A stretch of 64,000 bases of DNA from contig JAUICN010000005.1 of assembly GCA_030427835.1 (NCBI GenBank), positions 130,496-194,495 on the forward strand. Reading direction: 5' to 3'. The position numbers and the translations under genes are program-made. The first letter of the stretch is position 1; the number at the start of each line of letters is the position of its first letter. Origin of the DNA: Polyangia bacterium. GTDB lineage: Bacteria; Myxococcota_A; Polyangia; Polyangiales; JAUICN01. This document shows positions 1 to 64,000 of this stretch, piece after piece. The notes under the pieces were generated by a model. That model was not told the origin of the DNA. It saw nothing but the letters and a program-made list of their open reading frames with translations, and did no database searches.

Positions 1-1554
1 GGGACCGTATCCAAACTGGACGCCAGAACCAACCGGGAGGTGGCCCGCTACCCCTCGATCCATGGGCCCGTGACCGGTGCCTACACCTGGAACACCACAT
101 GCGTGCAGGGTAGCGCGGGCAACTGCCCCTCTCGAACGGCGGTGGACCAGCGGTTCGATGCCTACGTGGCCAACCGCGCCTTCAACGGCCAGGGTAGCGT
201 CACCAAGTTTGCCTCCAACGAATCGGATTGCGTGGACCGCAACTCCAACGGAACCATCGAGACGAGCCAGGACCTCAATGGGGACGGATCCATCGACATG
301 ACCGACAGCAACATGGATGGGGACGTGAACGCCCTGGACTCTGGGGAGTTCATTGGCGAAGACGACGAATGCATTCTTTGGACCACGCCCGTGGGTGCAA
401 GCAACGGGGTTCCCCGGGGCCTGGCCGTGGGTGTGGCGGCACTTGATTCCGCCGTGGGCGACGTGTGGGCGGGGTTGTTCCACGAGGGCAAGGCTTGCCC
501 CATTAACGCGGATACCGGCGTACTTGGCACCTGCATCGATCTGGACATTGGTGGCGGCAAGCTACTGAAGCCCTACGGTGGTGCCGTGGATTCCCAGGGC
601 CGCCTGTGGTTCAGCGACAAGAGTGGCGACGGCACCCACCAAAAACGTTTGGGCTACGTGGACACGGGGCTCGGCACCTTTGTGGCCGCCGCTGACATGC
701 CCGTAGGAACCGGAAGCTCCCTTGGTGCCTGCGCCGTGGGGGCATTGCAGCCCTACGGTATTGCCGTGGATGGGGATGACAACGTCTATTTGGGCGGCCC
801 CGTGAGCTGTGGTTTTGGGCTCTACCAATACACGCCCGGCACCCAGACCTGGACGGGTTACGCCATTACCAACGCAACCGTCACCAACCGTGGTTACCCC
901 CGGGGCATCGCGGCCGGCGAGGATAGCCTGTGGATGGCCATCAGCCATGAAACCACGACACCCTCCTGGGGTGCCACCAGCAAATACATCTTCCGTTTCG
1001 ATCTGGCCAACCTGGCTGCCGGCCCCACCCAGGAGCCCACCATGCCCTCCTGCCGTGAACCGGTGGGCGTTGGCGTGGCCTTTGACGACTCCGTATGGGC
1101 GGTGTGCCAAAACAACAACGTGGCCGCACGCCTGGACCCGGTCACAAACCTCTGGGAAGAGCGGGTGGTGGGCGCACGACCCTACACCTACAGTGACTTT
1201 TTGGGCTTTGGGCTCAACGCGCTTGCCAATCCATCGGGGAGCTACCGGTTTGTGGTGGAGGGTTGCAGCGGCGTGGACACGGAGTGGCAAGCCATCGACG
1301 TGGACGCCACCGTGCCCACCAATACGACACTGGGCGTGTACGCCCGTACCGCAGATACGGTGATGGGCCTGAACTCTGCCACATGGATCGGCCCATTTGT
1401 GGGGTCCCCGGCGGACCTCACGTCGGCGCCCGGCCCCCTGGGTGACGAAACCTTCATGGAAGTGGACCTTCGGTTGGAAAGCCAGGATGGCCAATCCACG
1501 CCGCGGGTAGACAGTGTCGCGATTGCGCATGAGTGTGACGAGATCCTGTTGTAG
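1..1554 (+). CDS. Secreted repeat protein, 5'-truncated by the window edge (beta-propeller/NHL-like repeats plus an Asp-rich Ca-binding-like segment); function unknown
   Basis: Frame 1 is open from nt 1, and the listed ORF begins at an internal GTG at 40. Stop at 1552-1554. Motifs GIAVDGDDNVYLGG and DLNGDGSIDMTDSNMDGDVNALD. Confidence 0.6.
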   Translation, partial: GTVSKLDARTNREVARYPSIHGPVTGAYTWNTTCVQGSAGNCPSRTAVDQRFDAYVANRAFNGQGSVTKFASNESDCVDRNSNGTIETSQDLNGDGSIDMTDSNMDGDVNALDSGEFIGEDDECILWTTPVGASNGVPRGLAVGVAALDSAVGDVWAGLFHEGKACPINADTGVLGTCIDLDIGGGKLLKPYGGAVDSQGRLWFSDKSGDGTHQKRLGYVDTGLGTFVAAADMPVGTGSSLGACAVGALQPYGIAVDGDDNVYLGGPVSCGFGLYQYTPGTQTWTGYAITNATVTNRGYPRGIAAGEDSLWMAISHETTTPSWGATSKYIFRFDLANLAAGPTQEPTMPSCREPVGVGVAFDDSVWAVCQNNNVAARLDPVTNLWEERVVGARPYTYSDFLGFGLNALANPSGSYRFVVEGCSGVDTEWQAIDVDATVPTNTTLGVYARTADTVMGLNSATWIGPFVGSPADLTSAPGPLGDETFMEVDLRLESQDGQSTPRVDSVAIAHECDEILL

Positions 1555-1563
1555 CCTCATGGC

Positions 1564-1965
1564 ATGATCCGTCAGGTTCCGGTGGTATTGGGTGCGGTGT
1601 GCGGCCGTGAACCCAACGAGGTAGAGGCGCGCGCCCTCACGGATGCATGGTCGATCGTCGCTCAACGGTCCAACCGGCTTGCCCGTTGGGGCATGGCGCT
1701 TGCGTTGGGGTTTGCCTGGTGGTCACCATTGTTGCTGCAAGGCACACCGCGCACCCTGCGACGGGTTTCGCCCCAACGGCGGGAAGCGCTACTCGTGCGC
1801 ATGTCTCAACATCGGTGGCCGGTGCTGCGTGAGTTTGTACTGCTATTTAAGTTCGTGGCGGCCCTTGCTCGGTTTCGGGAGGAGCAGGCGGTGCAGGCCA
1901 GTCACTTCAAGGTGGGCGATGCCTCCGGACCCACAGGGCTTGGAGACCTCCGGAGAGCCCCATGA
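1564..1965 (+). CDS. Small hypothetical protein translationally coupled to the downstream GMC oxidoreductase
   Basis: Its stop overlaps the next start (ATGA at 1962-1965). Hydrophobic segment WGMALALGFAWWSPLLL. No family recognised. Confidence 0.45.
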   Translation: MIRQVPVVLGAVCGREPNEVEARALTDAWSIVAQRSNRLARWGMALALGFAWWSPLLLQGTPRTLRRVSPQRREALLVRMSQHRWPVLREFVLLFKFVAALARFREEQAVQASHFKVGDASGPTGLGDLRRAP

Positions 1966-3455
1966 GGCCTGTGCAGGAATCCAGCGCTGATGTGGTGGTG
2001 GTGGGCACGGGCGCGGGGGGCGCCACTGCCGCAAAGGTGTTTACGGATGCCGGTCTTGAGGTGGTATTGCTGGAGGAAGGGCCGCGCATCAACCGCGGCG
2101 CACAGCCACGTGCCCTGCTCGATGCCATGGCGGGCGCCTTTCGGAACATGGGATCCCAGGCGACCGCCCGTGTTCCACCCATCGTGTTCCTGCAGGGATG
2201 TGTGGTGGGCGGAAGCACGGCGATCAACTCGGGGATCATCTGGCGCATGCCCGAGGACGTGCGGCGGGATTGGGAAACCCGGTTTGGGCTGCACGACCTG
2301 GTGAGTGATGCTGTGTTGGATCAGGCCTTCGACACCCTGGACCGTGATTTGGGCGTTGCACCCGTCGCGCGGGAACTGCTTGGAGGCAACGGCCTTCTCA
2401 TGGAAAAGGCGGCCATGGCCATGGGACTTCCCGGGGAGGTTATCTCCCGCAACGCCCCCGGCTGCAAGGGCAGCGCGCGATGTTTGCAAGGCTGCCCCAA
2501 CCATGCGCGGCAGAGCATGGATGTGTCCTACGTGCCCCAGGCGGAATCCAGGGGCGCACGTGTCTTGCCGTTGCACCGCGCACAACGGGTAGTCCTGAAA
2601 AGAGGTCGTGCCCAGGGCGTGGAGGGCACCGTGTTGGACCGTGTGACTCGCCGGGTTTGTGGGCGGTTTCGCATCCATGCGCGCCGGGCGGTGGTGGTAA
2701 GCGCTGGCACCATTCACAGCCCGCTACTTTTGGCCCAGTCGGGCGTTCGCCACGGGCTGCTTGGGCGACGGCTGCAATCCCACCCTGGTTGCGCCGTGGT
2801 GGGCCGTTTTACCCACCCGGTGGGCATGGGCACGGGGGCCACCCAAACCTACGAGGTTCCCCAACGGTCCAGGGGCTACAAACTGGAATCCCTGTCCCTT
2901 CCGCCGGAGTTGCTCACGGTACGCATACCGGGTGTGGGCGCTGCCTGGCGTGAGCGCACCCAGGATCTCTCCAGGTACGCCCAGTGGTGTGTGCAGGCCC
3001 GCATGGAAGCCCAGGGTCGCGTGCGGGGGAGGCTCGGTTCACCACGCATCACCTACACACCCACCCCAAGAGATGTGGCCCGATCGACGGAGGCCCTTGG
3101 TGTTCTCTGTGAAATGATGTTTGCGGCGGGCGCTGAGGAAGTGTACCCGGGGGTATCCGGTGTTCCACCCATTGTACGATCCGTGGACGAAGCACGGGCG
3201 CTCAAGGGGGCGCCGCTTCGTGCCGGGGATTTTCATTTTCTGGCGTCCCATCTTTTTGGAACGGTGTGTGCTTGCACTGACCCACGGCATGGGGTTGTGA
3301 ACGGGGAACTCCGTTGCCATGAAACCGACAACCTGTACGTGATGGACGGCAGCGTGTTTCCCACCAACATGGGGGTCAACCCACAGCACTCGATCATGGC
3401 GGTGAGTATGTTGGCGGCGCAACGTGCAGCCGAACGCCTGCGGTCCACGGAGTAG
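1962..3455 (+). CDS. GMC-family FAD-dependent oxidoreductase
   Basis: N-terminal FAD-binding fold VVVVGTGAGGATAAKVFTDAGLEVVLLEEG. C-terminal GMC signature LYVMDGSVFPTNMGVNPQHSIMA. Confidence 0.85.
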   Translation: MRPVQESSADVVVVGTGAGGATAAKVFTDAGLEVVLLEEGPRINRGAQPRALLDAMAGAFRNMGSQATARVPPIVFLQGCVVGGSTAINSGIIWRMPEDVRRDWETRFGLHDLVSDAVLDQAFDTLDRDLGVAPVARELLGGNGLLMEKAAMAMGLPGEVISRNAPGCKGSARCLQGCPNHARQSMDVSYVPQAESRGARVLPLHRAQRVVLKRGRAQGVEGTVLDRVTRRVCGRFRIHARRAVVVSAGTIHSPLLLAQSGVRHGLLGRRLQSHPGCAVVGRFTHPVGMGTGATQTYEVPQRSRGYKLESLSLPPELLTVRIPGVGAAWRERTQDLSRYAQWCVQARMEAQGRVRGRLGSPRITYTPTPRDVARSTEALGVLCEMMFAAGAEEVYPGVSGVPPIVRSVDEARALKGAPLRAGDFHFLASHLFGTVCACTDPRHGVVNGELRCHETDNLYVMDGSVFPTNMGVNPQHSIMAVSMLAAQRAAERLRSTE

Positions 3456-3480
3456 GTTGCCCACCTCCACATTCCGCGGA

Positions 3481-4629
3481 TCAATCCGCAATCCAGGCGT
3501 CAAAATCCTGCTTGGCCTGGCCAAACCCGAGTAGGTCCGGAAGGCTTTTGGGGCGCGTGGGTTTTGGGGGAGTGTTCAGGAGACCGGCGGCGGGTTCAGG
3601 CGTGAAGGCGTGGTTCAGGGCACGTCGAGTGGGCGGGGAGACCGCGAGCGCACGCTTGCGGAGCCGGTACACACGAATGTCCGGCCGGCTGAGCGCCCGT
3701 TCATCCAGGCCGTCCTCCTCAAGTAGCTCCACTAGGGTTTGCCAGGGATCCCTGCGCTGCACGTTTCCTGGGGGATCTTCTTGCTCGGTGCCGCTGTCAG
3801 GGGTGCGGCTGTCAGGGGTGCCGCTGTCAGGGGTGCGGCTGTCAGGGGCCATGGCTTCGGGTAGCCGGTAGCGCCACACGCCCTTGCGTTCAAAGCCGAT
3901 ACCCATGTCCTGGGGCGTGAGGCGTACGAGGGCGGGGCTCGGCGGATGAATCGTACCCTGCTCCTCCAGTAGAGACACCTCGACCTGCAAACGGGGCAGC
4001 TGAACGGACAGGCTTCCACCCATGGACGAGCTTCGTTCGGTCCACCGTTGGCGGGCCACGTTTGCCGCAGTCATGAGGCCCCGGGCCACGGAACTGGCCC
4101 TGGCCGAACGCCAGAGGCGGGCCACCTCACCGTCGCGAAGCAATACCATGACCTCCACTTCCTGGATTTCCCGAAGGGGCGTGGGAAAGGATCGGATCTG
4201 GGGGATGGGTTCACCCGCCAGGATCCTTCGCGCCGTTTGCGCCAGGGCTTCGGAAAGCGGTTCGGGGAGGGAAGCACGCCGCTCTGGCACCTGAAACTCA
4301 AGCGGTTGCCGGGTGCGGGGGTGGGTGCCCACCAATAGGGTTCGCTTGGGTTGGCTTGGATTGGAGGGGGCCACCCAACGGGTGCCTGGGATGGGAGGGA
4401 GCCCTTTGATCCCACCCAGAACTTCCACGGGGCCCTTGCCGGTAAGGAGCTCCAGTTGTTCAGGGGCCCACCGGGGCCGGTGAAGGAATAGCGCCACGCC
4501 TGTGCCCATCAGCAGGATGAGCAGCACGCCCGTGCCACGCTGCAACCGACGCCGCCGGGTGCGAAGGCGCCGTTGATCTGCCCAGTAGTGCGCCCACCCC
4601 TGGGCCGGGATGATGTTGGATTGGGACAC
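3481..4629 (-). CDS. Membrane-anchored hypothetical protein with a PDS[RG]T tandem repeat
   Basis: Arg-rich N-terminus followed by a TM helix (GVLLILLMGTGVALFL). Repeat PDSRTPDSGTPDSRTPDSGT. Divergent from ald. No family recognised. Confidence 0.55.
   Translation of the reverse strand: MSQSNIIPAQGWAHYWADQRRLRTRRRRLQRGTGVLLILLMGTGVALFLHRPRWAPEQLELLTGKGPVEVLGGIKGLPPIPGTRWVAPSNPSQPKRTLLVGTHPRTRQPLEFQVPERRASLPEPLSEALAQTARRILAGEPIPQIRSFPTPLREIQEVEVMVLLRDGEVARLWRSARASSVARGLMTAANVARQRWTERSSSMGGSLSVQLPRLQVEVSLLEEQGTIHPPSPALVRLTPQDMGIGFERKGVWRYRLPEAMAPDSRTPDSGTPDSRTPDSGTEQEDPPGNVQRRDPWQTLVELLEEDGLDERALSRPDIRVYRLRKRALAVSPPTRRALNHAFTPEPAAGLLNTPPKPTRPKSLPDLLGFGQAKQDFDAWIAD
3788..3847. repeat. In-frame 15-bp tandem repeat x4 (alternating gtgccgctgtcaggg / gtgcggctgtcaggg)
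   Basis: Read directly from the sequence. Encodes PDS[RG]T x4 on the minus strand. Confidence 0.9.
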
Positions 4630-4765
4630 CCCCCGACTATGCGTGGGTTACGCCCAGGATCCAGTGGATCCGGGGTATCCTCGCGACGCGATCCCTCATC
4701 TGCTTTCTTTGAAGCGGTTTCTGCAAGCGTTTCGGTGTGCAGGGAAATCAGGCTATCATGGCGCC

Positions 4766-5914
4766 ATGATCGTTGGTGTGCCGAAGGAAACCAAATCCAG
4801 TGAATACCGCGTGGGCATGTCGCCGTCGGGAGTGCGCGCGTTGGTGGACGCGGGTCACGAGGTCCGGATTCAGCGGGAGGCCGGCCAGGGTGCGGGGATC
4901 TCAGACGCTCAGTATTCCGCCCAGGGGGCAACGGTGGTGGCTGACGCCCAGAGCGCCTGGGCGGCCCACCTGGTGGTGAAGGTCAAGGAGCCCACCCCGG
5001 CTGAGTACGATTTCTTTAGGGACGACCTCACTCTGTTTACTTACTTGCATCTCGCGGCAGACGTTCCGCTAACCCGGGCCCTGTTGGACCGTGGAGTGAC
5101 CGCGGTGGCCTACGAAACGGTGCAGTTGGCAGATCGTACATTGCCACTATTGCAGCCCATGAGTGAAGTGGCGGGCAGGCTGTCGGTACAGGCCGGCGCC
5201 CATTGCCTGGAACGCAACCAGGGGGGCAAGGGATTGCTGATGGGCGGTGTTGCGGGCACACGGCGTTGCCGGGTGGGCGTTCTGGGCGCCGGGGTGGTGG
5301 GCCAGCAGGCCGTTCGAATGGCCGTGGGTATGGGTGCCGATGTGACGGTGCTGGATCTGGACCGCAGCAAGCTTGTGGCCTTGGATGCCCAGTACCAGGG
5401 CCGTGTGGAAACCTGGATGTCGAGCCCGCTTCAGGTGGAGGAACTCTGCCAGGCTTCGGACCTGGTCATCGGTGCTGTGCTTGTGCCGGGAGGACGGGCA
5501 CCGGTGCTGGTGACCCGGGGTATGTTGCGTCGCATGGAACCCGGGTCTGTGGTGGTAGACGTGGCGGTGGATCAGGGGGGCTGTTTTGCCACCACCCGGG
5601 CCACTTCCCACGATGCTCCCACGTTTGAGGAGGAGGGGGTAATCCACTATTGCGTGAGCAATATGCCGGGCGCCGTTCCCCAGACGAGCACCCTTGCACT
5701 CACGAGTGTCACCCTGCCCTACGTGCTGAAGCTCGCCAACCAGGGAGCCCAACACGCGGCGGCGGACGACCCCACGCTCGCGCCGGGGGTGAACTGCTTT
5801 AAGGGCGTGTGCACCCATAGGGAGGTGGCCCAGGCCGTGGGCGTGCCCTTCCGATCCCTGGACGCCCTGTCCAGCGGGACCCTAGTGGCACACCGCCGGG
5901 CCGAAGACTTCTAG
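4766..5914 (+). CDS. ald: Alanine dehydrogenase
   Basis: MIVGVPKETKSSEYRVGMSPSGVRALVDAGHEV matches the canonical Ald N-terminus. NAD-binding site VLGAGVVG. The ORF-track start at 4610 is a 52-codon over-extension; the ATG is at 4766. Confidence 0.9.
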   Translation: MIVGVPKETKSSEYRVGMSPSGVRALVDAGHEVRIQREAGQGAGISDAQYSAQGATVVADAQSAWAAHLVVKVKEPTPAEYDFFRDDLTLFTYLHLAADVPLTRALLDRGVTAVAYETVQLADRTLPLLQPMSEVAGRLSVQAGAHCLERNQGGKGLLMGGVAGTRRCRVGVLGAGVVGQQAVRMAVGMGADVTVLDLDRSKLVALDAQYQGRVETWMSSPLQVEELCQASDLVIGAVLVPGGRAPVLVTRGMLRRMEPGSVVVDVAVDQGGCFATTRATSHDAPTFEEEGVIHYCVSNMPGAVPQTSTLALTSVTLPYVLKLANQGAQHAAADDPTLAPGVNCFKGVCTHREVAQAVGVPFRSLDALSSGTLVAHRRAEDF

Positions 5915-6053
5915 TATTCCTAGCGATTGAGAACGTGTGGAATTTGGTTTGAGCGCGAGCGCCCCGGCAGCGCAGGAGTGGGGGACGTACAAAAGGTACT
6001 TCCCCCCGACGAGCAGGGGAGGTAAGCCGCGATCAGGCCAGATTCAGCGCGTT

Positions 6054-6659
6054 CTAGGCGAAGCGGGCGTTGACTGCGTCCCAGTTGACCACGTTCCACC
6101 AGGCCTTGAGGTAGTCGGGGCGACGGTTTTCATAGGTGAGGTAATAGGCGTGTTCCCACACGTCATTGACCATCACCGTCTTGTATCCCTGGGATACGGG
6201 GCTGTCCTGGTTGGCGGTGGTCATGATCTCTAGCGCGCCCTGGGGGTTCACCACAAGCCATACCCAACCGCTGCCAAACTGACCCGCGCCGGCGGCGTTG
6301 AACTGTTCTTTGAAGGCCTCGAAGCTTCCGAAGGCCTCGTCGATTTTACCGGCGATGGCACCGGTGGGGTTGCCGCCGGCGCCTGGCGCCATGATGCTGA
6401 AGTAAAGGTTGTGGTTTACAAACCCGCCACCGTTGTTGCGAACGGCAGTGCGGATGTCTTCGGGGATCGCATTCAGATCCTTTAGGATGTCCTCTGCGGT
6501 TTTTCCTGCGGCCACCTCGGGATGCTTTTCCAGGGCTGCGTTGAACTTTGCAAGGTACGCTTTGTGGTGCAGGCCGTGATGGACCTCCATGGCGCGCGTG
6601 ATGATGTGGGGCTCCAACGCATCGTAGGCGTAGGCAAGGGGTGTCATTTCAAAGGCCAT
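6054..6659 (-). CDS. sod: Fe/Mn superoxide dismutase
   Basis: YAYDALEPHI, HHGLHHKAY and DVWEHAYYL motifs. SD GGAGGAGG upstream of the ATG. Confidence 0.9.
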   Translation of the reverse strand: MAFEMTPLAYAYDALEPHIITRAMEVHHGLHHKAYLAKFNAALEKHPEVAAGKTAEDILKDLNAIPEDIRTAVRNNGGGFVNHNLYFSIMAPGAGGNPTGAIAGKIDEAFGSFEAFKEQFNAAGAGQFGSGWVWLVVNPQGALEIMTTANQDSPVSQGYKTVMVNDVWEHAYYLTYENRRPDYLKAWWNVVNWDAVNARFA

Positions 6660-6782
6660 CGTATTTTCCTCCTCCAGGAGCGCTTGTCCTAGGGGCCGAT
6701 GGCGTTGCTGTCAATCCTGGGAGGGCAACAACCCCACGCGCGATGCGGACCACCTGGTCGGACGCTCCGCAAACCGTTGGTG

Positions 6783-7949
6783 CTAGAACGTGAAGCCGAT
6801 ACCCGCGTTGACCGTCCATTGCAGGGTATTGGCGAGTTCCGCATCGGTGTTCAGGTCGGCGGTGGTGGCCACGTCCATGGCCCAGGAAAGGCTGGCGCTG
6901 AACGCGTTGTACTGGCCCTGCACACCGATGGCGGCGCGGGCGCGGGTGGCGCGAACGCTACCAAAGGAAACATTGTTGTTCAGATCCTGGCCGGGGTAGC
7001 GCCCATCGGGAAGCGCATCGGACTGGGGCCGGGTGCAGGTGGCTTCTGCTCCCACAGCGCTGGGCCTGCATTCCTCAAAACCGTCCACGTCAGGGGTCAG
7101 ATCCACGATGGCACTGTCGGCCAATACCCAACCAAACTGCCCCGCCACGAAGGGTGTGAGTGTGCCCATGCCACCCATGACAAAAGGTTTCGACACAATG
7201 AGATCTAGAGACGGTAGTGTGAGGTTGAACTCGCGATCCCCCAATACCGTTTGCACTGCACCCTTCACCGCCACGTCGGGCAGCACGCCCAGGCCCGTAC
7301 GGAACCCCTCAAACAACGCCCACTTTACCTCGGCACCCACAGCCCAAAGGGTGGTGTTCGCGAGGTAGCCCACGTTCGTGCCCAGCTCGAAACCCAACGG
7401 CAAACCCTTGCGGACGTGGACTCGACTCCACAGGAGGCTTGAGTTTGCAAAGCGGTTGCACCCAAGCCCCGTTCCACCGTCACAGGTTTCGGTGCCGGCG
7501 TTGGCGTCGCCTTGGGTACCCAGGGTCCAGGCCTGGCTGTTTACGTTGATGTTCGTCAACGACATCTCGAACCCCACCTGAAAACGACCGGGGCCCACCG
7601 TATGCGCAGGGCTATTGAGCGTGGGCAAGGTGGCGCCGCCAAGTTCGCTCATGAGTTGCGTCCAATTTTCTGGGTGCGCACAGTAATCCCGGAGGTTCGG
7701 ATCGTCTGGGGGGTTGTGCCCTGAGAGCGTGCTTGGGCAGGACGTGCCATCGACCGCAGCCACACGTAACCGTGAGACCGCGGGATCCATGGGCCCAGCA
7801 AGGGCCACACCGTGGATCCCCACTATCTGGACAGTCACAAGGATTGTCACAAGGGCGGTTAGGACGCTCAACGCGTTGTTCGGGGCCCATGCGCTTGAAA
7901 AAAGCGCGGGGAGCTTGGAGCACTTAGGGAAAGGAGGATGGGAGTGCAT
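6783..7949 (-). CDS. Outer-membrane beta-barrel protein (hypothetical)
   Basis: Signal-peptide-like N-terminus. Alternating beta-strand pattern. C-terminal GIGFTF ending in Phe, typical of OMPs. Start is either ATG 7949 or TTG 7961. Confidence 0.55.
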   Translation of the reverse strand: MHSHPPFPKCSKLPALFSSAWAPNNALSVLTALVTILVTVQIVGIHGVALAGPMDPAVSRLRVAAVDGTSCPSTLSGHNPPDDPNLRDYCAHPENWTQLMSELGGATLPTLNSPAHTVGPGRFQVGFEMSLTNINVNSQAWTLGTQGDANAGTETCDGGTGLGCNRFANSSLLWSRVHVRKGLPLGFELGTNVGYLANTTLWAVGAEVKWALFEGFRTGLGVLPDVAVKGAVQTVLGDREFNLTLPSLDLIVSKPFVMGGMGTLTPFVAGQFGWVLADSAIVDLTPDVDGFEECRPSAVGAEATCTRPQSDALPDGRYPGQDLNNNVSFGSVRATRARAAIGVQGQYNAFSASLSWAMDVATTADLNTDAELANTLQWTVNAGIGFTF

Positions 7950-8010
7950 GTGAGAGGCCAACTTAGTCAGTGGGCGGTTTACCCGTCAAGGCGACCCCGT
8001 AGAACCGCCT

Positions 8011-8034
8011 GCCACATGCCACATGCCACATGCC
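8011..8034. repeat. Heptanucleotide tandem repeat gccacat x3.4 in a divergent intergenic region
   Basis: gccacatgccacatgccacatgcc read directly. Lies between the OMP gene and trmL. Confidence 0.9.
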
Positions 8035-8114
8035 GATTCGGCCCGTCTCGAAAAGATGGATTGAAAGCCAAAGGTACCGGGACCAGGAGGACCGGGTTGT
8101 GCTAGGTAGGAGCC

Positions 8115-8651
8115 ATGCCAACCGGGCCCAAGCTCAGGTTTTCACCTTTAGAATCACCCTTTGATGTGGTATTGGTAGAGCCGGAGATCCCGCCCAATAC
8201 CGGGGCCGTGGCACGGACCTGCGCCGCCACCCGATCGCCCCTTCACCTGGTGGGAACCCTCGGTTTCTCCATTGACGACCATGCGGTCCGCCGAGCAGGG
8301 GTCGATTACTGGCACCTTGTAGAAGTACACCGCCATGCAGACCTGTCGGTATTCCGACAGTCTAGATCGACGGGTAACCGACACTATTTCTCTGCCAACG
8401 CGGTTCGCCCTTTTACGGAGGCTCCGTTCCAATTTGGGGACGCCCTTATTTTTGGTTGTGAGTCCACCGGATTGCCACCGGAGATGTTGGAAGCGGAGCC
8501 CGAGCGTGTTTGGGGCATTCCTACCTGCGGTGGGGTTCGGAGCCTGAACCTTTCCAACGCGGTTTCCATCGTGTTGTACGAGGCCCTGCGCAAGGTGGGT
8601 AGCTTTACCTCTACGTACGTTGAAAAAAGTGGAGAGGCGCCGACACCGTGA
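8115..8651 (+). CDS. trmL: tRNA (cytidine/uridine-2'-O)-methyltransferase TrmL (SpoU/TrmH family)
   Basis: VLVEPEIPPNTGAVARTCAAT, RRAGVDYWH and SLNLSNAVSIVLYEA align closely with YibK/TrmL. Confidence 0.85.
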   Translation: MPTGPKLRFSPLESPFDVVLVEPEIPPNTGAVARTCAATRSPLHLVGTLGFSIDDHAVRRAGVDYWHLVEVHRHADLSVFRQSRSTGNRHYFSANAVRPFTEAPFQFGDALIFGCESTGLPPEMLEAEPERVWGIPTCGGVRSLNLSNAVSIVLYEALRKVGSFTSTYVEKSGEAPTP

Positions 8652-9574
8652 GACCGATTGCGGTGCAGCCCTGCTTTGTGACCGGCAAGGGTGGCGTGGG
8701 GAAAACGCTGTTTTCTGCTGGGCTGGCGGCCGCCTGGGCGCGCGAGTTCGGAAGCGCGTGCTTGGTGGAGTTTGGGGACGGCGCACCCGGACAGCGTGCG
8801 TTGAAGGGATGCCACGGGGTGCACCATGTGGTGGTCGACCCGGAGGTGGCCATGCAGGCCATGGCCACCCACCTTCTTGGTTCGGCATGGCTTGCTCGGA
8901 TTGTGACGGGCAACTTTGCCATGCGAAAGATGTTGCGCGCGGCGGCGGGGTTGCGTGAGCTGGCGCAGTTGTTTGCCGTGCAATCTGCGGTGACTCACGC
9001 GGACCGTACGGGCGACGGAAACATACCCGTGGTGGTGGACATGCCTGCTTCGGGACACGCGGTGCCCTGGTTGCGCGCACCACGGCAGCTTTCGGGCCTG
9101 CTGCGATCGGGGCCGTTGTACGAGGTGAGCCGCACGTTGCGCGACGAACTGCTTTCAGCGGATCGTTGCTCGGTGGTGGTGGTATCCCTTCCGGAGCAAC
9201 TTGCGCTTCAGGAATCCATGGAGCTGGTACATCGCTTACGATCTGAGGTGGAGCTGTCGCCCTCCCACATTGTGATCAATCATTTTCCTCGGGAGGTGGG
9301 TGCCGATGTACTCGCGGCAGTGAACGCACTTTGGGATCCACAGGACACGACTTCGGCCCTGGGAACCGCGGCGAATGCCTTTCGAGCCTGGTTGGGGTAC
9401 CAACACGAGCTGCGAGAACAATCCACCCATTTTCTAGAACACCTTATCCATGGGCAGGGCACGGATCGCGCGCCGCAGTGGATCACCATGGATAGGCAGG
9501 TGGGAGACCCCACCACGGAACAGTGCGCCCAGTGGATCAGGGATCGGGCGTTGATTGCAGGGGTGGCCCCGTGA
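8648..9574 (+). CDS. ArsA/Get3-like P-loop ATPase, first of a pair
   Basis: P-loop VTGKGGVGKT. GTG 8648 overlaps the trmL stop (GTGA). Confidence 0.65.
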   Translation: MRPIAVQPCFVTGKGGVGKTLFSAGLAAAWAREFGSACLVEFGDGAPGQRALKGCHGVHHVVVDPEVAMQAMATHLLGSAWLARIVTGNFAMRKMLRAAAGLRELAQLFAVQSAVTHADRTGDGNIPVVVDMPASGHAVPWLRAPRQLSGLLRSGPLYEVSRTLRDELLSADRCSVVVVSLPEQLALQESMELVHRLRSEVELSPSHIVINHFPREVGADVLAAVNALWDPQDTTSALGTAANAFRAWLGYQHELREQSTHFLEHLIHGQGTDRAPQWITMDRQVGDPTTEQCAQWIRDRALIAGVAP

Positions 9575-10701
9575 CAGAGGGGGCGCCTGGCACACCGCGC
9601 GTGATTGTGTGCACCGGTGGAGGGGGCGTGGGCAAGACCACAACCTCGTGCGCGCTTGCCATGGCGCTTGCACAACAGGGGCATCGCACGCTGGTGGTTT
9701 CGGTGGATCCCGCACGGCGGCTGGCGCAGGCGTTGGGCATCGAGGTGAGTTCCCGCCCCCAGCAGGTGCCGCTACCTTCGGGAACGGACGGTAGGGAAGG
9801 TACACTGGTGGCCCTGATGCCCGAGCCCCGGGAAGCGGCTTCGGTGTTTGTGGACATGTTGTTTGAAGAGGACGAAGAAGCAAAGCGGAGGGTGCTGGAC
9901 AACCGCTTCTACCAAACCCTTTCCAATGCCCTGGCAGGGATCCACGAGATGGTTTCCCTGATGATGTTGGCCCATGAGGTGAGGGGCGGCCGCTACGATT
10001 GCGTGGTGCTGGATACGGCGCCCTCTAGAAACGCGGTGGACTTGCTGACTTACCCGGGCCGGCTGGCGACGCTTGTGGAAGGCCGGGCATTGCAGTGGTT
10101 TGCTAGCCTGGGGTTCGGCGGCGGTGGGTCTGGAAGGACCGGAACAAAAAAGCGGCCCGGGTGGTTGGCGCTTGGACGCAAGACCGTGGAGGCGGCGGTG
10201 GGTCGCTTGCTCGATCCGGCGACACTGGACTCCATGGCGGAACTTTTTGCTGAATTGTTTGGTGTGCGAGAACGGTTTGTGGACCTGGCGAGCCGCTGTC
10301 AGGCGTTGGTTCTCGGCCCGACGTCAGAACATTGGGTAGTCACCGCGCCTACGGGCTCGGCGGTTTCTGACGCGGAGTACCTGGGCCGAAAGTTGCGGGC
10401 CATGGGAGTGGAAGTGCATACGATCGTCCTGAACCGTGCCGACGTGCGCCTGCCTGAGTGGATCACTACGTTGCGCGCTGCGGAAACCCACATGCCTGAA
10501 TCCCTGGGCCCGTGGCTTACGTTGGCGGAGCAGGAGGCTCAGCATCGCGTTGTTGCGGGGGACCGCGCCGCTAACCAATTGTCGTCTTCGGTACCTGGGG
10601 CCCGGCCAGTCCGCTTGCCTGCGGTGCAGGATCCCGACCCAACGGCGGTCGTTCGGGCGCTTTCCAGGGAACTCGGTGTCTTTGTTTCTCTGCAGCAATA
10701 G
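9571..10701 (+). CDS. ArsA/Get3-like P-loop ATPase, second of a pair
   Basis: VCTGGGGVGKTTTSCALAMALA...VSVDPARRLAQALG. The likely start, GTG 9571, overlaps the upstream stop (GTGA). The ORF-track start at 9523 would overlap the upstream gene by 52 nt. Confidence 0.75.
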   Translation: MTEGAPGTPRVIVCTGGGGVGKTTTSCALAMALAQQGHRTLVVSVDPARRLAQALGIEVSSRPQQVPLPSGTDGREGTLVALMPEPREAASVFVDMLFEEDEEAKRRVLDNRFYQTLSNALAGIHEMVSLMMLAHEVRGGRYDCVVLDTAPSRNAVDLLTYPGRLATLVEGRALQWFASLGFGGGGSGRTGTKKRPGWLALGRKTVEAAVGRLLDPATLDSMAELFAELFGVRERFVDLASRCQALVLGPTSEHWVVTAPTGSAVSDAEYLGRKLRAMGVEVHTIVLNRADVRLPEWITTLRAAETHMPESLGPWLTLAEQEAQHRVVAGDRAANQLSSSVPGARPVRLPAVQDPDPTAVVRALSRELGVFVSLQQ

Positions 10702-10735
10702 AGTGTTCTAGGGAACTCAAGGGCGGATTCATTCA

Positions 10736-10752
10736 TGGGTACGCTTCTTGCT
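10736..10752 (+). promoter_or_regulatory. Sigma-54-type -24/-12 promoter-like element (tGGGTACG-cttc-TTGCT)
   Basis: GG at 10738-39 and GC at 10750-51 are separated by exactly 10 nt. The element lies 21 nt upstream of the ATG at 10773. Confidence 0.45.
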
Positions 10753-10772
10753 GCGGGGGCTCACAGCTCCCC

Positions 10773-12194
10773 ATGCAACCTTACTTCAAGCTTTCAACGT
10801 CCCCCATTCTCCCGCTGCTGAGCACACTTTGTGTGGTGGGTGGGTGTTCTTTCGGCTCTGGGAACCCGCCTCGCGGTCAAAAGGGCAACCGTGGTACGAA
10901 CACCACGGAAGCCGCGAGCTATGAAGTCAAGTGGGCGGCTGTCCCTGCGTCGGAGTCCTACGGCCAGCCTCGCTTAGTGGTACGTGCGGGAATTCACAAG
11001 GAGGGTGGAGGGTTTCTCCCAGAGGAGGAGCGCAGCAGAGTTCAGGAACTGGGCCTATGGAGCTCGTTTGGTCCCGGTGGGGACGTGTACTTGCTCGATA
11101 CGCGAGTCATGCGAGCGGATCCGCGCTCAACATCTCCGGTAAGTTTGGCCCAGGTGCTGCAAGGGCACGCAACAAAAGCACAGACCCCTGAAGAATACGA
11201 ATGGAACGTACGCCGTGTGGATGTGGTGCAACTTCCATTGCAACGTCGTCACCGGATCCGACCAGAACCCGTAAGATTCTTTGTGGGGCCCCTCACGGGC
11301 ACCCGATCCAACTCCGATCTCATGGGAATGGACCCCGCGCCTGCACAACTGGGCACCGTCACGATTCCGATTCGGGACCAGGAGCTGCAGCGGATTTGGG
11401 TGTTTCTGGAACGAGCTTCCCACGCGTACCAAACTGCGCCCTGGCATACCCGTGTGGCCACACCTGGCGTGTTTCCCGAACGTGTTCCACTGGAGGCCCA
11501 ACAGGAGTTCGCCGAGCGCATTCTTCAGAGCATCCTGGAACTCATTCCACCGCCTACAAAAATCAAGGACGGCATCATGGAAGTCCTGGAGGAAGCCAAA
11601 GAGTTATTTGAGGCCCATGGCCGCACGGATTCCTTTGACCCATGGGTTACCCGCATTCATGAGTACGCATCGCTTCCGGATCAGGGCGTGGGGCGTGTCT
11701 GCCTGGAACACGTGCTTGAACTTGAACTGCTGTACGGAAAGATCGCCGCGCTGGTCTTGGACGGCGGTACGTACCGGCATTTTGAGAATGACCTTCGTAC
11801 CATGCTTGGGGGCGCCATGGTGGGGCGCATCGTGTCCCTCTCCATCATGGTGGGCTACGATCCGAGACTGCCCTACTACACACAGCGGGCATGGGCTTCT
11901 ATTCCCAACCAGTTTCATTTTGAGTGTATTCGCGACCCAGGGAGTTCCCAAGCGATGGGGTCGCGAACACGAAAAGAAATCACGGCCCATTTGAAATGGT
12001 TCGAACAACAAAACTCGGGCGTGGTCTACCACCCAGCTGTGGAGCAAATTCAACTTGAGGGTTTCCTAATGGAGATTCTCGATGCCTATTTTGAGTTTCG
12101 CCGCGACAACGGGGACTACGAGACCCTGCTGGATCGTTTGGAGAAGATGTGGAATCCGACCACCGACAACCCTGACTTGGGTCAGGAGGAATAG
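10773..12194 (+). CDS. Hypothetical lipoprotein, paralog 1 of a tandem pair (family C)
   Basis: Signal peptide with lipobox LCVVGGC. Shares ASYEVKWAAVPASESYGQPRLVV and other blocks with the next gene. Confidence 0.7.
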   Translation: MQPYFKLSTSPILPLLSTLCVVGGCSFGSGNPPRGQKGNRGTNTTEAASYEVKWAAVPASESYGQPRLVVRAGIHKEGGGFLPEEERSRVQELGLWSSFGPGGDVYLLDTRVMRADPRSTSPVSLAQVLQGHATKAQTPEEYEWNVRRVDVVQLPLQRRHRIRPEPVRFFVGPLTGTRSNSDLMGMDPAPAQLGTVTIPIRDQELQRIWVFLERASHAYQTAPWHTRVATPGVFPERVPLEAQQEFAERILQSILELIPPPTKIKDGIMEVLEEAKELFEAHGRTDSFDPWVTRIHEYASLPDQGVGRVCLEHVLELELLYGKIAALVLDGGTYRHFENDLRTMLGGAMVGRIVSLSIMVGYDPRLPYYTQRAWASIPNQFHFECIRDPGSSQAMGSRTRKEITAHLKWFEQQNSGVVYHPAVEQIQLEGFLMEILDAYFEFRRDNGDYETLLDRLEKMWNPTTDNPDLGQEE

Positions 12195-12200
12195 GTCGCT

Positions 12201-13745
12201 GTGAACTCCTCGACTGCAATCCCCCTAGGTGGTTGGCTTTTCCTTGGCCTTGCCAGTTGTGCTGTTGGCTGTGTTGCCCGTTCTTCTGCGCCTGCAACCG
12301 CAAAGACGCCATTTGAAACAGCGTCATCAGAAACCGCACCCTACGAAGTGAAGTGGTCGGTGGTGCCGTTTGAGGAGTCTTACAATCAACCACGGCTGTT
12401 TGTGGTGCCGACGATCGAATCCTACGGCGGGGATATCGAACGTCACCAGGCGCGAGGGTTCTGGCATCGCCACGGGCTTGTGGGCACCATGGCGACCTAC
12501 CTGGGTCCCGAGGAAACGGGCATCTCCACACCTGGCGCGAACGAACCCGGTTTTTATCGGGTGCAGCTACAGCACAACAGGTTGGACACCCCTGAGCCGG
12601 GCCAGACCGCAAAAGAGTTGAGTGAAGTGGCTGGCAAACAGGCCACTTTGAATGCCACCGCGGATGCGGTGCCACTGCCGCTTCAGCGGTGGTACCAGGC
12701 GGGGTATCCTGCGGTTCGCTTTCTCGCCACCTCCGTCTGGGGTGGCCCCAGTGCGGCGACCCACTTCTCGCCCAGGGAACCGAGTCCAGTACAATTGGGC
12801 ACCCTACGCCTGTGTCCTACTCCCGACGGTTGTGAAGATGTTTGGGTGTTTGCGGAACGGGTGACCCCCATCTACCTGACCCACGCTCGCCACCTATCGC
12901 CGATGCTTGCTCCAGGGTCAGTACCTGCTGAGCATGTTGCAGCTGTGAATCCTGCCACAGGCAGTATCCGCGACGTGGAACAAGCAGGGATCCGGTACGC
13001 GCAACAGGTGCTGAGTTCGATGGCACGGGCAATCCAAGTGCAAGGCGATGGAACTCGTGATGACTCCCCGGGAGGCCGCCTATTGACACGACTTTCGCAG
13101 ATCGCTGAAGCCACCGAGGTTTGGAACCGGCGCAACATTTTTGGTGGCTGGGGAAGTGCCCGCCGATTGGACGTGCGCAATCTTCGACCGGAAGTACTTG
13201 CACTCGACGCACCCGGCATGAAAAGGTGCCAAGCCCATGCCCTGGAACTCGTGATGCTTTTTCACCAGGTCACGGAGTTCGTGCTGGGGGGGTCGGTTGA
13301 GTTGCGCGATGCGCTGACCACACGGCTGGGAGAAGACGTGGCGCACCGCTTGCTCATTCTTCTGTTGAATGGCCAGGGCCTCAAACTCGCCAACGATTCT
13401 AGCGCCACCCTCAAGGACTATTTGTATTCGGTGAGCAATTCGATCCCCTGGGAGTTTGATCAGAAGTGCAAAAACATGGGTGGCATGGGCGACCCGATAC
13501 ATTCGGATCTATTGGAGAAAGCCCTCGAGGAGCTGCGAATACGGGCGACTGTGTACCGTTCCATCCTGAGCCACGCTTCGGTCCGAAACGCCCGGGCCAT
13601 GACATTGATGGAGGATATCTTTCTGCTCTATCTAGAGGGTTGGAATGCCTGGTACGGAGGAAACCACGGAGGCTCCGGCGAGATGGCTACGGCGCTGGAC
13701 ATCCTGGAGGCACACTGGGGTGTCTCACCGCCTTTTGATGGATAG
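12201..13745 (+). CDS. Hypothetical lipoprotein, paralog 2 of a tandem pair (family C)
   Basis: GTG start 6 nt after the upstream stop, with AGGAGGA 12 nt upstream. Lipobox GLASC. APYEVKWSVVPFEESYNQPRLFVV is paralogous to 10773-12194. Confidence 0.7.
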   Translation: MNSSTAIPLGGWLFLGLASCAVGCVARSSAPATAKTPFETASSETAPYEVKWSVVPFEESYNQPRLFVVPTIESYGGDIERHQARGFWHRHGLVGTMATYLGPEETGISTPGANEPGFYRVQLQHNRLDTPEPGQTAKELSEVAGKQATLNATADAVPLPLQRWYQAGYPAVRFLATSVWGGPSAATHFSPREPSPVQLGTLRLCPTPDGCEDVWVFAERVTPIYLTHARHLSPMLAPGSVPAEHVAAVNPATGSIRDVEQAGIRYAQQVLSSMARAIQVQGDGTRDDSPGGRLLTRLSQIAEATEVWNRRNIFGGWGSARRLDVRNLRPEVLALDAPGMKRCQAHALELVMLFHQVTEFVLGGSVELRDALTTRLGEDVAHRLLILLLNGQGLKLANDSSATLKDYLYSVSNSIPWEFDQKCKNMGGMGDPIHSDLLEKALEELRIRATVYRSILSHASVRNARAMTLMEDIFLLYLEGWNAWYGGNHGGSGEMATALDILEAHWGVSPPFDG

Positions 13746-13968
13746 ACCTTACGGCACGCAGCTTGCTGTGGGTGCGCAGGTATGGATCTTGTGACGACGG
13801 CGAGTTGGACACGTTTTGGATGCACCGCAGTCTTGGCAGGCCTGTTCTCGCTGGGGTGCACGACTGGCCCGGGGTCCTGAAGACTACCGAGGATCTATTT
13901 AGGGACGTGATGGAAGCCCACATCGCCACCCTTGGGGGGTGAGGACGATGAATCCCAACGGCCGCGGC

Positions 13969-14008
13969 ATTATTCTGCACATTCTACCGCGCAGATAATA
14001 TGCAGAAT
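13969..14008. promoter_or_regulatory. AT-rich inverted-repeat operator-like site (ATTATTCTGC ... GCAGATAAT a TGCAGAAT)
   Basis: Half-site ATTAT(T)CTGC occurs in both orientations. Both arms recur at 42745-42766, upstream of dnaK. Confidence 0.4.
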
Positions 14009-14062
14009 GAGTGGATGGGAGCAGGGCTTGCCTTTGGGGGCCGGGGCGGCGATGATTCGGCC

Positions 14063-16540
14063 ATGCATACTTCTTGGCGGCTTTTTGTGGGTGCAGTGGT
14101 TCTTTTTCCCCTGTCAGGGGCCTGTGATTTTGGGCTGGGGGCCTCGGGTCTTGGCGCGGGCAAGGGGGTGGCGGAGGCCTGCTCCAGCTCGGGCGACTGC
14201 CGTGAGGGGTTGAGCTGCGACTCGGCTACCAAGACATGCCAACCCACGGGGAGCACCGCGGCTGGGGGCAGTTGTACGCTCACCGCCGAATGCGCCGATG
14301 GACTCTACTGCGCTACGGAACGCACCTGTGCGACCGCGGGAGACAACGCCGAAGGCTCCTCCTGTGACAGCACCGGGGATTGCGAAGCGGGGCTTGTGTG
14401 CATGGTGGAGGGCTTTGGTTCGGTGTGCCGTGCGGGCGGGGACAGCGACCTGGGTGTGATGTGCACCGGCACCCTGGATTGCTTTGCGGGGCTTACCTGT
14501 TCTGCGCTCACTTCGTTGTGTGCCGAGCCAGACGCCACCAGCGGCACCACCACCCTCCCCGGCTTTTGGTCTGGAGAAACCTGTGGCGACGAGGACGAAC
14601 ACGCCGTGGCCTACTTCCGTGTTCCCGGAGCCCACGACGGGGACGACGAAGGGGACGGAGACAAGGATTTCTACCGCCTGCCCTTCCCCAACGACGTACG
14701 CAGAACCTCTACCGGCTTGAACATGTCAGGGCACCCCACTCCGGGCACGGTTCTCCCTGTGGATGTGATTGGCCGTTACGTGGAAGCCAGCGAAGAGGAT
14801 CTGGATGGCTTTGCCACCAACCCCGTGGTGCTGTTCCGTTTCTCCAAGCCCTACGACTGGGGCACCATTAGCGGCAACGTGCAGCTCGTGAACATCACGG
14901 CGGCGTCCTCCCAGTACAACCAGAGCTCCGGCGCCTCTTGGCTCACCACCGCAGGCTCCCTTTCTAAATACGTTTGTGAGGATTGGTTGGCGGTGCGCAC
15001 CCCCCACGGTTCACCCCTGTTGCCCGCCACCACCTACGCCTTGGTGCTTTCCAATGGCATCACACCGGAGGACGGCGGCACCTTTGCGCGGGACAGCGAC
15101 TTGACCGCCCTGCTCGATGGCACAGCCCCAAGCAACAGCCAACTGCAGGACGGTTGGAACGCCTACGCACCGCTTCGTACCTGGATTTCAGACCAAGGCG
15201 TCGACGCGGCCACCATCCTGAACGCCACGGTGTTCACCACCCAGGATCCCGAGGCACCCATCCAGGGTTTGCGGGATGCGGTGCACGCCCAGGCCATGCC
15301 CACGGTAAGCAACCTCACCCTTTGCGACGGCGTGAATACATCGCCCTGCGATGACGGAGACCAACGTGCCTGTGGATCCGTGCAAAGCGAGTACCACGAA
15401 ATCCACGGCAAGATTTCCCTTCCGATTTTCCAACAGGGTACAGCCCCCTACCTGAACCCTGAGGACGGCGGTGGTTTTGTGTTCAACACCATGGGCGTGC
15501 CCCAGGTGCAGCGTACGGAAGAGGTGTGCTTTGCGCTCACGGTTCCCAAGGCGGGCACCATGCCAAGCGCGGGTTACCCTGTGATGCTGCACGCCCACGG
15601 TACGGGAGGAAGTATGCGCAGCGGAATCAACGCGGGTCTTGCTCGCGAAATGGCTTCTGGGACGGTCGGGAGCACCACCGTGCAGGCCGTCACCATCGGT
15701 ATTGACCTACCACAACACGGGTCGCGCCGTGGCGACAGTACCGAGGATGCTTCTGTGTTGTTCTACAACTTTGCAAACCCCAGGGCCGCACGGGACAACG
15801 TGGCCCAGGGCACAGCCGACCTGATGTCTGTCATTCGTTGGGCCGGCCAGTTGAGTTTGACGGCCATGGAATCCCCCACGGGTTCGGCCATCGACCTGGA
15901 TGGAGACCATATGGTCATGTTTGCCCATTCCCAGGGCGCCACCCACGCCTCGCTCCTACTGCCGGAGGAGGACGGGCTCCAGGGCATTGTGCTCAGCGGC
16001 AATGGCGGTGACCTCACCGAGTCCCTGCTCAACAAAACCGAACCCGTAAACATTGCCGGAGTATTGCCCTTTGCCCTGCTGGATGTGGCAAGCGACGGTA
16101 GCCTTGTGGCCAAGAACTTCCACCCGGCATTGGCGCTGTTCCAGAGCTACTTTGAGCGCGTGGATCCCGTGAACGTGGCCCGGCGGTTGAACCGTTCCCC
16201 CCTTTCCACCTGGCCGGGCATGCACGTGTTGATGACCTACGGCCCGGGCGACTCCTACTCGCCGGACGCCACCATGGAGGCCTACGCGAAGGCTGCGCGC
16301 TTTGATCTTGTGCGCCCACTTAAGACGGACAATTTTGGTCTCAACGAAGTGGACGGGCCATTGAGTCTCAACGAAACCATCATGGGCACCCCGTTCACCC
16401 AGGGGATTCGCCAGTACGAGCCCGACGATGCTTCCGTGGATGGCCATTTTGTGTCCACTCGCAGCACCGATGGCCTGGCCGACGTGCTGCGCTTCATGCG
16501 GCAAATCCTTGCAAGCATCGACCCCACGATCGGTTCCTAG
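14063..16540 (+). CDS. Secreted protein: four N-terminal Cys-rich repeats plus a C-terminal alpha/beta-hydrolase (esterase/lipase-like) domain
   Basis: Signal peptide MHTSWRLFVGAVVLFPLSGAC, giving ATG 14063; the ORF track uses ATG 14000. Repeats C-x3-[DE]C-x2-GL-x-C x4 at 14180-14521. Hydrolase motifs LHAHGTGGS (oxyanion HG) and FAHSQGA (nucleophile elbow). Confidence 0.7.
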   Translation: MHTSWRLFVGAVVLFPLSGACDFGLGASGLGAGKGVAEACSSSGDCREGLSCDSATKTCQPTGSTAAGGSCTLTAECADGLYCATERTCATAGDNAEGSSCDSTGDCEAGLVCMVEGFGSVCRAGGDSDLGVMCTGTLDCFAGLTCSALTSLCAEPDATSGTTTLPGFWSGETCGDEDEHAVAYFRVPGAHDGDDEGDGDKDFYRLPFPNDVRRTSTGLNMSGHPTPGTVLPVDVIGRYVEASEEDLDGFATNPVVLFRFSKPYDWGTISGNVQLVNITAASSQYNQSSGASWLTTAGSLSKYVCEDWLAVRTPHGSPLLPATTYALVLSNGITPEDGGTFARDSDLTALLDGTAPSNSQLQDGWNAYAPLRTWISDQGVDAATILNATVFTTQDPEAPIQGLRDAVHAQAMPTVSNLTLCDGVNTSPCDDGDQRACGSVQSEYHEIHGKISLPIFQQGTAPYLNPEDGGGFVFNTMGVPQVQRTEEVCFALTVPKAGTMPSAGYPVMLHAHGTGGSMRSGINAGLAREMASGTVGSTTVQAVTIGIDLPQHGSRRGDSTEDASVLFYNFANPRAARDNVAQGTADLMSVIRWAGQLSLTAMESPTGSAIDLDGDHMVMFAHSQGATHASLLLPEEDGLQGIVLSGNGGDLTESLLNKTEPVNIAGVLPFALLDVASDGSLVAKNFHPALALFQSYFERVDPVNVARRLNRSPLSTWPGMHVLMTYGPGDSYSPDATMEAYAKAARFDLVRPLKTDNFGLNEVDGPLSLNETIMGTPFTQGIRQYEPDDASVDGHFVSTRSTDGLADVLRFMRQILASIDPTIGS

Positions 16541-16541
16541 T

Positions 16542-17468
16542 GTGGGAGATGTCTTGGAAGGTACGCTCTCGGCCTACGACTTCGACGAAGATGCGTTTCA
16601 GGCGCTGCTCGACGTGATCATCGAGGCGGGGGATGGTGCCCTGGAACTTTCCCGGGAGGGAAAACTGGCAACGGTTCGCAAGGGCGACGAGAGCCCGGTC
16701 ACGGTCGCAGACCGGCAGGTGGAGGCCGCCATTCGTGCCTGCATTGAAACCCATTTCCCCGGCGTGGGTTTTCTCGGGGAGGAATCCGGCACCCGCGACG
16801 CTGACAACCGGGTGCGTTTTGTGGTGGACCCCATCGACGGCACGCGCGCGTTTGTGCGCGGCATGACCAGTTGGTCCGTACTGGTGTCCATGGAAGAGGA
16901 CCAGGTTCCAGTGTGGGTGGTGGCGTACATGCCGGCATTGGACGAGGTGTACATGGCTCAGAAGGGCCAGGGCGCACAGATGCAACACACGGTGACGGGC
17001 AAACAACAGGTGCTGCAAGTCAGCCAGGTGGATTGCTTGCCCAGCTGTGCGGTAAGCCATGGGGCCCTGGCCCAGTTCACCGACGCGGGCCTGGGGAACG
17101 TGCTTCTTTCGCTTGCCGAGCACACGGATACCCAGCGGGGCTTTGGCGACTTTGATGGCTACCGAAACCTGCTGCTGGGAAGGGTGGACGCCGTGGTGGA
17201 TCCCGGGGTGAAACGCTGGGATGTGTCGGCCGCGGCGCTGTTGGTGACCGAGGCCGGTGGTCAGGTCAGCACCTTTCGAAAGCAGAGCGCCCAGTTGGGG
17301 AGCCCGCCGTTGGAAAGCTCGCAATTGGAAAGCTCGCGGTGGAACCACGCGTGCGATCTCTCCTTGCTGGACGGCACGGCAGGTGGGCCCCACGATCTCG
17401 CCTATGGACTGATCGCCAGCAATGGCACCCCGATTCACGGGAAAATCCAGGGGCTTATCGGTCGCTAG
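16542..17468 (+). CDS. Inositol monophosphatase family protein
   Basis: FLGEESG, VVDPIDGTRAFVRG and WDVSAAALLVTEAGG motifs. The GTG at 16542 lies 1 nt after the upstream stop. The ORF-track start at 16428 overlaps the upstream gene. Confidence 0.8.
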   Translation: MGDVLEGTLSAYDFDEDAFQALLDVIIEAGDGALELSREGKLATVRKGDESPVTVADRQVEAAIRACIETHFPGVGFLGEESGTRDADNRVRFVVDPIDGTRAFVRGMTSWSVLVSMEEDQVPVWVVAYMPALDEVYMAQKGQGAQMQHTVTGKQQVLQVSQVDCLPSCAVSHGALAQFTDAGLGNVLLSLAEHTDTQRGFGDFDGYRNLLLGRVDAVVDPGVKRWDVSAAALLVTEAGGQVSTFRKQSAQLGSPPLESSQLESSRWNHACDLSLLDGTAGGPHDLAYGLIASNGTPIHGKIQGLIGR

Positions 17469-17561
17469 CCCCGGATTCGGCTTGCGTGTTTCCCCATTGC
17501 CGACGATGGTTAGCGGGTTTGCGGCGCTCGATGTGAAGGGCGACGCCAGGAGGAAGCAAGG

Positions 17562-19934
17562 ATGGCCAGGATTCGACGGGTAGGTGTCATTGGTTCGGGA
17601 GTCATGGGTAGCGGAATCGCCGCCCACATGGCGAATGCGGGCCTTCAGGTGGAACTGCTGGACATCGTGCCGCCCAACCTGCCAGAGGACAAAAAGGGGG
17701 ATGCCTCCGCCCGGAACCAGATCCCGGCCGAGGCCCTGAAGGCCACACTGAAGTCCAAGCCGGCTGCCTTCTACCACAAGTCCCGTGCGGCCCTGGTGCG
17801 CGTGGGCAACCTGGAGGACCACTTTGATCGCCTGGCCGAATGCGACCTCATCATAGAGGCCATCATTGAGCGGTTGGATATCAAGCAGCAGTTGTTCACC
17901 CGGCTGGAAAACACCATCAAACCCACCACCATCGTTGCGTCCAACACGTCGGGCCTGCGCATTGTGGACATGACGGAGGGTCGGTCCGACAGCTTCAAGT
18001 CCCGCTTCCTGGTCATGCACTTCTTTAACCCCGTGCGTTACATGAAGCTGCTGGAATTGGTCACCGGCCCCCGAACAAGCGACGTGGTTCTGGACACCAT
18101 TTCCAAGTTTGGCCGCGACGTACTCGGCAAGGGCATTGTGGTGGGTAAGGACACCCCGAACTTCGTGGGCAACCGCATCGGTGCCCACTCCCTCATGGTC
18201 ACCATCCATGAGATGTTGGCCCAGGGCTTGAAGCCCGAGGATGTGGACGCCATTTCTGGCCCGCCCATGGCCCACCCCAAGACAGCCAGCTTCCGCACCG
18301 CAGACCTGGTGGGTTTGGACACCTTCATGCACGTGGTGGACAACTGCTACGACGTGCTCACCGAAGACGAGGACCGTGAGGTCTTCAAGGTCCCACCCTT
18401 TGCCCGCAACATGGTGGAGAAGAAGTTGCTTGGAAACAAAACCGGGGGAGGCTTCTACAAGAAGATAAAAAAGCCCCGCGACATTCTGGTGTACGATCCG
18501 ACCACGGAGGACTACCGGCAAAAGGACCCCACCCCGGAAATCAAGTCCGCCGCCAAACAAATCAGTGCGGTGGACGACCCCAGGGAGCGCGTTCGTCAAG
18601 CCGTGGCGGCTGAAGGTGCCACGGGGGCCTTTGCCTGGAGTGTGTTCTCCAAATCCCTGGCCTACTCCGCACGCCGTGTGGGGGAAATCACCGACCGTGT
18701 GGACGCCATCGATGACGCCATGAAGTGGGGCTACAATTGGGAGCTCGGCCCCTTTGAGGTCTGGGATGCCCTTGGGTTCAAGGAAACCGTGGACCGCATG
18801 AAGGCCGATGGTATTTCCTTGCCGGAATCCATCGACCGGATGGTCGCTTCTGGAGCCAAGGGCTTCTACAGGGACGACGAGGTGTTTGATCTCCAGGCGG
18901 GGGACTACGTTGCGCGCAACGTGGACTCCAGGGACGCAAGCCTTGAAATCCTACGGCGGGGCGAAGCGCCTGTGCTTTCCAACGGAGGTGCAGAGGCCTG
19001 GGACATTGGCGACGGTGTGTTGGCGGTCACTTTCAAGACCAAGGCCAATAGCCTGGACGACGACGTCATCGCCATGCTGGGTGAGGCCACCGAACGGGCG
19101 GAACAGGACTTCGACGCCATGTTGCTTGCCAACGAAGGGGAACACTTCTCGGTGGGAGCCAACCTGTTGGCCGTCGTGATGGCCGCCAACCAACAACAGT
19201 GGGGCGAAATCGAGGGCGTGGTTCAGCGTCTTCAGACGTCCCTTCAACGCATGAAATACAGTCAAATCCCTGTGGTCGCGGCCCCCTACGGCATGGCCCT
19301 TGGCGGGGGCCTGGAAGTGTGCCTGGCATGCGACGGCGTACAGGCGGCGGCGGAAACCTACTCGGGCCTTGTGGAAGTGGGCGTGGGCCTGCTGCCTGGC
19401 GGTTGCGGCAACCTGAACCTTCTGTGGAGGGCGCTGGAAGGCACACCGGAGGGCACCAAGATCAGCCTCTACGAACACGTCACCCAGGTTTTCAAGAACA
19501 TCGCCATGGCCAACGTGGCCACCAGCGCCGAAGAGGCCAAGCAGTTTGGCTACTTCCGGCAGGCCGATGGGATCTCCTTTGACCGTGCTCGGCAGTTGAC
19601 CGAAGCCAAGGCCAAGGCCCTGGGCATGGCCCGGTCCGGCTACCACCCACCGGTACCACGGGCCCACAAGCTCCCTGGCGAAGACGGCATCGCGACCCTA
19701 AAGATGATGGTGCAAACCCTGGTGGACGGGGGTTACGCCACCGAGCACGACGCCCTCATTGCGGGTAAGGTGGCGACCGTGCTTTGCGGTGGGCCAGGCG
19801 GTGCATCCCGGGAGATCACCGAACAGGAAATCCTGGATCTGGAGCGAGAGGCCTTTGTCAGCCTCTGTGGAGAACAAAAGAGCATCGAGCGCATGCAGTT
19901 CATGCTGATGAAGAACAAACCCCTACGTAACTAG
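17562..19934 (+). CDS. Fused 3-hydroxyacyl-CoA dehydrogenase (N-terminal) / enoyl-CoA hydratase (C-terminal), beta-oxidation
   Basis: RRVGVIGSGVMGSGIAAHMANAGLQVELLDI Rossmann fold. Crotonase-like C-terminal half. AGGAGGAAG SD. Followed by the thiolase gene. Confidence 0.85.
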   Translation: MARIRRVGVIGSGVMGSGIAAHMANAGLQVELLDIVPPNLPEDKKGDASARNQIPAEALKATLKSKPAAFYHKSRAALVRVGNLEDHFDRLAECDLIIEAIIERLDIKQQLFTRLENTIKPTTIVASNTSGLRIVDMTEGRSDSFKSRFLVMHFFNPVRYMKLLELVTGPRTSDVVLDTISKFGRDVLGKGIVVGKDTPNFVGNRIGAHSLMVTIHEMLAQGLKPEDVDAISGPPMAHPKTASFRTADLVGLDTFMHVVDNCYDVLTEDEDREVFKVPPFARNMVEKKLLGNKTGGGFYKKIKKPRDILVYDPTTEDYRQKDPTPEIKSAAKQISAVDDPRERVRQAVAAEGATGAFAWSVFSKSLAYSARRVGEITDRVDAIDDAMKWGYNWELGPFEVWDALGFKETVDRMKADGISLPESIDRMVASGAKGFYRDDEVFDLQAGDYVARNVDSRDASLEILRRGEAPVLSNGGAEAWDIGDGVLAVTFKTKANSLDDDVIAMLGEATERAEQDFDAMLLANEGEHFSVGANLLAVVMAANQQQWGEIEGVVQRLQTSLQRMKYSQIPVVAAPYGMALGGGLEVCLACDGVQAAAETYSGLVEVGVGLLPGGCGNLNLLWRALEGTPEGTKISLYEHVTQVFKNIAMANVATSAEEAKQFGYFRQADGISFDRARQLTEAKAKALGMARSGYHPPVPRAHKLPGEDGIATLKMMVQTLVDGGYATEHDALIAGKVATVLCGGPGGASREITEQEILDLEREAFVSLCGEQKSIERMQFMLMKNKPLRN

Positions 19935-20001
19935 CCACTTGGTTGCTGGTAACGTAGTCGTTTGCGTGAGTTAAGGATTTTAGAAAAGTAAGGAGCAGGA
20001 C

Positions 20002-21168
20002 ATGAAGGACGTTGTCATTGCAGATGCGGTTCGAAGCCCGGTTGGAAAAGCCCTCAAGGGCTCCCTTTCCCTACGACGACCGGATGACTTGGCGGGAGAA
20101 GTGATTCGAGGCCTCATGGCTCGAGTTCCCCAGGTAAAGCCCGAGTTGGTGGAGGATCTCATCCTCGGATGCGCCATGCCCGAGGGGGAACAGGGCCTTA
20201 ACGTCGCCCGCCCCGCCGCGTTGCTTGGAGGACTTCCCGAAACCGCCGGCGGGCTCACCGTGAACCGGTTCTGCTCCAGTGGTTTGCAAGCCGTGGCCCA
20301 GGCCGCCAGTGCCATTGCCTGCGGTTGGGCAGATGTGATGGTCGCCGGTGGTGCCGAGTCCATGACCATGGTGCCCATGACCGGCAACAAGCTGAGCGCC
20401 TCCCCGGAGGCCATGGTCACCTGCCCGGACGTGTACACGCCCATGGGCATCACGGCAGAAAACGTGGCGAACCGCTACGAGATCTCCCGTGAAGACCAGG
20501 ATAAGTTTGCCCTTTGGAGCCAGCAGAAGGCGGCCACCGCCATTGAAAACAAAGTATTCGAGGACGAAATTGTTCCTGTGACGGGAATCCGTTTTAAGGG
20601 TCAGGAAAAGCAGACGTTTTCCTTCACCCAGGATGAACTTCCTCGCCCACAGACGACGCTTGAAGGCTTGAACGGCTTGAAGCCCGTATTTGCGACCACG
20701 GGCTCCGTGACCGCCGGCAACGCCTCGCCCCTTTCCGATGGCGCCGCGGCGGCCCTCGTGATGAGCAAGGAAAAAGCCGATAGCCTAGGGGTGACCCCGC
20801 TTGGTTATTTTCGATCCTTTGCCACCGTGGGCGTGGACCCGGCGGTCATGGGTATCGGTCCAGTCCCCGCAGTACAGAAGCTACTGGCGAAAACAGGGCT
20901 CAAGATCGGCGACATCGACGTCATTGAACTCAACGAGGCGTTTGCGAGCCAAGCCGTCTACGTGCAGCGCACACTTGGCATCTCCGATGAACAACTGAAC
21001 GTACACGGGGGTGCCATCGCGTTGGGCCACCCCCTGGGCTGCACAGGGGCTAAACTCACCGCGACCGCCTTGCATGAGCTCAAGCGACGCAAGGGCCGCT
21101 ACGCCATCGTCACCATGTGTATCGGTGGCGGCCAGGGCGCAGCCGGTCTGTTTGAAAGAGTTTCGTAG
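20002..21168 (+). CDS. fadA: Acetyl-CoA C-acyltransferase (thiolase)
   Basis: [13 protein letters not shown] (active-site Cys), NEAFASQ and [15 protein letters not shown] motifs. AAGGAG SD. Confidence 0.9.
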
Positions 21169-21196
21169 TTAGACAAAAGGGACAACAGGAGACGAC

Positions 21197-22603
21197 ATGG
21201 CGAACGAATACGATGTGATTGTCATTGGTGGGGGGCCGGGCGGTTACGTGGCGGCCATTCGGGCACGTCAACTTGGGTTGACCGCGCTCTGTGTGGAAAA
21301 GGAATCCGTGGGAGGCGTGTGCCTCAATTGGGGTTGCATTCCTTCCAAGGCATTGATTGCTGCCACGGGGCTGGTTGAAAAACTGAAACATGCCGAGGTC
21401 ATGGGCGTACAGAGCCAGGGCGTGTCCATCGACGTGGCCAAAATGCAGGAGTGGAAGGGTGGCATTGTCAAAAAGCTCACCGGCGGTGTAAGTAGCTTAC
21501 TCAAGGGCAATGGCGCGGACATCGCCATGGGCACAGCACAACTTACGGGATCCAACACTCTGAAGGTTACTGGCAACGACGGAAACACAACCGACTACCG
21601 TGCCAACAAGGGCATCATTGTGGCCACGGGTACCGAGGTCATTCGTATCCCCGGGTTTGAGCCGGACGGCAAAACCGTCATCACCGCCCGGGAAGCCGTT
21701 AGCCTCACCGAAGCCCCCAAGAACATGGTGCTCATTGGCGGCGGCATCATTGGCCTTGAATTGGGCAGCGTGTACCAGAAACTCGGGACCAAGCTCACCA
21801 TTGTGGAGCTCACAGACAACTTGCTTCCGGGAACGGACCCTGACCTGGTAAAGGTCGTGGAAAAGAAGCTCAAGAAGGGTGGCGCCGAAATCCTTACCGG
21901 TGCGAAGGCCACAGGTTGCAAGGTTTCAGGAAAAACCGCCACCGTCACTGTGGACATTGGCGGCAAAGAAAAATCCTTCAAGGCAGACAAGGTCCTGGTG
22001 GCAGTTGGCTTCAAACCCAACTCCAAGAACCTGGGTCTGGAGAAGGTGGGGGTAGCCCTGGACGAACGTGGCCACATCCAGATCGACAACAAGTTCCAAA
22101 CCAACGTTGCAGGTATCTACGCCATCGGCGACGTGTGTGGCACTCCCTACCTTGCCCATAAGGCCTCCAAGGAGGGTGAGATTGCCGCCGAGGTGATCGC
22201 CGGTCACGCCTCTGAACGGGATTGGAAAGCCATGCCGGCGGCTATCTTTACCGACCCGGAAATTGCAACGGTGGGCCTGAGCGAGACTGAAGCCAAGGCA
22301 CAGGGCAAAAAGGTGCAAATCGGAAAGATGCCCTTTGCGGCCTCCGGCCGTGCCATGTCGGTACTGGAAACCGATGGCTTTGTGAAAACCATCATCGACG
22401 CCGAAGACCACCGTGTACTTGGGGTGGCCATTGTGGGTCCGGAAGCCAGTGACCTCATCAGCGAATCTGCCCTGGCCATGGAAATGTGCGCCTTTGCAGA
22501 AGATGTGGCCCTGACCATCCACCCCCATCCCACCCTGGGTGAGGCTGTCATGGAATCCTTCAAGCATTCGCTCAAGGAAGCCATCCACGTCATGAATCGG
22601 TAG
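21197..22603 (+). CDS. lpdA: Dihydrolipoyl dehydrogenase
   Basis: VIVIGGGPGGYVAAIRA, redox-active GGVCLNWGCIPSK, and C-terminal HPHPTLGE. Confidence 0.9.
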   Translation: MANEYDVIVIGGGPGGYVAAIRARQLGLTALCVEKESVGGVCLNWGCIPSKALIAATGLVEKLKHAEVMGVQSQGVSIDVAKMQEWKGGIVKKLTGGVSSLLKGNGADIAMGTAQLTGSNTLKVTGNDGNTTDYRANKGIIVATGTEVIRIPGFEPDGKTVITAREAVSLTEAPKNMVLIGGGIIGLELGSVYQKLGTKLTIVELTDNLLPGTDPDLVKVVEKKLKKGGAEILTGAKATGCKVSGKTATVTVDIGGKEKSFKADKVLVAVGFKPNSKNLGLEKVGVALDERGHIQIDNKFQTNVAGIYAIGDVCGTPYLAHKASKEGEIAAEVIAGHASERDWKAMPAAIFTDPEIATVGLSETEAKAQGKKVQIGKMPFAASGRAMSVLETDGFVKTIIDAEDHRVLGVAIVGPEASDLISESALAMEMCAFAEDVALTIHPHPTLGEAVMESFKHSLKEAIHVMNR

Positions 22604-22612
22604 CGGCTGCAC

Positions 22613-23224
22613 TTGACCACCCGCGACATCCAAAGCCTAGAGAACATTCGGTGGCACCGCACGGAGGTTTCCCGCAAGGACCGGGAGACCTTGCACGGGC
22701 ACCGGGGGCTGGCGGTGTGGTTCACGGGCCTGTCTGGATCCGGTAAAAGCACCATCGCCAACGCATTGTGCGCGCAGCTACACGCGAGGGGGATCTCCAC
22801 CTACCTGCTGGATGGAGACAACCTCCGCCATGGGTTGAACTCAGACCTCGGTTTCTCTATGGAAGACCGGGAAGAAAACATGCGCCGTGTTTCCGAGGTG
22901 ACTGGGTTGATGGTGGATGCGGGTCTGGTCGTCATCACGTCGCTCATCTCTCCCCTGCGCCAGCAACGGGAACAGATCCGAACAAAACTCAACCGAGATG
23001 AGGCGAATCGATTTGTGGAGGTGTTCGTGGACACCCCCCTGGAAGTTTGTGAACAGCGTGACCCAAAAGGCCTCTACGCAAAGGCCCGCAGCGGAGAGAT
23101 TGAAGATTTTACGGGCATCTCATCCCCTTTTGAGCCACCTCTGCACCCGGAAGTACACGTAGACACCACCGTGATGGACGTAGACACCTGTGCGCAGCAC
23201 ATCCTTACCAAGCTTCCAGTCTAG
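22613..23224 (+). CDS. cysC: Adenylylsulfate (APS) kinase
   Basis: [18 protein letters not shown]-loop, [11 protein letters not shown] and [13 protein letters not shown] start at 22613. Confidence 0.85.
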
Positions 23225-23269
23225 ATAGCCTACGTCGACGGCAAAGCCCAAGGGCGGTACATTGTCGTC

Positions 23270-24001
23270 ATGAACAGTCAGCCCAAGTGGCTACAACAGG
23301 CGGGAGCATGGACCACAAGCCTCGTGCGTTCCGGCGCCAAAACCCTTGGAACCGGCCTACTGTCCGGCCCACCCCAGGAGCTTTGGGACGCCCTGAAAAC
23401 CAAGGTGAGCACCTTGGGGCCCGTGATCACCATCTCCCCCCAGCAGCTTCGAACCTGGGTCCTTTCCCACGACCAGGTCACCGCCGGTACCGTAGAAATC
23501 GACCACACCGGTATCCGCGTGGACGCAGACCTCACCCACGGACAAAAAAGCACTTCCCACCCGGCCCCCTTCTCCCAGTTCCTCATCCATCCCACACCCT
23601 GCTCCTTCGCCCCAGGCGGCTCGAAGGAAATGGGGTTCGAGCTCGAAACAAACAGCGAAACTGCATATTCAGCGTACTTCCCCCTAGCCACGCACCTCAT
23701 CCAAAACATCCTCGCCCATACTGCCAAAGAAGTAGGACGCATACTCGCCATCCCCCACCCCCCCTCTCACAACGTCCAACCTGGGACAATCGATATTCAT
23801 CGTCACCACACCCCTATCGCCATCACAGGAGACCTCCGCACTTTCCCCCCCCTAAGGAACCTCGCAGGCCCAAGAGCTCAACTCTTCGACTCATTGGTGA
23901 TCGCTGGCCAAAATATCAATCCGCAAGGCCTCACCCTCCGCCTAACTCCAGCATGGCTCCACCATCACAAAACACCCAGCTCCAAGAATGACCCAGGTTG
24001 A
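23270..24001 (+). CDS. Hypothetical protein (C-rich coding strand)
   Basis: 243-codon ORF with strong C-ending codon bias. A second same-strand frame (23287-23991) is also open but encodes P/R/H-rich low complexity. The stop lies inside a copy of the dispersed motif. Confidence 0.5.
   Translation: MNSQPKWLQQAGAWTTSLVRSGAKTLGTGLLSGPPQELWDALKTKVSTLGPVITISPQQLRTWVLSHDQVTAGTVEIDHTGIRVDADLTHGQKSTSHPAPFSQFLIHPTPCSFAPGGSKEMGFELETNSETAYSAYFPLATHLIQNILAHTAKEVGRILAIPHPPSHNVQPGTIDIHRHHTPIAITGDLRTFPPLRNLAGPRAQLFDSLVIAGQNINPQGLTLRLTPAWLHHHKTPSSKNDPG
23990..24001 (+). repeat. Dispersed motif copy GACCCAGGTTGA
   Basis: Exact 12-mer. Overlaps the stop codon of 23270-24001. Confidence 0.8.
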
Positions 24002-24153
24002 GTCAGATCTAGCGGCCACATAGCCAGCCAGTAGCAGCAAACTCCCAACCCCAACATCGAGGTCGCTCGGCCACCTCTTACGCCAAAACCGGATCGTAGT
24101 TTCAATCCTGCGTCGCTTGAAGGATACACAATTGGGCAGTCGTTTCGCCCTTT

Positions 24154-24165
24154 GACCCAGGTTGA
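24154..24165 (+). repeat. Dispersed motif copy GACCCAGGTTGA
   Basis: Exact 12-mer, 3' of the Y1 transposase gene. Confidence 0.8.
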
Positions 24166-24373
24166 TTTGGATTGGAGAGACATAATAGTACGAAACACGT
24201 TGTGTCTTTTTCCAAACAAGCGAAGGGCCTACGTTTTTCCCCGACAGGTGGAGAGGCCTTTTTGGCCGCCTCAGCGTGGAAATACTGCTTTGTTTTCCTT
24301 CAAGCTCGGCAAAAAGCAGATCGGTGCACTAGCGACGAATCGCATCTGGAAGAATGCTGTACGAAGGAAGCGG

Positions 24374-25252
24374 CTAGGTTGCCACTACGGCGCCGCCGTA
24401 GTGAACCATCCACCAAGTCCCTTCAGGAAAGGGGGTGGAGAAATGACCGTCTCGAAAAAGAAGCAGTGCAGTGCGATACGCGCGCCGGAACCCACGAAGC
24501 GCGACCTGGGCCTTGAGATAGAGCTCCCGGTGTTTGGTGGAGAATGTGGGTATCCGTTGGGGTGTGGGCGATGGCTCAGTGGTGGGGCAGGAAGTGACGG
24601 GAGTCTGTCGGACACGCTCCATACCTTGGAAAGGTCCGCGTACCTGGCGGCGCCGAGTTTCGATGAGGCGCTCTAGGGTCGAGACGACCTCATCACGATC
24701 CCAATCCCGGAGCGCTGGGGGCATGGTGAGTACGAGCCGTGCAGGAATAGGCCAGGTCACTTTCTTGAAAAAGGAGGGGACCTGCAGCCCCTCTGCGAGC
24801 ACAGTTCCCAACTGCTCGGGTGTCGTAGAAAGACCGTCCCATTGCTCAGGACGGGCAACAAGCCCTGCGGTCACGGGATTGAGGGTCATGTAGGAAAGCT
24901 TGTCGAGCACGGCTTCCGGGGTGAGTAGCGGCATGGCGTGATAGGAGACACTCGGGTCAAACACGGTGCCCCCAATCCGATGGTAGAACTTCGTTGCGAG
25001 CGCCAGATGTCGGTTGAAGCGCCTCATGAACTCGGGAAGTCGGCCAGAAGTGTCGGTAATCATCAGGTGGTAGTGGTTACTCATGAAGGTGAATCCGTGG
25101 ACTTCCATGCCGCACATATGGGCAAACACAGCCAGTAAAAAGAGAGCCACAGTATTGAGCCAGGTGCTTGGGCGCAGGTAGAATCGCCGTTCCGTACAGC
25201 GGCGGCCGACCATGTATGTGGTGCCGGGAAGGATTTGACGGGGCATTGTCAT
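24374..25252 (-). CDS. HUH/Y1 tyrosine transposase-like protein (IS200/IS605 TnpA-like, REP-associated RAYT-type) with a C-terminal extension
   Basis: HUH motif in FMSNHYHLMI. Tyr-helix region LSYMTLNPVTAGLVARPEQW is typical of COG1943/Y1_Tnp proteins. Confidence 0.75.
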   Translation of the reverse strand: MTMPRQILPGTTYMVGRRCTERRFYLRPSTWLNTVALFLLAVFAHMCGMEVHGFTFMSNHYHLMITDTSGRLPEFMRRFNRHLALATKFYHRIGGTVFDPSVSYHAMPLLTPEAVLDKLSYMTLNPVTAGLVARPEQWDGLSTTPEQLGTVLAEGLQVPSFFKKVTWPIPARLVLTMPPALRDWDRDEVVSTLERLIETRRRQVRGPFQGMERVRQTPVTSCPTTEPSPTPQRIPTFSTKHRELYLKAQVALRGFRRAYRTALLLFRDGHFSTPFPEGTWWMVHYGGAVVAT

Positions 25253-25296
25253 GACCCCTTATCGGTCACAGCACCCTCCCAGTTGCTTCCTTTTTT

Positions 25297-25308
25297 CAAC
25301 CTGGGTGG
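25297..25308 (-). repeat. Dispersed motif copy (reverse orientation) CACCCAGGTTGA
   Basis: tcaacctgggtg on the plus strand, between the transposase start and the hemH start. Confidence 0.75.
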
Positions 25309-25373
25309 TTTTCAACCGTTGGTTTCTACACTTGAGCTTGCGAAGTTGCTGGCGGCATCCCAGATATCCTGCA

Positions 25374-26459
25374 GTGAATACGTCTGCTGATTCGATTCTA
25401 TTGCTGTCTTTTGGGGGGCCAGAACGCTCCGAGGAAGTCATGCCCTTTTTGCGCAATGTGGTGAAGGGGCGGGATGTTCCGGAAGAACGGCTCCAGGAGG
25501 TGGCAAAGCACTACATGCGCCACGGGGGAAGTAGCCCGATCAACGAACGAAACCGATTGTTTAAGAAAACACTGGGGGCGGAGCTCAGAAAGTACGGCAT
25601 CGAGCTTCCGGTCTATTTGGGGAACCGAAACTGGCATCCGATGCTCGCTGATACCCTGGCATCCATGTACACTGACGGCTGCCGAAATGCCCTAGTGTAT
25701 GTCACGTCAGCCTACGGTTCTTATTCGGGTTGCCGGCAATACAGCGAGGATATGGTCAAGGCACAGCAGGAACTTGTGGACCGTCAACCTGGGTCGAATC
25801 TCGAGCTTCGCAAACTGCGCATATTTTACGATCATCCTGATTTTGTCTCCGCCACGGTGTCTCGGGTGCACGATGCGTTGCAGCTCGCCACACCACGCAT
25901 CCCAACGCGGTTGGTATTTACCGCCCACAGTATTCCCTGTGCCATGGCAGAGAGTTCTCCCTATGTGGCCCAACTTGAGGAAACCGCGGGCCTCGTGTCC
26001 AACGCGATTTTGAGCAATTCTTCGATTATTCTGCGAGATTGGGATCTGGTTTTTCAGAGCCGTAGTGGCCCTCCGCAGGTACCCTGGTTGGAACCCGACG
26101 TGACCGATCATATCCGCATTCTCGCTGATCAAGGAGTCAAACAGATCGTACTTTGCCCACTGGGCTTCTTAACTGACCATATGGAAGTGATTCACGATCT
26201 CGACACAGAAGCCCGTGAAGTGGCCGAGAGTTTCGGGCTTAAGTTAGTTCGGGCCAAAACCGTAGGCGCACATCCTCATATGGTCCGAATGGTCCGAAAG
26301 TTACTCCAGGAGCAACTGCAAGGTGCCCCAGCCGAACGCGCGAGTGATCTTCACACGAGACTTCCACACTGCACACCCACATGCTGCTCTCCCCCGAGGC
26401 GCCCGCGGCTACCGACTGGAACTTCCGATCCTAGCAGGCCAGTCTCTGCCCTTAACTAA
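25374..26459 (+). CDS. hemH: Ferrochelatase
   Basis: ILLLSFGGPERSEEVMPFLRNV, NRNWHP, FTAHSIP and HMEVIHDLD motifs. The likely start is GTG 25374. The ORF-track start at 25251 would abut the transposase start. Confidence 0.85.
   Translation: MNTSADSILLLSFGGPERSEEVMPFLRNVVKGRDVPEERLQEVAKHYMRHGGSSPINERNRLFKKTLGAELRKYGIELPVYLGNRNWHPMLADTLASMYTDGCRNALVYVTSAYGSYSGCRQYSEDMVKAQQELVDRQPGSNLELRKLRIFYDHPDFVSATVSRVHDALQLATPRIPTRLVFTAHSIPCAMAESSPYVAQLEETAGLVSNAILSNSSIILRDWDLVFQSRSGPPQVPWLEPDVTDHIRILADQGVKQIVLCPLGFLTDHMEVIHDLDTEAREVAESFGLKLVRAKTVGAHPHMVRMVRKLLQEQLQGAPAERASDLHTRLPHCTPTCCSPPRRPRLPTGTSDPSRPVSALN
25784..25795 (-). repeat. Dispersed motif copy (reverse orientation) GACCCAGGTTGA inside the hemH coding sequence
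   Basis: tcaacctgggtc is an exact reverse complement of the 12-mer. Confidence 0.6.
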
Positions 26460-26496
26460 AAAATGCTATTCTATGCCAACGATTTAGGGGCGTCCC

Positions 26497-27399
26497 CTAG
26501 ACCCGTACGGAGTTGCGAATACCCACAAGACGTTCACAGGTTTCCCAGAGTTGCCTTCCCAACTCTCGATCGTGAACAAGAGGCGCAGGCTCTTGCCGCT
26601 CCAACCCTCGGAAATAAAGGCCGGTTTCATTGGTGAGGGCGGGGGAAGTCGCAACGTGGACAGGACCCTCAGCGGCCACTCGCGGGGAGCGATAGATGGG
26701 CCGCAACACAGTGCGGGCAACGGCTCGAGCGAGCAACGATGCATGTCGCAGGCTTTCTGTACGCACAAGCCCAGGGTCCACGCAATGGGCTGTGACACCA
26801 CTTCCCCGAAGTCGCCGAGCCAGCTCCATGGTGAACAGTACGCGGCCAAGCTGAGCCTGTTCAATTGCTTGCTTTGCTGAATAGGCGCGTCGCTCAAAGC
26901 TCAGGTCCTCAAAGTCGACCACGCCGCTGCGATGCTTCTGGCTGGTGACGACTACCACTCGTGATGGGGTCGCGCCCCTCAGTAGGTCAAGCCACAGATG
27001 GGTGGCCAAAAACGGCCCTAGCAAGTCGATCGCAAGTGTCCGCTCGTGCCCCTCATCGGTAATGGTTTTCTCGCTCGGGGCGGAGCCCGTACAATGCACA
27101 AGCACGTCCAGGCGGGCAAATGTGCTGTCCAATTCCTTGCAGGCGGTTCGTACAGAAGCCATGGAGGAAATATCGCATTCCAAAATATGTACACGATGGT
27201 TCCCTGTGCGTCGTACGATCGATTCGCGAGTTGCCACAGCCGACCGAACATTGCGACAGGCGAGTACGACGATTGCACCCATGGAAGCAAGGTCGTTGGA
27301 AATGGCTCGGCCCAAACCACGGTTGCCCCCTGTGACTACGCATACTCGCCCTCGCATCGACGCCTGACCCCGTTTCGGCTTTGCCATCATGTCCTTCAT
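26497..27399 (-). CDS. Short-chain dehydrogenase/reductase (SDR) family oxidoreductase
   Basis: VCVVTGGNRGLGRAISNDLA (TGxxxGxG). ATG 27399 (MKDMMAKPK) was chosen because the longer ORF would overlap trpS. Confidence 0.8.
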   Translation of the reverse strand: MKDMMAKPKRGQASMRGRVCVVTGGNRGLGRAISNDLASMGAIVVLACRNVRSAVATRESIVRRTGNHRVHILECDISSMASVRTACKELDSTFARLDVLVHCTGSAPSEKTITDEGHERTLAIDLLGPFLATHLWLDLLRGATPSRVVVVTSQKHRSGVVDFEDLSFERRAYSAKQAIEQAQLGRVLFTMELARRLRGSGVTAHCVDPGLVRTESLRHASLLARAVARTVLRPIYRSPRVAAEGPVHVATSPALTNETGLYFRGLERQEPAPLVHDRELGRQLWETCERLVGIRNSVRV

Positions 27400-27439
27400 T
27401 TCACACGAGTTCGCGATGGGCCCGCCATGGGGGTACGGC

Positions 27440-28561
27440 CTAGGAACCCTGTTGCTTGCTGCCTGGGCGGCGGGAGGTTTTGCGGCGCATGTTTTCAGTG
27501 GTTTTTCGGGCACCAGATCCACCAATGCCCCTACGGCTGACACCCACGGCGAAACGTACGCGCTCCATGGTCTCAAGCGCGATGGTCCGAGCACGTTCGG
27601 CACCGTCTTGCAGAATCTCGTCGATCACTTCGGTGTTGGTGCGTAGTTGATGGTAAGTGTCTCGAAACGGGCCCAGTTCCTGTTCAAGTAGATCTGCTAA
27701 CTCCTGTTTAGCGTGGCCCCAGCCATACCCTCCTTCGGCCAACTTCTGGCGCATGGAAAGGGCATCCTCGGGGGTGGCCATGAGTTTGTAGAGTTCAAAA
27801 ACGGTATTCCCGACCGCCTCTTTCGGTACCTCCAGAGGTTCTGAGCCAGTCTTGATACCGCCCAGTACCTTACGGGTGGCCTTGGGTTGAGAAAAAAGTG
27901 GAACCGTGTTTCCACGGCTCTTACTCATCTTTTCTCCATCGGTTCCAGGAACGACGGGCGCGTCAGTGATTAGCCCCTCCGGCACCACAAGGATGTCGTC
28001 CTGAAACGTATGGTTGAAGCGAATTGCCACGTCACGTGCCACTTCTAGGTGTTGCTGTTGATCCTTTCCCACGGGTACCACATGGGCACCGTACAAAATG
28101 ATGTCCGCTGCCATCAGCAACGGGTAGTTGAACACACCAGCGTTGACGGTACCCCCTTTTGTTGGACCGTCCTTGGTCGTACTCCCTTTGGCCTGAGCTC
28201 CTTTGGCCTGAGCTCCCTTGGCTAGGGCGTCCTTGTAGGCATGGCCCCGTTCCAACTGGCCCGTGGCAACAAGGCACGAGAAAATCCAAGCCAGTTCGAA
28301 CACCTCCGGTATGTCCGATTGCCGGTACAGCATCGTGGTGCGTGGGTCCACCCCGCACGCAAGCCAGGTCGCGGCCACATCGTAGACGTATTGGGTAAGC
28401 AGATCTGGGTCCCGGAGGCTTGTGAGCGCATGGTAGTCTGCGATGAAAAACAGGGTTCGGTAGGATTCCGTAAGCCTTACGGCGGTACGGATCGCGCCAA
28501 GGTAGTTTCCAAGGTGAGGAGTTGCGGTGGGTTTGATCCCGGTAAGTGCTATCTGGGGCAC
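27440..28561 (-). CDS. trpS: Tryptophan--tRNA ligase
   Basis: [16 protein letters not shown] (HIGH-type), YPLLMAADI and KMSKSRGN motifs. The GTG at 28561 gives the N-terminus [12 protein letters not shown]. The longer ORF overlaps the divergent gene. Confidence 0.85.
28186..28223. repeat. In-frame 15-bp tandem duplication (ctttggcctgagctc x2.5) inside trpS
   Basis: Read directly. Encodes [13 protein letters not shown] within a low-complexity insertion. Confidence 0.85.
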
Positions 28562-28651
28562 GGTGCTCCAGTGTGGCGCCAAGCCCCCCCGGATGGCAAC
28601 CCTCCACCGGCGACTTGGTCCACCCGCAGGTTGTTCTGCTACGTTCTTGCC

Positions 28652-29116
28652 ATGAGCGAATCTCGACCTTTTCGTATTCTCGGTATTCAACAAATTGCGG
28701 TAGGGAGCCCGGACAAATCCCACCTCCGTACCCTTTGGATAGATTTGCTTGGGCTCACTCAAGAGGGGCAATTTAGGGAGGAAAGCCAAAATGTGGACGA
28801 GGACATCCTCGTGGTAGGGGAGGGCTCCGCTCGGGTGGAAATCGACCTAATGCAGCCCATCGACCCGGAAAAAAGCCCCAGAGTAGACAAGCCCGCGCTC
28901 AATCATGTCGGCCTATGGGTAGATGACCTTCGAAAAGCCGTGTCGTGGTTGCAAAGCAAGGGCGTTCGTTTCACTCCTGGCGGAATTAAGAAGGGAGCTG
29001 GCGGCCACGAGGTCTGTTTTATTCACCCCAAGGGCAACGAACAATCCCCCCAGGGCGGGGAAGGGGTGCTGATTGAGCTTGTCCAAGCCCCCAAACGGAC
29101 GATCGACCCGGGTTGA
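28652..29116 (+). CDS. VOC (glyoxalase/bleomycin-resistance/dioxygenase) family protein, methylmalonyl-CoA epimerase-like
   Basis: [17 protein letters not shown]...[11 protein letters not shown]...[10 protein letters not shown]. The ATG is at 28652; the ORF-track start at 28241 is antisense to trpS. Confidence 0.7.
29105..29116 (+). repeat. Variant dispersed motif GACCCGGGTTGA (one mismatch)
   Basis: Overlaps the stop codon of the VOC gene. Confidence 0.5.
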
Positions 29117-29145
29117 ACAAGTTTGAACGCAGGGATTCGTACGTT

Positions 29146-29157
29146 GACCCAGGTTGA
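29146..29157 (+). repeat. Dispersed motif copy GACCCAGGTTGA
   Basis: Exact 12-mer in the convergent intergenic region. Confidence 0.8.
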
Positions 29158-29212
29158 ATCGCGTTGATGGCCTAGATAGGCGTTTTTGCCTGTTTTTGTC
29201 CCTATCTGGATT

Positions 29213-29224
29213 CACCCAGGTTGA
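29213..29224 (+). repeat. Dispersed motif copy CACCCAGGTTGA
   Basis: Abuts the stop of the TPR lipoprotein gene at 29225. Confidence 0.75.
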
Positions 29225-31528
29225 TTACGGATCAGGGATGTGCAGGGCCTGGGCCATGGCGTATTCGTAAAAATTGACCATTTGGGTCTCTAACACTTGG
29301 GCGAAATACTGGTTGGCGGTTTGGGTTTCGTTATTTTGGAGGGCTGCGAAGGCGGCGTAGCAGTAGGCTTCTGCCCGTTCTCCGCGGTTTGAGGCTTCTC
29401 CAACCAGGGTTTCCACGGTTGTTTCACCTAGGCCGAGTCGTGCAAGGCTGCCCCACCAGGCGGCGTCGGTGCGGTGCTGTTCCAGTGCGTACAGGGCGTC
29501 TCCCTGCAGCGGTAACCCGGCCCGGGCCTGAATCGCGGCCACCCACAGGGCGAAGTACACACGCCATTCGGCTTGGAGGGCCAGTCGACGTTGGGCCTGG
29601 CGAAACACTTCCTGGGCCAGCTCTGGATCGGGCTCCGCCATTACCAGGTAGGAAAGGATCCGAGCATAGACGTCCCGGGTAGGTTCTGGGGATTGTGCGG
29701 CCACGCGAATGACGTCCCTGGCTGCCTTATGTTCACCAAGCCTGTGCAAAATAACCCCCCGCTGGGCGTGGAGTTCGGGGCTGCCGCTTGCCCCGGGAAT
29801 CTTTGTCAACGTGTTCAGGTGCTCCAACGCGATCCGGTAGGAGCGCACCGCTTCCTCCTGTCGATCTGCCAAATCCAGACTCAGGCCCATTTCCCATTGG
29901 AGGTCCGCGTTGATGCTCACCTGGGAAATACCGGTGCCTGGCATCCGGGTGGCCTGGTGGAGATATCGAAGGCTACCCTGTGCGTTGCCAAGCAATCTCT
30001 GAAGCCGTGCCATTTGCAGAACGGCGGGTAAGCTTGGTTTTTCTTCGATGCTCCGCGTGTACCACTGGATGGCTCCTTCAGCGTTGCCAGCGTTGGTTTC
30101 AAGCAAACCGAGCAGGTAGTGCAACTCCTCAGGTGCGACGGCCGGAGAAGAATCAGGCCACAGTCGCAGTCGCTCCTGCAGTATGGCTTCCGCCTTGGAC
30201 GCCAGTCGGCGCGACATGGTCGGATCTGAATCATACAAGCCCTGGGTCAACATGAGTTCCATGGCCTGCAGCGCCTCGTCGTATCCCGATTGTTCCTCGG
30301 GCATGCGTTGTACGGCCTCCATGTACCACTCTGTAGCCTGTGCAAAGTCCCGCTCCTGAGCGGCGGTGCGGGCAAGGCAGGTTACAAACCGAACGTCCCG
30401 GTCAAAGACGCGGTAGCCGTAACGGCACAGGCCCCGCCGAACGTCCAAGTGGGGTGCGTCAAACGCCTGTGCGAGTTCCAGAAGAGCCCCTGGACTTTCA
30501 CCGCTCACTTCCTTCAGCACCTGTTGCAATTCGCGCCCCCCAGGGAGGTCGTCAATGGCGGTTGCCGCAAGGTCGATCTCTCCCACCCGCAAGTAGGGAA
30601 TCGCAATACTGAGTGCCACCTGGCGCTGCAGTTGCGCGGATGGGCCGAACTCCCGGGACCGAAAAAGGCGAAAAGCACCACCACGACTTTGCATGGCTTC
30701 CATGAATAGGTTTGCACGTAGGGTTTGCAGTTCCGCGGCGTGTTCCAACACATCCATTCCAGGGGTGGCTGCCGCATGGTTGTCCCAAACGTCGGCCAGT
30801 CGAGACACGGCGCTAAACTGGTCTGGAAAGGCCTGGCGCGCTTCTACGCTCCACTCTGCCAGATGCTCGTAGCGCGTGACCCAGGGCAGCTGTGCCGGGC
30901 CCAATCGTTCGAAACGATCTGGCCTCGGTTTGGTCCGGGGCTTGTTGTTTGCGGATTCACCACCTTCAGTAGCCTCTTGCGCACGCACCAAGCTCAACAC
31001 ACGCAGGGCGGACAGCGCCCGTGCCTCGTTGCCAGACTTGGCGGCATCCAACCAGACCCGGTGGGCCAACGGGTACAAAGTGGAGGAGCCAACAAGCACG
31101 CCCGCGTACCGTTTGGATCCACGGCTCTCTGCCACATCGAGATCCGGCAGGCTAAAGTCTGCAACTCCATACCACTGGGTAGCTTCCTGAAACCAATGCC
31201 AGGTGTCTTCGATGGCCTCCCCATCCCGAACGCCACCACCACGGGTGTTGTCCAATCCACGATCCACACAATAACGCACCAGCCCATCCCGCAGAATTTC
31301 GCGAGAGCGATGGCCAACCGGCATGCCCAACCACGTGCGTGAGGACTCCAGGTAGTTGGAAGACGTGACTTCGGAACCCGCTGGGCCTAAATTCGGGTGC
31401 TCGGCACCGCGGTCCCTGCGGCCGCCACAACCGGCGGCCACGAGCAGGTGAACAGGTAGCTGAACAAGCAGCACCGCAAGTGGTACCCATCCCCTAATCA
31501 AACGAAAACGAATATTGGAAGCGCACAT
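29225..31528 (-). CDS. Large TPR-repeat lipoprotein
   Basis: ATG 31528 gives the signal peptide MCASNIRFRLIRGWVPLAVLLVQLPVHLLVAAGC. The body is helical-repeat (TPR-like) throughout. The ORF-track start at 31870 would overlap the divergent gene by about 340 nt. Confidence 0.7.
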   Translation of the reverse strand: MCASNIRFRLIRGWVPLAVLLVQLPVHLLVAAGCGGRRDRGAEHPNLGPAGSEVTSSNYLESSRTWLGMPVGHRSREILRDGLVRYCVDRGLDNTRGGGVRDGEAIEDTWHWFQEATQWYGVADFSLPDLDVAESRGSKRYAGVLVGSSTLYPLAHRVWLDAAKSGNEARALSALRVLSLVRAQEATEGGESANNKPRTKPRPDRFERLGPAQLPWVTRYEHLAEWSVEARQAFPDQFSAVSRLADVWDNHAAATPGMDVLEHAAELQTLRANLFMEAMQSRGGAFRLFRSREFGPSAQLQRQVALSIAIPYLRVGEIDLAATAIDDLPGGRELQQVLKEVSGESPGALLELAQAFDAPHLDVRRGLCRYGYRVFDRDVRFVTCLARTAAQERDFAQATEWYMEAVQRMPEEQSGYDEALQAMELMLTQGLYDSDPTMSRRLASKAEAILQERLRLWPDSSPAVAPEELHYLLGLLETNAGNAEGAIQWYTRSIEEKPSLPAVLQMARLQRLLGNAQGSLRYLHQATRMPGTGISQVSINADLQWEMGLSLDLADRQEEAVRSYRIALEHLNTLTKIPGASGSPELHAQRGVILHRLGEHKAARDVIRVAAQSPEPTRDVYARILSYLVMAEPDPELAQEVFRQAQRRLALQAEWRVYFALWVAAIQARAGLPLQGDALYALEQHRTDAAWWGSLARLGLGETTVETLVGEASNRGERAEAYCYAAFAALQNNETQTANQYFAQVLETQMVNFYEYAMAQALHIPDP

Positions 31529-32495
31529 GATCGAGAAGCCCACACTAGCGCATGCCGGTGACAAGCACGAACAACCCGACTTGAAGGTGTCATCGGCCGG
31601 ATTTGAGTTGCCCTGGTGGTCCATCATCATGCTTCCCTGGGCGGCCATTCTCGGCACACAGATGGTGGGCCTTACGTTGAGGTTGCTAGAGTTCGCTCCT
31701 GGGGCAAACCATCCGGCGTACAAGCTTGTTCTCGCCATGTCGCAGTTGGTGGCGTGGTCGGTGGTTGCCGCTTTTGGCCTTTGGCTCTCCCAACGGGAGC
31801 CCGCAAAATCGGTGGAGCCCACCGTGAGCTTGCAACGGATGCTCAGGGGGCTTTTTGCGCAGCCCACCAACGTCGCCGTTGTTGGAGTGGCTGTACTGAC
31901 CGGTTTTGCGTTGCAGTTTCCCCTCTCAAGGCTGAGTCACCTGATGCTGCCCTGGTCTTCGGCGTCCCTGGAAGATCTTCAGTTCAGGCAGCAGCTTGTC
32001 ACCTACCGCACGCCCGCAGAAGCTGTGGCCACATGGTTTGCCTTTGTGGTTGTGGCCCCGCTTGTGGAGGAGCTGCTCTTTCGCGGGGTACTTTTACGTG
32101 GGTTGCAGTCCAGGTTGGGGAGCACCGTGACACTTGTATTGACCAGTGTGGCATTTGGCGTGGTTCATGGGGCTCTGGACGCAGTCGTGTACGCCACACT
32201 CGCGGGGCTCACATTCGGGAGGGTGATGCAAAAGCAGGGCAATCTTGGGGTCACCATGGCCATGCACGCAGGTGTAAACGCAGTGCCATTGGTTCTGCAG
32301 GCTCGTTGGTGGCTCATACCCGGGTTTAACGAGCCACTGGGGCCCAGTGGCGCCCAGGACATTGCTGAAGTGTTAGATAGTCTTGAGCCCCTAGCCCCAG
32401 TGGTTTGGGTGCCGGCCACAGCCTTGGCCGTAGCTGGGATTATGTTTCTTGTAAGAAACCCAACACGTCCGACACGTCCTCTGAACTCCCAATAA
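31527..32495 (+). CDS. CPBP-family intramembrane glutamic endopeptidase (CAAX protease/Abi-like)
   Basis: VEELLFRGVLL and FGVVHG motifs with multiple TM segments. The start is uncertain: ATG 31527 sits head-to-head with the TPR gene, and ATG 31629 is an alternative. The 3' end overlaps the fbp 3' end by 56 nt. Confidence 0.6.
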   Translation: MIEKPTLAHAGDKHEQPDLKVSSAGFELPWWSIIMLPWAAILGTQMVGLTLRLLEFAPGANHPAYKLVLAMSQLVAWSVVAAFGLWLSQREPAKSVEPTVSLQRMLRGLFAQPTNVAVVGVAVLTGFALQFPLSRLSHLMLPWSSASLEDLQFRQQLVTYRTPAEAVATWFAFVVVAPLVEELLFRGVLLRGLQSRLGSTVTLVLTSVAFGVVHGALDAVVYATLAGLTFGRVMQKQGNLGVTMAMHAGVNAVPLVLQARWWLIPGFNEPLGPSGAQDIAEVLDSLEPLAPVVWVPATALAVAGIMFLVRNPTRPTRPLNSQ

Positions 32496-33465
32496 ATAGG
32501 GGTGTTCGTTGGTGAAGTACCTCGGGTTCCACATCCAGAATTCGTTGGGATCCGTCGGAAGCCGCACCGCCTGCGGCCTCCACAAGAAACGCAAACGGCG
32601 CCGCTTCGTACAGAAGCCTGAGCTTGCCCTCGGGCTTGTCTTCGCTGCCGGGGTAGCAAAACACCCCTCCCCGAAGCAGGGTGCGGTGAAGGTCCGCCAC
32701 CATGGCCCCAATGTACCGGTGGCCATAGGCCTTCTTGCCCTCCTCGGGCTTCTTTATCCAGTCTGCCCACCGACGCATGCCCGGGACCCAGGAGTGGTAG
32801 TGGCCTTCGTTGATGGAATAAATGGAACCCCGTTTTGGGATGCGAATGTTGTCGTGGGACAGAAAGAACTCGCCCACCGATGGATCGAACGTGAACCCAT
32901 AGACACCGTTGCCGGTGGTGTACACAAACATGGTGGACGAACCGTAGATGGCGTATCCGCTGGCGACCAAGTCACGGCCAGGTTGCAGGCAATCTTCCAG
33001 GGTGCCTCGCCCCTCGCCAGGTGTGCGGCGTTTGTAGATACTGAAAATCGTGCCGATGGAAGCGTTTACATCGATGTTGCCGGAGCCGTCCAGGGGATCA
33101 AACATGAGCACGTACTTTCCGGCGGGCTCTTCCAACGGAACGGGGATCACCTCTTCCACTTCTTCGCTTGCCATGACGCACACGTGGCCGCCGCTCTCCG
33201 CGCACTTGACCAAGGTATCGTTGGAGAACTGGTCCAGCTTAGCCACCATCTCGCCCTGCACGTTGGTTTCACCCGTGAGCCCCAACACACCCGCAAGCCC
33301 TGCGCGGTGCACACGGCTGTGAATGATTTTCACCGCAAGCGCGATTTGCTGAAACAGGCCCGTAAAATTCCCTGAGGCACCAGGTGATGCGCGCTGCATG
33401 TCGAGCACGTGCCTTGCAAGGCTACTCCCCGGTTGAACGGGCCCCGCAGGCCGCCACGAGGCCAT
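32440..33465 (-). CDS. fbp: Fructose-1,6-bisphosphatase class 1
   Basis: FDPLDGSGNIDVNASIGTIFSIY, GYAIYGSSTM and YIGAMVADLHRTLLRGGVF motifs. ATG 33465 gives a 341-aa product, typical for this family. The ORF-track start at 33786 is an over-extension. Confidence 0.88.
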   Translation of the reverse strand: MASWRPAGPVQPGSSLARHVLDMQRASPGASGNFTGLFQQIALAVKIIHSRVHRAGLAGVLGLTGETNVQGEMVAKLDQFSNDTLVKCAESGGHVCVMASEEVEEVIPVPLEEPAGKYVLMFDPLDGSGNIDVNASIGTIFSIYKRRTPGEGRGTLEDCLQPGRDLVASGYAIYGSSTMFVYTTGNGVYGFTFDPSVGEFFLSHDNIRIPKRGSIYSINEGHYHSWVPGMRRWADWIKKPEEGKKAYGHRYIGAMVADLHRTLLRGGVFCYPGSEDKPEGKLRLLYEAAPFAFLVEAAGGAASDGSQRILDVEPEVLHQRTPLFIGSSEDVSDVLGFLQET

Positions 33466-33583
33466 TGAATCCCTTGCCACTGAGTTTCTACCCGCCGAGC
33501 GTTCCATGATCCGCGGTTTAGCAGGTCTAGCGCGCTTTGCCCGGATGCCAGCCTCCCGGACGCCAGTCCAGCCGAGTACCAGT

Positions 33584-35422
33584 CTAGGAAGCGTCGCGGC
33601 TGTACCGAACCTCGGCGGACAACGCGTCGCCCGACCAGGTGAGCTCGGTGATGCGCACGACCCTAGAATCAGAATCTGGGGTTTGCTCCAGTTCCACCAC
33701 AAACCGCATGGAGTTGGAAAGCAGTCGCTCCGCATTCCTATCCTGACCCGCCGCGCCCACACCCATGCGGGCCACAAGGCCAGCAATCAGAGATTCCTGC
33801 GAACCCAATCGCAGGGCCATGCCTGCCACGTTACCGTCGGCAATACCGTCCAAGAACGTCAGCGCGTGAAGCAAATCATCAGACTGCAATCCATCCACAA
33901 TGAGCCGCTTTGCCCCAAACCGTTGGGATTCCGTGAGTACCTGCCGAAGTGCGGTGCCCGGGCGCCCGTCTCGGCAAAAGCCCAGCGTAATCATCTCCTT
34001 GCCAGAGCGGACCGAACCTGGATTTCCACTTACACAGAGCCAGGGGTCACTGGGATTCGCCAGGTTTGCAAGACCACCCACCACCGTGGATACCCCCGTT
34101 CCCGAGGGGCCCAGCACCATCACCGACGCCCGATCCTGGACCGCCTGTTGCAGCACGCCCCGGGCCTTATCATCCCAAATGCCCCGGCGTTCCATTTCAG
34201 GCACGGTCATCGGATCCCCAACAGCCCGCACGTGCAGTACTGGGCCGTCATAGGCCACAGGTTCACGGATGAACGTCACCCGAAGGCCCGGAGCCACCAA
34301 GGCTTCCTGCACTGGAGCCTCTCCAGAGAGGACACGCCCTGCCCGTTGAAAAAGGCGTTCTGCCACGATTTCCAAGGCGCGATTGGAGGAAAACCGAGTG
34401 GATTGGGCTTCCGGGCCCTTGCCCCAGTCCACCGTGAGGCGGCGTGTGCCCTCTGCGGTGGCTTCCTTGAGACCATCCTTGGCCAACATCGGATCCAATG
34501 GGCCAAGCCCCACGGCCTCCCGGAGGGCCGCTCCAAGCAATTGGTTGGGGTCCTCCCCGTCCAGGCGCCCTTCGCTTTCAAGTCGTTGCACCGCCTGCCG
34601 AATGGACTGCTTGATACTCTCCCGGACCGAGGTGGTCTTCAGGGCGGCCGTTGCGTGAAGGTTGTGAAAATGGGAGACGTACTCCAGTACACCCGCCAGT
34701 CCACGCCCGGTGATCTCCACGGGCCCCTCCGGGGGAATACTGGAGGTCGCGCTGCTGTTGGCGTGGGCCACATCGCCGGGGGCGTCTGCAGTTCGTACGG
34801 GGCGAACGGTTGCGCTGGGCCCACTTGCAGAACTGGGTCCACTTGCGGAACTGGGTCCACTTACAGAACTGGGCCCACCCGCGGAAGCGCCGGGGCGTGA
34901 CACCCCTAAGTTTGAGACAGGAGACCGCGCCGGGGGTGCAGCCGTCATGGCGGGTGCGGGGGGTGGCGCAGAAGGCCGACCCGGAGGTGCGGAACCGGGG
35001 CTTCCCGGGCGTACGGCGCCAGGTCGCGCAGACCCAGGGGCACCGTAGGAAGCGGAGCCCTCGGGGCCCCCTTGTCTACGCACCGGCGCGTTGGGCGGAG
35101 CCTCCGATGGTGGGGAAGGCCGCTCGCTTGCCACGCCCTCTTCGATGGTGAGAACAAAATCTCCGATGTAAACCTTGTCGCCTGCCTTCACCACAAGGGG
35201 GGAGGTGATGCGCCGACCGTTGACGTACGTACCGTTCGTGCTTTTGAGGTCCACGACGATGAAGCGGTCATCCTTGAGCACAATGCGGGAATGGCGCTTG
35301 GAAACGTTGCCCTTGGGCAGGATCACGTCGTTGCCCTGGACACGACCGATCGTCACTTCCGACTTGTCAAAGTCCAAGCGCCGTTGGGCACCGCCCTTTT
35401 CCGTAATGATCACCGCGTACAT
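33584..35422 (-). CDS. FHA-domain protein fused to a CpaF/VirB11-like (T2SSE) ATPase-fold domain with degenerate nucleotide-binding motifs
   Basis: N-terminal FHA domain (TIGRVQGNDVILPKGNVSKRHSRIVL...STNGTYVNG), then a Pro/Ser/Gly linker. The C-terminal domain carries LGPLDPML. Its Walker A-like GPSGTGVST (34085-34111) lacks the invariant Lys. Confidence 0.75.
   Translation of the reverse strand: MYAVIITEKGGAQRRLDFDKSEVTIGRVQGNDVILPKGNVSKRHSRIVLKDDRFIVVDLKSTNGTYVNGRRITSPLVVKAGDKVYIGDFVLTIEEGVASERPSPPSEAPPNAPVRRQGGPEGSASYGAPGSARPGAVRPGSPGSAPPGRPSAPPPAPAMTAAPPARSPVSNLGVSRPGASAGGPSSVSGPSSASGPSSASGPSATVRPVRTADAPGDVAHANSSATSSIPPEGPVEITGRGLAGVLEYVSHFHNLHATAALKTTSVRESIKQSIRQAVQRLESEGRLDGEDPNQLLGAALREAVGLGPLDPMLAKDGLKEATAEGTRRLTVDWGKGPEAQSTRFSSNRALEIVAERLFQRAGRVLSGEAPVQEALVAPGLRVTFIREPVAYDGPVLHVRAVGDPMTVPEMERRGIWDDKARGVLQQAVQDRASVMVLGPSGTGVSTVVGGLANLANPSDPWLCVSGNPGSVRSGKEMITLGFCRDGRPGTALRQVLTESQRFGAKRLIVDGLQSDDLLHALTFLDGIADGNVAGMALRLGSQESLIAGLVARMGVGAAGQDRNAERLLSNSMRFVVELEQTPDSDSRVVRITELTWSGDALSAEVRYSRDAS
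34817..34888. repeat. In-frame 18-bp tandem repeat x4 (gggYccacttRcRgaact)
   Basis: Encodes the GPSS[VA]S repeats in the FHA-protein linker. Confidence 0.85.
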
Positions 35423-35685
35423 GCGTTACCAAACCGTGTCACAACGTGGCCCCCCAGGCCATCCCCAGGCAAACCACACGCAACGGCCCGCAGTCTCCCC
35501 CAGAACCCCCCCAGGAGTCCAAAAACATTCATATGCCTGAGATAACCCGGTATCTCCGTTCTACCGGTTATTGCAGCAATTCGCTTCGCGCGGTTCTCAA
35601 GGGAGCACTTTGGCCACAGCCCTCCTAAGAACACACTCTGAAAACGTACGATTTGCTTGTCTCGAGAAAGGTCGACAGCCGAAAA

Positions 35686-36594
35686 TCAACCGCCGTGCTG
35701 TGGGGGCAGGTCGCCTGAGGGCAGGTTGCTGGAGGAGATGCCGGCAGCTGGAAGGTCGGCGGTGGCGAGGTCTGGGTTGATGAGGTGACCGGTGCTCTGA
35801 CTGGGTGGCGGCTGGCTGGGCAGTGACAACGCAGCTTCCAGTTTTTCCAGGCGTGTGGCGAGCCGTTCGTTCTCAGCCCGCAGGTGGCGGATCATTTCGG
35901 AAACGGGGTCTGGCAAGTTTGCGTGATCCAAGGTCACGTCGAAGGACGAGCGGGTTTCGCCAGCGCCCTTTACCACGCGGCCAGGTACCCCCACCACGGT
36001 ACCGTTTTGTGGCACGGGGCGAATGACCACAGAGCCCGAACCGATACGTGCGCCATCCCCTACCTGGATGTGGCCCAGGATGCAGGCGTTGCTTCCCACC
36101 ACCACCTTGGCGCCCAGTTCCGGGTGCCGGGCTTCGCGGCCCATGGAGGTTCCTCCAAGCACCACCCCCTTGTACAGCACACAGCCATCTCCAACCTTTG
36201 CGGTCTCCCCAATCACGACACCCATGCCGTGGTCGATGAACACACCCTGGCCGAGCTTTGCACCTGGGTGAATCTCCACCCCAGAAAGAAAACGGTTTGC
36301 GTGGGACACCATCCGCGCCGGAAGCCCCAGCTCACGCTTCCAAAGGCTGTGCGCTACCCGGTGCATCCAAATGGCATGTAGGCCAGGGTAGGTCAGCACG
36401 ATCTCGAGCTTGCTGCGGGCAGCCGGGTCGTGTTCCAACACCGCATCCACATCGCGCACGTAGCAACGTAGCCGCGCGCGCAGCTTGCCCCAGGGGGTCT
36501 TCTTTGTGGAAGCTTCCGCACAGTCCGGGGTGGGGGGGGTGACATGAACCGGGTCCATGGGGGAGAACCTAGCAACCCGGGGTCCCAATGTCAT
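35686..36594 (-). CDS. cysE: Serine O-acetyltransferase with a long C-terminal extension
   Basis: LEHDPAARSKLEIVLTYPGLHAIWMHRVAH and the hexapeptide region IHPGAKLGQGVFIDHGMGVVIGETAKVGDG. ATG 36594 is preceded by GGGAGG. There is a tail of about 95 aa with a coiled-coil-like segment. Confidence 0.85.
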   Translation of the reverse strand: MTLGPRVARFSPMDPVHVTPPTPDCAEASTKKTPWGKLRARLRCYVRDVDAVLEHDPAARSKLEIVLTYPGLHAIWMHRVAHSLWKRELGLPARMVSHANRFLSGVEIHPGAKLGQGVFIDHGMGVVIGETAKVGDGCVLYKGVVLGGTSMGREARHPELGAKVVVGSNACILGHIQVGDGARIGSGSVVIRPVPQNGTVVGVPGRVVKGAGETRSSFDVTLDHANLPDPVSEMIRHLRAENERLATRLEKLEAALSLPSQPPPSQSTGHLINPDLATADLPAAGISSSNLPSGDLPPQHGG

Positions 36595-36642
36595 CGTTTG
36601 CGCCTCCCTTGCTCCCGTGCCTGGGGCTGTTAGCGTTTGGAA

Positions 36643-37491
36643 ATGTGGCAAGAACGGTTGGAAATCGCGACACGGCTAGCCCGTACCGCCGGTGACATTT
36701 TGATGTCGATCTACGACACGGACTTTTCCGTGGAGATGAAGGGCGAGAGCGATCCCGTCACCCTGGCGGACAAGAAGGCCAATGCGTACCTGGTGGGCGA
36801 GCTACGGAAACTATTGCCCGGGGATGGGGTGGTGGCCGAGGAGAGCCCGGACCTGTCCGATGCCATTGGCAAAAAGCTGTGTTGGTATGTGGACCCCCTG
36901 GACGGTACCAAGGAGTTCATTGCCAAGAACGGGGAGTTCGCCGTCATGCTGGGGCTAGCGGTAGAAGGCAAGGCCAAGGTTGGGGTCGTGTACCAGCCCG
37001 TGCACGACAAACTCTACCAAGGCATCGTGGGTGACAGGGGCACCGCCGGCGGTGCCTGGCTTGAACACAGGGGTGAACGCAGGCCGCTACAGGTATCCAA
37101 TAGGGAAGACACTTCACAACTGCGTTTGGTGGCTTCCCGTTCCCACCGGCCCCCAGAAATCGACGCCCTCGCAGCTGAACTGGGTACAGACGACATCGTG
37201 CAAAGCGGCTCGGTCGGGCTAAAAATAGGAATGATTGCCGAACAGCGGGCCGACCTCTACGTGCACCCGAGCGACAGGTCTTCGCAATGGGATTGCTGCG
37301 GCCCCGAAGCCATTCACGTGGGAGCCCGCGGAGTGTTTACCGACGTGACCGGGGCACCCTACCTGTACGGTGGAGAAGACATGCGAAACCGCCGGGGCAT
37401 CACCGCCTGCAACACCGCCGCATGGGAAAAGGTAAAACCCTCCGTACTCGCCATCGCCGCCCAACTGGGCTGGTTTGGCGAGAAGAACTGA
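36643..37491 (+). CDS. cysQ: 3'(2'),5'-bisphosphate nucleotidase CysQ-like (IMPase family)
   Basis: VAEESPD, WYVDPLDGTKEFIAKNGEF and SVGLKIGMIAEQRADLYVH motifs. Divergent from cysE. Confidence 0.65.
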   Translation: MWQERLEIATRLARTAGDILMSIYDTDFSVEMKGESDPVTLADKKANAYLVGELRKLLPGDGVVAEESPDLSDAIGKKLCWYVDPLDGTKEFIAKNGEFAVMLGLAVEGKAKVGVVYQPVHDKLYQGIVGDRGTAGGAWLEHRGERRPLQVSNREDTSQLRLVASRSHRPPEIDALAAELGTDDIVQSGSVGLKIGMIAEQRADLYVHPSDRSSQWDCCGPEAIHVGARGVFTDVTGAPYLYGGEDMRNRRGITACNTAAWEKVKPSVLAIAAQLGWFGEKN

Positions 37492-37541
37492 CAATTCCGG
37501 CCTTGGTAGCGTGATTTCCCTAAAGATTGTAGACTGGGAGA

Positions 37542-37778
37542 ATGACAGCCACTGCAAAGCAAGTGCTGGAAGATGCTCTTGCCCTTCCGGAAGAAGATCG
37601 CGAGAAGGTGGCCGAACTTCTGTTGGTGAGTCTTGACAGGAACCATCTGCAAAATGTTGAAAAAGAATGGAATGCGGAAGCCATGCGGCGCCTCCGTGAT
37701 GCCGAAGAAAACCCTGAAAATGGAAGGGAATGGTCAGAGGTTTACGGAGAGTTGAAGGCTAGTTTTTCTTCTCAGTGA
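37542..37778 (+). CDS. Putative addiction-module antitoxin component
   Basis: 78 aa, with LALPEEDREKVAELLLVSLD...EKEWNAEAMRRL. Precedes the ParE/RelE toxin gene and overlaps it (GTGA). GGGAG SD. Confidence 0.7.
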   Translation: MTATAKQVLEDALALPEEDREKVAELLLVSLDRNHLQNVEKEWNAEAMRRLRDAEENPENGREWSEVYGELKASFSSQ

Positions 37779-38089
37779 GGGTTCGATTCAAAACAGAAGC
37801 TTTAGACGAACTTGAGCGAGCTGCAGAATACTATGAGGACAAACAGCCTGGACTGAGTTTACAGTTTATTGACGCGATCCACGAAACGATTCGGTTCGCG
37901 GTTGAACATCCACGACTAGGTATTCGGGTAGGGGTATCTCCAAGATCCAATATGCTCAGAAGGTATCCTGTAAACCGGTTCCCGTTCATGGTTTACACCA
38001 GTCTGATCGGTGAAGTTCTAGAAGTTCTAGCCGTTGCCCACACGTCAAGGAGACCCGGATATTGGGGCGGCAGACTAGGCGGCTCTTAG
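37775..38089 (+). CDS. Type II toxin-antitoxin system ParE/RelE-family toxin
   Basis: 104 aa. AEYYEDKQPGLSLQFIDAIHETIRFAVEHP...RRYPVNRFPFMVYT...VLAVAHTSRRPGYW is typical of plasmid-stabilisation ParE-like toxins. Confidence 0.75.
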   Translation: MRVRFKTEALDELERAAEYYEDKQPGLSLQFIDAIHETIRFAVEHPRLGIRVGVSPRSNMLRRYPVNRFPFMVYTSLIGEVLEVLAVAHTSRRPGYWGGRLGGS

Positions 38090-39660
38090 AACTCCACGGG
38101 TGTGGCGGGGAATTCCTTGGAGGCGCGGGCGCGCTCTTCGATGGCTTGCATCACCGTGAGCACGCGGTTTTCCTGCCAAGGGTAGCCAATTACCTGTACG
38201 CCCACGGGTAGCCCCGTGGCGCGACCAAGAATGGCCTGGGCACGTCGTTCGAAACGATCTCCCTGTCTGGGATTGGCCGCGTTGGCTTCCTGCTCACGCA
38301 CACGCGTCACAGGGATCACGCCCGCAGGCCGATTCAACACGTTGGCGCGCACGGCATAGGAAAAGGCGATGGAAAAGTCGTTCGCTTCCCCCAAGGGTGC
38401 CGCTGGCGTGGCAAGCAGTGGGCACACCACCGCATCCAAGCCCAGCTTTTGCCAATGGGTCTGTTCATCAAGCATCAACTGATTGCGGCGGGTGGTCATC
38501 TTCCAGAGTTGGTCGATGGGTTTTTCGCCCAGGTTAGAAAGCAACGTGGAAAGTCGCTCCTCGCCCATCATGCGCGCGGCACGGGCCATCCCCATGCGTG
38601 CCACCCTCGGCAGATGGGCCACCCGCCGCATCAGCTTCAGTGAATCGATGACCGTTTCTCCCTCGAGCAGTTCATCCAGGGTGCGCCCCCCGTCGCTGCT
38701 CATCACCGCGATCATCAGGTAGGTCATTTCCCGCGCGTAGTCCGGCGTGAACTCCACCATCGTAGCTCCCGCGTCCTTCAGGTAGGCCACCGCCTCGCGC
38801 ACGGCACGCCGACAGGGTTCCGTGGGCCCAAAGAAGCCATCCTCCTCGTAGTAGCCCACACGCACGCCAGACAGTTCCACACCGGGCCCAAAATTCTCAA
38901 GGCCCAAGGGGATCGGCGGCACCCGCGGATCCAGTTGGGCTTGCCTCACGGGATCGAGTGCTTGCATGTACAGGGCCACGTCCTCGGTGGTGCGTGCCAT
39001 GGGGCCACATTGGGCAGCCACCACTTCCTGACCGCCCAGGGCGGTACCCACACCCGCATTGGACCAACGGGGCGTGGTCGGCTTAAGCCCCACGGTTCCG
39101 CAAAACCCGGAAGGTATGCGCACCGAGCCACCGATGTCCGAACCGATGCCGAGGGGGCTTTGCCCGCTTGCCAATACCACGGCCTCCCCACCGCTCGATC
39201 CCCCAGAACCGTGCGTTTTTGCCCAGGGGTTCTTGGACGAACCCCAAATCGGATTGGTGGATTCCATGGGCGACAACAGCGTCTGTGGAACATTGGTTTT
39301 GCCTAGAACGATGGCACCGGCCTCCTTGGACAGGCGCACCACCACCGCGTCCTTCTTTGCCGGGCGCGTGAGTTTGGACTCCACACCGAGGGTGGTGGGT
39401 GTGCCCTCAGTGTCGATGTTTTCCTTCACCGAAATGGGTAGGCCGTGAAGAGGCCCCTGGGCGTCACCCTTGGCCCGGGCCTGGTCCGCCTTGCGAGCGT
39501 CAACAAGTACCTGTTCACGAAACTGGTAAACGAAACCCGTGAGCTTGCCATCCACTTCGTCGGCACGTGCATGCAGGCCCTTCACCACTTCTTCACTTGA
39601 AAGCTCCCCCTGCTGGAGACTCTTGAGAATGGCCCTGGCGGACAGCTCGTGGATTTTCAT
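38086..39660 (-). CDS. Amidase (amidase-signature family)
   Basis: GGSSGGEAVVLASGQSPLGIGSDIGGSVRIPSGFCG signature. The 3' end overlaps the toxin gene's 3' end by 4 nt. Confidence 0.85.
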   Translation of the reverse strand: MKIHELSARAILKSLQQGELSSEEVVKGLHARADEVDGKLTGFVYQFREQVLVDARKADQARAKGDAQGPLHGLPISVKENIDTEGTPTTLGVESKLTRPAKKDAVVVRLSKEAGAIVLGKTNVPQTLLSPMESTNPIWGSSKNPWAKTHGSGGSSGGEAVVLASGQSPLGIGSDIGGSVRIPSGFCGTVGLKPTTPRWSNAGVGTALGGQEVVAAQCGPMARTTEDVALYMQALDPVRQAQLDPRVPPIPLGLENFGPGVELSGVRVGYYEEDGFFGPTEPCRRAVREAVAYLKDAGATMVEFTPDYAREMTYLMIAVMSSDGGRTLDELLEGETVIDSLKLMRRVAHLPRVARMGMARAARMMGEERLSTLLSNLGEKPIDQLWKMTTRRNQLMLDEQTHWQKLGLDAVVCPLLATPAAPLGEANDFSIAFSYAVRANVLNRPAGVIPVTRVREQEANAANPRQGDRFERRAQAILGRATGLPVGVQVIGYPWQENRVLTVMQAIEERARASKEFPATPVEF

Positions 39661-39727
39661 GGGGTTCTAGATAGTGGGTGTTGGTAACGCTCTCAACCCG
39701 AGGGTGTTTCAGGTTTACCGGGGGCTG

Positions 39728-40072
39728 TCACTCCTTCCTGGGGAGCACTCGCACCGGATCGCCCTCGTTTAGGGTTCCCGAGCCCTTTGCCACGAGGTGC
39801 AGCATGCCTGCTGTGATCTCCTGAACCAGCACCGATAGGGAGCCTATCTGGAGCACACAGCCAATGGGCTCTTCCTCAGGCTCCCAGCCGTGGATCACCA
39901 GGGCCGCCCCCTTTTCACACCACCGCCGTTTCACTTCCTCCATGGGGAGCATGGGATACTGCTTCAACCACCAGGATTCGTTGGCGGCAAGAATGGTTGT
40001 GCCGGGCGCAACGTGAGTGGAGTTGTTCGCCGTACAGGAGATACGGGCAGACGGGGTGGGGCGCTTCCACAT
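39728..40072 (-). CDS. Hypothetical small protein
   Basis: ORF with coding-like composition. No family confidently recognised. Start is ATG 40072 or GTG 40090. Confidence 0.4.
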   Translation of the reverse strand: MWKRPTPSARISCTANNSTHVAPGTTILAANESWWLKQYPMLPMEEVKRRWCEKGAALVIHGWEPEEEPIGCVLQIGSLSVLVQEITAGMLHLVAKGSGTLNEGDPVRVLPRKE

Positions 40073-40233
40073 GGTTTTGCGGTGTTCCACGGAAATAGAA
40101 AGCTGCCAACCCCCTGATGCAGAAGAGAAGAAAATTCTACCTAACAGTCAATGAAAGTGAAATATTAAAGTTAAGAAGGATTCATAGGACATGTGGCGTT
40201 TGACCGGCTGGCCTGTTTAATCACAATAGGTTG

Positions 40234-40611
40234 ATGCAACTACGTAGTCTTCTCTTAGCCCTTCTCCTTATCGTCGTTTCTGCCTGTTCCGGTTCTGGTT
40301 CCTCCAGTGGGGCCAACGACAATGGCGACACTGGATTGAACAACCCCGACACGGGAGTCGTTGCTGATACGGGCGTGGTGCCCGATACGGGCGTCACTCC
40401 AGACACCGGCATGGCGCCGGACACCGGCGTGGACGCGGGTCCGATCGGTGAATGCAACACCAACAGCGACTGCACACGCCACTCACAGATCCCGTACTGC
40501 CTTGTCAAATCGGACCCTGCCGACAACGAATGCGTAGAGTGCCTTCGCAACTCCCATTGCGACTACCCCTTGTTTTGCCTCAACAACACCTGTGATTCCT
40601 ACGACCGTTAG
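40234..40611 (+). CDS. Small lipoprotein with a [VTA][PA]DTG[VM] repeat and a C-terminal Cys-rich domain
   Basis: Signal peptide/lipobox LLLIVVSAC. Repeat PDTGV x5. Six-Cys domain ECNTNSDC...CVECLRNSHCDYPLFCLNNTC. Confidence 0.7.
   Translation: MQLRSLLLALLLIVVSACSGSGSSSGANDNGDTGLNNPDTGVVADTGVVPDTGVTPDTGMAPDTGVDAGPIGECNTNSDCTRHSQIPYCLVKSDPADNECVECLRNSHCDYPLFCLNNTCDSYDR
40344..40433. repeat. In-frame 18-bp tandem repeat x5
   Basis: Encodes the xPDTGx hexapeptide repeats. Confidence 0.8.
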
Positions 40612-40652
40612 ACACATGCAGGTTTCCCGCTGAAGCAGCTCCGCCCGTGAAC

Positions 40653-40692
40653 AAAAAAGCCCAGCCTGGGAATCCCTGGCTGGGCTTTTTTT
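40653..40692. terminator. Bidirectional rho-independent terminator between the small lipoprotein gene and dnaK
   Basis: aaaaaa-AGCCCAGCCTGGGA-a-TCCCTGGCTGGGCT-ttttttt: a 14-bp stem with one mismatch, flanked by an A-run and a T-run. Confidence 0.85.
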
Positions 40693-40726
40693 CAACGTTC
40701 CAAGAACGTCATCGGTTCGTAGGAAG

Positions 40727-42634
40727 CTAGCGGGCTTCCTCGAACTCAGCGTCGATGACTCCGTCGTCCTTCTTTGTGGATCCACCATCCGCAGGTGCCT
40801 CTGCCTCAGAAGTGGCTCCATTGGCTCCATCGGGGCCGGCGGCTTGGTACGCTTCGGTAGCCACCGCTTGCATGGCGGTTTCCAGGGCTTCCATGTTGGA
40901 CTGGATCGCCGCATCGTCCTGGGCGTCCACAGCATCCCGAAGGCTCTTTAGCTTCGCTTCAAGATCCGAAACCTTATCGGCCTCGAGCTTGTCTTTCATT
41001 TCGCCTAGGGTCTTTTCCACGCTGTAGCAAAGCTGGTCGGCCTTGTTTCGGTTTTCCACGGCCTCCCGGCGTTTCTTATCTTCCTCCTCGTGGGCTGCGG
41101 CATCGTCCACCATCTTTTGGATTTCGTCTTCCTTCAAACCACTGTTGGAGGTGATGGTGATTTTTTGGTCCTTGCCTGTGGCCTCATCCTGGGCAGTCAC
41201 CGAAAGAATACCGTTGGCATCGATGTCAAAGATCACCTTGATCTTCGGCACGCCACGGGGTGCGGGCATGATGCCCTCCAGGTGGAACCTGCCTAGTACG
41301 CGGTTGTCCTTGGCCTGGGCCCGCTCGCCCTGAAGCACCAGGATCTCCACCTTGGTCTGGTTGTCTTCCGCGGTGGAAAAGGTTTGATCCGCGCGGGTGG
41401 GAATCGTTGTGTTCCGTGTAATCAAAGCCGTCATGACGCCACCCAGGGTTTCCACACCGAGGCTTAGCGGAGTCACGTCGAGTAGCACCACGTCCTTTAC
41501 CTCACCGGAAAGAACGCCCGCCTGAATGGCAGCACCGATGGCCACCACCTCATCGGGGTTCACGCCCTTGTGCGGCTCCTTGCCAAAGAACGCTTTGACC
41601 CGATCCTGCACCATGGGTGTTCGGGTCGAACCGCCCACCATCACCACTTCGTCAATGTCTGAAGTCTGCTTGCCAGCGTCCGAAAGTGCCTTCTTACAGG
41701 GCTCCAGGGTGCGCTCCACCAGGGGCTCGATCATGGATTCGAATTTTGCCCGGGTAACCCGGATGTTCATGTGTTTCGGTCCGGAAGCATCGGCCGTCAA
41801 GAACGGAAGGTTCACTGTGGTTTCGAGCTTCGAACTCAGTTCAATCTTGGCCTTTTCCGCCGCATCCTTCAGGCGTTGAATCACCATCTTGTCCTTGGAG
41901 ACATCGATGCCCTGATCCTTTTTGAACTCATCCACCAGGTAGTCGATGACCACCTGATCCACATCGTCGCCGCCCAGGTGGGTGTCGCCATTGGTCGCCA
42001 CCACCTGCACCACGCTGTCGCTCACTTCCAGAATAGAAACGTCGAACGTTCCGCCACCAAAGTCGTACACAGCGATGAGCTGGTCTTCCTTCTTGTCCAA
42101 CCCGTACGCCAACGCCGCCGCCGTGGGCTCGTTGACGATGCGCTTCACATCAAGACCAGCAATACGCCCGGCATCCTTGGTGGCCTGGCGTTGGGAGTCG
42201 TTGAAGTAGGCCGGCACCGTAATCACGGCCTCGGTCACCTCGGCGCCCAGGTAGTCCTCTGCCGCCTTCTTCAATTTACGAAGTACGTGGGAGGAAACCT
42301 CCGGGGGAGAAAGCTTCTTGCCCCGCACCTCAAACCCAACGTCTCCATTTTCACGGCGTACGCACTTGTAGGGTGCCCGGGCCATTTCCCGTTCGGCCTC
42401 TTCAAAGCGCAGGCCGATGAACCGCTTGGACGAGAAAATGGTGCCCTCAGGGTTGGTAATGGACTGACGCTTGGCGATTTGCCCGACCAGCACCTGGTCC
42501 TGGTCGTCCCAGGCCACCACGGACGGAGTAATACGATCCCCTTCCTCGTTCACCAGTACCTTGGCCTCCTTGCCCTCCATCACGGCAACAACAGAGTTTG
42601 TGGTTCCCAAATCAATCCCAATCATCTTACCCAT
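40727..42634 (-). CDS. dnaK: Molecular chaperone DnaK (Hsp70)
   Basis: [33 protein letters not shown] and [10 protein letters not shown] motifs. AAGGAGAG SD. The ORF-track start at 42670 is 12 codons too long. Confidence 0.95.
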
Positions 42635-42659
42635 CGCGTCATCTCTCCTTCGTCCACCC

Positions 42660-42687
42660 AACCTAACCACCCCCCCAAATGGGTCAA
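42660..42687 (-). promoter_or_regulatory. Possible sigma-70-type promoter for dnaK (TTGACC-N16-TAGGTT)
   Basis: On the minus strand the -35 is at 42687-42682 and the -10 at 42665-42660, about 25 nt upstream of the ATG. This is pattern matching only. Confidence 0.3.
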
Positions 42688-42744
42688 CCGTTGGAAATTA
42701 GGTGGGGGCTGGCGAACCACCTGGGACTGTGTGTTAAAAACAAA

Positions 42745-42766
42745 ATTATCTGCGCGGCAGAATAAT
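42745..42766. promoter_or_regulatory. AT-rich inverted repeat ATTATCTGC-gcg-GCAGAATAAT (operator-like), upstream of dnaK
   Basis: Near-palindrome. Both arms also occur at 13969-13999. Confidence 0.4.
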
Positions 42767-42856
42767 ATTTTGTTCTTGAAAGGAAATTTTCATATTGATT
42801 TCAAATGTTTAGTGGAAAGCCACAGACGGTAGTCGCAGCAATGTGTGTCTGTGTTC

Positions 42857-42881
42857 CGCCATTTTTCCAGGAAATATGGCG
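42857..42881. promoter_or_regulatory. 25-nt palindrome CGCCATTTTTCC-A-GGAAATATGGCG (candidate enhancer/UAS)
   Basis: 11 of 12 positions pair. Centred about 109 nt upstream of the -24 element at 42977. Confidence 0.35.
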
Positions 42882-42912
42882 AAACCAGTGCCAAAATTTC
42901 AGATCCTGAAAC

Positions 42913-42924
42913 CAACCTGGGTAA
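42913..42924 (-). repeat. Degenerate dispersed motif copy (TACCCAGGTTGG, reverse orientation)
   Basis: ccaacctgggta on the plus strand. The 9-nt core CCCAGGTTG is conserved. Confidence 0.4.
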
Positions 42925-42976
42925 CTCCGTCATGGCGTTGGTGGAAACAGAGCGAACGCGGGGCACGATGATCGCA

Positions 42977-42992
42977 TGGCATGTGAATTGCC
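42977..42992 (+). promoter_or_regulatory. Sigma-54-type -24/-12 promoter-like element (TGGCATG-tgaa-TTGCC)
   Basis: GG at 42978-79 and GC at 42990-91, 10 nt apart. The element lies 20 nt upstream of ATG 43012. Confidence 0.55.
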
Positions 42993-43011
42993 CATAGTGC
43001 TCGCATTTCCA

Positions 43012-44796
43012 ATGAAATCACCACAGGACAAGTTGAGGCGCTCCCTCCTCCGTATGGGTTTCCCTTTTTCGTGGCTCCTATCTTGCGCATTCGCTACGCA
43101 ACTCACTGGCTGCGGGGCGCGCCAGGAACGCACGCACCAGAAATCGGTGGAAGCAGGGTTCGTCGACGAAGTATCGATCGCCTTCGATTGGCCGGAACTG
43201 CACCCCTGCCAGCGGAGAAGGACTATCACTCTGGGTGGAACCGAGGGCAACACTTCGCAGCGAGAGGTGGTGCCCGCTGCTTGGGTTCCTCTCGTGCTCA
43301 AGTACCGACCGAACAATGAAACTCGAACACTATTTCTAGTGTGGGCCCTGTCTGGCGGCCTAGGCAGGGAAGCGTTTGCTCGAGGGTTTCATTTGGAACG
43401 GCCCTCTCCTGAAGAGGAGCCTCCAAAGTGTGAGGGGGTCCGCAGTTCGCTGCACCAGGGAAGTCAAACGGCATCGGATTTGAATCGCCTTATTCAGCAC
43501 CTTTTGGGTGAAATGATCCTTCCGAGTGCACTGGTTGTGTGGAACGCTCCCTCCACGTACGGCAAAACCATTCCTGGGGTAGGGCACCAGTATCGTGCGC
43601 TCGAAGACGCGATCCCCAGCAGTTGGTTGAACCAACTCGACCAACCATGGTTTGAGAACTTACCGGATAGGATGCAGTTGGCATCGGACAAAGAAGACGA
43701 GACCTTAGCAACACTTCGTGGGTGGGAGGAACAATGGAAACCAACCGTAACTAAGTTAGAACATCGGCTCAGGGCGTACGCCCTAATCCGGCACTACATC
43801 GATTTGCGACGAGCACAGCTTCCCAAAACCTGGAGGGGGAAAACACCTCCGGCCCAACTATCTCAAGCCGAATACGCCGGGATGTGGATGCTTGCCGAAC
43901 TAAAAGCAAACTACAGCGCTCCAAAATATCGTAGATGGTTGGAATCGATCGGAAAATTTGATGGAAAGCATTTTTCTATCGGAAAATCATTTGAATCTAC
44001 GTGTGTTGGATTTTCTCCCCCATTCAAGGGCGTACTGTTACCGACGCGAGGTTCATTGGATGGACCGGCACCGATTCTGGAGGAGGAGTTTGCCGCCTTT
44101 TGCAGGGGTTATCAGTCCAACCTTGGCTTGAGATTCACGACCAAAGGCTCTGACAGTGCGAATGAGGTGCGGTCCCTCGCCACCGCCTCAAGCACTGGTT
44201 ACCTTCAGGACTATTTTGATCCCAGCAGGACCCCGAAGAAATATCCGTGGCACATCTCCCAAGGGCATTGGGCCCTTGGCACGCAGGTTACGCCAGTGTT
44301 CGACGGTCATGTTGCGATTCAGCCGCCTGAACCCATTCAATGTCGTTCTGGCGGGGCCTACGTGGGTGGGGCGGAGGATTCGCCACCTTGCTACCGAACG
44401 CACATCGCGTTCTTCGACCCAGGTACAAGTGCTCACCGCGGGTCGCACCCCGATTTGGTGCTCCACATCGACGTCCAGTACGATCGTAAACCCAACCCGG
44501 GTACGGACAACCCCGTGTCACCGGACGACCTCGCGGGAAACTTTTTCATCGCCTACCCGTCTCACCTCAACCCGAACAACCATTGCCCGCAAACCTTCAA
44601 CGCACCGCCGCCTGGTGAGCACCCAAACTTGGCTGAGTGCGTGGTGCAGCGGCACACCATGAACGAAGCCATCGACGACGTGGTCACCCTGCTTGGCATC
44701 CACCGCGGCCTCCCCACATCCGATGTCACCGATTCCAGCTCTGAAACCAACGTCCTCAAACTCCTTCTAGCTAGCAACCAGTACCGAAGGCGCTAG
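43012..44796 (+). CDS. Hypothetical lipoprotein (595 aa), orphan
   Basis: ATG 43012 gives MKSPQDKLRRSLLRMGFPFSWLLSCAFATQLTGC (lipobox LTGC). No family recognised. GC is visibly lower than in flanking genes. Confidence 0.65.
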   Translation: MKSPQDKLRRSLLRMGFPFSWLLSCAFATQLTGCGARQERTHQKSVEAGFVDEVSIAFDWPELHPCQRRRTITLGGTEGNTSQREVVPAAWVPLVLKYRPNNETRTLFLVWALSGGLGREAFARGFHLERPSPEEEPPKCEGVRSSLHQGSQTASDLNRLIQHLLGEMILPSALVVWNAPSTYGKTIPGVGHQYRALEDAIPSSWLNQLDQPWFENLPDRMQLASDKEDETLATLRGWEEQWKPTVTKLEHRLRAYALIRHYIDLRRAQLPKTWRGKTPPAQLSQAEYAGMWMLAELKANYSAPKYRRWLESIGKFDGKHFSIGKSFESTCVGFSPPFKGVLLPTRGSLDGPAPILEEEFAAFCRGYQSNLGLRFTTKGSDSANEVRSLATASSTGYLQDYFDPSRTPKKYPWHISQGHWALGTQVTPVFDGHVAIQPPEPIQCRSGGAYVGGAEDSPPCYRTHIAFFDPGTSAHRGSHPDLVLHIDVQYDRKPNPGTDNPVSPDDLAGNFFIAYPSHLNPNNHCPQTFNAPPPGEHPNLAECVVQRHTMNEAIDDVVTLLGIHRGLPTSDVTDSSSETNVLKLLLASNQYRRR

Positions 44797-44887
44797 CGGG
44801 TTGGGTCCCATTTTCGCTCCACAACGCTTCGGTTCCCAAGCTCAGGCCGTCTGGTGCGTCAGCTCCGTCTGCTGCTAAAGCTCCCCC

Positions 44888-45988
44888 ATGTCGCGTCCCC
44901 ACAACTTCCAACCGGGCCCCGCAGCCCTGCCCCTGTCCGTTCTTGAACAAGCTCGGGAAGATATGGTTGAGTTCGGTTCCACGGGCATGTCCATCGCCGA
45001 ACTGGGGCACCGCGGGCCCGATTTCAGGGTCGTTCACGAAGAAGCCTTGGCCCTACTGCGGTCTGAGCTCGCCATTCCAAGCGACTACGAGGTACTGCTC
45101 ATGCAAGGGGGAGCCCGGGCCCAATTCGCACTGGTACCCATGAACTTTCTCTCGCCGGATCGTTCAGCCGACTACATTGTCACCGGCACATGGTCGGTCA
45201 ACGCGTTGGAAGAAGCATGCGTTATCGGCACTGCCCGTGCCGCCGCGAGCAGCAAAGACAAGCAGTTTCAGGCCATTCCCACTGGAGCTGAAACCGATTG
45301 CGACCCGGACGCCGCCTACCTGCACATCACTTCCAACAACACCGTGTACGGCACACGGTTCAAGCAACTGCCACCCCAGCAATCCGGCAAGTACGGCCCA
45401 GTACCGCTCGTGAGTGACATGACCAGCGACCTGGCTGCCGTTCCTGTGGACGTCTCCGCCCACGGCCTCATCTACGCGGCCGCCCAAAAGAACCTGGGCA
45501 TCACTGGGGTCACCGTGGTCATCGTGAAGCGCAGCTGGATGGAGCAGGCCCGCACGGACATCCCCCACATCTTTCGCTACGGCACCATCGCTGCGGCCGA
45601 ATCCCTCTACAACACAGCCCCCACCGTAGCCATCTACTTCCTGCGAAACATGTTGCAATGGACCCGCGACCAGGGCGGTGTGGCCGAAATGGGGCGCCGC
45701 ACCCAACAAAAAGCACAGGCGGTGTATGGGGCCGTGGACGCCCACCCAGGGTTCTACCGCTGCCCTGTTGCCATGGATTCCAGATCCCCGCTCAACGTGG
45801 TGTTTACCCTGCCAGATGAATCCACAGAATCTGCATTTATTGCTGAGTCCAAAGCCGCTGGCATGGTCGGACTAAAAGGTCACCGATCCGTGGGGGGCAT
45901 TCGGGCTTCCATGTACAACGGCACTTCAGTTCAGGCAGCGCTGGATCTCGCCCAGTTCATGAATGAGTTTGCACGTACCCGGGGTTAG
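44888..45988 (+). CDS. serC: Phosphoserine aminotransferase
   Basis: HNFQPGPAALPLSVLEQA, SIAELGHRGPDF, LLMQGGARAQF and AAQKNLGITGVTVVIV motifs. Confidence 0.9.
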   Translation: MSRPHNFQPGPAALPLSVLEQAREDMVEFGSTGMSIAELGHRGPDFRVVHEEALALLRSELAIPSDYEVLLMQGGARAQFALVPMNFLSPDRSADYIVTGTWSVNALEEACVIGTARAAASSKDKQFQAIPTGAETDCDPDAAYLHITSNNTVYGTRFKQLPPQQSGKYGPVPLVSDMTSDLAAVPVDVSAHGLIYAAAQKNLGITGVTVVIVKRSWMEQARTDIPHIFRYGTIAAAESLYNTAPTVAIYFLRNMLQWTRDQGGVAEMGRRTQQKAQAVYGAVDAHPGFYRCPVAMDSRSPLNVVFTLPDESTESAFIAESKAAGMVGLKGHRSVGGIRASMYNGTSVQAALDLAQFMNEFARTRG

Positions 45989-46004
45989 GCCCTAGGTCTT
46001 GTCC

Positions 46005-48137
46005 ATGCCCTTCGAACTTGTCAGCCACATGGCCCCCAAGGGCGACCAACCCAGAGCCGTGGAGCGCCTTGGAAAGTCGCTCGCGGATGGGCAACGCAGC
46101 CAGGTTCTTCTGGGCATCACGGGAAGCGGAAAAACGTTCACCATTGCCAACGTGATTGCGGCCCACGGGCGTCCAGCACTCATCATGGCCCCCAACAAAA
46201 CCCTAGCGGCTCAGTTGTTCGCGGAGATGAAGTCTCTCTTTCCCAACAACGCGGTGGAGTACTTCGTCAGCTACTACGACTACTACCAACCGGAAGCCTA
46301 CATCCCCACCACAGACACCTTCATCGAGAAGGACGCCATGATCAACGAGCAGATTGATCGCATGCGCCACAGCGCCACACGCTCCCTGCTCGCCCGTGAC
46401 GACGTCATCATCGTTTCCAGCGTTTCCTGCATCTACGGCATTGGCTCCGCGGAGTGGTACCGGGAAATGCTCGTGAATCTCAAGGTAGGTGAAGAGTTCC
46501 GCCGCGACGACCTGCTCATCCGGCTGGTGGACGTTCAGTACAATCGCAGCGACGCGGACTTCCATCGAGGAACCTTCCGTGTGCGAGGAGACGTGGTGGA
46601 GGTGTACCCCGCCCACGCCGAAAAAAGCGCCATTCGAATCGAGTACTGGGGCGACGAAATCGAACGCCTCCGTGAGATTAATCCCGTCACAGGTTCGGTC
46701 ATCTGCGATTTGGATGAATACAGCATCTTCCCCGGATCCCACTACGTCACGCCAGAAGAGCAGCGCCGAAAGGCCATCAGCAACATTCGCGAAGAACTGC
46801 AGCCGCGCCTACAAGAGCTGGAGGCGCAGGGCAAACTCCTGGAACGCCAGCGCCTGGAACAGCGCACCATGTTCGACCTGGAAATGCTGGAAGAAGTGGG
46901 TTTTTGCCACGGCATCGAAAACTACTCCCGTCACCTTTCCAAACGGTCTCCCGGCGAGCCTCCCCCCACGCTGCTCGACTACTTCCCCAAGGATTACCTG
47001 GCCATCATCGATGAATCCCACATCACCGTCTCCCAGATCGGCGGCATGTTCCGTGGGGATCGCGCCCGTAAGGAGGTGCTTGTCGAACACGGGTTTCGCC
47101 TTCCCAGCGCCCTGGACAATCGGCCCCTACAGTTTGACGAATGGAACGAACGGGTACACCAGGTCATCTTCGTGAGCGCCACCCCCGGGGACTACGAATT
47201 GGAACAGACCCAGGGTGAAATCGTGGAGCAGGTCATTCGCCCCACGGGCTTGCTCGACCCCGTCATCCACGTGCGTCCCGTGAGCCATCAGGTCGACGAT
47301 CTACTCAAGGAAATCCGCGTGCGCGTAGAACGCAACGAGCGGGTGCTTGTGACCACTCTCACCAAGCGCATGTCCGAAGATCTCACCGAGTACATGACCG
47401 AGGTCGGGGTCAAGGTGCGCTACCTGCACAGTGACATCGACACCCTGGAGCGCATCGAAATCCTCCGTGACTTGCGCACGGGTGAGTTCGATGTGCTCAT
47501 CGGCATCAACCTCCTGCGGGAGGGCCTGGACCTCCCAGAAGTTTCGCTCGTGGCCATCTTGGATGCCGACAAGGAGGGGTTTCTGCGTTCCGCCCGTTCC
47601 CTTGTGCAAACCATTGGCCGCGCCGCACGGAACGTTCACGGTGAAGTCGTCATGTACGCCGACCGAATCACCAAGGCCATGGACTACGCCCTGAGCGAAA
47701 CCCAACGTCGCCGGGCAGTGCAGCAGGCCTACAACACCGAACACGGCATCACCCCGGAGACCGTGCAGAACAAACTCAAGCACATGGAATTCGACGCCAC
47801 CTCCGGTCAACGTGACTACGTGGACGTGGCGCCTCGACTCAGTATGGCCGCGGACGGTGGGGCACTTCGCGGATTGGATGTAAACGGCCCCTCCGATCTC
47901 CAGGCAAGGATCCAAACGCTCCGGGCAGAGATGCTCGCCGCCGCAGAGCAATTGGACTTCGAAAAAGCAGCTTCACTTCGTGATGAACTTGAATCCATTC
48001 AGCAGGGCGCCTCCCAGGAGGAATCACCAAAACCAAAATCAGGGGGAGCCAAGGGCAAGGCCGCCCGCAAGAACACGGCACGCCGCAACGCCCGTTCCAA
48101 ATCCAAACCCCTCATCCAAGCCAGCCGCAAACGCTAG
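46005..48137 (+). CDS. uvrB: Excinuclease ABC subunit B
   Basis: [30 protein letters not shown] and the C-terminal UVR motif [11 protein letters not shown]. The ATG is at 46005. Confidence 0.95.
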
Positions 48138-48162
48138 ACCCAACGGGCCTAGGCGCGTTCGG

Positions 48163-49128
48163 CTAGGCGCCCTTAAACTCTTCTTCGGCGATCCAGCGCT
48201 CTGCGGACATGGCAGCCATGCAGCCCGTGCCTGCTGCAGTCACCGCCTGGCGCCACAACTTGTCCTGCACGTCACCACAGGCGTACACACCCGGAATGTT
48301 GGTCTCCACCGTGCCAGGCTTGGTCACAAGGTACCCGAGCTCGTCCTGATCCAGGATCCCCTTGAATACCTGGGAGTTCGGCACGTGACCAATGGCCACA
48401 AACAGCCCCTCAGTGGGGTGCAAGGTCTCTTCGCCAGTTTTCAGGTTCCTGAGCTTAAGTCCGTTCACCGTGCCCGCTTCCACGTCGAGCACATCTACCA
48501 CTTCCGTGTCCCAGATGAACGAAATCTTCTCATGCGCCTTGGCCCGAGCTTGCATGATCTGTGATGCGCGCAGCGTATCCCTACGGTGAATTACGGTGAC
48601 ACTCTTGCAAAGGCCGGCCAGATAGAGCGCCTCCTCCATGGCGGTGTCTCCACCTCCCACCACGCACACATCCTGGTTCCGGAAGAAAAAGCCGTCGCAG
48701 GTGGCGCATGCGCTCACACCCTTGTTCTGGAGCTTCTGTTCATTCTCCAACCCCAGCCACTTTGCGCTGGCCCCGGTGGAAATAATCACGGTTTGAGCAC
48801 GGTATTCCTTGCCGTCGGCCCACACGCCGAAAGGCTTCGATGAGAAATCCACCCGATCCACATCCTGGGTCACAAAACGGGTCTTGAAACGTTCCGCCTG
48901 ATCCCGAAACTTCTGCATCATCTCCGGGCCCTTGATCCCCTCCGGAAATCCGGGGTAGTTCTCCACCTCCGTGGTGATCATCAGCTGCCCACCAGGAATG
49001 CCGCCCACCACCAGGCCTTCAATACAGAGTGGGTTCAGGTTGGCCCGCGCCGCGTAGACCGCCGCAGTAAGCCCTGCAGGGCCAGAACCAATAATTAATA
49101 CCTTTTCGACTTCCGCGCTCATTGTCAT
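48163..49128 (-). CDS. trxB: Thioredoxin-disulfide reductase
   Basis: VLIIGSGPAGLTAAVYAARANL, redox-active CATCDG, and GGGDTAMEEALYL. Confidence 0.92.
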   Translation of the reverse strand: MTMSAEVEKVLIIGSGPAGLTAAVYAARANLNPLCIEGLVVGGIPGGQLMITTEVENYPGFPEGIKGPEMMQKFRDQAERFKTRFVTQDVDRVDFSSKPFGVWADGKEYRAQTVIISTGASAKWLGLENEQKLQNKGVSACATCDGFFFRNQDVCVVGGGDTAMEEALYLAGLCKSVTVIHRRDTLRASQIMQARAKAHEKISFIWDTEVVDVLDVEAGTVNGLKLRNLKTGEETLHPTEGLFVAIGHVPNSQVFKGILDQDELGYLVTKPGTVETNIPGVYACGDVQDKLWRQAVTAAGTGCMAAMSAERWIAEEEFKGA

Positions 49129-49182
49129 CCCCTCTTAGGGCAATCCTGGTCGGTTGCCCAACACCCTTAACTCCCCAATTTG

Positions 49183-49206
49183 AAAAAAAAACTGAGCCGG
49201 GCTCAG
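49183..49206 (-). terminator. Orphan minus-strand rho-independent terminator upstream of trxB
   Basis: On the minus strand, CTGAGCCCGGCTCAG is followed by T9. No annotated minus-strand gene ends here. Confidence 0.55.
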
Positions 49207-49567
49207 TGACACAGCCGTTTACACCGCGCAAGCGCGCCCAGCGCGCCCAGCGCTCCCTACTTGCAAAGCCTTCGATCCAAGGGATCCAAACAACTTGTCC
49301 CTCGCAAGCATTGCGTCTGCCCTGGCAGAGGTGTCCGGATTGGAAAATAGTGACGAAACTAACTTTTCTAACCCCAATTTCTGCTTCACAATCGGGAACT
49401 TCGTGATTGGGGGGTCCCGAATGGTAACTTTTTTCTCAAGGTTGGGGCCCCTTGATCCGAGTACCTAAATGAGGGACCGAAAATAGGGACTTCCGTAAAA
49501 GGAATCCCCATTGGATGATGGGAACAGGGTAACCAAAAACCGCACAACGTGCGACAGGGGGGGAAAT

Positions 49568-50218
49568 ATGAGAACAAGCATACTGGAAGTGGCAGAGGAC
49601 CTATTTGAACTGGACCCAGTTCAGGGATATCCACAACGTGGCGCAGAGCTCGTGGCCCGTGTGGCCGGCGCAACCAGCTTTCGGCTACGGTTGGCTGAGG
49701 ACGGCCGGGAGGTTTTTAGCGACCCCAAGCCCCCCTGGGACGCCATTCACATGACGTTGCCACTTCGCAACGGTCGTCAGGTCGTGGGGGAAATCGACCT
49801 TTACACCGCAGAGGGCGCCAGCCCCTGGGCAGAACAAATCGAGCAAACCCGTTGGGCTGCAGGGCTCTTTGCACGCGGCTTGGGTTACCTACAGCGCCTC
49901 GGTTCCGACCAAAGTCGTCGCATGGGTGAAAACGTGGAGGCTGCGCTTGCCCGTGCTCCACTTACGCCCCGCGAACGGCACGTCGTGTCGCTACTCGTAT
50001 CGGGTGCGTCCACCCGTGACATCGCCGATCGCAGCCAGCTCACCGTAGCGACTGTGAACACCTACTTGAAGCGAATCTTCTCCAAGCTTGGGGTCCACTC
50101 CCGCGTGGAGCTTGTGGCGCGCATGGCCGGCACAGAAGGAATGCCTGCTATTTCATCCACGCCGCGCGCTCGCACACAGGCCGCGGCATCCCCAATGGCG
50201 GAGTCCAGTCCCTCCTAA
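49568..50218 (+). CDS. LuxR-family transcriptional regulator (N-terminal sensor-like domain plus C-terminal HTH)
   Basis: LTPRERHVVSLLVSGASTRDIADRSQLTVATVNTYLKRIFSKLGVHSRVELV. ATG 49568 is preceded by a G-rich SD. Confidence 0.75.
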   Translation: MRTSILEVAEDLFELDPVQGYPQRGAELVARVAGATSFRLRLAEDGREVFSDPKPPWDAIHMTLPLRNGRQVVGEIDLYTAEGASPWAEQIEQTRWAAGLFARGLGYLQRLGSDQSRRMGENVEAALARAPLTPRERHVVSLLVSGASTRDIADRSQLTVATVNTYLKRIFSKLGVHSRVELVARMAGTEGMPAISSTPRARTQAAASPMAESSPS

Positions 50219-51802
50219 TTAGGAGCGTTTCCTAAACAACCCACGAACCCTTGTCAGGTCCTCCTGTCCAAGTTCGCGGGTCACCACCAACACGCCCAGG
50301 TAGGTAAACGTGGCAAGAGCCATGGTCCCAAGGGTGTGCAAGGGGTGGCCCGTGGGCAGGAGCACGGCCGTCCAATAGGCCGTGGTGCCAGCGAGCAGCA
50401 TGCGAGCAGTGGTCTTCCAGGTAGGGAGCGCGCCGAAACGCAGGTGCACCGCGAGCAAGCTTGCGCCAAGGGCCGTGGCCACCCCAGCCATGCTCCCAAG
50501 TGCGGTTCTCAGCAACGCTTCTTGCCCGTTCTCTGCTCCCCACAGCATGAACCGCACACCAAATACCAGTACACCCAGGCCAACCCCCGCCATGACAGCT
50601 GCGCTTCGGGCGTGTCCAGCCCCGCTCAGGGCGGTGGCGCACAGAACAAACACGGCGAGACCCGCCGCTGAAAATGCAAGCACCCGAAGAACACCCGCAC
50701 CGGCAACATAGGCGTCAGGGTAGGCAAGCCCCATCACGCCCTCGGCTGCCCCAGCCAATACGCTCGCCACCCCCGCAAGAAGCAGCAATGAAATCCGAAA
50801 CGCTGCCCGCAGCGTGTTTCGGGCCACGGCTTCATCGCCGGACCGTGTAGCCCTGGAGATCATGGGAAACACCACAAACGTCAGGCTCAACATCAGCTGG
50901 TAGGGCACAAACGCAAACTTTTGCCCAGCCGCGTAGTAGGCCGCGTATTCAGAAGCCTGCTGCGCCGCAAGGTTGCTCCTCAAGCCCCGTTCCAACAGTT
51001 GCTGCGTCCAGCCTGATTTGAACACCAAAACGTCGCTCAGCAAAAGGCCATTGAGGGCCAGCTGGTACAGGGCCAGGGGCACAAAGAGCCCCTGCCATGC
51101 CCCAAACCCCACCCCTGAGAACCCATCTTCTGGGGGTTCCACCGTTGAGGCATCCACTAAAGCTCCGTTGTGGCGGCGGCGCAGTCCACGCACCACAAAA
51201 ACGGACACCCCCAGGATCAATAGGGCCGCAATTGAAAACCCCATCACAGCTCCCAGGGCACCCCGGTGTTCTCTGATCCCGTAGGCAGCCATCCAGGCGG
51301 CGAGTCCCAGAACCAGTGCCGTACGCAGGGTTGAGAACGTCATGTCCAGCCGGGCCTGCACACCGAACGCCATACTGCCATTCACCGTACCCACCATCAC
51401 GGCGTACATGGAATAGCTCCACACAAGCAGCCCCACCCAGCGCAACAAGGGCACCAGGCTATCGTCCCGAAGCACGGTAGATGCCCACAACGTAGCTCCG
51501 CAGGTAAACAGCAAACCAAGCGCCGTGCCCAGCGTGCCGTGCCGCAACACCAGTTGGCGAACCCCCTTCCACGTAAACCCGTGCCGCTCACTCACCAACT
51601 TGCTCACGGTTTGCACAGTGGCCGCGATAAGCACGTTGTTCACAATCGAAGCAAAGCTCACAACGATGGAATACCTGCCAAAATCTTCCGCAGAGAGAAG
51701 CCTGGGAAGCACCAAGTGCACCGCGTAGCTTGAGACCACAAAATAGGCCTTTGCCACCGCAATTGTCAGCGCCCCCCGCCCCGCTGCCTTCGCGGTGACC
51801 AT
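50219..51802 (-). CDS. Polysaccharide biosynthesis/MOP-superfamily flippase-like membrane protein
   Basis: About 12-14 predicted TM segments in a Wzx/MurJ-like pattern. ATG 51802 lies 2 nt after the upstream gene's stop. Confidence 0.55.
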   Translation of the reverse strand: MVTAKAAGRGALTIAVAKAYFVVSSYAVHLVLPRLLSAEDFGRYSIVVSFASIVNNVLIAATVQTVSKLVSERHGFTWKGVRQLVLRHGTLGTALGLLFTCGATLWASTVLRDDSLVPLLRWVGLLVWSYSMYAVMVGTVNGSMAFGVQARLDMTFSTLRTALVLGLAAWMAAYGIREHRGALGAVMGFSIAALLILGVSVFVVRGLRRRHNGALVDASTVEPPEDGFSGVGFGAWQGLFVPLALYQLALNGLLLSDVLVFKSGWTQQLLERGLRSNLAAQQASEYAAYYAAGQKFAFVPYQLMLSLTFVVFPMISRATRSGDEAVARNTLRAAFRISLLLLAGVASVLAGAAEGVMGLAYPDAYVAGAGVLRVLAFSAAGLAVFVLCATALSGAGHARSAAVMAGVGLGVLVFGVRFMLWGAENGQEALLRTALGSMAGVATALGASLLAVHLRFGALPTWKTTARMLLAGTTAYWTAVLLPTGHPLHTLGTMALATFTYLGVLVVTRELGQEDLTRVRGLFRKRS

Positions 51803-51804
51803 CC

Positions 51805-52578
51805 CTACCCTGCAGGTCGTCGATGGGTCTTGTACACAGAAAGGACCCACTTCCCCGCAGGGTGTTGGCGGAACTCGTTCATCCTGTCCCGAAGCCCATC
51901 GGGCAGCTCATCCACGTGAGGTAGTGAATAACCCTGGGGCGGAGGTGCCTCATTTGGGGGCAGAACCAAGGGCGCAGAAAGGGCCGCAAAAGTCAGGTCC
52001 GCAGTTGTAAACGCCTCACCCCCAATAAACGGGCGTCCGTCTTCTAGCAGTCGAGCCACATCGTCAAAGGTTTCCATGATTGCATCCCTGGCTCGAAGCG
52101 CATTGTCCTCGCTTAGGTTGAAAGCCTTAGAAATCACTTGCCGTATCACAGGTTTCCCAAGATACAGAAGTGTTCTTTCGTGCCACGGAGCGCCCACGTT
52201 GTTGTACTTCATGAGCAACGACATCTCCGGTAGGAACCACCAGTAGGCCAGGTTGCGCACCTTCTTGCCGTACCGATCCGCAAGGCGTGAATCCCAGGAT
52301 TCGACAAGCTCCAACGCCTGGGGATCGGTGGGCAGCAACTTCCGATCCGCCGGGGCCTGCTCACTTGCAAATCGCACGATGTCCCTGGAGTCCGTCAGCG
52401 ATTCGCCCGAGTCCATCACCAGCACGGGCACCGTTCGTTTCCCCCCCGCTCGCCGCACATGGGGGATCTGAAAAAACTGCAGGTGCCGTTCCTCCTTAAA
52501 AGGAACGCCGCAGTACTCCAGCGCCCACCGTGCCCGCTCACTGTAGTGACTGATGGGAAAGGTAATCAATCGATGCAT
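51805..52578 (-). CDS. Glutathione S-transferase family protein
   Basis: MHRLITFPISHYSERARWALEYCGVPF...VPVLV shows a thioredoxin-like GST N-domain. GGAG SD before ATG 52578. Confidence 0.6.
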   Translation of the reverse strand: MHRLITFPISHYSERARWALEYCGVPFKEERHLQFFQIPHVRRAGGKRTVPVLVMDSGESLTDSRDIVRFASEQAPADRKLLPTDPQALELVESWDSRLADRYGKKVRNLAYWWFLPEMSLLMKYNNVGAPWHERTLLYLGKPVIRQVISKAFNLSEDNALRARDAIMETFDDVARLLEDGRPFIGGEAFTTADLTFAALSAPLVLPPNEAPPPQGYSLPHVDELPDGLRDRMNEFRQHPAGKWVLSVYKTHRRPAG

Positions 52579-52617
52579 GAAAGTCTCCATACACCAATCC
52601 ACACCGAACCGCGAACA

Positions 52618-53532
52618 TCAAAGCCCCAGTAGGCCAAGTGCGTCACTTTCCCAGGGCTTCCAATCCGTTACGCTTGGATCGTTGTTGAGCTCCTGCAGTA
52701 GGCCACTTAGGAGTGCCTTGGGATCCTTTCTAGCACTCCGCAGTTCTGCCAACGTGGTGGCCTGTTCACGTTTGGAAAACTTGCGTCCGTCGCCGTTCCG
52801 CAGAAGGGGAACATGCATGTATTTGGGTGATTTCGCGCCAAGAGCGGCAAACACTGCCCGTTGTCGTGGCGTGGACGGCAGTAGATCCTCTCCCCTCACC
52901 ACTTCCGTCACACCCAGTGCAAGATCATCGACCACGGTGGCAAGCTGATAGGCCCAAAGCCCATCGGTCCGTTGCAGCACAAAGTCACCACCCCACTCCG
53001 CGCCATCCACGTTTCCAGCCCAGCCGTCCACAAACGCCTCCACGGGTTCGCGCATCATGAACCTCCAGGATGCGCCATCCTGGGGTACGTACGCTGGCAA
53101 GGTTGATCCCCTATTTGTATCCCTGGGCCGGCAGGTTCCCGGGTACCGAACGCCAAGCCCCTCCACCCCATGGGGTGCGGTCGCCGCCTGTTCAATATCC
53201 TTCCGTGAGCAGGTGCAAGGGTAGGTCCAGCCCTTCGCGGTCAACCTTTGCAGCGCCTGCGCATAGATCTCAAAACGTTTGCTCTGGTACACGGGAGCAC
53301 CATCCCAGGTGAGGCCGAGCCATTCCAGATCCCGAAGTGTTTCGTCCACATAGGCCTGCCGTACCCGTGGCCCATCCAGATCATCCACTCGCAGCAACAG
53401 CGAGCCCCCGGCTTCCCTGGCGCGCAACCAAGCAAGCAAAAACGTCCGCCCGTGCCCCCGGTGCAGACCCCCGGATGGCGTTGGCGCCATCCGCCCCACG
53501 TACTTCACAGCGTTCGTCACATCGAGCTCCAT
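52618..53532 (-). CDS. gluQ: tRNA glutamyl-Q(34) synthetase (GluQRS)
   Basis: GRMAPTPSGGLHRGH, RVDDLDGPR, YPCTCSR, LATVVDDLALGVTEVVRGEDL and KFSKR motifs. Confidence 0.85.
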   Translation of the reverse strand: MELDVTNAVKYVGRMAPTPSGGLHRGHGRTFLLAWLRAREAGGSLLLRVDDLDGPRVRQAYVDETLRDLEWLGLTWDGAPVYQSKRFEIYAQALQRLTAKGWTYPCTCSRKDIEQAATAPHGVEGLGVRYPGTCRPRDTNRGSTLPAYVPQDGASWRFMMREPVEAFVDGWAGNVDGAEWGGDFVLQRTDGLWAYQLATVVDDLALGVTEVVRGEDLLPSTPRQRAVFAALGAKSPKYMHVPLLRNGDGRKFSKREQATTLAELRSARKDPKALLSGLLQELNNDPSVTDWKPWESDALGLLGL

Positions 53533-53540
53533 CCGTGTCC

Positions 53541-53556
53541 TGGCACGATCCCTGCA
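53541..53556 (+). promoter_or_regulatory. Sigma-54-type -24/-12 promoter-like element (TGGCACG-atcc-CTGCA)
   Basis: GG at 53542-43 and GC at 53554-55, 10 nt apart. The element lies 28 nt upstream of ATG 53584. Confidence 0.55.
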
Positions 53557-53583
53557 AAACCATATCAGCAAAAGGCCCCCCCA

Positions 53584-55458
53584 ATGCCAAACCCCCCAAT
53601 TGCCCTCATAAAACTCACACGGGTCGCCCTCGCTGCGACATTTTTCACCGCCTGCCTGGGGCCCACAGACCTGAGTGAACAGATTAAGAACGTCGACTCC
53701 ATGGCCGCAGCGCCGGCACCCATGGGGATCATGGTCCTGGCAGACCCGTCTGAACTAGCTGCCCTAAATGGCGTTGGAAAACGCCCAGAGTTTTCAGCGG
53801 CGGAGTTTCATCGCCAAACCATGGAACAGGCGTTTGTTCCTGAATCCACTTCCCGGCAGTACAACCCGGAGGTCGTCCTAGTCAGCAAAGCCTGTGCAGA
53901 CCCGCAATCGCTCAAGTGCATTGCCTACGGCTTGCAGCGCTTCATGGGCATGTACCCCGAATCGGTCACCCAAGAGACCCTAAGCGAGCTCAATCGCCTG
54001 TACCACAAGCAACATCAAGCATTGACAACCGACCTCAATAGCAGCGCGCAGTACATCGCAGCCAAGTATGGAACAGCCCCACGGATGGAAGAACTTCGGG
54101 AAGAACTCGGCCGGCTCACCCTGGCGCACCACACAGGAAAGCTCGACGAGATGGCGGTGCCCTACAGATCCCTGTCCGAGCTATCGAACAACGAACCCAC
54201 CATGGACGACGTGGCCTTTTTGTTTGGCGCCATCCAGGACCTATCCAAGTTGCACGCGAAAATCCTTCGCGCCGATAGCAACGCAGAGCTTCGGGCGCTT
54301 TGGGACCTGGTGAACATCACAGGCTTTGTGATCCCCTTTGAGGCACCGGTATTGGCCGCAGCTTCTGAGGCGTGGCGATGGCTTCGTTTGACCGCAGAAC
54401 TTGCGGGTGAGCTCATTCCCCTGGGGGTCACCCAATCCATCAAGACAGGCGTCGGTCATATGGTCTACGCCACCCGGAAATCCATCAACACCCTAGGGCG
54501 CATCCGCGTCACCTGGGATCAGGAGGTCTTTCACCGCCTCCACATGGGCCTACCCATCCCCTTCAAGCTCACCCTCAAACCGGCTGCCATGGGCAGGGGC
54601 CGTTTCAGCGACGCCTACAAACGGTTTGCACAGGAGGCGCAAATGGCCTCCAGTCGTGATGATTTGATCCGTATTGCTGAAACGCACAACAACCCGATCG
54701 CAAAGGGCTCCTATTCCATCGTGGTGCCGCGAGGAAACGGCACGGTCATCAAGATTGCGACCGACAGCCGGTGGGACGGCCAGGCCGCAAGGGCACTGGA
54801 AACAGCGGTACAAGGTTTGAAGATCAGTGCTGAGATGGGCTACCGGGTTCCCGCCAAAGTCAGCAAGGTCACCCACTACCTCATGCGGGCATCCAACGGC
54901 ACGCAAACACCCGCGGCATCCATCACCATGCAAGAGATCATCTCCACCGGAAACCCCATCTACGGGGCAGGTCGCAACCCCGTGCTCGGTGCCATCCACC
55001 AGGCGTACCACCGCGGAATTCACGAAGCGCTTGTGGAGCCCCTGGCCAAGGAACTTTCACGGCGAGGTTTTGAACCCGATCTATGGCCTCGAAACACCAT
55101 ATTCGCAGGCAACTTCAAAAAGTATTTACAGCAAGTGGCCGACCTGTTTTCGAGCACCACAAACTCCCTTTGGTACTTCAAACCCACGGTCGAGTCCCCA
55201 CTTCGCAATATGGGCACGTCCACTGGGGATAGGCTCCTAAAAAATGTTCAGACCTTCGTTTCAGGAGGCCGCCTTTCGGCCGCGGAAGAAAGGTGGGTGG
55301 TGAACCAATTTGGAGATCGCTACTGGACCAACGATGCCGCTGAAATCCTTCTCAACGTCATGACGCGGGAGGTCTACGTCGCTCCCACCAACATCCCGCC
55401 AACGCTCTTCAAGGAACTCCGTGATGCCTGGGTCATCGTGGACCCTGTCGTGCCATGA
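53584..55458 (+). CDS. Lipoprotein, family B paralog 1, with a C-terminal protein-kinase-like motif set
   Basis: ATG 53584 gives MPNPPIALIKLTRVALAATFFTAC. The C-terminal region carries KGSYSIVV..GTVIKIA, ALETAV, FEPDLWPRN and VADLF motifs. The ORF-track start at 53248 lies antisense inside gluQ. Confidence 0.7.
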   Translation: MPNPPIALIKLTRVALAATFFTACLGPTDLSEQIKNVDSMAAAPAPMGIMVLADPSELAALNGVGKRPEFSAAEFHRQTMEQAFVPESTSRQYNPEVVLVSKACADPQSLKCIAYGLQRFMGMYPESVTQETLSELNRLYHKQHQALTTDLNSSAQYIAAKYGTAPRMEELREELGRLTLAHHTGKLDEMAVPYRSLSELSNNEPTMDDVAFLFGAIQDLSKLHAKILRADSNAELRALWDLVNITGFVIPFEAPVLAAASEAWRWLRLTAELAGELIPLGVTQSIKTGVGHMVYATRKSINTLGRIRVTWDQEVFHRLHMGLPIPFKLTLKPAAMGRGRFSDAYKRFAQEAQMASSRDDLIRIAETHNNPIAKGSYSIVVPRGNGTVIKIATDSRWDGQAARALETAVQGLKISAEMGYRVPAKVSKVTHYLMRASNGTQTPAASITMQEIISTGNPIYGAGRNPVLGAIHQAYHRGIHEALVEPLAKELSRRGFEPDLWPRNTIFAGNFKKYLQQVADLFSSTTNSLWYFKPTVESPLRNMGTSTGDRLLKNVQTFVSGGRLSAAEERWVVNQFGDRYWTNDAAEILLNVMTREVYVAPTNIPPTLFKELRDAWVIVDPVVP

Positions 55459-55591
55459 GTCGCGTGATCGGCTTGAGAGCATCGAGAAACCGGTCGAGTG
55501 GTCTGGGCCGCAGTGGCCACCGGGTTGCAATATGGCTCCGCCGAGCCTGTCCCTGATGGGGAAATCTTCCAAAGGTCCGTGGTTTTCCGCT

Positions 55592-55607
55592 TGGCATGAA
55601 GGGTGCT
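55592..55607 (+). promoter_or_regulatory. Sigma-54-type -24/-12 promoter-like element (TGGCATG-aagg-GTGCT)
   Basis: GG at 55593-94 and GC at 55605-06, 10 nt apart. The element lies 15 nt upstream of ATG 55622. Confidence 0.45.
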
Positions 55608-55621
55608 TGGGCATCCTTCCC

Positions 55622-57055
55622 ATGCATCAACGATTTCTGTATTTCCTTGGGAGCCTGGCCCTTGCGGTCCTTGCCGCATGCAGCCTAGGCCCCACTCCTG
55701 ACCGTTCATCCAAGGGTCATCTCTCCTCGGCGCTGCAAGACACATTGTTTGTCATGGCGAAGTTTCCAAGGTTCGGCTGCGTGGTCGATCCACAGACGGT
55801 GGTCACCCATCCCTTTCAATCGCCCGCCTTTGCGGTGCGCTGCCCCCAGCGTTCCGGGGGCCCAAGCGGCATTCAATGCAAGGGCCCCCAGGGAAACCAA
55901 AGCTGTGTGGTGGATGGCCTTTTCGCCACCTCAAGTGAGTTAGCCTCCGTGCAACGCACGCCCCAGTCCTACGAACAATGGGTAGCCCAACAGCATGCCC
56001 TAGCCAACGGGGCCCTACGGGGGTCAGGCCACGTGCCCACCAACATATTCGCCGAGGCGACTCCCGATGACGAGGGCAACCTGGAAACATGGTCCCTACT
56101 TGCCATCTACGATCCCCACGCCATGACCCTCGCCGCCCTGGAAAACGGCGAAGACATCAACGATGTTGATCTGGGTGAGGCCGAAGCGCTCGGAATGCCG
56201 TTGGAGCTAGCAGAACAACCCGGTATTCGTTGGGGTGGCGGCCTGGGATACGTGGCCATTGCAGGCTCCTCTGTACAGCTACTGAGCACCCAAGCCATCA
56301 CGTGGAGGTCCCTCCGTCACCTGGTCAAGCGAACCATCGCCAACGCCATCATGACCGCCACCCTCATGGTCGACGTGGCCACCGAACTGGTGAGCCTGGA
56401 CGGAGCCCGGGAATATCAACTGCGCCGCGGCTACCACACCGCCTCCGGCATCACACTCCCTGTGCCCCCAGAGCACCAGGTATTCCGATCAGGCACCTGG
56501 CGCGAAGTGGATCTCGCACTCGGCCCGGCCGCCATCGCCCTTACGTGGGAGCGCCTGTCTGAGCCCTCCTCCGGGTCCACTTCCGGCAAGGTACTCACTG
56601 TGGGGTTGTCGGACATCATCCAGCGGGACGGCACCTTGGTGATGTTCCCCGAGTACAGCGACAAACTTAACGCATACAAATCCAGTTTTCGGCAAGACAG
56701 GTTCGACCGCTGTGGCATGGGCTATCTCGGGGTGTCCGGTACCTGCTACCAGATGGCCGGAACAGACCACCTTCTTTGCAGTGAAGCCGCGACTGTGTTT
56801 GCCGCCGCCTGCCTTCTACTCGACACGGCGCAGGTGTGGGACCCATCCTCTAAATGCGGAACAAGCCGAAGCCTGTGCAATGGCTTCCTTGTCTTCGACA
56901 GTGTGGCGGGTCGGCACGGGCTTTTGGTGAAGACCGCCCAAAGCCCGCCCGACGTGGTGCTGCAAAATGCCGCCAATCAGTTCAATCTCACCCACATGTG
57001 CAGCAACGGCTACGAATCCTGCATGCAGCGAAAAGAAATCACAGAGATCCCCTAG
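55622..57055 (+). CDS. Lipoprotein, family A paralog 1
   Basis: MHQRFLYFLGSLALAVLAAC. Shares the GGPSGIQC and GMPLELAEQP blocks with A2/A3 and a Cys-rich C-terminal module with A2. Confidence 0.7.
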   Translation: MHQRFLYFLGSLALAVLAACSLGPTPDRSSKGHLSSALQDTLFVMAKFPRFGCVVDPQTVVTHPFQSPAFAVRCPQRSGGPSGIQCKGPQGNQSCVVDGLFATSSELASVQRTPQSYEQWVAQQHALANGALRGSGHVPTNIFAEATPDDEGNLETWSLLAIYDPHAMTLAALENGEDINDVDLGEAEALGMPLELAEQPGIRWGGGLGYVAIAGSSVQLLSTQAITWRSLRHLVKRTIANAIMTATLMVDVATELVSLDGAREYQLRRGYHTASGITLPVPPEHQVFRSGTWREVDLALGPAAIALTWERLSEPSSGSTSGKVLTVGLSDIIQRDGTLVMFPEYSDKLNAYKSSFRQDRFDRCGMGYLGVSGTCYQMAGTDHLLCSEAATVFAAACLLLDTAQVWDPSSKCGTSRSLCNGFLVFDSVAGRHGLLVKTAQSPPDVVLQNAANQFNLTHMCSNGYESCMQRKEITEIP

Positions 57056-57197
57056 ATAGATCTGCCAATCCGGAATCAATTTCGGCTTCACAGCCTGGGC
57101 GGGGGTAGCCAGTAAGTGAGTGAAGTGGGGCCTACAGCCCACAGGAATCGCAGTTCCTACCACGTGTGCATCGTGCATTTGTGGCGCGATTGTTGTG

Positions 57198-57213
57198 TGG
57201 CACGGGACCTGCT
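57198..57213 (+). promoter_or_regulatory. Sigma-54-type -24/-12 promoter-like element (TGGCACG-ggac-CTGCT)
   Basis: GG at 57199-200 and GC at 57211-12, 10 nt apart. The element lies 64 nt upstream of ATG 57277. Confidence 0.55.
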
Positions 57214-57276
57214 TTACGGGGGGGTATGTTGTACCCCACCCCCCCAAATACAAAACTGAATCACCTGGCCGAATGC

Positions 57277-58659
57277 ATGTCGTGGCTCGGCTTGCTTGCC
57301 CTTACATCAACCGCCTGTGCCGTCGCGCCTGCGAACACAGCAGAGCACGTATTCGCCAACAAGCGAGCTGTAACCAACACTACAGAGCTCTCCGTGGTCG
57401 TGGCGGCCAAGTCCCAGCGGCACGATTGCTTGCCTGCACAACACGTGCGACCCGCGGATGACCTGCACCCCACCGCTTGGTACCCTGTCGAGTGCAAGCG
57501 CGGCAACCCCGGCCCCAGTGGCGTCGATTGTCACACCCGAGGATTGGACATCTATTGCACCATCTCCAACGCGTACGTTCCTGACGACGGCTCCCCTGAA
57601 ATTAGTGAAACACAACTCACCTCTGGAACATTCAACGATTGGCTCTCTCGCCAAATCGCAAGTGCACGTAGCCATCTGAAAAGTGGGCAGGCCCTGGCAG
57701 GATCCGGCGAAGTGTTTGCCTGGGGCGGACCCCAAAAATCCCCATGGCTCCACAACAGTGTAGTTGGAAAAGCCAAGTACAGCCTCACCGTCTACAACGT
57801 CATGGCGGTGGCGGATGCCCCTGCGTTTACGGCAGCTCTGGTGAACAACCACCCAGAATACGAACTGGATGAAGCCAAAGCTCAAAAAGCAGGGATCCCA
57901 CTGGAGTGGGTGGCAGCGCCTGCGATACTCTATGGCGAGTTTGGTTTCACAGCCGTACAGGCCAGTGCGCTTGAGGCCAGCGCGGGTGGTTGGATCATGT
58001 CGGCTGAAACCCTAAGCATGCTTGCCAGGGGCACCATCGCAAGAACCGCTTCCGCCTCGTTTCAGATTCACGGCCTGCTCACCTGGCTCTTCCCACCGAA
58101 AAACGGCGCCATCGCCTACCACGTGCTCGACGCCTACACCTACGGCGACACCACCCACATCACCCCCGCCACCCCACAAGACACCATCACCTCCGGCGAC
58201 TGGGACGACGTCCTCCCCCAACTCGCCACCCACGCCCTAGAACTCACAAACGCCATCTATGCAACCTCGACGACCAACATGCTTGTTCCTGACGCAAACG
58301 GCATCGTAGCCTACCCTGAAGAATTTGCCGCTGACATCGAGGCGGCCAAAACGGAGAGCGCATCGGCGAACTGTCACCGCGGGTATCGAGGGGTACGCGA
58401 CACTTGCAACGCAACTCACGGTGGCGATCTGCAAGACGACACGCGCCAAGCCTACTGCGACTACCTGGCGGCGGGATTCTTGAAAGGCTGTCGAATGGCG
58501 CAGTCCGCAGGAAACGCCCCATTCGCCTGCCAGGCTGGTTTCTCCAGTTGCAATTTTTACAGCATGATAACGCCAACGCGAGACACGTTTTGGGAGAGCG
58601 CCCCAACAGACCCGAGAACAACTGCCATCTGTGCTGAGGGTATGAACAAGTGTCAATAA
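57277..58659 (+). CDS. Lipoprotein, family A paralog 2
   Basis: MSWLGLLALTSTAC. Colinear with A3 over about 330 aa, through VECKRGNPGPSGVDCH, KSPWLH, AGIPLEWVAAPAILYGEFGF and ASASFQIHGLL. Confidence 0.75.
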   Translation: MSWLGLLALTSTACAVAPANTAEHVFANKRAVTNTTELSVVVAAKSQRHDCLPAQHVRPADDLHPTAWYPVECKRGNPGPSGVDCHTRGLDIYCTISNAYVPDDGSPEISETQLTSGTFNDWLSRQIASARSHLKSGQALAGSGEVFAWGGPQKSPWLHNSVVGKAKYSLTVYNVMAVADAPAFTAALVNNHPEYELDEAKAQKAGIPLEWVAAPAILYGEFGFTAVQASALEASAGGWIMSAETLSMLARGTIARTASASFQIHGLLTWLFPPKNGAIAYHVLDAYTYGDTTHITPATPQDTITSGDWDDVLPQLATHALELTNAIYATSTTNMLVPDANGIVAYPEEFAADIEAAKTESASANCHRGYRGVRDTCNATHGGDLQDDTRQAYCDYLAAGFLKGCRMAQSAGNAPFACQAGFSSCNFYSMITPTRDTFWESAPTDPRTTAICAEGMNKCQ

Positions 58660-58711
58660 GCAAAAGAATCCTGTGGGCGACAGGGAGGAAGCAGCCTGCT
58701 AACACCCCCGG

Positions 58712-59482
58712 GTGCGCTCCAACCTAGATACACTTTGCGGCTGCTTTCCCACGGGCAGGCACTACCCTGGGATTGCGGATTTGATCGCCAAATCCGTAGT
58801 CAAAGTGGATGGTTTGGCGGGTTCCTACACCCCGGATCGGGTTTGGAAGCGCCTTCCCCTGGTGGTCATCGACTTTGAAACCACGGGGCTGAACCCGGAA
58901 AACGATCGTGTGTTGGAAATGGGCCTGGTCTTCTTTCGGGACGGCAAGTTTGAGGATCGCCACAACTGGCTCATCAACCCTGGCATGCCCGTTCCCAAGG
59001 AATCCAGCGACGTCCACGGCATCACCGATGAACAGCTGGCAGACGCTCCCTTCTTTGAACAAATCTTTGATGAAGTCCTGGGCCACCTCAAGGATAGGGT
59101 GCCCGTGGCCTACAACGCCCCCTTCGACCGTAAGTTCCTCCACGCCGAAGCCGCACGCTTGGGCTATGGAGGGCTAACCCAACTGGGTGATGTGCCACCT
59201 GCGCTCGACACGGAAGCGGTGTGGATCGATCCCCTGGTGTGGGTACGTGAACTGCAAAAGTTCGAGAAGGGAAAAAAGCTCACCGACGTGGCCGCCCGCA
59301 TGAACATCCCGCTGGATAACGCCCACCGCGCTTCTGGCGACGCCGAAGCCACGGGCCACGTACTCATGGCACTCGCCAAGGACATGCCCGAATCCTACGG
59401 AGAGCTCGTTCGCATCCAGGGCCGCTACAGCGCCCAGCAGGAAGCCGAGTTCGCCGCCTGGCGCGCCAAGAGAAAGGGCTAG
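58712..59482 (+). CDS. DEDDh 3'-5' exonuclease (DNA polymerase III epsilon-like)
   Basis: Exo I VVIDFETTG, Exo II YNAPFDRKFL, Exo III HRASGDAEAT. The start is uncertain: GTG 58712 or GTG 58805. Confidence 0.8.
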   Translation: MRSNLDTLCGCFPTGRHYPGIADLIAKSVVKVDGLAGSYTPDRVWKRLPLVVIDFETTGLNPENDRVLEMGLVFFRDGKFEDRHNWLINPGMPVPKESSDVHGITDEQLADAPFFEQIFDEVLGHLKDRVPVAYNAPFDRKFLHAEAARLGYGGLTQLGDVPPALDTEAVWIDPLVWVRELQKFEKGKKLTDVAARMNIPLDNAHRASGDAEATGHVLMALAKDMPESYGELVRIQGRYSAQQEAEFAAWRAKRKG

Positions 59483-59486
59483 AGCA

Positions 59487-60557
59487 TTGTCGTCCACAGC
59501 AAAGCGATCCCTTCCATGGAGACAGGGGCTCGGCCTGCCCTGGTCCCCCAAGCGAAAGATCCTCGTATTCAGCGCCCTGACCGCCGCCGCAAGTTGGGGC
59601 GTTGTACTCATGTTCACGGCCCTGGGCGGCAAGGGTGGCACACCCGCATCTGCCGCGGTCTGGAGGCTCTACACCCTTTGCCCCGCCATGATGGCCCTGC
59701 TTGTGCGGGGAGCCATTTCCCAACAGCCCCTGCTCGGCCCCCTGGGCCTTTCCCTCAAACTCAACCGCTATTGGATGGTCGCCTGGCTGCTACCCATCGG
59801 CCTCACCGCCGCATCCTGGCTGCTTAGCGGTCTCGTACCTGGAATCAGCGTTAGCACGGACATCCAAACCTTTTTGGATCATTTCCAATCCCGTGCCGGT
59901 GCGGATCCAGAGGCCTATGCCACCTTTGAAAAACAGGTGCGTGAATCCATCGCCGACGGCCCCCACCCCGCGTTTCGCATGCTGCTCCAAGCCATGGTGG
60001 CAGGCATGACCCTCAACGCGCTAACAGCCCTGGGAGAAGAACTGGGCTGGCGCGGTTTCCTTTCGCACGAACTCGCAGCCCATAAAAACGCAGCCCACGC
60101 CGCGAGCAACAAGCGCAATGCCGATCAGTCGCAAGCGGTCGGCTCTGGAAACGTGGATAGGGCGTTTTGGAACCGCTCCTGGATCGTGGGTGGCGCCTGG
60201 GGCCTCTGGTACCTGCCCTTCGCGCTCACCGGCTTTCCCTTTCCCGGTGCGCCCGTCACCAGCGCCTTCCTTCTGCCCCTGTGGTGCCTCGCCACCGGCC
60301 CCCTGTTTGCGTGGTTGCGTGTACGCAGCGGCTCCATCTTCGCCGTGGGCATCCTGCACGGAACCTGGTTCGGTCTTATTGAATTGCCCCACCTCGTCAC
60401 CCGAGTAGCAGAAGGCACCCCCGCCTGGATGAACCACCTCGCCATCGGCCCCCAAAGCCTCATCGGAATCCTCCTGGCCGCCACAGTCTCCCTCTACCTA
60501 ACCACCCGCCCCCCACCCACTCCCCAGGGCTCAGAGCACCGCACAAACGTGGCCTAG
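59487..60557 (+). CDS. CPBP-family intramembrane glutamic endopeptidase (Abi-like)
   Basis: GEELGWRGFL and VGILHG motifs with multiple TM segments. The TTG start lies 4 nt after the exonuclease stop. Confidence 0.7.
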   Translation: MSSTAKRSLPWRQGLGLPWSPKRKILVFSALTAAASWGVVLMFTALGGKGGTPASAAVWRLYTLCPAMMALLVRGAISQQPLLGPLGLSLKLNRYWMVAWLLPIGLTAASWLLSGLVPGISVSTDIQTFLDHFQSRAGADPEAYATFEKQVRESIADGPHPAFRMLLQAMVAGMTLNALTALGEELGWRGFLSHELAAHKNAAHAASNKRNADQSQAVGSGNVDRAFWNRSWIVGGAWGLWYLPFALTGFPFPGAPVTSAFLLPLWCLATGPLFAWLRVRSGSIFAVGILHGTWFGLIELPHLVTRVAEGTPAWMNHLAIGPQSLIGILLAATVSLYLTTRPPPTPQGSEHRTNVA

Positions 60558-60784
60558 GCCCCGGTTTTCAGCTCAAATTTCGCGTCAACGCGCGTCCCAC
60601 TGGGGTTCAGTCACCCCAGCCAGGTGGCGGAACCGGTTGTGTTCCAAGGAACATTCGCTGTTCCCTCAGAACGACTCAGAATCACCTTGATATCAAACGG
60701 TATTCACATTTTTGCAGAGCAATACAGGCCCGCTGTCTGGAACACTTGCTGCTCCAGTTCTTAAGAAATCACGTGCTTTTTTGA

Positions 60785-60800
60785 TGGCACGGGCTGTGCA
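60785..60800 (+). promoter_or_regulatory. Sigma-54-type -24/-12 promoter-like element (TGGCACG-ggct-GTGCA)
   Basis: GG at 60786-87 and GC at 60798-99, 10 nt apart. The element lies 41 nt upstream of ATG 60841, which has a GGAGAA SD. Confidence 0.55.
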
Positions 60801-60840
60801 TCCATTTCTGCCAGACTCTCAGTTTTATTGGAGAAACCCC

Positions 60841-62493
60841 ATGCCCAGTCAGCTCATTCACAAATCCATCGCCCTAACCACCCTAGGCCTACTCGCCTGC
60901 GGCACTCCTTCTCAAGCGAATCGTACAAAATCCACATCTCCCGGGCACAGCATGGAGTTGTCCGGTGTTGTGGTCGGAAAATCGGTACGTCACGGTTGCC
61001 GGCCAACGGAAGAGATCTTTCCTTCAGACGATGACCACACCACAAGCTGGCATGCCGTCGAATGCAAACGAAGTAATCCAGGGCCCAGTGGTGTTTCCTG
61101 TCACTCAAGTACGTTTGGAGACCGGTATTGCACCGTCGGTAATATTCATATACCGGCAGACGGAACACCCGACATCACGGAGGCTCAGTTAACGGGACAG
61201 AGCTACGACGCATGGATCGTTCGGCAAGTCAGCAAGGCCCGGAAACGATTGAGAGATGGTCAGTCCATGGCAGTACTAAGCGAGGTTTTTGCCCTTAGCG
61301 GGCCCGAAAAGTCTCCGTGGTTACACCAAGATCCAATTCGCAGAAACAAGTACAGCATTAAGATAGCCAACGTAATGGGCGTGACCGACGCGCCTGGTTT
61401 GTCTGTGGCTGTAGCCAGGAACAACGAAGATATTGAACTCGACGAACAAGAGCTAGCCCGGTCAGGCATTCCCTTGGAACTCGCAGGAGCCCCTGCTTTA
61501 TTTTGGGGCGAGTTCGGTTTTGCGACGGCCGAAGCGTCGTCGATCGTGGTTACAGCGTCGTCTGGAGTGGGTAGCATTGGTATTGAGGCGCTTAGTTTCC
61601 TAGCGAAAGGAGCAATCGCCCGTGGAGCAGCAGCATCGTTTCAGATCGCTGGGATACTTGAGTTTTTCTTCCCCATTTTAGATGACGCGGAAGCGTATTT
61701 CGTTCACGAGGTGCGGCAGATAGACGGTGTGACCTCTGTGGAACCCGCGACTCAGCAGAATACTGTGGTGTCCGGTGAATGGAGTGAGGCACAGGCGCTT
61801 CTAGTGCGTCGTACGCTGGAACTTGCAAGCGCACACTACGGAGCGGACACGCTCGATAGAGAAGCAGTGGAAAAACACCTTGCTGGTCTTGATCTTCCAG
61901 AAACAGCGCTCGATGACGCTATCCGGCTTGCTCCATTGAATGCGGATCGACTAGAGGAAATCGCAGAGACCTATGGCAAGGGTGATGGATCGAGCATCTG
62001 TGAAGTCGTCGGTGCTGAAAACAGGGCAGAAGGAAGTGCCAACAACCACGTGATGTGTGAAAGAGGTCGAAAAGCCATTAGACCATCCGCTTCTGCCAGC
62101 TATTCCATGATGACCCTGCGGGCTAGAAATGGAAATCCCACACGCTTTATTATGGGCAAACTCCATTACACATATGGACCACGCCGTCTTCTGACTCAGT
62201 TCCCAGTGCCCATGGGCGATCGTCTGAGCGCCGGTGCCCATGGAGACTATTCGGTGACGCCAGGATTCCTACGAAGTCGAACAACAGACGTCCTTGTTGC
62301 CTTGGATGTGATTCACGCAGTGTACTCAGCCGCAAAGTGCCGCGAGCATCTGACCTACATGGTACCGATCTCCGCTACGGGTGCTCGATTCAGCTCGTTT
62401 GGTGATAGCTATCTTGTACAGTTCCCATCAGGTGGAAGCGTTCAGCTTGAAAAGTGCCTACCGAATACCCTGTCTGATGTCGGTCGTCTGTAG
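60841..62493 (+). CDS. Lipoprotein, family A paralog 3, with a distinct C-terminal module
   Basis: MPSQLIHKSIALTTLGLLAC. Homologous to A2 up to about nt 61850, then about 215 aa unrelated to A1 or A2. GC is visibly lower. Confidence 0.75.
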   Translation: MPSQLIHKSIALTTLGLLACGTPSQANRTKSTSPGHSMELSGVVVGKSVRHGCRPTEEIFPSDDDHTTSWHAVECKRSNPGPSGVSCHSSTFGDRYCTVGNIHIPADGTPDITEAQLTGQSYDAWIVRQVSKARKRLRDGQSMAVLSEVFALSGPEKSPWLHQDPIRRNKYSIKIANVMGVTDAPGLSVAVARNNEDIELDEQELARSGIPLELAGAPALFWGEFGFATAEASSIVVTASSGVGSIGIEALSFLAKGAIARGAAASFQIAGILEFFFPILDDAEAYFVHEVRQIDGVTSVEPATQQNTVVSGEWSEAQALLVRRTLELASAHYGADTLDREAVEKHLAGLDLPETALDDAIRLAPLNADRLEEIAETYGKGDGSSICEVVGAENRAEGSANNHVMCERGRKAIRPSASASYSMMTLRARNGNPTRFIMGKLHYTYGPRRLLTQFPVPMGDRLSAGAHGDYSVTPGFLRSRTTDVLVALDVIHAVYSAAKCREHLTYMVPISATGARFSSFGDSYLVQFPSGGSVQLEKCLPNTLSDVGRL

Positions 62494-62617
62494 TTGTTGT
62501 CCATCGAACCACCAGGCGCTTCTGCGAACAATGCGGTATTCCGGGCGCCTGTTTCCGGTTGAGCAAACCCGCTGTGCTATTTGATGGAACTAGTCGAGCG
62601 TTCATAGTGGTGAGCTG

Positions 62618-64000
62618 TTGTACCGTCTAAGCAACATCGCTCTGGTTCGCGCAACCCTTTTGGGATGCATGTGCCTACTCGCAGCATGCAGTGCGCCTGA
62701 CGCAGCAAGCATCAAGCGCACCACAAATCAGGCGCCCACGTCCGTTCAGGTTTTGTACAGTCCGGAGCAGCTTGCTCAGGTTCAGAAGCTGCAGGAGGAA
62801 ATGCGGGATCCGAACTCCCTGTTCTACCAGAAGACAACGCAGCTCCATGCAACTGCAGCCGTGCACCACCAATACAGCAACCAACACTTTGCCGCCCCGG
62901 ACGCCACCCAAACCCAACCCGTGTTCATTCCAAGCGAGCTTTCCAGGGCATGCAAAAACCCGCTCACAGGAAAATGCACCGCGGCACGCCTGAAAGTGCA
63001 GTTCGGCATGGAGCACATCGATGCTGGTACCGTCGTCGCGTTGGAGTCTGCGTACAACATCACTCGAGCGGATGTCGGAGCCTTTGTGGGCGTCAGAGAG
63101 GCGAAGTCCTACGGGTATTCCCTGCCCAATATGCTCGCCAACGGCGACATGGTGAAACTGCTCAAGGAATACGAGGCGATCGTCACTCAACACAGCCAGG
63201 GAAAGCTGTACAACCAACCTTTGCTCGAGCAAACCGCACATCAACTCGCCATGATCGAACGGGGCGAATATCTCTTGGCCGACGCCCATTTCCACCTGCA
63301 CGCCATCGAAGAGCTTCTCGCCTTCCGATCCCGGGTGGATTCCGCGTGGTCCTGGCGCCACGTGTCTGCCGTGGGTGAGGCACTCTTGCTTGCAGGCTGG
63401 GTGTTGCCCTACCACCTGATCCTTTTCGAGGCCTTTACTTCCATCCCCCTGGGTGCCGCCATCACGGCTGGCACTCGACACGGATTGCACTTGATTTCCC
63501 TGGGTACCTCCAGGGTTGTTACCGCCGCAGGCCAGGTAGTCCAAAAGCAGGTCTACGCCACCCTCCGCTATCTCAAGAACACAGGTGTTGTACGTTTGCT
63601 CAACGGCACCGGGCGCCTTCGAATCGTATTCAATCCAGCCGCCCTCTCCCGCATCTATGTCGGCGTTCCTGGTTCGCCCCTTAGGTTCGTGGTCGATCAT
63701 GTCGCCGATGTTCAAGTGGGCCCCAGGGTGTTCACCGCACTATCCGCGTTGGATGATGTAGCCTTTCGCAGCTTTGACGAAGTTCTCCTGTGGTTGGAAA
63801 GCCAACTCGACAACACCGTTAAGGTACTGGGTACCGATCGCCGCATCGGCGCCGCCACCCTCCGCATCACGGACGATGGTGCCTTTCTCATCCTAGGTAG
63901 GGATGCTGCCGCTTCCGGTAAGATTCTGAGTTCCCTAGAATCCGCGGCACCCAAACTCAAGCTGGGAAAACCTATTGCCACCATACTTTCAAACGGTGCA
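62618..64000 (+). CDS. Lipoprotein, family B paralog 2, 3'-truncated by the window edge (not in the ORF track)
   Basis: The frame is open from the stop at 62591-93 to nt 64000. TTG 62618 gives MYRLSNIALVRATLLGCMCLLAAC. Shares SRACKNPLTGKC, AWSW and VYATLRYLKNTG blocks with 53584-55458. Confidence 0.65.
   Translation, partial: MYRLSNIALVRATLLGCMCLLAACSAPDAASIKRTTNQAPTSVQVLYSPEQLAQVQKLQEEMRDPNSLFYQKTTQLHATAAVHHQYSNQHFAAPDATQTQPVFIPSELSRACKNPLTGKCTAARLKVQFGMEHIDAGTVVALESAYNITRADVGAFVGVREAKSYGYSLPNMLANGDMVKLLKEYEAIVTQHSQGKLYNQPLLEQTAHQLAMIERGEYLLADAHFHLHAIEELLAFRSRVDSAWSWRHVSAVGEALLLAGWVLPYHLILFEAFTSIPLGAAITAGTRHGLHLISLGTSRVVTAAGQVVQKQVYATLRYLKNTGVVRLLNGTGRLRIVFNPAALSRIYVGVPGSPLRFVVDHVADVQVGPRVFTALSALDDVAFRSFDEVLLWLESQLDNTVKVLGTDRRIGAATLRITDDGAFLILGRDAAASGKILSSLESAAPKLKLGKPIATILSNGA

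Follow-up and report, generated by a model that had tools for sequence, protein, structure and literature searches.

Short inverted repeats as probable ends of a TIRtron-type, RAYT-like Y1/HUH unit in a Polyangia bacterium

A 12-nt motif recurs around a tyrosine transposase-like gene in a 64-kb window of DNA from a Polyangia bacterium, the window being the whole stretch that was analysed. The motif is probably the core of an approximately 20-nt terminal inverted repeat that closes a single-gene, RAYT-like Y1/HUH TIRtron of 1.15 kb (24154-25307). The unit is a little-studied relative of the REP/RAYT systems and is common in myxobacteria.

Results

The motif is distributed nonrandomly in the window. 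The sequence [GC]ACCCAGGTTGA occurs as six exact copies and one copy with a single mismatch within 5.4 kb, and no other 11-mer recurs as often in the window as ACCCAGGTTGA, all six copies of which lie in 23990-29224. With up to one mismatch allowed, nine matches were observed against 1.04 +/- 1.01 expected from 100 dinucleotide shuffles of the window, and none of the shuffles reached nine. The GACCC... form of the exact sequence SACCCAGGTTGA is found at 23990, 24154, and 29146 on the plus strand and at 25784 on the minus strand, the CACCC... form at 29213 (plus) and 25296 (minus), and the mismatched copy GACCCGGGTTGA at 29105 (plus). The initial annotation had reported the repeated 12-mer at these positions, save that it gave 25297 for the copy at 25296 (Table 1). 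The degenerate copies that it listed also exist, GTCCCAGGTTGG at 23777 and TACCCAGGTTGG at 42912, both reversed. Beyond the 5.4-kb cluster, the remaining 58 kb of the window contain no exact copy, and the count covered 64 kb plus 11 kb of source-genome sequence. One-mismatch matches at 20625 and 47207 look like chance, as 10-mers at 22026 and 23450 probably are; the 10-mer at 22026 encodes the conserved NLGLE of lipoamide dehydrogenase. Finally, TTGA repeated at 10-nt spacing (TTGA-N6-TTGA) had been taken for a feature of the motif, but it is present in only two of the seven copies.

Table 1. Coordinates of the Y1 gene, the unit around it, and copies of the motif in the window
Feature	Coordinates	Strand	Remarks
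Degenerate copy GTCCCAGGTTGG	23777..23788	-	Orientation "wrong" for its side; family membership uncertain
Second right-end-oriented copy	23990..24001	+	Begins 164 nt beyond the unit; the orphan ORF 23270-24001 stops at its TGA
Complete unit (Y1 gene between its two inverted end repeats)	24154..25307	-	1,154 bp; gene enclosed by inverted 11/12-mers
Right (3') end repeat GACCCAGGTTGA	24154..24165	+	Inverted; 208 nt from the stop codon
Y1/HUH tyrosine transposase-like gene	24374..25252	-	292 aa; start at 25246 in the public annotation
Left (5') end repeat CACCCAGGTTGA	25296..25307	-	Co-oriented with the gene; 43 nt to the ATG
Left-end-oriented copy inside the ferrochelatase (hemH) gene	25784..25802	-	12-mer at 25784-25795; extended match GAGATTCGACCCAGGTTGA
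Variant copy GACCCGGGTTGA	29105..29116	+	Preceded by GATC; encodes the last residues DPG and the stop of a VOC/glyoxalase gene
Loose copy GACCCAGGTTGA	29146..29157	+	In the 108-nt spacer between convergent genes
Loose copy CACCCAGGTTGA	29213..29224	+	Preceded by GGATT; adjoins the stop TAA of a TPR gene (29225-29227, minus strand)

Copies of the motif bracket the Y1 gene. The bracket, already described in the initial annotation, is real because the copies on the 5' side of the gene (25296 and 25784) share its orientation on the minus strand and those on the 3' side (24154 and 23990) are inverted relative to it. The architecture of the unit recurs in a second locus, L002, and in many other homologous loci. 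Moreover, a Logan contig (L001) starts at the left end repeat, one base inside the 12-mer. The closest second copy of the unit is only 73% identical in DNA and there is no near-identical one; thus, recent mobility in the window's genome is unproven.

The association with Y1 genes elsewhere, which had been proposed as a check, is found at homologues. The core ACC[CG]A[GC]GTTG, with the extended consensus AGATCCGACCSASGTTGGCG, flanks even distant family members. L002, which comes from the same sample and has different neighbour genes and a tetranucleotide correlation of 0.93 with the window, is 76% identical to the window copy in protein and 73% in DNA. Its Y1 gene is likewise bracketed, by a co-oriented copy at 137 nt on the upstream side and an inverted one at 207 nt on the downstream side, and similarity of the flanks is otherwise lost. 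Across 64 genome loci with homologues of 23 to 43% identity, the core with one mismatch allowed had a density of 0.985 per kb for co-oriented copies in the 600 nt upstream and of 0.89 per kb for inverted copies in the 600 nt downstream. The density was 0.08 to 0.17 per kb on the opposite strand of the same 600-nt flanks and approximately 0.01 to 0.10 per kb farther away, and no core copy lay inside the Y1 genes of these loci. A hold-out set of 52 metagenome loci, for which the pattern ACC[CG]A[GC]GTTG was fixed beforehand, gave 31 co-oriented versus 2 inverted matches upstream and none co-oriented versus 40 inverted downstream. Across the family, positions beyond the imposed pattern were also conserved, yielding AGATCCGACCSASGTTGGCG. 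Median distances to the outer edges of the repeats are 172 nt from the start codon on the upstream side and 245 nt from the stop codon on the downstream side, and the two independent sets agree on this arrangement. The 3' spacer is not conserved and the repeat is nearly invariant. Only 25 of the 101 flanks on the upstream side and 35 of the 104 on the downstream side fit the strict pattern, and other family members have diverged ends (e.g., CCCCAGAGG or GACCGAGAGAAG) or none that were detected. We conclude that, in over 100 loci, the link between the motif and the Y1 gene family obeys a strict polarity and spacing.

In Anaeromyxobacter, units of 1.24 kb that are present in several copies terminate exactly at the motif. 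Two genomes carry four copies each, 97 to 99.7% identical within a genome, and the sequence that the copies share extends from repeat to repeat, at -133 to +1103 counted from the start codon. The four copies are homogenised and occupy orthologous sites in the two species, which argues against frequent transposition. The Anaeromyxobacter copies appear to be inherited vertically.

Two further explanations of the motif were weighed. The copies might be operators with no part in rearranging DNA, through which a regulator, possibly the C-terminal domain of the Y1 protein itself, controls the Y1 gene and its neighbours. In favour of this, a copy is found 43 nt before the start codon, where the promoter region is divergent, the ACCYRGGT core has partial dyad symmetry, and two copies contain TTGA-N6-TTGA. 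We consider operators very unlikely, however, as an inverted copy is found some 245 nt downstream of the stop codon at a distance conserved in dozens of loci, the duplicated 1.24-kb units begin and end precisely at the repeats, further copies are situated within a coding region and where convergent genes end, places in which a promoter would not be expected, and a promoter scan found nothing at the copies. The direct-repeat transcription-factor site that the initial annotation had offered as an alternative is contradicted by the same downstream copy and Anaeromyxobacter unit ends and by the scarcity of TTGA-N6-TTGA among the copies. Alternatively, the copies might be polar chromosome-maintenance sites of the replication terminus, Ter- or KOPS-like, clustered where GC skew changes sign. 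The copies have a defined polarity and cumulative GC skew peaks at about 22 to 30 kb of the window, but the polarity follows the Y1 gene and not the skew, and no dif-like site was found by the proteobacterial consensus. Moreover, motif-flanked homologues lie at many chromosomal positions; an Anaeromyxobacteraceae genome, for example, has four sites distributed across 6 Mb, and Sorangium has one at 13.1 Mb of 16.3 Mb. A terminus function is extremely improbable.

The protein encoded within the unit has an HUH fold and conserved catalytic residues and is under purifying selection. It carries the HUH motif at H60/H62, a Y121xxxNP motif that reads YMTLNP, and a C-terminal extension of approximately 150 aa; H58/H60, Y119, N123, and P124 (P0001 numbering) are invariant in the 30 sequences of alignment A1. 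An AF2 model (pLDDT 93) had as its best PDB match by Foldseek 4er8_A, the TnpA-REP of E. coli (E value of 5.7e-6; target TM-score of 0.72), and the family profile matches both ISDra2 TnpA and TnpA-REP. Thus, the initial call of a RAYT-like gene is borne out by the HUH and Y...NP motifs and by the fold. The dN/dS ratio is 0.08 against the L002 copy and ranges from 0.08 to 0.22. The protein scores 35.3 bits with the NCBIfam model REP_Tyr_transpos, below the cut-off of 80, and its match to Pfam Y1_Tnp is also below threshold; the gene belongs to a large myxobacterial subfamily that has no curated model. None of the 30 members has a match to the helix-turn-helix Pfam domains Bac_DnaA_C, HTH_23, and HTH_28, even at an E value of <=1, and a model of the C-terminal 150 aa has no fold match in the PDB.

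Copies of the motif apart from the unit look like copied ends. GAT[CT], the extended head of the family consensus, is found in three of the loose copies. The copy in hemH, GAGATTCGACCCAGGTTGA, coincides with an in-frame insertion of 4 codons (12 nt), and the 4 extra residues are absent from 115 of 119 homologues in HemH alignments. Between 29105 and 29224, all three copies are directed away from the Y1 gene and break the polarity rule of the other loci. Several copies had been said to supply or abut stop codons, and at two sites they do: 29114-29116 is the stop codon of a real VOC/glyoxalase gene, the VOC domain of which ends at residue 282 of 291, and 29213-29224 adjoins the TAA of the TPR gene. 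The third site, 23999-24001, is unproven as a gene end, as the ORF that it closes (23270-24001) has gene-like codon usage but lacks homologues, Pfam matches, and any gene call recorded at these coordinates. Elsewhere, tandem repeat arrays are present at loci L003, L005, L009, L014, L040, and L087, and in Sorangium, arrays of the motif occupy five intergenic spaces around the gene, within 12 kb. In most homologous loci, the repeat is found only at the two ends of the unit.

The motif has neither the fold nor the head of a REP. In a classical REP/REPIN-RAYT system, a single-copy, domesticated RAYT acts in trans to mobilise a hairpin-forming extragenic palindrome that is dispersed in high copy over the genome. 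Such a system would fit a protein structurally closest to TnpA-REP with a class-2 Y...NP motif, a gene bracketed by inverted copies, further copies at gene 3' ends and in a convergent spacer, the Sorangium arrays around the gene, and the vertical inheritance in Anaeromyxobacter. When 61-nt windows around the copies were folded as DNA on both strands with 200 shuffles each, however, no hairpin exceeded the shuffled controls (z of +0.39 to -1.41; 18 to 127 of the 200 shuffles folded at least as well), and an inverted-repeat search found no stem at the motif copies. An imperfect palindrome of 20-40 nt with a stem-loop, as expected of a REP, is therefore not supported. Moreover, neither a GTAG nor a CGTC head is present in the aligned contexts of all copies and in the consensus AGATCCGACCSASGTTGGCG. 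We conclude that the motif is not a REP because it has no hairpin and no GTAG head. Also against a classical system are the restriction of exact copies in the window to the 5.4-kb cluster, the confinement of the repeat to the two unit ends in most homologous loci, the NCBIfam score of 35 bits against 80, and the multiple near-identical gene copies in several genomes, which are unlike typical REP-associated RAYTs. A classical REP/RAYT system is unlikely here, and from the REP reading of the initial annotation we retain the functional tie between the motif and a RAYT-like Y1 gene.

Discussion

How the unit and its ends might spread can be proposed from related enzymes. By analogy to TnpA-REP and IS608, the Y1/HUH protein would be a single-stranded DNA nuclease-ligase that recognises both end repeats, which, being inverted, offer it one sequence on opposite strands. 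DNA would be nicked and rejoined through Tyr121, with a metal held by His60 and His62, and this activity may move or copy the whole unit. Perhaps the end sequence alone is copied more often than the unit, and such copying could give rise to tandem arrays beside the gene and to loose copies in nearby spacers, at gene ends, and once in frame in hemH. We infer repeat binding, the position of cleavage, and the enzyme as the source of the loose copies, with recognition and cleavage modelled on these relatives.

To our knowledge, the characterised HUH Y1 enzymes all recognise hairpins, and the lack of a detectable hairpin at these repeats counts against the proposed mechanism. We speculate, as a tentative and rather doubtful extension, that a myxobacterial Y1/HUH subclass works like a REPIN-RAYT system with a nonhairpin repeat of approximately 20 nt. 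The end sequence would be copied alone into tandem arrays, intergenic spacers, and gene termini, and even in frame as the 12 nt in hemH, and gene copies would persist at fixed sites across speciation, homogenised by gene conversion. If so, the system would be semi-domesticated and vertically inherited, and an HUH enzyme would recognise DNA without using hairpins.

Three known systems resemble the unit. The IS200/IS605 family (IS608 and ISDra2 TnpA) shares the Y1/HUH catalytic core and the small single-gene unit, and the near-identical multi-copy units of Anaeromyxobacter have similarly sharp ends. The motif here is Y...NP rather than Y...Q, however, inverted repeats take the place of asymmetric ends with subterminal hairpins, and the protein is twice as long and not accompanied by tnpB. 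REPtrons combine a REP/BIME or REPIN with a RAYT/TnpA-REP (E. coli YafM, PDB 4ER8; Nunvar 2010; Bertels & Rainey 2011; Messing 2012, PMC3479197). Like the unit described here, they have a gene bracketed by inverted short repeats, a repeat that also occurs apart from the gene and often at gene 3' ends, and apparently vertical inheritance (here in Anaeromyxobacter), and TnpA-REP is the closest solved fold. The repeat here differs in having no palindrome, hairpin, or GTAG head, in clustering locally, at least over these 64 kb, instead of being scattered in hundreds of copies, and in forming direct tandem arrays rather than alternating BIME-type arrays or REPIN doublets, and some genomes carry multiple near-identical copies of the gene.

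TIRtrons, with their TIR-associated tyrosine transposases (TIRYT), were described by Di Nocera, De Gregorio & Rocco (2013, PMC3733652), and TIRYT is largely TnpA-Y1 subclass 2.1 of Quentin et al. (2018, PMC6006769), corresponding to RAYT Group 1 of Bertels. In both accounts, RAYT-like genes are flanked by TIRs that also occur as dimers or clusters (PMC3733652, PMC6006769). Subclass 2.1 is prevalent in the former delta-proteobacteria (PMC6006769), and neither PMC3733652 nor PMC6006769 mentions myxobacterial examples. The consensus here, AGATCCGACCSASGTTGGCG, departs from the published majority motif GGGGWSAS, which it does not fit; the sole resemblance is TGGGTC[AG] on the opposite strand, and the nearest sequences are TGGGTCAA (window, complementary strand) and GGGGTCGG (Anaeromyxobacter right end). 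Moreover, the protein is approximately 290 to 300 aa long against a median of 238 aa in subclass 2.1, and its C-terminal 150 aa differ from that subclass in matching neither a Pfam helix-turn-helix domain nor a PDB fold. The likeness lies in a Y1/HUH gene of RAYT-like type that has the motifs NH[YF]H and Y...NP, in short terminal inverted repeats that are not hairpins and lie at roughly constant distances from the coding sequence, in repeats that also occur as dimers, clusters, and small families, and in the presence of a few copies per genome. Repeats away from the gene are likewise present, at 23990, 25784, and 29105-29224 in the window and as arrays in other loci. Thus, the arrangement in the window matches the TIRtron/TIRYT type rather than REP/REPIN.

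RESULTS

The motif copies cluster nonrandomly in the window (table below). A search for SACCCAGGTTGA with at most one mismatch returned 9 matches, compared with 1.04 ± 1.01 in dinucleotide shuffles, and 0 of 100 shuffles reached 9; the coordinates in the initial annotation, and its claim that they are not random, were thus borne out. The 11-mer repeated most often in the window is ACCCAGGTTGA, all six copies of which lie inside 23990-29224, and no exact copy of the motif was found in the window outside this 5.4-kb cluster. The three copies at 29105-29224 are oriented away from the Y1 gene. Comparison of the flanks of each copy revealed no similarity common to all beyond the 12-mer, and GAT[CT] precedes three copies (25784, 29105, and 29213).

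Genes, motif copies, and repeat arrays. Positions are those of the window, except for the arrays, which are numbered within locus L009. Exact and variant motif copies are from the search allowing one mismatch.
Feature	Position	Strand	Remark
APS kinase	22613-23224	+	
Orphan ORF	23270-24001	+	
Y1 gene	24374-25252	-	
Ferrochelatase	25440-26459	+	public gene call
Short-chain dehydrogenase	26497-27603	-	
TrpRS	27440-28789	-	
VOC/glyoxalase protein	about 28650-29116	+	
TPR protein	29225-31870	-	
Exact motif copy	23990	+	
Exact motif copy	24154	+	
Exact motif copy	29146	+	
Exact motif copy	29213	+	
Exact motif copy	25296	-	
Exact motif copy	25784	-	
Variant motif copy	29105	+	GACCCGGGTTGA
Degenerate motif copy	23777	-	
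Degenerate motif copy	42912	-	
L009 array	2944-3375		period 20-25 nt, built on GACCCGACCCAGGTTG
L009 array	9625-9875		as above
L009 array	11290-11502		as above
L009 array	12683-12771		as above
L009 array	14470-14710		as above

The motif had been read as a REP element. Folding of each copy, on both strands, was no better than folding of shuffles (z from +0.39 to -1.41), a stem search found none at the motif copies, and the GTAG head was absent from them. We conclude from the lack of a hairpin and of a GTAG head, and from the confinement of exact copies in the window to one cluster, that the REP reading does not hold. Moreover, extending the flanks in search of an imperfect palindrome gave nothing common beyond the occasional GAT[CT] head and no significant fold. 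A scan for promoters and terminators gave no signal at the motif copies. A tRNA fragment or known RNA was rejected as the origin of the motif because the window contains no tRNA gene and no match to an Rfam family. A protein-level "DPG-stop" signal was also rejected, as only two ORFs end so, one of them unverified, and most copies are noncoding.

Several copies were said to sit at gene 3' ends, and two do. The 29105 copy supplies the VOC gene with its final codons and its stop, 9 residues past the end of the domain, and the 29213 copy adjoins the TPR stop codon. The 23990 copy ends only a putative ORF, the codon usage of which is gene-like; a search of 5.8 billion clusters returned no homologue of the ORF, and its coordinates carry no gene call on record. 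It encodes 243 amino acids, is rich in Pro and His, and lies in a very C-rich stretch (GC skew of -0.26 over 23000-23999). We note that the VOC and TPR genes, which are convergent, are separated by a spacer of 108 nt (29117-29224) with motif copies at both limits and a third within. It also holds a 7-bp stem (AGATAGG/CCTATCT), the loop of which is long and T rich. The spacer may be a small composite insert in place of the original one.

The copy at 25784 lies inside the ferrochelatase gene (hemH). Exactly there, the window ferrochelatase carries four extra residues (DRQP-GSNL-ELRKLR) that are absent from 115 of 119 homologues, and CAACCTGGGTCGAATCT at that position matches the full-length right-end consensus of the family, CAACCTCGGTCGGATCT, over about 17 nt. 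With the conserved Pro-Glu retained, the comparison suggests GGGTCGAATCTC as the inserted piece. The case for the insertion being a copied end is suggestive and not proof, because the indel can be placed in more than one way and because three or four other homologues also have insertions in this loop.

The Y1 gene product is 292 amino acids long and belongs to a large but uncurated family. It has no Pfam match at the default threshold and a weak full-length match to NCBIfam REP_Tyr_transpos (35 bits, with a cutoff of 80), and neither Pfam nor NCBIfam has a model for the family itself; an exhaustive profile search gathered 1,777 representatives of 50%-identity clusters at an E value of ≤1e-30. 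Homologues are about 300 amino acids long and are often named "RayT" by JGI, and the few that are labeled by taxon come from metagenome-assembled genomes of Polyangiaceae and Anaeromyxobacteraceae. Among 30 aligned members, the histidines of the HUH motif (H60 and H62 in the window ORF), the catalytic tyrosine (Tyr121), and the N-P that follows it are invariant, and the family profile reaches ISDra2 TnpA and Escherichia coli TnpA-REP. An AlphaFold model (pLDDT of 93) predicts an HUH fold, with TnpA-REP 4er8 as its best structural match (E value of 5.7e-6; target TM-score of 0.72), followed by the ISDra2 and IS608 transposases. The C-terminal 150 residues matched no Pfam family and no PDB fold. 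The family dN/dS is 0.08 to 0.22, and the Y1 proteins are therefore under purifying selection.

An exact-match search with the protein of the window gene gave only a 1.26-kb Logan contig. A second contig from the same sample (L002) carries a copy that is 76% identical and lies among different neighboring genes; in tetranucleotide usage this contig correlates with the window at 0.93, versus 0.45 to 0.69 for other genomes. A third close copy (P0003) is 73% identical, and other homologues, from a locus search seeded with a four-sequence alignment, reach at most 43% identity in the genome scan and 42% in the metagenome scan. We note that the contig with the window's own gene (L001, from ERR3428547, equal to window positions 25306 to 24046) begins one base into the left end repeat, which hints that sequence left of the repeat is nonunique in that sample, owing to a second context or a polymorphic junction.

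The proposed link between the motif and Y1 transposase genes elsewhere found support in L002 and in two independent sets of loci, with strict polarity and spacing. The bracket around the window gene recurs in L002, with a co-oriented motif 137 nt upstream of the Y1 copy and an inverted motif 207 nt downstream; the inverted copy in the window lies 209 nt downstream. Around 64 genome loci with homologues 23 to 43% identical, the core ACCCAGGTTG, with one mismatch allowed, reached 0.985 per kb over the 600 nt upstream on the same strand as the gene, and 0.89 per kb over the 600 nt downstream on the opposite strand. Farther from the genes the density was about 0.01 to 0.10 per kb, the opposite strand in the 600-nt flanks gave 0.08 to 0.17 per kb, and the genes themselves had no copy. 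The pattern ACC[CG]A[GC]GTTG was then fixed and applied to 52 metagenome loci that had no part in its derivation. Upstream, 31 matches were co-oriented and 2 inverted; downstream, the numbers were 0 and 40. Conservation extends past the imposed pattern to a family consensus of AGATCCGACCSASGTTGGCG. Measured to their outer edges, the repeats lie a median of 172 nt ahead of the start codon and 245 nt beyond the stop codon. Conservation of the 3' spacer is poor, and that of the repeat is almost complete; no conserved structure or small ORF was found in that spacer, where the repeat alone stands out.

Multicopy units place the repeats at the ends. Two Anaeromyxobacter-type genomes have four copies each, with within-genome identities of 97 to 99.7%. 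The sequence that the copies share spans 1.24 kb, from -133 to +1103 counted from the start codon, and its limits coincide exactly with the left repeat, TCCCCCCC-NN-CCCCAGAGG, and the inverted partner of this repeat. Thus, it is an insertion-sequence-like unit with terminal inverted repeats and not merely a gene with nearby motifs. The four copies lie at orthologous sites in the two species (L010/L011/L013/L047 versus L019/L020/L016/L017; units at about 9868-11103 in each locus), with flanks 92 to 94% identical, which counts against easy mobility. Units of different genomes are about 90% identical in any pairing, and these identities point to concerted evolution by gene conversion with long-term retention of all four.

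At most homologous loci the repeat is found at the unit ends only. Tandem arrays of four to seven copies adjoin the gene at five loci (L003, L005, L014, L040, and L087), and in Sorangium sp. So ce1128 (L009, CP181432) arrays occupy five intergenic spaces around the Y1 gene over 12 kb. There, the upstream arrays are all co-oriented and the downstream arrays all inverted, up to 7 kb away. At another locus (L095), positions 394-502 (-1525 to -1417 from the gene) hold six repeat cores in the "wrong" orientation with an 18-nt period (GCCCAGGCCACCCACGTTG), a multiple of three, and these cores may thus belong to a coding repeat.

Other features of the window were recorded. TrpRS has a low-complexity insertion that matches a 15-nt tandem repeat at 28185-28222. 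Unrelated tandem repeats at 3787-3848 (period of 15/30 nt) and 34815-34886 (18/36 nt) have periods that are multiples of three and are probably coding repeats. The minus-strand 15-mer TGGGGCAGCCTTGCA is common to the distant sites 2485-2499 and 29441-29455. Finally, GC skew goes from positive values on the left to negative ones on the right, changing sign around 22000-38000 with a cumulative maximum at about 22 to 30 kb. Many right-hand genes are on the plus strand, and gene orientation alone is therefore insufficient to account for the skew. Either a replication terminus or an old inversion could underlie the change; the window had no match to the proteobacterial dif consensus.

DISCUSSION

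The motif is probably the cognate terminal repeat of a Y1 unit of the TIRtron type, that is, a RAYT-like unit with terminal inverted repeats. By analogy, the Y1 enzyme would bind the repeat and would nick and rejoin DNA there; the hemH insertion suggests that the break would fall between GACCC and AGGTTG. Such activity could have generated both the tandem arrays and the loose copies, those outside the unit (23990, 25784, 29105, 29146, and 29213). For the loose copies, we consider the chances that the Y1 enzyme made them to be evenly balanced. The hemH insertion and the VOC stop codon suggest that end copies can remodel host coding sequences.

Y1 enzymes associated with terminal inverted repeats have so far been described, in the literature searched, by sequence survey only, and none is known to have been studied biochemically. 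The present family offers a clearly defined, strongly conserved 20-nt putative substrate, a fixed architecture, a confident structural model, and natural multicopy examples in Anaeromyxobacter. It is therefore a practical entry point to how an HUH enzyme handles ends without hairpins. For annotation, the family accounts for a class of short repeats and tandem arrays that lie between genes in myxobacteria.

The Y1 family is neither a REP/REPIN system nor an IS200/IS605 element. Units in which terminal inverted repeats flank a RAYT-like gene at similar distances were named TIRtrons, and their enzymes TIRYTs, by Di Nocera et al. (2013, PMC3733652), who noted that the repeats sometimes form small families as dimers or clusters. 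Most TIRYTs were later equated with subclass 2.1 of TnpA-Y1, whose members have NH[YF]H and Y...NP motifs, a C-terminal helix-turn-helix, and no REPs (Quentin et al. 2018, PMC6006769). Neither paper mentions myxobacterial examples, and a literature search found no later paper using the terms TIRtron or TIRYT. The window family has the same architecture and catalytic motifs as TIRtrons, but its repeat consensus is not GGGGWSAS, its protein is longer, and its C-terminal domain is of another kind. Because it shares architecture and motifs, differs in these three respects, and comes from a group of which neither paper mentions examples, we regard the family as a new subclass of the TIRtron kind.

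Follow-up and report, generated by a model that had tools for sequence, protein, structure and literature searches.

Gene content of the array

The window, i.e., the whole 64,000-nt stretch of DNA analyzed, closes with an array of seven genes on the plus strand (positions 53541–64000). Five of them encode putative lipoproteins of two families, designated A and B. The other two, lying between the second and the third family A genes, encode an exonuclease (EXO) and a CPBP-type membrane protease. The features of the array and its left border are as follows:

52618–53571, minus strand: gluQ-like gene (tRNA-synt_1c, Pfam), left edge of the conserved backbone
53584–55458, plus strand: B1, family B lipoprotein, 624 aa (ORF and translation)
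53656–54825: N-region of B1 common with B2 (approximately aa 25–414)
54826–55455: unique C-terminal part of B1 (aa 415–624)
55622–57055, plus strand: A1, divergent member of the family A lipoproteins, 477 aa
56609–57052: C-terminal module of A1 with eight Cys (approximately aa 330–477)
57277–58659, plus strand: A2, family A lipoprotein, 460 aa (an alternative start, ATG at 57226, would give 477 aa)
57376–58278: N-domain of A2 (aa 34–334), followed by a C-terminal module with eight Cys, predicted helical (aa 340–460)
58712–59482, plus strand: DEDDh (RNase T/DnaQ-like) 3'-5' exonuclease, EXO
59487–60557, plus strand: CPBP/Rce1-like intramembrane protease
60841–62493, plus strand: A3, family A lipoprotein, 550 aa
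60946–61857: N-domain of A3 (aa 36–339)
61873–62490: unique C-terminal module of A3 with four Cys (aa 345–550)
62618–64000 and beyond the window end, plus strand: B2, family B lipoprotein

All five lipoprotein ORFs were present at the positions given in an earlier note on this DNA. B2 was complete in L001, another host sequence, where it encodes 669 aa from TTG at 62618 and stops at L001 position 17402 (window-equivalent 64627), 15 nt before a convergent gloB gene. The public gene call for B2 begins at ATG 62669, and with this start the signal peptide would be lost. The intergenic gaps B1–A1, A1–A2, A2–EXO, CPBP–A3, and A3–B2 were 163, 221, 52, 283, and 124 nt, respectively, and the EXO–CPBP gap was 4 nt. 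The 52-nt and 4-nt gaps, already pointed out in the earlier note, hold for the chosen starts. No Shine-Dalgarno-like sequences were found upstream of the array genes, the promoter/terminator scan gave no excess over shuffle expectation, and there was no Rfam match in the window. On the antisense strand of the array region, ORFs exceeding 100 aa were frequent.

Signal peptides and predicted sorting

A lipobox-like cysteine was found in all five proteins. The lipobox FFTAC (Cys24) closes the signal peptide of B1; the corresponding motifs are LAAC in A1 (Cys20), LLAC in A3 (Cys20), and LAAC in B2 (Cys24). The lipoprotein signal peptides proposed previously hold less firmly for A2, which has a weak lipobox, TSTAC (Cys14), and an n-region without charge when read from the ATG at 57277. 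A low-complexity tether of 15–25 residues was present in each lipoprotein. On these features, the A and B proteins are putative lipid-anchored extracytoplasmic proteins.

None of the five proteins had Lys at position +2, as had been observed before, and outer-membrane localization had been predicted for all of them from this pattern. Ala at +7, present in A3 and B2, is counted by the Myxococcus xanthus rule as a second inner-membrane signal (as quoted in PMC5562445). Outer-membrane sorting is therefore not predicted for all five.

Relatedness and modular structure of families A and B

Both families were real. A2 and A3 shared 46% identity over about 300 aa (blastp, E 1e-95), and the E values of A1 were 1e-17 with A2 and 6e-16 with A3. 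B1 and B2 shared 23% identity over about 450 aa (blastp, E 1e-10), with a shuffle z of 20 for the N-part. A distant relationship between A and B was ruled out (hhalign probability 0.04%). When the N-domain profile of family A was run exhaustively with HMMER against 1.84 billion representative proteins, the only sequences retrieved were A1–A3 and a fourth paralog, A4, which belongs to the same sample and assembly and stands alone elsewhere in the genome.

The motif blocks formerly ascribed to the whole of family A are exact in A2 and A3 only. In A1, the motif region reads VRCPQRSGGPSGIQCK; SPWLH is absent, and GMPLE and GGLGY are found. Polar residues invariant in A1–A4 were limited to two Ser, two Asp, one Arg, and one Tyr, with no His, Glu, or Lys among them, which argues against a conserved catalytic center in the family A N-domain.

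In each family, an N-terminal body of 300–400 aa is conserved, and the C-terminal module differs between paralogs. The C-terminal parts of B1 and B2 were unrelated in shuffle tests (z = 0.1–0.2), and that of A3 gave z of 2 or less with those of A1, A2, and A4. The contrast of conserved N-terminal regions with differing C-modules, suggested in the earlier note, was thus borne out in both families, except that the C-module of A2 resembles those of A1 (z = 6.4) and A4 (z = 4.9).

Besides the lipobox Cys, A1, A2, A3, and A4 contained 12, 12, 8, and 10 cysteines, respectively, and B1 and B2 contained two each. The even count in every protein suggests disulfide bonding outside the cytoplasm. Four cysteines are conserved in the N-domain of A1; six to eight are located in the C-modules of A1, A2, and A4. 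Family B has a conserved cysteine pair in the N-region (Cys104/Cys112 in B1, Cys112/Cys120 in B2).

Searches for homologs and structural relatives

Scans of the seven proteins against Pfam, NCBIfam, PADLOC, and PHROGs gave no match for the five lipoproteins and revealed no toxin, defense, or phage families in the array. Isolated C-terminal modules had no Pfam match at E up to 10, and PDB sequence and profile searches with the five lipoproteins returned noise only. The previous statement that the two families cannot be assigned to anything named is therefore upheld.

In a word search of 5.8 billion proteins, B1 matched only itself. Word-index searches with A2 and with the joined C-terminal modules of A3 and B2 retrieved nothing beyond the query proteins themselves; the method is insensitive, as the A2 query missed A3 despite 46% identity. 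Metagenome pattern scans for family B and for A2/A3 found nothing. The orphan status of family B and of the C-modules, based on word-index searches and metagenome scans, is less secure than that of family A, based on the exhaustive HMMER search.

Structure prediction, proposed together with Foldseek in the earlier note as a check, gave models of low confidence. The AlphaFold2 model of A3 alone was unusable (pLDDT 33). The A2 model, built from a four-sequence alignment, had pLDDT 50.7 overall and 56–85 across most of the C-module; Foldseek found no match for it in the PDB (the best hit, E 0.08 and TM 0.14, is meaningless).

No close relatives of the host organism were present in the collections searched. 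The host SodB and thiolase were singletons at 90% identity, and the nearest EXO ortholog was about 57% identical. Since the lineage is poorly sampled, the genome-restricted status of the families partly reflects sampling. From these searches, A and B look like orphans, probably lineage-restricted, seen in no other sequenced organism.

Age, composition, and genomic context

The array genes had a host-like GC1/2/3 pattern, as in housekeeping genes; the exception was A3, with GC3 of 0.51, below its neighbors. For the N-domains of A2 and A3, pN was 0.35 and pS was 0.80 (saturated), which indicates that these copies are old and have been kept under purifying selection. Recent arrival by horizontal transfer, or as a mobile element, was considered and rejected: neither tRNAs nor flanking or tandem repeats were found, and GC3 was host-like except in A3.

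About 85 kb of host sequence was examined (the window, L001, and L002). Other orphan lipoprotein genes in the window were a tandem pair at 10773–13745 and lipobox ORFs at 14000–16540 and 42976–44796, and further ones were located in L002. Such paralogs are frequent in the host genome. The array resembles in this respect the lineage-specific (ORFan) lipoproteins found as paralog families in large myxobacterial genomes: tandem genes with a lipobox and no Pfam match that lie among housekeeping genes. A and B are distinct from these only in the N/C modular break and in flanking a conserved gene pair. The label is descriptive and names no functional family.

Exonuclease–CPBP pair and the conserved backbone

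The identification of the two middle genes as a DEDDh exonuclease and a CPBP protease was confirmed. EXO matched PF00929 (RNase_T; 1.3e-22, 81.5 bits vs. a cut-off of 24) and TIGR00573 of NCBIfam (85 bits vs. a cut-off of 71.5), and the CPBP protein matched the Pfam Rce1-like family (2.6e-8).

Orthologs of EXO, about 55–58% identical, were found in 17 Myxococcota MAG loci with conserved neighbors. EXO is immediately followed by the CPBP gene (29–32% identity) in 14 of the 15 informative related loci, and gluQ, divergently transcribed in the relatives, adjoins EXO in 15 of 16. The backbone order in relatives is gluQ, EXO, CPBP, a short variable gap, and gloB. The CPBP–gloB gap of these loci holds an SDR gene with or without an acylase gene, never a lipoprotein gene, and about 250 kb of related loci contained no A or B homologs. 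In the present genome, a 5.1-kb B1–A1–A2 block separates the gluQ-like gene from EXO; at the A4 locus, neither the EXO nor the CPBP gene is nearby. The adjacency of EXO and CPBP in relatives without A or B genes indicates that the lipoprotein genes are lineage-specific insertions around an ancestral pair. The survey of related genomes suggested in the earlier note thus showed no co-conservation of the lipoproteins with the exonuclease and CPBP genes, an outcome that the note had listed as speaking against its reading.

Proposed interpretation

We lean, without great confidence, towards a reading in which A and B are unrelated, lineage-restricted families of envelope lipoproteins that occupy slots flanking the ancestral pair and serve as scaffolds, not as toxins. 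The genes arose by old duplication and module replacement in the host lineage and fill two variable slots, one on either side of the EXO–CPBP pair within the gluQ/EXO–CPBP/gloB backbone. After Sec export, lipidation, and sorting, the proteins are predicted to reside in the envelope, the majority probably in the outer membrane, where they may act as non-enzymatic scaffolds showing different binding or structural modules. Their likely role would be in lineage-specific envelope or cell-surface interaction, not in toxin delivery. EXO and CPBP may be read through from A2, and they would be neighbors by history, not functional partners. Positive support for any function came neither from a homolog of known role nor from a confident structure (pLDDT 33 and 51).

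Judged from sequence, the best overall reading is that of fast-evolving modular envelope lipoproteins with a probably binding or structural role. Lineage-restricted envelope lipoproteins would then occupy variable slots of a conserved myxobacterial backbone, which adds two new sequence families and no new mechanism. The locus also holds a lesson on gene order: adjacency to CPBP and exonuclease genes suggested a system, and synteny shows that the pair came first.

Alternative interpretations

Many hydrolytic lipoproteins are exported by myxobacteria, and A and B might be lipid-anchored enzymes for predation or envelope remodeling, with the C-modules as new catalytic domains, e.g., an atypical kinase in B1. 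We consider this doubtful. A kinase-like module had been reported, and in B1 the spacing of the short motifs G375-x-x-S, VIK390, D499-L-W-P-R-N504, and D520 is kinase-like. However, the C-terminus of B1 had no Pfam match at E up to 10 and no PDB sequence match, and hhalign against four myxobacterial Ser/Thr kinase domains gave a probability of 1.6%. In the hhalign alignment, the HRD loop fell on another B1 segment (YHRGI), in conflict with the motif reading, and the B1 C-terminus was rejected as a kinase on these grounds. B2, moreover, lacks the kinase-like motifs of B1.

Exchange of C-terminal modules on a conserved N-terminal body is the mark of polymorphic toxins such as SitA, whose C-termini are mostly recognizable nucleases acting in the cytoplasm. 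It is therefore conceivable, though unlikely, that A and B are SitA-like polymorphic toxins with immunity encoded elsewhere or otherwise provided; the N-bodies would be escort domains that bring the variable C-terminal toxins into sibling or competitor cells once outer membranes have been exchanged. In SitA proteins, the lipobox is followed by a disordered linker and a family-defining N-terminal domain of about 375 aa, and the C-terminus varies; they form six mutually non-homologous families (PMC8546572). The layout of A and B fits. Like the TraAB-delivered SitA of Myxococcus, they are myxobacterial, carry a predicted type II signal peptide whose lipobox is weak in A2, and lack Lys at +2, with Ala at +7 in A3 and B2 (PMC8546572, PMC5562445). 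They also share the low-complexity stretch after the lipobox, a family-specific N-region of 300–400 aa, C-modules that differ between paralogs (a modularity confirmed here among paralogs of one genome), and the occurrence of several unrelated families with one layout. The taxon is no bar, since traAB, and hence outer-membrane exchange, is also found in Sorangiineae (PMC6372800).

This resemblance, drawn in the earlier note, proved to be formal. A and B have no downstream immunity gene, toxin or nuclease domain, sitB-like gene, or prophage/mobile context. No immunity ORF was found between the array genes or after B2 or A4: none fits in the 124–283-nt gaps, in agreement with the previous observation that no small ORF follows each gene, and A4 is followed after 30 nt by a convergent kinase gene. 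The C-modules gave no Pfam match at E up to 10, whereas those of SitA are mostly nucleases. In A1, A2, and A4, they are cysteine-rich and predicted helical, and six to eight cysteines would be odd for a domain crossing the membrane into the cytoplasm. The paralogs are ancient, at 23–46% identity, and are neither newly diversified nor allelic variants. No named family resembles A or B in sequence; in particular, no homology to the SitA families was detected with NCBIfam or Pfam at E up to 1, in libraries that may lack SitA escort-domain models. The toxin/effector role suggested for the array was accordingly not borne out.

A variant of this reading, which we regard as quite unlikely, is that A and B could be two further, non-homologous families of contact-delivered escort-domain effectors in a deep-branching Polyangia-like myxobacterium, with unrecognized C-modules, without linked immunity genes, and with unlinked protection or non-kin prey instead of siblings as targets. 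If a SitA-like function were true, lipoprotein effector delivery would extend past the known SitA families and the Myxococcus group, and immunity would be solved differently from SitA.

Bacteriocin-immunity proteins and myxosortase are members of the CPBP/Abi family, and the lipoproteins, CPBP, and EXO could form one operon-level system in which CPBP processes or releases the lipoproteins or gives immunity to them. The seven genes lie on a single strand with short gaps (52 nt between A2 and EXO, 4 nt between EXO and CPBP), and the CPBP protein has the Rce1-like/CPBP fold family in common with the immunity proteins and myxosortase (MrtX), with a weak match to the myxosortase core (NCBIfam Mrt_core; 19.4 bits, E 8.5e-4). 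That score, however, is far from the cut-off of 100 bits, and a MYXO-CTERM-like ending (Cys motif, transmembrane helix, and Arg cluster) is absent from all five lipoproteins. The CPBP protein has orthologs kept beside the exonuclease in relatives without A or B lipoproteins (14 of 15 informative loci), and A4 has neither gene nearby. Such a system is very unlikely.

Decaying or non-functional ORFs, or gene-calling artifacts in GC-rich DNA, would agree with the absence of homologs and of Shine-Dalgarno-like sequences and with the common antisense ORFs, but are hardly credible, as the ORFs are intact (460–669 codons), their codon-position GC is like that of housekeeping genes, and cysteines and motifs are conserved in four paralogs with saturated synonymous sites.

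Gene content of the locus

The locus between 53.5 and 64 kb of the window contains seven plus-strand genes, among them five for putative lipoproteins of two families, designated A and B.

Genes of the locus (window coordinates, strand, product)
53584-55458, +, B1, putative lipoprotein of family B, 624 aa
55622-57055, +, A1, putative lipoprotein of family A, 477 aa
57277-58659, +, A2, putative lipoprotein of family A, 460 aa
58712-59482, +, EXO, exonuclease, 256 aa
59487-60557, +, CPBP protease, 356 aa
60841-62493, +, A3, putative lipoprotein of family A, 550 aa
62618 onward, +, B2, putative lipoprotein of family B, 669 aa counted from TTG

B2 passes the window end, and its complete sequence was taken from a public contig of the same DNA. 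In all five putative lipoproteins, a hydrophobic N-terminus is closed by a lipobox-like cysteine (FFTAC in B1, LAAC in A1, TSTAC in A2, LLAC in A3, and LAAC in B2) followed by 15–25 residues of low complexity; the lipobox of A2 is the weakest. Public gene calls place other start codons in A1 and B2, by which the signal peptide is lost, and the starts proposed in the earlier note were preferred as the sensible ones. Sorting of all five proteins to the outer membrane, also predicted there, is less uniform than claimed: the sorting rule as quoted in PMC5562445 takes in Ala at +7 too, and this residue is found in A3 and B2. The assignments of the two enzymes were correct, EXO being a DEDDh exonuclease (RNase_T, 1.3e-22) and its neighbor a CPBP/Rce1-like protease (2.6e-8). 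A 346-aa ORF lies antisense inside B2 (window 62675-63715, minus strand), and several further ORFs of >100 aa run antisense to the lipoprotein genes; these are most likely spurious products of GC-rich DNA.

GC content by codon position of the lipoprotein genes was like that of neighboring housekeeping genes; a lower third position was seen only in A3 (0.51 vs. 0.64–0.74 in paralogs and neighbors). The 283-nt gap upstream of A3 is the most AT-rich gap of the locus (51% GC). Synonymous differences between the N-terminal domains of A2 and A3 are saturated (pS 0.80) and non-synonymous differences are held at 0.35, which indicates that the duplication is ancient and the protein sequence is under selection. 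By these sequence measures, the lipoprotein genes are real and old.

Two families of putative modular lipoproteins

Pairwise comparisons upheld the grouping into two paralogous families. The identity of A2 and A3 is 46% across about 300 residues (E 1e-95). A1 belongs to the family as a remote member (E 1e-17 against A2, 6e-16 against A3), and B1 and B2 are 23% identical across about 450 residues (E 1e-10). The motif blocks reported for family A are exact in A2 and A3 but not in A1. Kinship between the two families was considered and rejected (hhalign probability 0.04%).

The claim that conserved N-terminal regions are combined with exchanged C-terminal modules was upheld by shuffle tests, which confirm the modular picture of both families. 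The N-terminal parts of B1 and B2 scored z = 20, and the last 200–270 aa scored z = 0.1–0.2. In the A2/A3 alignment, identity of about 50% drops to 10–20% near A2 residue 320–335; the C-module of A3 scored z of 2 or less against those of A1, A2, and the fourth paralog A4 (see below). The A2 module resembles those of A1 (z = 6.4) and A4 (z = 4.9).

Beyond the lipobox cysteine, the cysteine count is even in every protein, which fits disulfide-bonded proteins outside the cytoplasm. Family A has four conserved cysteines in the N-domain, and its C-modules contain eight (A1 and A2), six (A4), or four (A3); family B has a single conserved cysteine pair. No His, Glu, or Lys was present among the columns invariant across all four A proteins, and nothing in these columns points to a conserved catalytic site.

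Modeling of A3 alone with AlphaFold2 yielded nothing usable (pLDDT 33). A model of A2, built from an alignment of the four paralogs, was marginal (pLDDT 50.7, pTM 0.46); most of its C-module reached pLDDT 56–85. The A2 model suggests an N-terminal beta domain that surrounds the four cysteines, followed by a long helix, an ill-defined middle rich in Ala, Ser, and Gly, and a helical C-terminal module.

Database searches and a fourth paralog

No family match was obtained for any of the five lipoproteins in Pfam, NCBIfam, PADLOC, PHROGs, or PDB, nor for single modules when E values of up to 10 were admitted, in agreement with the earlier note, which could place them in no named family. The N-domain of family A, run as a profile in a full HMMER search of 1.84 billion cluster representatives, recovered only A1, A2, A3, and one further protein, P0004 (E 2e-6). 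This protein, A4, is a fourth paralog of full length: it has a lipobox, the GPSG-Cys motif, and six cysteines in its C-terminus (525 aa, positions 6224-7801 of contig L002), and it originates from the same sequencing run and NCBI assembly as the window. Its gene is solitary, flanked on one side by a DHDPS gene and on the other by a convergent gene for a PAS histidine kinase. L002 also carries lipobox ORFs with no Pfam match at 4194-5060 and 13415-14521. Family B and the C-modules were searched with an insensitive word index and metagenome pattern scans, which returned nothing.

The 185,579 GTDB species representatives do not include this genome. Its housekeeping proteins SodB and thiolase each form a singleton cluster at the 90% identity level in a set of 15 billion proteins, and its nearest orthologs are just 38–67% identical. 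With a GC content of ~60%, it appears to belong to an isolated Polyangia-like lineage. Since this lineage is very thinly sampled, the absence of A and B elsewhere is partly a sampling effect. At the level of sequence both families are new.

Genomic context in related Myxococcota

A scan of species-representative genomes with EXO yielded 17 loci (55–58% identity), all from Myxococcota MAGs labeled Polyangiales, Sandaracinaceae, or similar. Mapping by tblastn with the window proteins revealed a conserved backbone: a polysaccharide-synthase-like gene, a LuxR-type regulator (minus strand), gluQ (minus strand), EXO, CPBP, a gap of 0.9–3 kb, gloB (minus strand), and rsmD-coaD. gluQ adjoins EXO in 15 of 16 informative loci, and CPBP directly follows EXO in 14 of 15. 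The tightly spaced EXO and CPBP (window 58712-60557) are conserved beside gluQ in 14 MAG loci (within L004-L019), and the N-terminal motif CGCFPTG(R/H)HYPGI of EXO is shared by the window and L003.

In this genome, a 5.1-kb block, B1-A1-A2, separates gluQ from EXO, and A3-B2 (3.8 kb) fills the gap before gloB. The latter gap in relatives harbors a short-chain dehydrogenase gene, at times together with one resembling penicillin acylase, and in no case a lipoprotein gene; in L007, L009-L011, L015, L016, and L018 the dehydrogenase is 270 aa long, and some of these loci have in addition a 713-aa penicillin-acylase-like gene (minus strand). The window slot lacks both genes. The insertions bear no marks of a tRNA, flanking repeat, tandem repeat, or integrase.

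Neither tblastn nor unfiltered hmmsearch detected A or B homologs in about 250 kb of the related loci. Because EXO and CPBP are adjacent in relatives that lack A and B, the pair is, on this comparison, ancestral. The lipoproteins are thus not co-conserved with it, an outcome that the earlier note had itself named as part of what would speak against its reading. The short gaps from which co-transcription with A2 had been suggested there (52 nt for A2-EXO, 4 nt for EXO-CPBP) are real; they are a by-product of insertion and no evidence for a common function.

Possible nature of the lipoproteins

The best-supported reading, which we adopt with guarded confidence, is that A and B are envelope lipoproteins of modular build, old and fast-evolving, which are specific to a sparsely sampled Polyangia-like lineage and whose genes occupy two variable slots in the conserved backbone. 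A non-enzymatic binding or structural role at the envelope is favored. That the C-modules represent novel enzymatic modules is unlikely.

Less likely still is a role as effectors similar to SitA, the lipoprotein toxins of Myxococcus. As described by the Wall laboratory, SitA proteins have a disordered stretch behind the lipobox, an N-terminal escort domain of ~375 aa by which six families without mutual homology are defined, and C-terminal toxin domains, mostly nucleases, that other toxin systems have as well; sitA and the sitI that always lies behind it form an operon, which is often carried on mobile DNA (PMC8546572). A and B do resemble this order of lipobox, linker, N-domain, and variable C-terminus, and traAB, to whose carriers SitA toxins are confined (PMC5562445), is present in Sorangiineae (PMC6372800). 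However, none of the six lipoprotein genes (A1-A4, B1, B2) has space behind it for an immunity gene, as the earlier note had itself remarked for the locus; no recognizable toxin domain and no mobile context were found. The C-modules of A1, A2, and A4, three of the four in family A, are rich in cysteine (six to eight residues each), and that of A2 is predicted to be helical. While the observations in the earlier note were mostly correct, a polymorphic-effector locus built around an immunity-like CPBP gene is not supported.

The kinase-like module of the earlier note, looked for in the B1 C-terminus, is regarded as unsupported: short motifs do occur there in kinase-like spacing, but there was no Pfam or PDB match, the profile-profile probability against four myxobacterial Ser/Thr kinase domains from the related loci was 1.6%, and the resulting alignment contradicts the motif reading.

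Other putative orphan lipoproteins of the genome

Further lipoprotein-like genes are located elsewhere in the window.

Other lipoprotein-like genes (window coordinates, strand, product)
10773-12194, +, first of a tandem orphan lipoprotein pair, 473 aa, lipobox VGGC
12201-13745, +, second of the pair, 514 aa, lipobox LASC/AVGC
14000-16540, +, large lipobox-like ORF, 846 aa, SGAC, no Pfam family
42976-44796, +, large lipobox-like ORF, 606 aa, LTGC, no Pfam family

The tandem pair has no Pfam match and is unrelated to A and B; its members are paralogs (25% identity over about 500 aa, E 6e-24). Lipoprotein-like genes amount to about 9 of roughly 48 in the window. Given these other paralogs, orphan lipoprotein paralogs are a general trait of this genome, and the locus is not special in this respect.

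Follow-up and report, generated by a model that had tools for sequence, protein, structure and literature searches.

Sigma-54-type -24/-12 elements directly preceding most lipoprotein genes of an uncultured Myxococcota-like bacterium

Introduction

The window considered here, a continuous stretch of 64,000 nucleotides, contains an array of orphan lipoprotein genes (B1, A1, A2, A3 and B2), and the question raised by this locus is whether such genes are each provided with a promoter of a common type. An initial annotation of the DNA had proposed that every gene of the array possesses its own near-consensus sigma-54 (-24/-12) promoter-like element. The sequence analysed comprises the window and two further pieces of the same genome, L001 and L082 (87.5 kb in all), and an extra 0.7 kb (L083) used for the census of lipoprotein gene starts alone (total 88 kb). 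Judging from its UvrB protein, whose best matches are Polyangia/Sandaracinaceae MAGs (71% identity), the source organism is an uncultured, Myxococcota-like bacterium of the same phylum as M. xanthus.

Sites were compared with an a-priori consensus, TGGCACGNNNNTTGCW (TGGCACG-N4-TTGCW), fixed beforehand with GG and GC kept intact, and mismatches were counted over its 12 specified positions. The sigma-54 consensus YTGGCACGrNNNTTGCW comes from the 186-promoter compilation of Barrios et al. 1999, as quoted in PMC5243855.

Sigma-54-type Elements in the Window

The sites noticed upstream of B1, A1, A2 and A3 were all recovered at their coordinates, on the forward strand and with GG and GC separated by exactly 10 nt, ahead of the re-derived start codons of the four genes (Table 1). 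They exceed chance: the pattern by which they were described, which was the earlier reader's own and post hoc, occurs 4 times in the window for 0.25 expected, and none of 100 shuffles reaches 4. With the a-priori consensus, 4 window sites show at most one mismatch for 0.72 expected (60 first-order Markov simulations gave no more than 2), 15 show at most two for 7.0 +/- 2.5 expected, and three of the four noted sites are the best in the window. The assertion that a GC at the correct spacing is found with no further TGGCAC hexamer needs correction, since the hexamers at 42893 and 12674, both on the minus strand, have one too, but both lack the T before GC and are intragenic.

Table 1. Sigma-54-type elements and associated genes of the window (distance, from the -12 C to the start codon; mismatches, to the a-priori consensus)
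Feature	Position	Strand	Predicted start site	Distance (nt)	Remarks
Element GGGTACGCTTCTTGCT before C1	10737..10752	+		22	ATG at 10773
C1 + C2, paralogous orphan lipoprotein genes	10773..13745	+			third family; 25% identical
Element CGGCACGCAGCTTGCT	13752..13767	+		16	1 mismatch
32-aa ORF	13782..13880	+			lipoprotein signal peptide + 6 residues (…LFSLGC TTGPGS*)
Element TGGCATGTGAATTGCC before D	42977..42992	+		21	ATG at 43012
D, orphan lipoprotein, 594 aa	43012..44796	+			MKSPQDKLRR…QLTGC
Element TGGCACGATCCCTGCA before B1	53541..53556	+	~53567	29	1 mismatch
B1, orphan lipoprotein, 624 aa	53584..55458	+			re-derived ATG; signal peptide …AATFFTAC
Element TGGCATGAAGGGTGCT before A1	55592..55607	+	~55618 (4 nt 5' of ATG)	16	2 mismatches
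A1, orphan lipoprotein, 477 aa	55622..57055	+			re-derived ATG; …LAVLAAC
Element TGGCACGGGACCTGCT before A2	57198..57213	+	~57224 (2 nt 5' of ATG)	14	
A2, orphan lipoprotein, 477 aa	57226..58659	+			re-derived ATG; …LALTSTAC
RNase T-family exonuclease and Rce1-like CAAX protease genes	58712..60557	+			unrelated, interrupt the array
Element TGGCACGGGCTGTGCA before A3	60785..60800	+	~60811	42	
A3, orphan lipoprotein, 550 aa	60841..62493	+			re-derived ATG; …TLGLLAC
Weak fifth site TGGAACTAGTCGAGCG before B2	62585..62600	+			5 mismatches
B2, orphan lipoprotein	62618..64000	+			…CMCLLAAC; runs past the window end, complete in L001

The attribution of an element to each array gene holds for four of the five genes only, because the site before B2 is without significance: its score does not reach the threshold of a matrix derived from the good sites, and it is therefore indistinguishable from the 975 GG-N10-GC sites of the window. 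This fifth site has TTTGATGG-AC in common with the A3 site, of which it may be a decayed copy. B2 itself is probably reached by read-through transcripts that start at the A3 promoter, as the 124-nt gap before it yielded no terminator.

The B1 element is accommodated in the 51-nt gap between B1 and the divergent GluQ-tRNA synthetase gene (start 53532, minus strand), and no sigma-54-like site precedes either of the two unrelated genes interrupting the array. The public gene call of A1 begins at 55424, 198 nt too far upstream, and the longest ORF of D begins 5' of the predicted start site, at 42976. Homopolymeric tracts occur around some of the start codons, namely a C7 tract 2 nt 5' of the B1 ATG, a C6 tract within codons 3-5 of B1, and a G7 tract (57218-57224) between the -12 element and the ATG of A2; a terminator-like hairpin (57170-57190) lies just 5' of the A2 element.

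Outside the array, C1 and C2 probably form one operon, as the two genes are 6 nt apart. The 32-aa ORF that follows the element at 13752 is probably the remnant of a truncated gene, and the next gene (14000-16540) also encodes a lipoprotein.

Association with Lipoprotein Genes

The pattern is also seen outside the array in the 88 kb of this genome, where each of the seven sites with at most one mismatch stands 14-42 nt before an ORF whose first codons specify a lipoprotein signal peptide. A total of 12 sites, distributed over 3 contigs, stand before lipoprotein genes of at least seven unrelated families, among which no mutual similarity, and for which no homologue outside this genome, could be detected. 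A site with at most two mismatches occurs at 11 of ~18 lipoprotein-type starts versus 1 of ~55 other genes (Fisher p = 1e-7); the background site density would give 0.045 sites at lipoprotein starts (P about 4e-23). The -24/-12 element is accordingly found directly before most lipoprotein genes of this genome; the array sites are real, and the element is not restricted to the array.

An exhaustive profile search of 1.84e9 proteins retrieved one more member of the A family, P0005, encoded on another contig of the same sample as a fourth paralog. Although this gene was picked by protein homology, a perfect TGGCACGATGGTTGCT precedes it (L082 6250), its -12 C and the signal-peptide ATG being 17 nt apart, so that the prediction of a sigma-54-type element held.

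Conservation is confined to the two sigma-54 blocks and their spacing of 10 nt, to the exclusion of flanks, spacer and reading frame; when the ORFs are extended upstream, the motif turns up in three different frames. Given such varied families, frames and flanks, the element corresponds neither to a duplicated segment nor to a coded peptide. Chance matches, or functionless sequence copied along with gene duplications, might be invoked on the grounds that A2 and A3 are paralogs (43-46% identical) and that TTTGATGG-AC recurs upstream of both A3 and B2. This explanation is effectively refuted by the shuffles and simulations, by the number of unrelated families on 3 contigs and by the unrelated flanks and spacers; moreover, the A1 and A4 proteins have diverged down to 23-28% identity while their sites remain near-perfect, which points to selection on the motif. 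The density of 12 sites in 88 kb is exceptional: in 1.32 Mb of sequence taken from 80 other Myxococcota, sites are no more frequent than expected by chance. For phylogenetic footprinting there are no orthologous loci.

Start-Codon Geometry and Predicted Leaders

The distances from the -12 C to the start codon amount to 13, 14, 14, 14, 16, 16, 17, 18, 21, 22, 29 and 42 nt; none is below 13, and ten of the twelve fall within 13-22 nt (p = 1e-6 under a uniform model). Every site is co-oriented with its gene, and the predicted start site (C+12) lies at or before the start codon in every case. Because the start codon stands 13-22 nt past the -12 C at ten of the twelve sites, leaders of about 1-10 nt are predicted there, leaving no room for a Shine-Dalgarno sequence, and the corresponding mRNAs would be leaderless or nearly so; the GTG start at L082 14521, for example, would stand 2 nt from the predicted 5' end. 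The only exceptions are A3, with a 30-nt leader containing a GGAG ribosome-binding site, and B1 (17 nt). Housekeeping genes of the same genome, whose starts are anchored by Pfam domains, possess normal GGAG-type ribosome-binding sites. Sigma-54 promoters do not usually have leaders as short as 1-6 nt, and this counts against assigning the sites to sigma-54. The intergenic gaps of the array revealed no sigma-70 promoter of the E. coli type.

Such closeness to the start codon, together with the strict association with signal-peptide ORFs, would also suit a motif working in RNA, as a 5'-UTR signal of transcripts starting further upstream, e.g., one that regulates translation or directs lipoprotein mRNAs to the membrane. 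Among the twelve regions, two do fold better than shuffles (A1, z = -2.6; A4, z = -4.5), but the other ten have no stable or shared fold (z from -1.5 to +1.8), no Rfam family is matched, and, A3 with its GGAG leader excepted, no ribosome-binding site lies between motif and start codon. Two short blocks separated by a free spacer, equal to the sigma-54 consensus, are the pattern of protein-DNA recognition, and a function in RNA is very improbable.

Proposed Mechanism and Search for Regulators

The match of blocks and spacing, the orientation, the placement and the recurrence before unrelated lipoprotein genes all favour the interpretation originally offered, of promoters dependent on sigma-54 (RpoN), although these are found outside the array as well; to this reading we attach a probability of roughly 0.78. 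Since near-consensus motifs precede many unrelated lipoprotein genes, an activator-dependent sigma factor probably turns on the corresponding surface proteins as a group. According to established sigma-54 biology, from which these steps are derived, the GG(-24)/GC(-12) element would be bound by sigma-54 RNA polymerase as a closed, silent complex, to be opened at the expense of ATP by an AAA+ enhancer-binding protein whose gene would lie elsewhere in the genome, and transcription would begin ~12 nt past the C of GC. The products are predicted to be Sec/Lgt/LspA-type lipoprotein precursors of lineage-restricted families, so that the element would place a set of surface proteins under one tight, signal-dependent switch.

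As had been pointed out, the window contains no enhancer-binding-protein gene: the GAFTGA motif is absent from its six frames and no Sigma54_activat match occurs among the ORFs scanned. Neither rpoN nor an enhancer-binding-protein gene was found in the 88 kb of this genome, and loci of the UvrB-matching Polyangia/Sandaracinaceae MAGs do contain enhancer-binding-protein genes with an intact GAFTGA motif. No k-mer or dyad above control level is shared within 220-250 bp upstream of the 12 sites; the putative activator would therefore be plural or enhancer-free.

The missing enhancer sites and nearby activator, and the overlap of the site with the usual ribosome-binding-site region, could alternatively mean that sigma-54 holoenzyme bound at the 5' end remains mostly silent or repressive, the closed complex acting as a roadblock. 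It is hard to believe in such a role, as the short gaps, e.g., the 51 nt before B1, show no other promoter, and intact long ORFs with signal peptides need some expression route.

The same negative searches for rpoN, activator and common enhancer-like site would accord with a real, selected DNA signal of lipoprotein genes read by another protein, such as a transcription factor peculiar to the lineage or an atypical sigma factor with a site resembling TGGCACG-N4-TTGC. In addition, the site density and the near-exclusive link to lipoprotein genes are atypical of sigma-54; to our knowledge, no sigma-54 regulon of such size has been described, which also counts against sigma-54. However, the blocks, their order, the 10-nt GG-GC spacing and the purine preference after CACG are those of the sigma-54 consensus (0-2 mismatches out of 12), the site is non-palindromic, unlike most transcription-factor sites, the 5-6-nt inter-block gap fits no -35/-10 architecture of the sigma-70 family, and the strict 13-nt minimum before the start codon agrees with transcription beginning at C+12. 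A reader other than sigma-54 is thus unlikely, and the sites are best regarded as sigma-54-dependent promoters; the class is known, but their targets and geometry are unusual.

Comparison with Known Sigma-54 Systems

The E. coli glnAp2 promoter represents the canonical sigma-54 type. The present sites resemble such promoters by the 10-nt GG-GC spacing, the TGGCACG and TTGCW blocks (0-2 mismatches), the co-orientation with the gene and a start codon located downstream of the predicted start site. They differ by the leaders of about 1-10 nt predicted at ten of twelve sites, by the lack of any detected enhancer site or adjacent activator gene, and by targets that are almost exclusively lipoprotein genes. 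No block of orphan lipoprotein genes with a near-leaderless sigma-54 geometry is described in the literature searched.

Within the phylum, sigma-54 is vital to M. xanthus, credited with ~53 enhancer-binding proteins in PMC3162934 and the reference lists of PMC12754779, and sigma-54-type promoters, including those of the PexR-dependent ahpC/katB genes, are conserved across Myxococcota (PMC12754779). Members of this phylum, which is rich in sigma-54 activators, normally rely on sigma-54 to a large extent, whereas the promoters known from myxobacteria are equipped with defined upstream activator sites and belong to genes for development, motility and stress. An enhancer-independent sigma-54 activator, of which Helicobacter pylori FlgR is an example cited in PMC3162934, would explain many sigma-54 promoters devoid of a common upstream activator site; for the present genome, an enhancer-free activator is suggested solely by the negative motif search.

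Sigma-54 has been proposed to control the cell exterior, including lipoproteins (PMC3162934). In Borrelia burgdorferi, the Rrp2-RpoN-RpoS pathway brings outer-surface lipoprotein expression under sigma-54 (PMC3320556, PMC3162934), and lipoproteins are similarly governed as a group, but indirectly, through one sigma-54 promoter at rpoS and then RpoS, whereas here each gene with a site has its own element. A parallel in placement is offered by Leptospira, where sigma-54 and EbpA bind the -24/-12 regions of LIC12503 and LIC11935, both putative lipoprotein genes, the EbpA-RpoN regulon of L. interrogans also including amtB (PMC5243855). There too, sigma-54 sites lie directly 5' of lipoprotein genes, and very short leaders are common; Leptospira, which belongs to a different phylum, has three such promoters per genome and two activators, compared with 12 sites in 88 kb here.

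Occurrence and conservation of the -24/-12 elements

Twelve elements, all possessing a GG (-24) and a GC (-12) dinucleotide exactly 10 nt apart, were recognized upstream of lipoprotein-type reading frames in the sequence scanned from this genome, and it is probable (roughly 0.78), judging from their sequence and position, that they act as functional sigma-54 promoters. The scanned sequence comprises the window, the 8.5 kb that follow it (L001) and, from another contig, 15 kb (L082); the 0.7 kb adjoining the window on its left side (L083) entered only the census of lipoprotein starts. The sites which the initial annotation had assigned to the lipoprotein genes B1, A1, A2 and A3 of the array were all recovered on the + strand with the 10-nt gap. 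The pattern derived for them matches four times in the window as compared to 0.25 matches expected; since it had been drawn from the sites themselves, the search was repeated with a consensus fixed beforehand, TGGCACG-N4-TTGCW. With GG and GC intact and at most one mismatch, 4 sites occur in the window versus 0.72 expected (60 first-order Markov simulations, maximum 2), and at most two mismatches give 15 sites versus 7.0 +/- 2.5 expected. According to a rough a-priori weighting, the sites of B1, A2 and A3 are the top three of the window and that of A1 ranks fifth. The sigma-54 interpretation is supported at the sequence level with the exception of the weak fifth site proposed before B2, which does not reach the threshold of a matrix derived from the good sites, so that the idea of one site per array gene holds for B1, A1, A2 and A3 and has to be abandoned for B2. 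The accompanying statement that no other TGGCAC hexamer has a correctly spaced GC was inexact, as those at 42893(-) and 12674(-) also do. A matrix trained on the twelve sites disclosed no further convincing site in the same-genome sequence scanned.

Alignment of the twelve sites on the motif delineates a first block, T(8/12) G G C(9) A(12) C(9)/T(3) G(10), and a second block, T(11) G C T(7)/A(3), whereas the spacer of four bases and the sequence on either side are free. Such an organization in two conserved blocks with free spacer and flanks is the signature of sigma-54 recognition, and the motif is not palindromic. Other readings of the conservation were considered. The motif occupies three different reading frames of the upstream ORF extensions and is therefore not a coded peptide. 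An RNA element is not supported, since no common fold occurs, z-scores ranging from -1.5 to +1.8 in 10 of the 12 regions, and the motif regions have no match in Rfam. Finally, a promoter simply copied together with a duplicated gene is at variance with flanks and spacers which are unrelated among the sites; only the upstream regions of A3 and B2 have a short TTTGATGG-AC in common. At the sequence level, the elements display all the characters of sigma-54 promoters.

Location of the candidate sites, of the genes located downstream and of the homopolymer tracts (site positions refer to the first base, mismatches to TGGCACG-N4-TTGCW; positions without prefix are window positions)
Feature	Position (strand)	Mismatches	Gene	Start codon	Lipobox	Remark
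Site	53541 (+)	1	B1	ATG 53584	FFTAC	
Site	55592 (+)	2	A1	ATG 55622	LAAC	differing starts 55424/55622
Site	57198 (+)	1	A2	ATG 57226	STAC	
Site	60785 (+)	1	A3	ATG 60841	LLAC	
Weak match	62585	5	B2	TTG 62618	LAAC	differing starts 62618/62669
Site	L082 6250	0	A4 (L082 6281-7801)	ATG	GAGC	TGGCACGATGGTTGCT; differing starts 6224/6281
Site	L082 14549 (-)	1	E, 368-aa protein		VFGC (…QVFGC)	AGGCACGATCCTTGCT
Site	L001 17098 (-)	1	G, 449-aa ORF (L001 15717-17066)		MVGC (…VMVGC)	TGGTACGAGACTTGCT; missed by public gene calls
Site	13752	1	32-aa ORF 13782-13880 (+)			CGGCACGCAGCTTGCT
Site	10737	2	C1	ATG 10773	VGGC	paralog C2 next
Site	42977	2	D	ATG 43012	LTGC	differing starts 42976/43012
Site	L082 4033 (-)	2	F	ATG	PVGC	differing starts 3952/4006
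Site	L001 17843	3	H (L001 17871-19325)		VAGC	AGGCATGTTTTGTGCA
Candidate site	L082 1104-1119 (+)	2	PilZ-domain gene	ATG 1135		TGGCGCGGGCGTCGCT; -12 C 17 nt before ATG
Site in other Myxococcota	L051 13529 (+)	<=1	lipoprotein gene	ATG		TGGCACGACATCTGCT; -12 C 14 nt before ATG
Sigma-54-like site in other Myxococcota	L071 16904 (-)		lipoprotein gene	ATG		TGGCACACACCTCGCA; -12 C 17 nt before ATG
C7 tract	53576-53582		B1			5' end
C6 tract	53592-53597		B1			5' end
G7 tract	57218-57224		A2			5' end
C7 tract	57239-57245		A2			5' end

Association of the elements with lipoprotein genes

All seven sites with at most one mismatch, which precede B1, A2, A3, the fourth A-family paralog A4 and three other reading frames, sit 14-42 nt 5' of an ORF that opens with a lipoprotein signal peptide, in the same orientation as the gene. 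An enrichment upstream of lipoprotein genes is apparent over 88 kb, a site with at most two mismatches being found at 11 of about 18 lipoprotein-type starts versus 1 of about 55 other genes (Fisher's p = 1e-7); the background density of sites predicts 0.045 such coincidences (P about 4e-23). The sole non-lipoprotein gene with a candidate site encodes a PilZ-domain protein. The proteins encoded downstream of the twelve sites fall into at least seven families devoid of any detectable mutual similarity and, over the 88 kb scanned, the pattern is genome-wide rather than specific to the array.

The 32-aa ORF, MDLVTTASWTRFGCTAVLAGLFSLGCTTGPGS followed by a stop codon, consists of a lipoprotein signal peptide and six residues only. 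It starts 16 nt past the -12 C of its near-consensus site, and probably represents what is left of a lipoprotein gene after decay, the promoter being retained. The gene that follows (14000-16540) encodes a cysteine-rich lipoprotein of 846 aa with its own signal peptide.

Position of the start codons and predicted leaders

Sigma-54 promoters have their +1 at 12 nt past the C of the -12 GC. In the twelve sites, the start codon begins 13, 14, 14, 14, 16, 16, 17, 18, 21, 22, 29 and 42 nt from this C; no distance is below 13 and ten fall within 13-22 (p = 1e-6, uniform model). With no start codon less than 13 nt from the -12 C, the geometry is consistent with a transcription start about 12 nt after the GC, and the predicted leaders would measure 1, 2, 2, 2, 4, 4, 5, 6, 9, 10, 17 (B1) and 30 nt (A3). 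Where the predicted leader does not exceed 10 nt, a Shine-Dalgarno sequence cannot be accommodated; A3, whose leader alone offers ample space, carries a GGAG ribosome-binding site. Clear GGAG-type sites occur at the housekeeping genes with Pfam-anchored starts (SOD, GMC oxidoreductase, thiolase, 3-hydroxyacyl-CoA dehydrogenase, Lpd, SpoU and TrxR), and the short predicted leaders would therefore set the lipoprotein genes apart as a distinct expression class, the mRNAs of which would be translated in a leaderless or near-leaderless manner.

In this respect, the public gene calls contain wrong or missing starts for six motif-associated lipoprotein genes (A1, A4, B2, D, F and G). A1 and A4 are over-extended, B2 and F are truncated, an in-frame ATG 5' of the called start of F yielding MRPQHNSPSLYLPALLLLMSFILPVGC, and G is split into two small genes. 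Some calls are over-extended to a point 5' of the predicted transcription start site. These errors are consistent with the failure of Shine-Dalgarno-based callers on leaderless genes, and the motif is usable to correct such start annotations. A ccccATG context, with CCCC directly before the start, occurs at 1962, 10773, 39660(-), 44888 and 60841 in the window and at 4006(-) in L082, both at motif-associated lipoprotein genes and at some housekeeping genes, and may represent a lineage-specific translation-initiation context.

Lipoprotein families A and B

All five array proteins, and likewise A4, C1, D, E, F, G and H, open with a signal peptide composed of a charged n-region and a hydrophobic h-region and ending in a lipobox cysteine, as judged by inspection and a regular expression, and several residues at position -3 of the lipoboxes are atypical. 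This N-terminal organization designates them as predicted lipoprotein precursors, i.e., putative substrates of Lgt and LspA. The A family comprises A1, A2 and A3 (43-46% identity for A2-A3, 23% for A1-A2) and the B family B1 and B2 (24% identity), in an array interrupted by two genes, one for an RNase T-like exonuclease and one for an Rce1-like protease.

No lipoprotein scanned, the array five included, has a match in Pfam or NCBIfam, the PDB profile searches were empty, and the AlphaFold models of A2 (pLDDT 40) and B1 (pLDDT 34) were of insufficient quality for a fold search. Both families are orphans: when 5.8e9 proteins were searched by a word-indexed method, A3 and a B-family profile each recovered nothing but the queries. 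No trace of the A family occurred in the genome and metagenome contigs scanned with its profile, nor did homologues occur in 80 uvrB loci of other Myxococcota, which also lack synteny, or in 52 metagenome GluQRS loci (best identity 55%). Among 1.84e9 cluster representatives, the A-family profile, used in an exhaustive search by HMMER, retrieved A1-A3 and a single further protein, P0005, for which a word-indexed search returned only the query itself. P0005 originates from the same sample (ERR3428547) but from a different contig, L082, and corresponds to a fourth A-family lipoprotein, A4, beginning with MKRMSLGSFVLLILLGAGC…. Its gene is preceded by a perfect match to the a-priori consensus, the -12 C being located 17 nt before the signal-peptide ATG. 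P0005 was found through protein similarity alone, and the link between motif and gene is therefore independently confirmed.

The A4 gene lies beside a gene for a PAS/HisKA sensor kinase. A weak resemblance to the A family is seen in protein H (29% identity over 93 aa, E = 8e-5). In the C-terminal half of B1, residues about 370-395 (window 54680-54760) read KGSYSIVVPRGNGTVIKIATD, which resembles the glycine-rich loop and VxK motif of kinase-like folds; this reading finds no support in Pfam, NCBIfam, the PDB profile search or the low-confidence structure model.

Homopolymer tracts and repeats

Homopolymer tracts are clustered where B1 and A2 begin, and in A2 one tract separates the -12 element from the ATG. 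The scanned sequence contains 15 G/C tracts of at least 7 nt, four of which are located at lipoprotein 5' ends, and surface lipoproteins may undergo slipped-strand phase variation. The first gene of the window, which has no sigma-54-like site 5', is split by a G9 homopolymer within the part encoding its signal peptide (L083 174-290; L083 2682 corresponds to window 1962). The frame opened by the ATG at L083 174 reads MRNFPWCARSLVTSLLLLSAGGGC… up to a stop codon and the main frame goes on as …GGGVALLGCKSDSS…; a one-G change in the tract would join both frames, and the split results either from an assembly error or from phase variation. A tandem (GGCATGT)x3, located at about 8007-8035(-) in the intergenic region upstream of the ORF 6783-7961(-), creates overlapping TGGCATG half-motifs with a poor -12 block.

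Sigma-54 machinery

Sigma-54 promoters need an AAA+ enhancer-binding protein, the upstream activator sites of which are usually 70-150 bp away; the activator gene need not be a neighbour, and the promoters need not have an upstream site in common. In agreement with the initial annotation, the window contains no gene for such an activator, as the GAFTGA motif is absent in all six frames and the Pfam ORF scans are free of Sigma54_activat. No enhancer-binding-protein gene was found in L001 or L082 either. Upstream of the twelve sites, shared 8-10-mers and dyads do not exceed the random controls, which would imply either several activators or a single one acting without an enhancer, as is reported for FlgR of H. 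pylori in a work cited in PMC3162934.

The best UvrB matches belong to Polyangia/Sandaracinaceae MAGs (71% identity), followed by other Myxococcota, and the loci of these relatives contain four activator genes with an intact GAFTGA. Sigma-54 promoters are conserved across the phylum Myxococcota (PMC12754779). For M. xanthus, sigma-54 is described as vital and about 53 activators are mentioned (PMC3162934, with Keseler & Kaiser 1997 and Jakobsen et al. 2004 quoted both there and in PMC12754779). By analogy with the phylum and with the GAFTGA activators of the relatives, this genome would be expected to possess rpoN (PMC3162934, PMC12754779).

The elements in other Myxococcota

In the uvrB neighbourhoods of 80 other Myxococcota (1.32 Mb, which are not random genome samples), 13 sites with at most one mismatch occur, i.e., at chance density, and a single one (in L051) precedes a lipoprotein gene; the motif accompanies only one or two of the 125 lipoprotein candidates of these neighbourhoods. 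A lipoprotein gene with a sigma-54-like element is also present in L071, where a link between activator and target was rejected, the activator gene and the motif-bearing gene being 12 kb apart. The architecture is thus met with sporadically in other Myxococcota, and this genome stands out by its great expansion.

Significance and comparison with known systems

The promoter class is a known one, to which the sites add members with an unusual regulon and geometry. If the sites work as predicted, they would form a direct sigma-54 regulon of lipoprotein genes denser than any other described to date and would be rare sigma-54 promoters producing leaderless or near-leaderless mRNAs. A coordinated and tightly gated surface change would thereby be indicated in an uncultured myxobacterial lineage, with proteins found nowhere else among 5.8 billion catalogued sequences. 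A broader and less likely reading would make sigma-54 the dedicated factor for most of the lipoproteome, with leaderless or near-leaderless mRNAs, one global enhancer-independent activator and the role of a cell-surface switch. The genome would then contain hundreds of such promoters, provided that the density of 12 per 88 kb is maintained throughout, and a single ATP-dependent switch would remodel the cell surface with fast-evolving orphan lipoproteins, on which the homopolymer tracts present at certain 5' ends could superimpose phase variation.

A role of sigma-54 in controlling the exterior of the cell has been put forward (PMC3162934). The literature searched describes neither a dozen orphan lipoprotein genes, unrelated to one another, with a direct -24/-12 element within 88 kb nor a near-leaderless spacing. 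Direct sigma-54 control has been reported at two putative lipoprotein genes in Leptospira (PMC5243855), and the control of lipoproteins in Borrelia is indirect, via RpoS (PMC3320556), whereas here 12 sites with a -24/-12 element occur over 88 kb.
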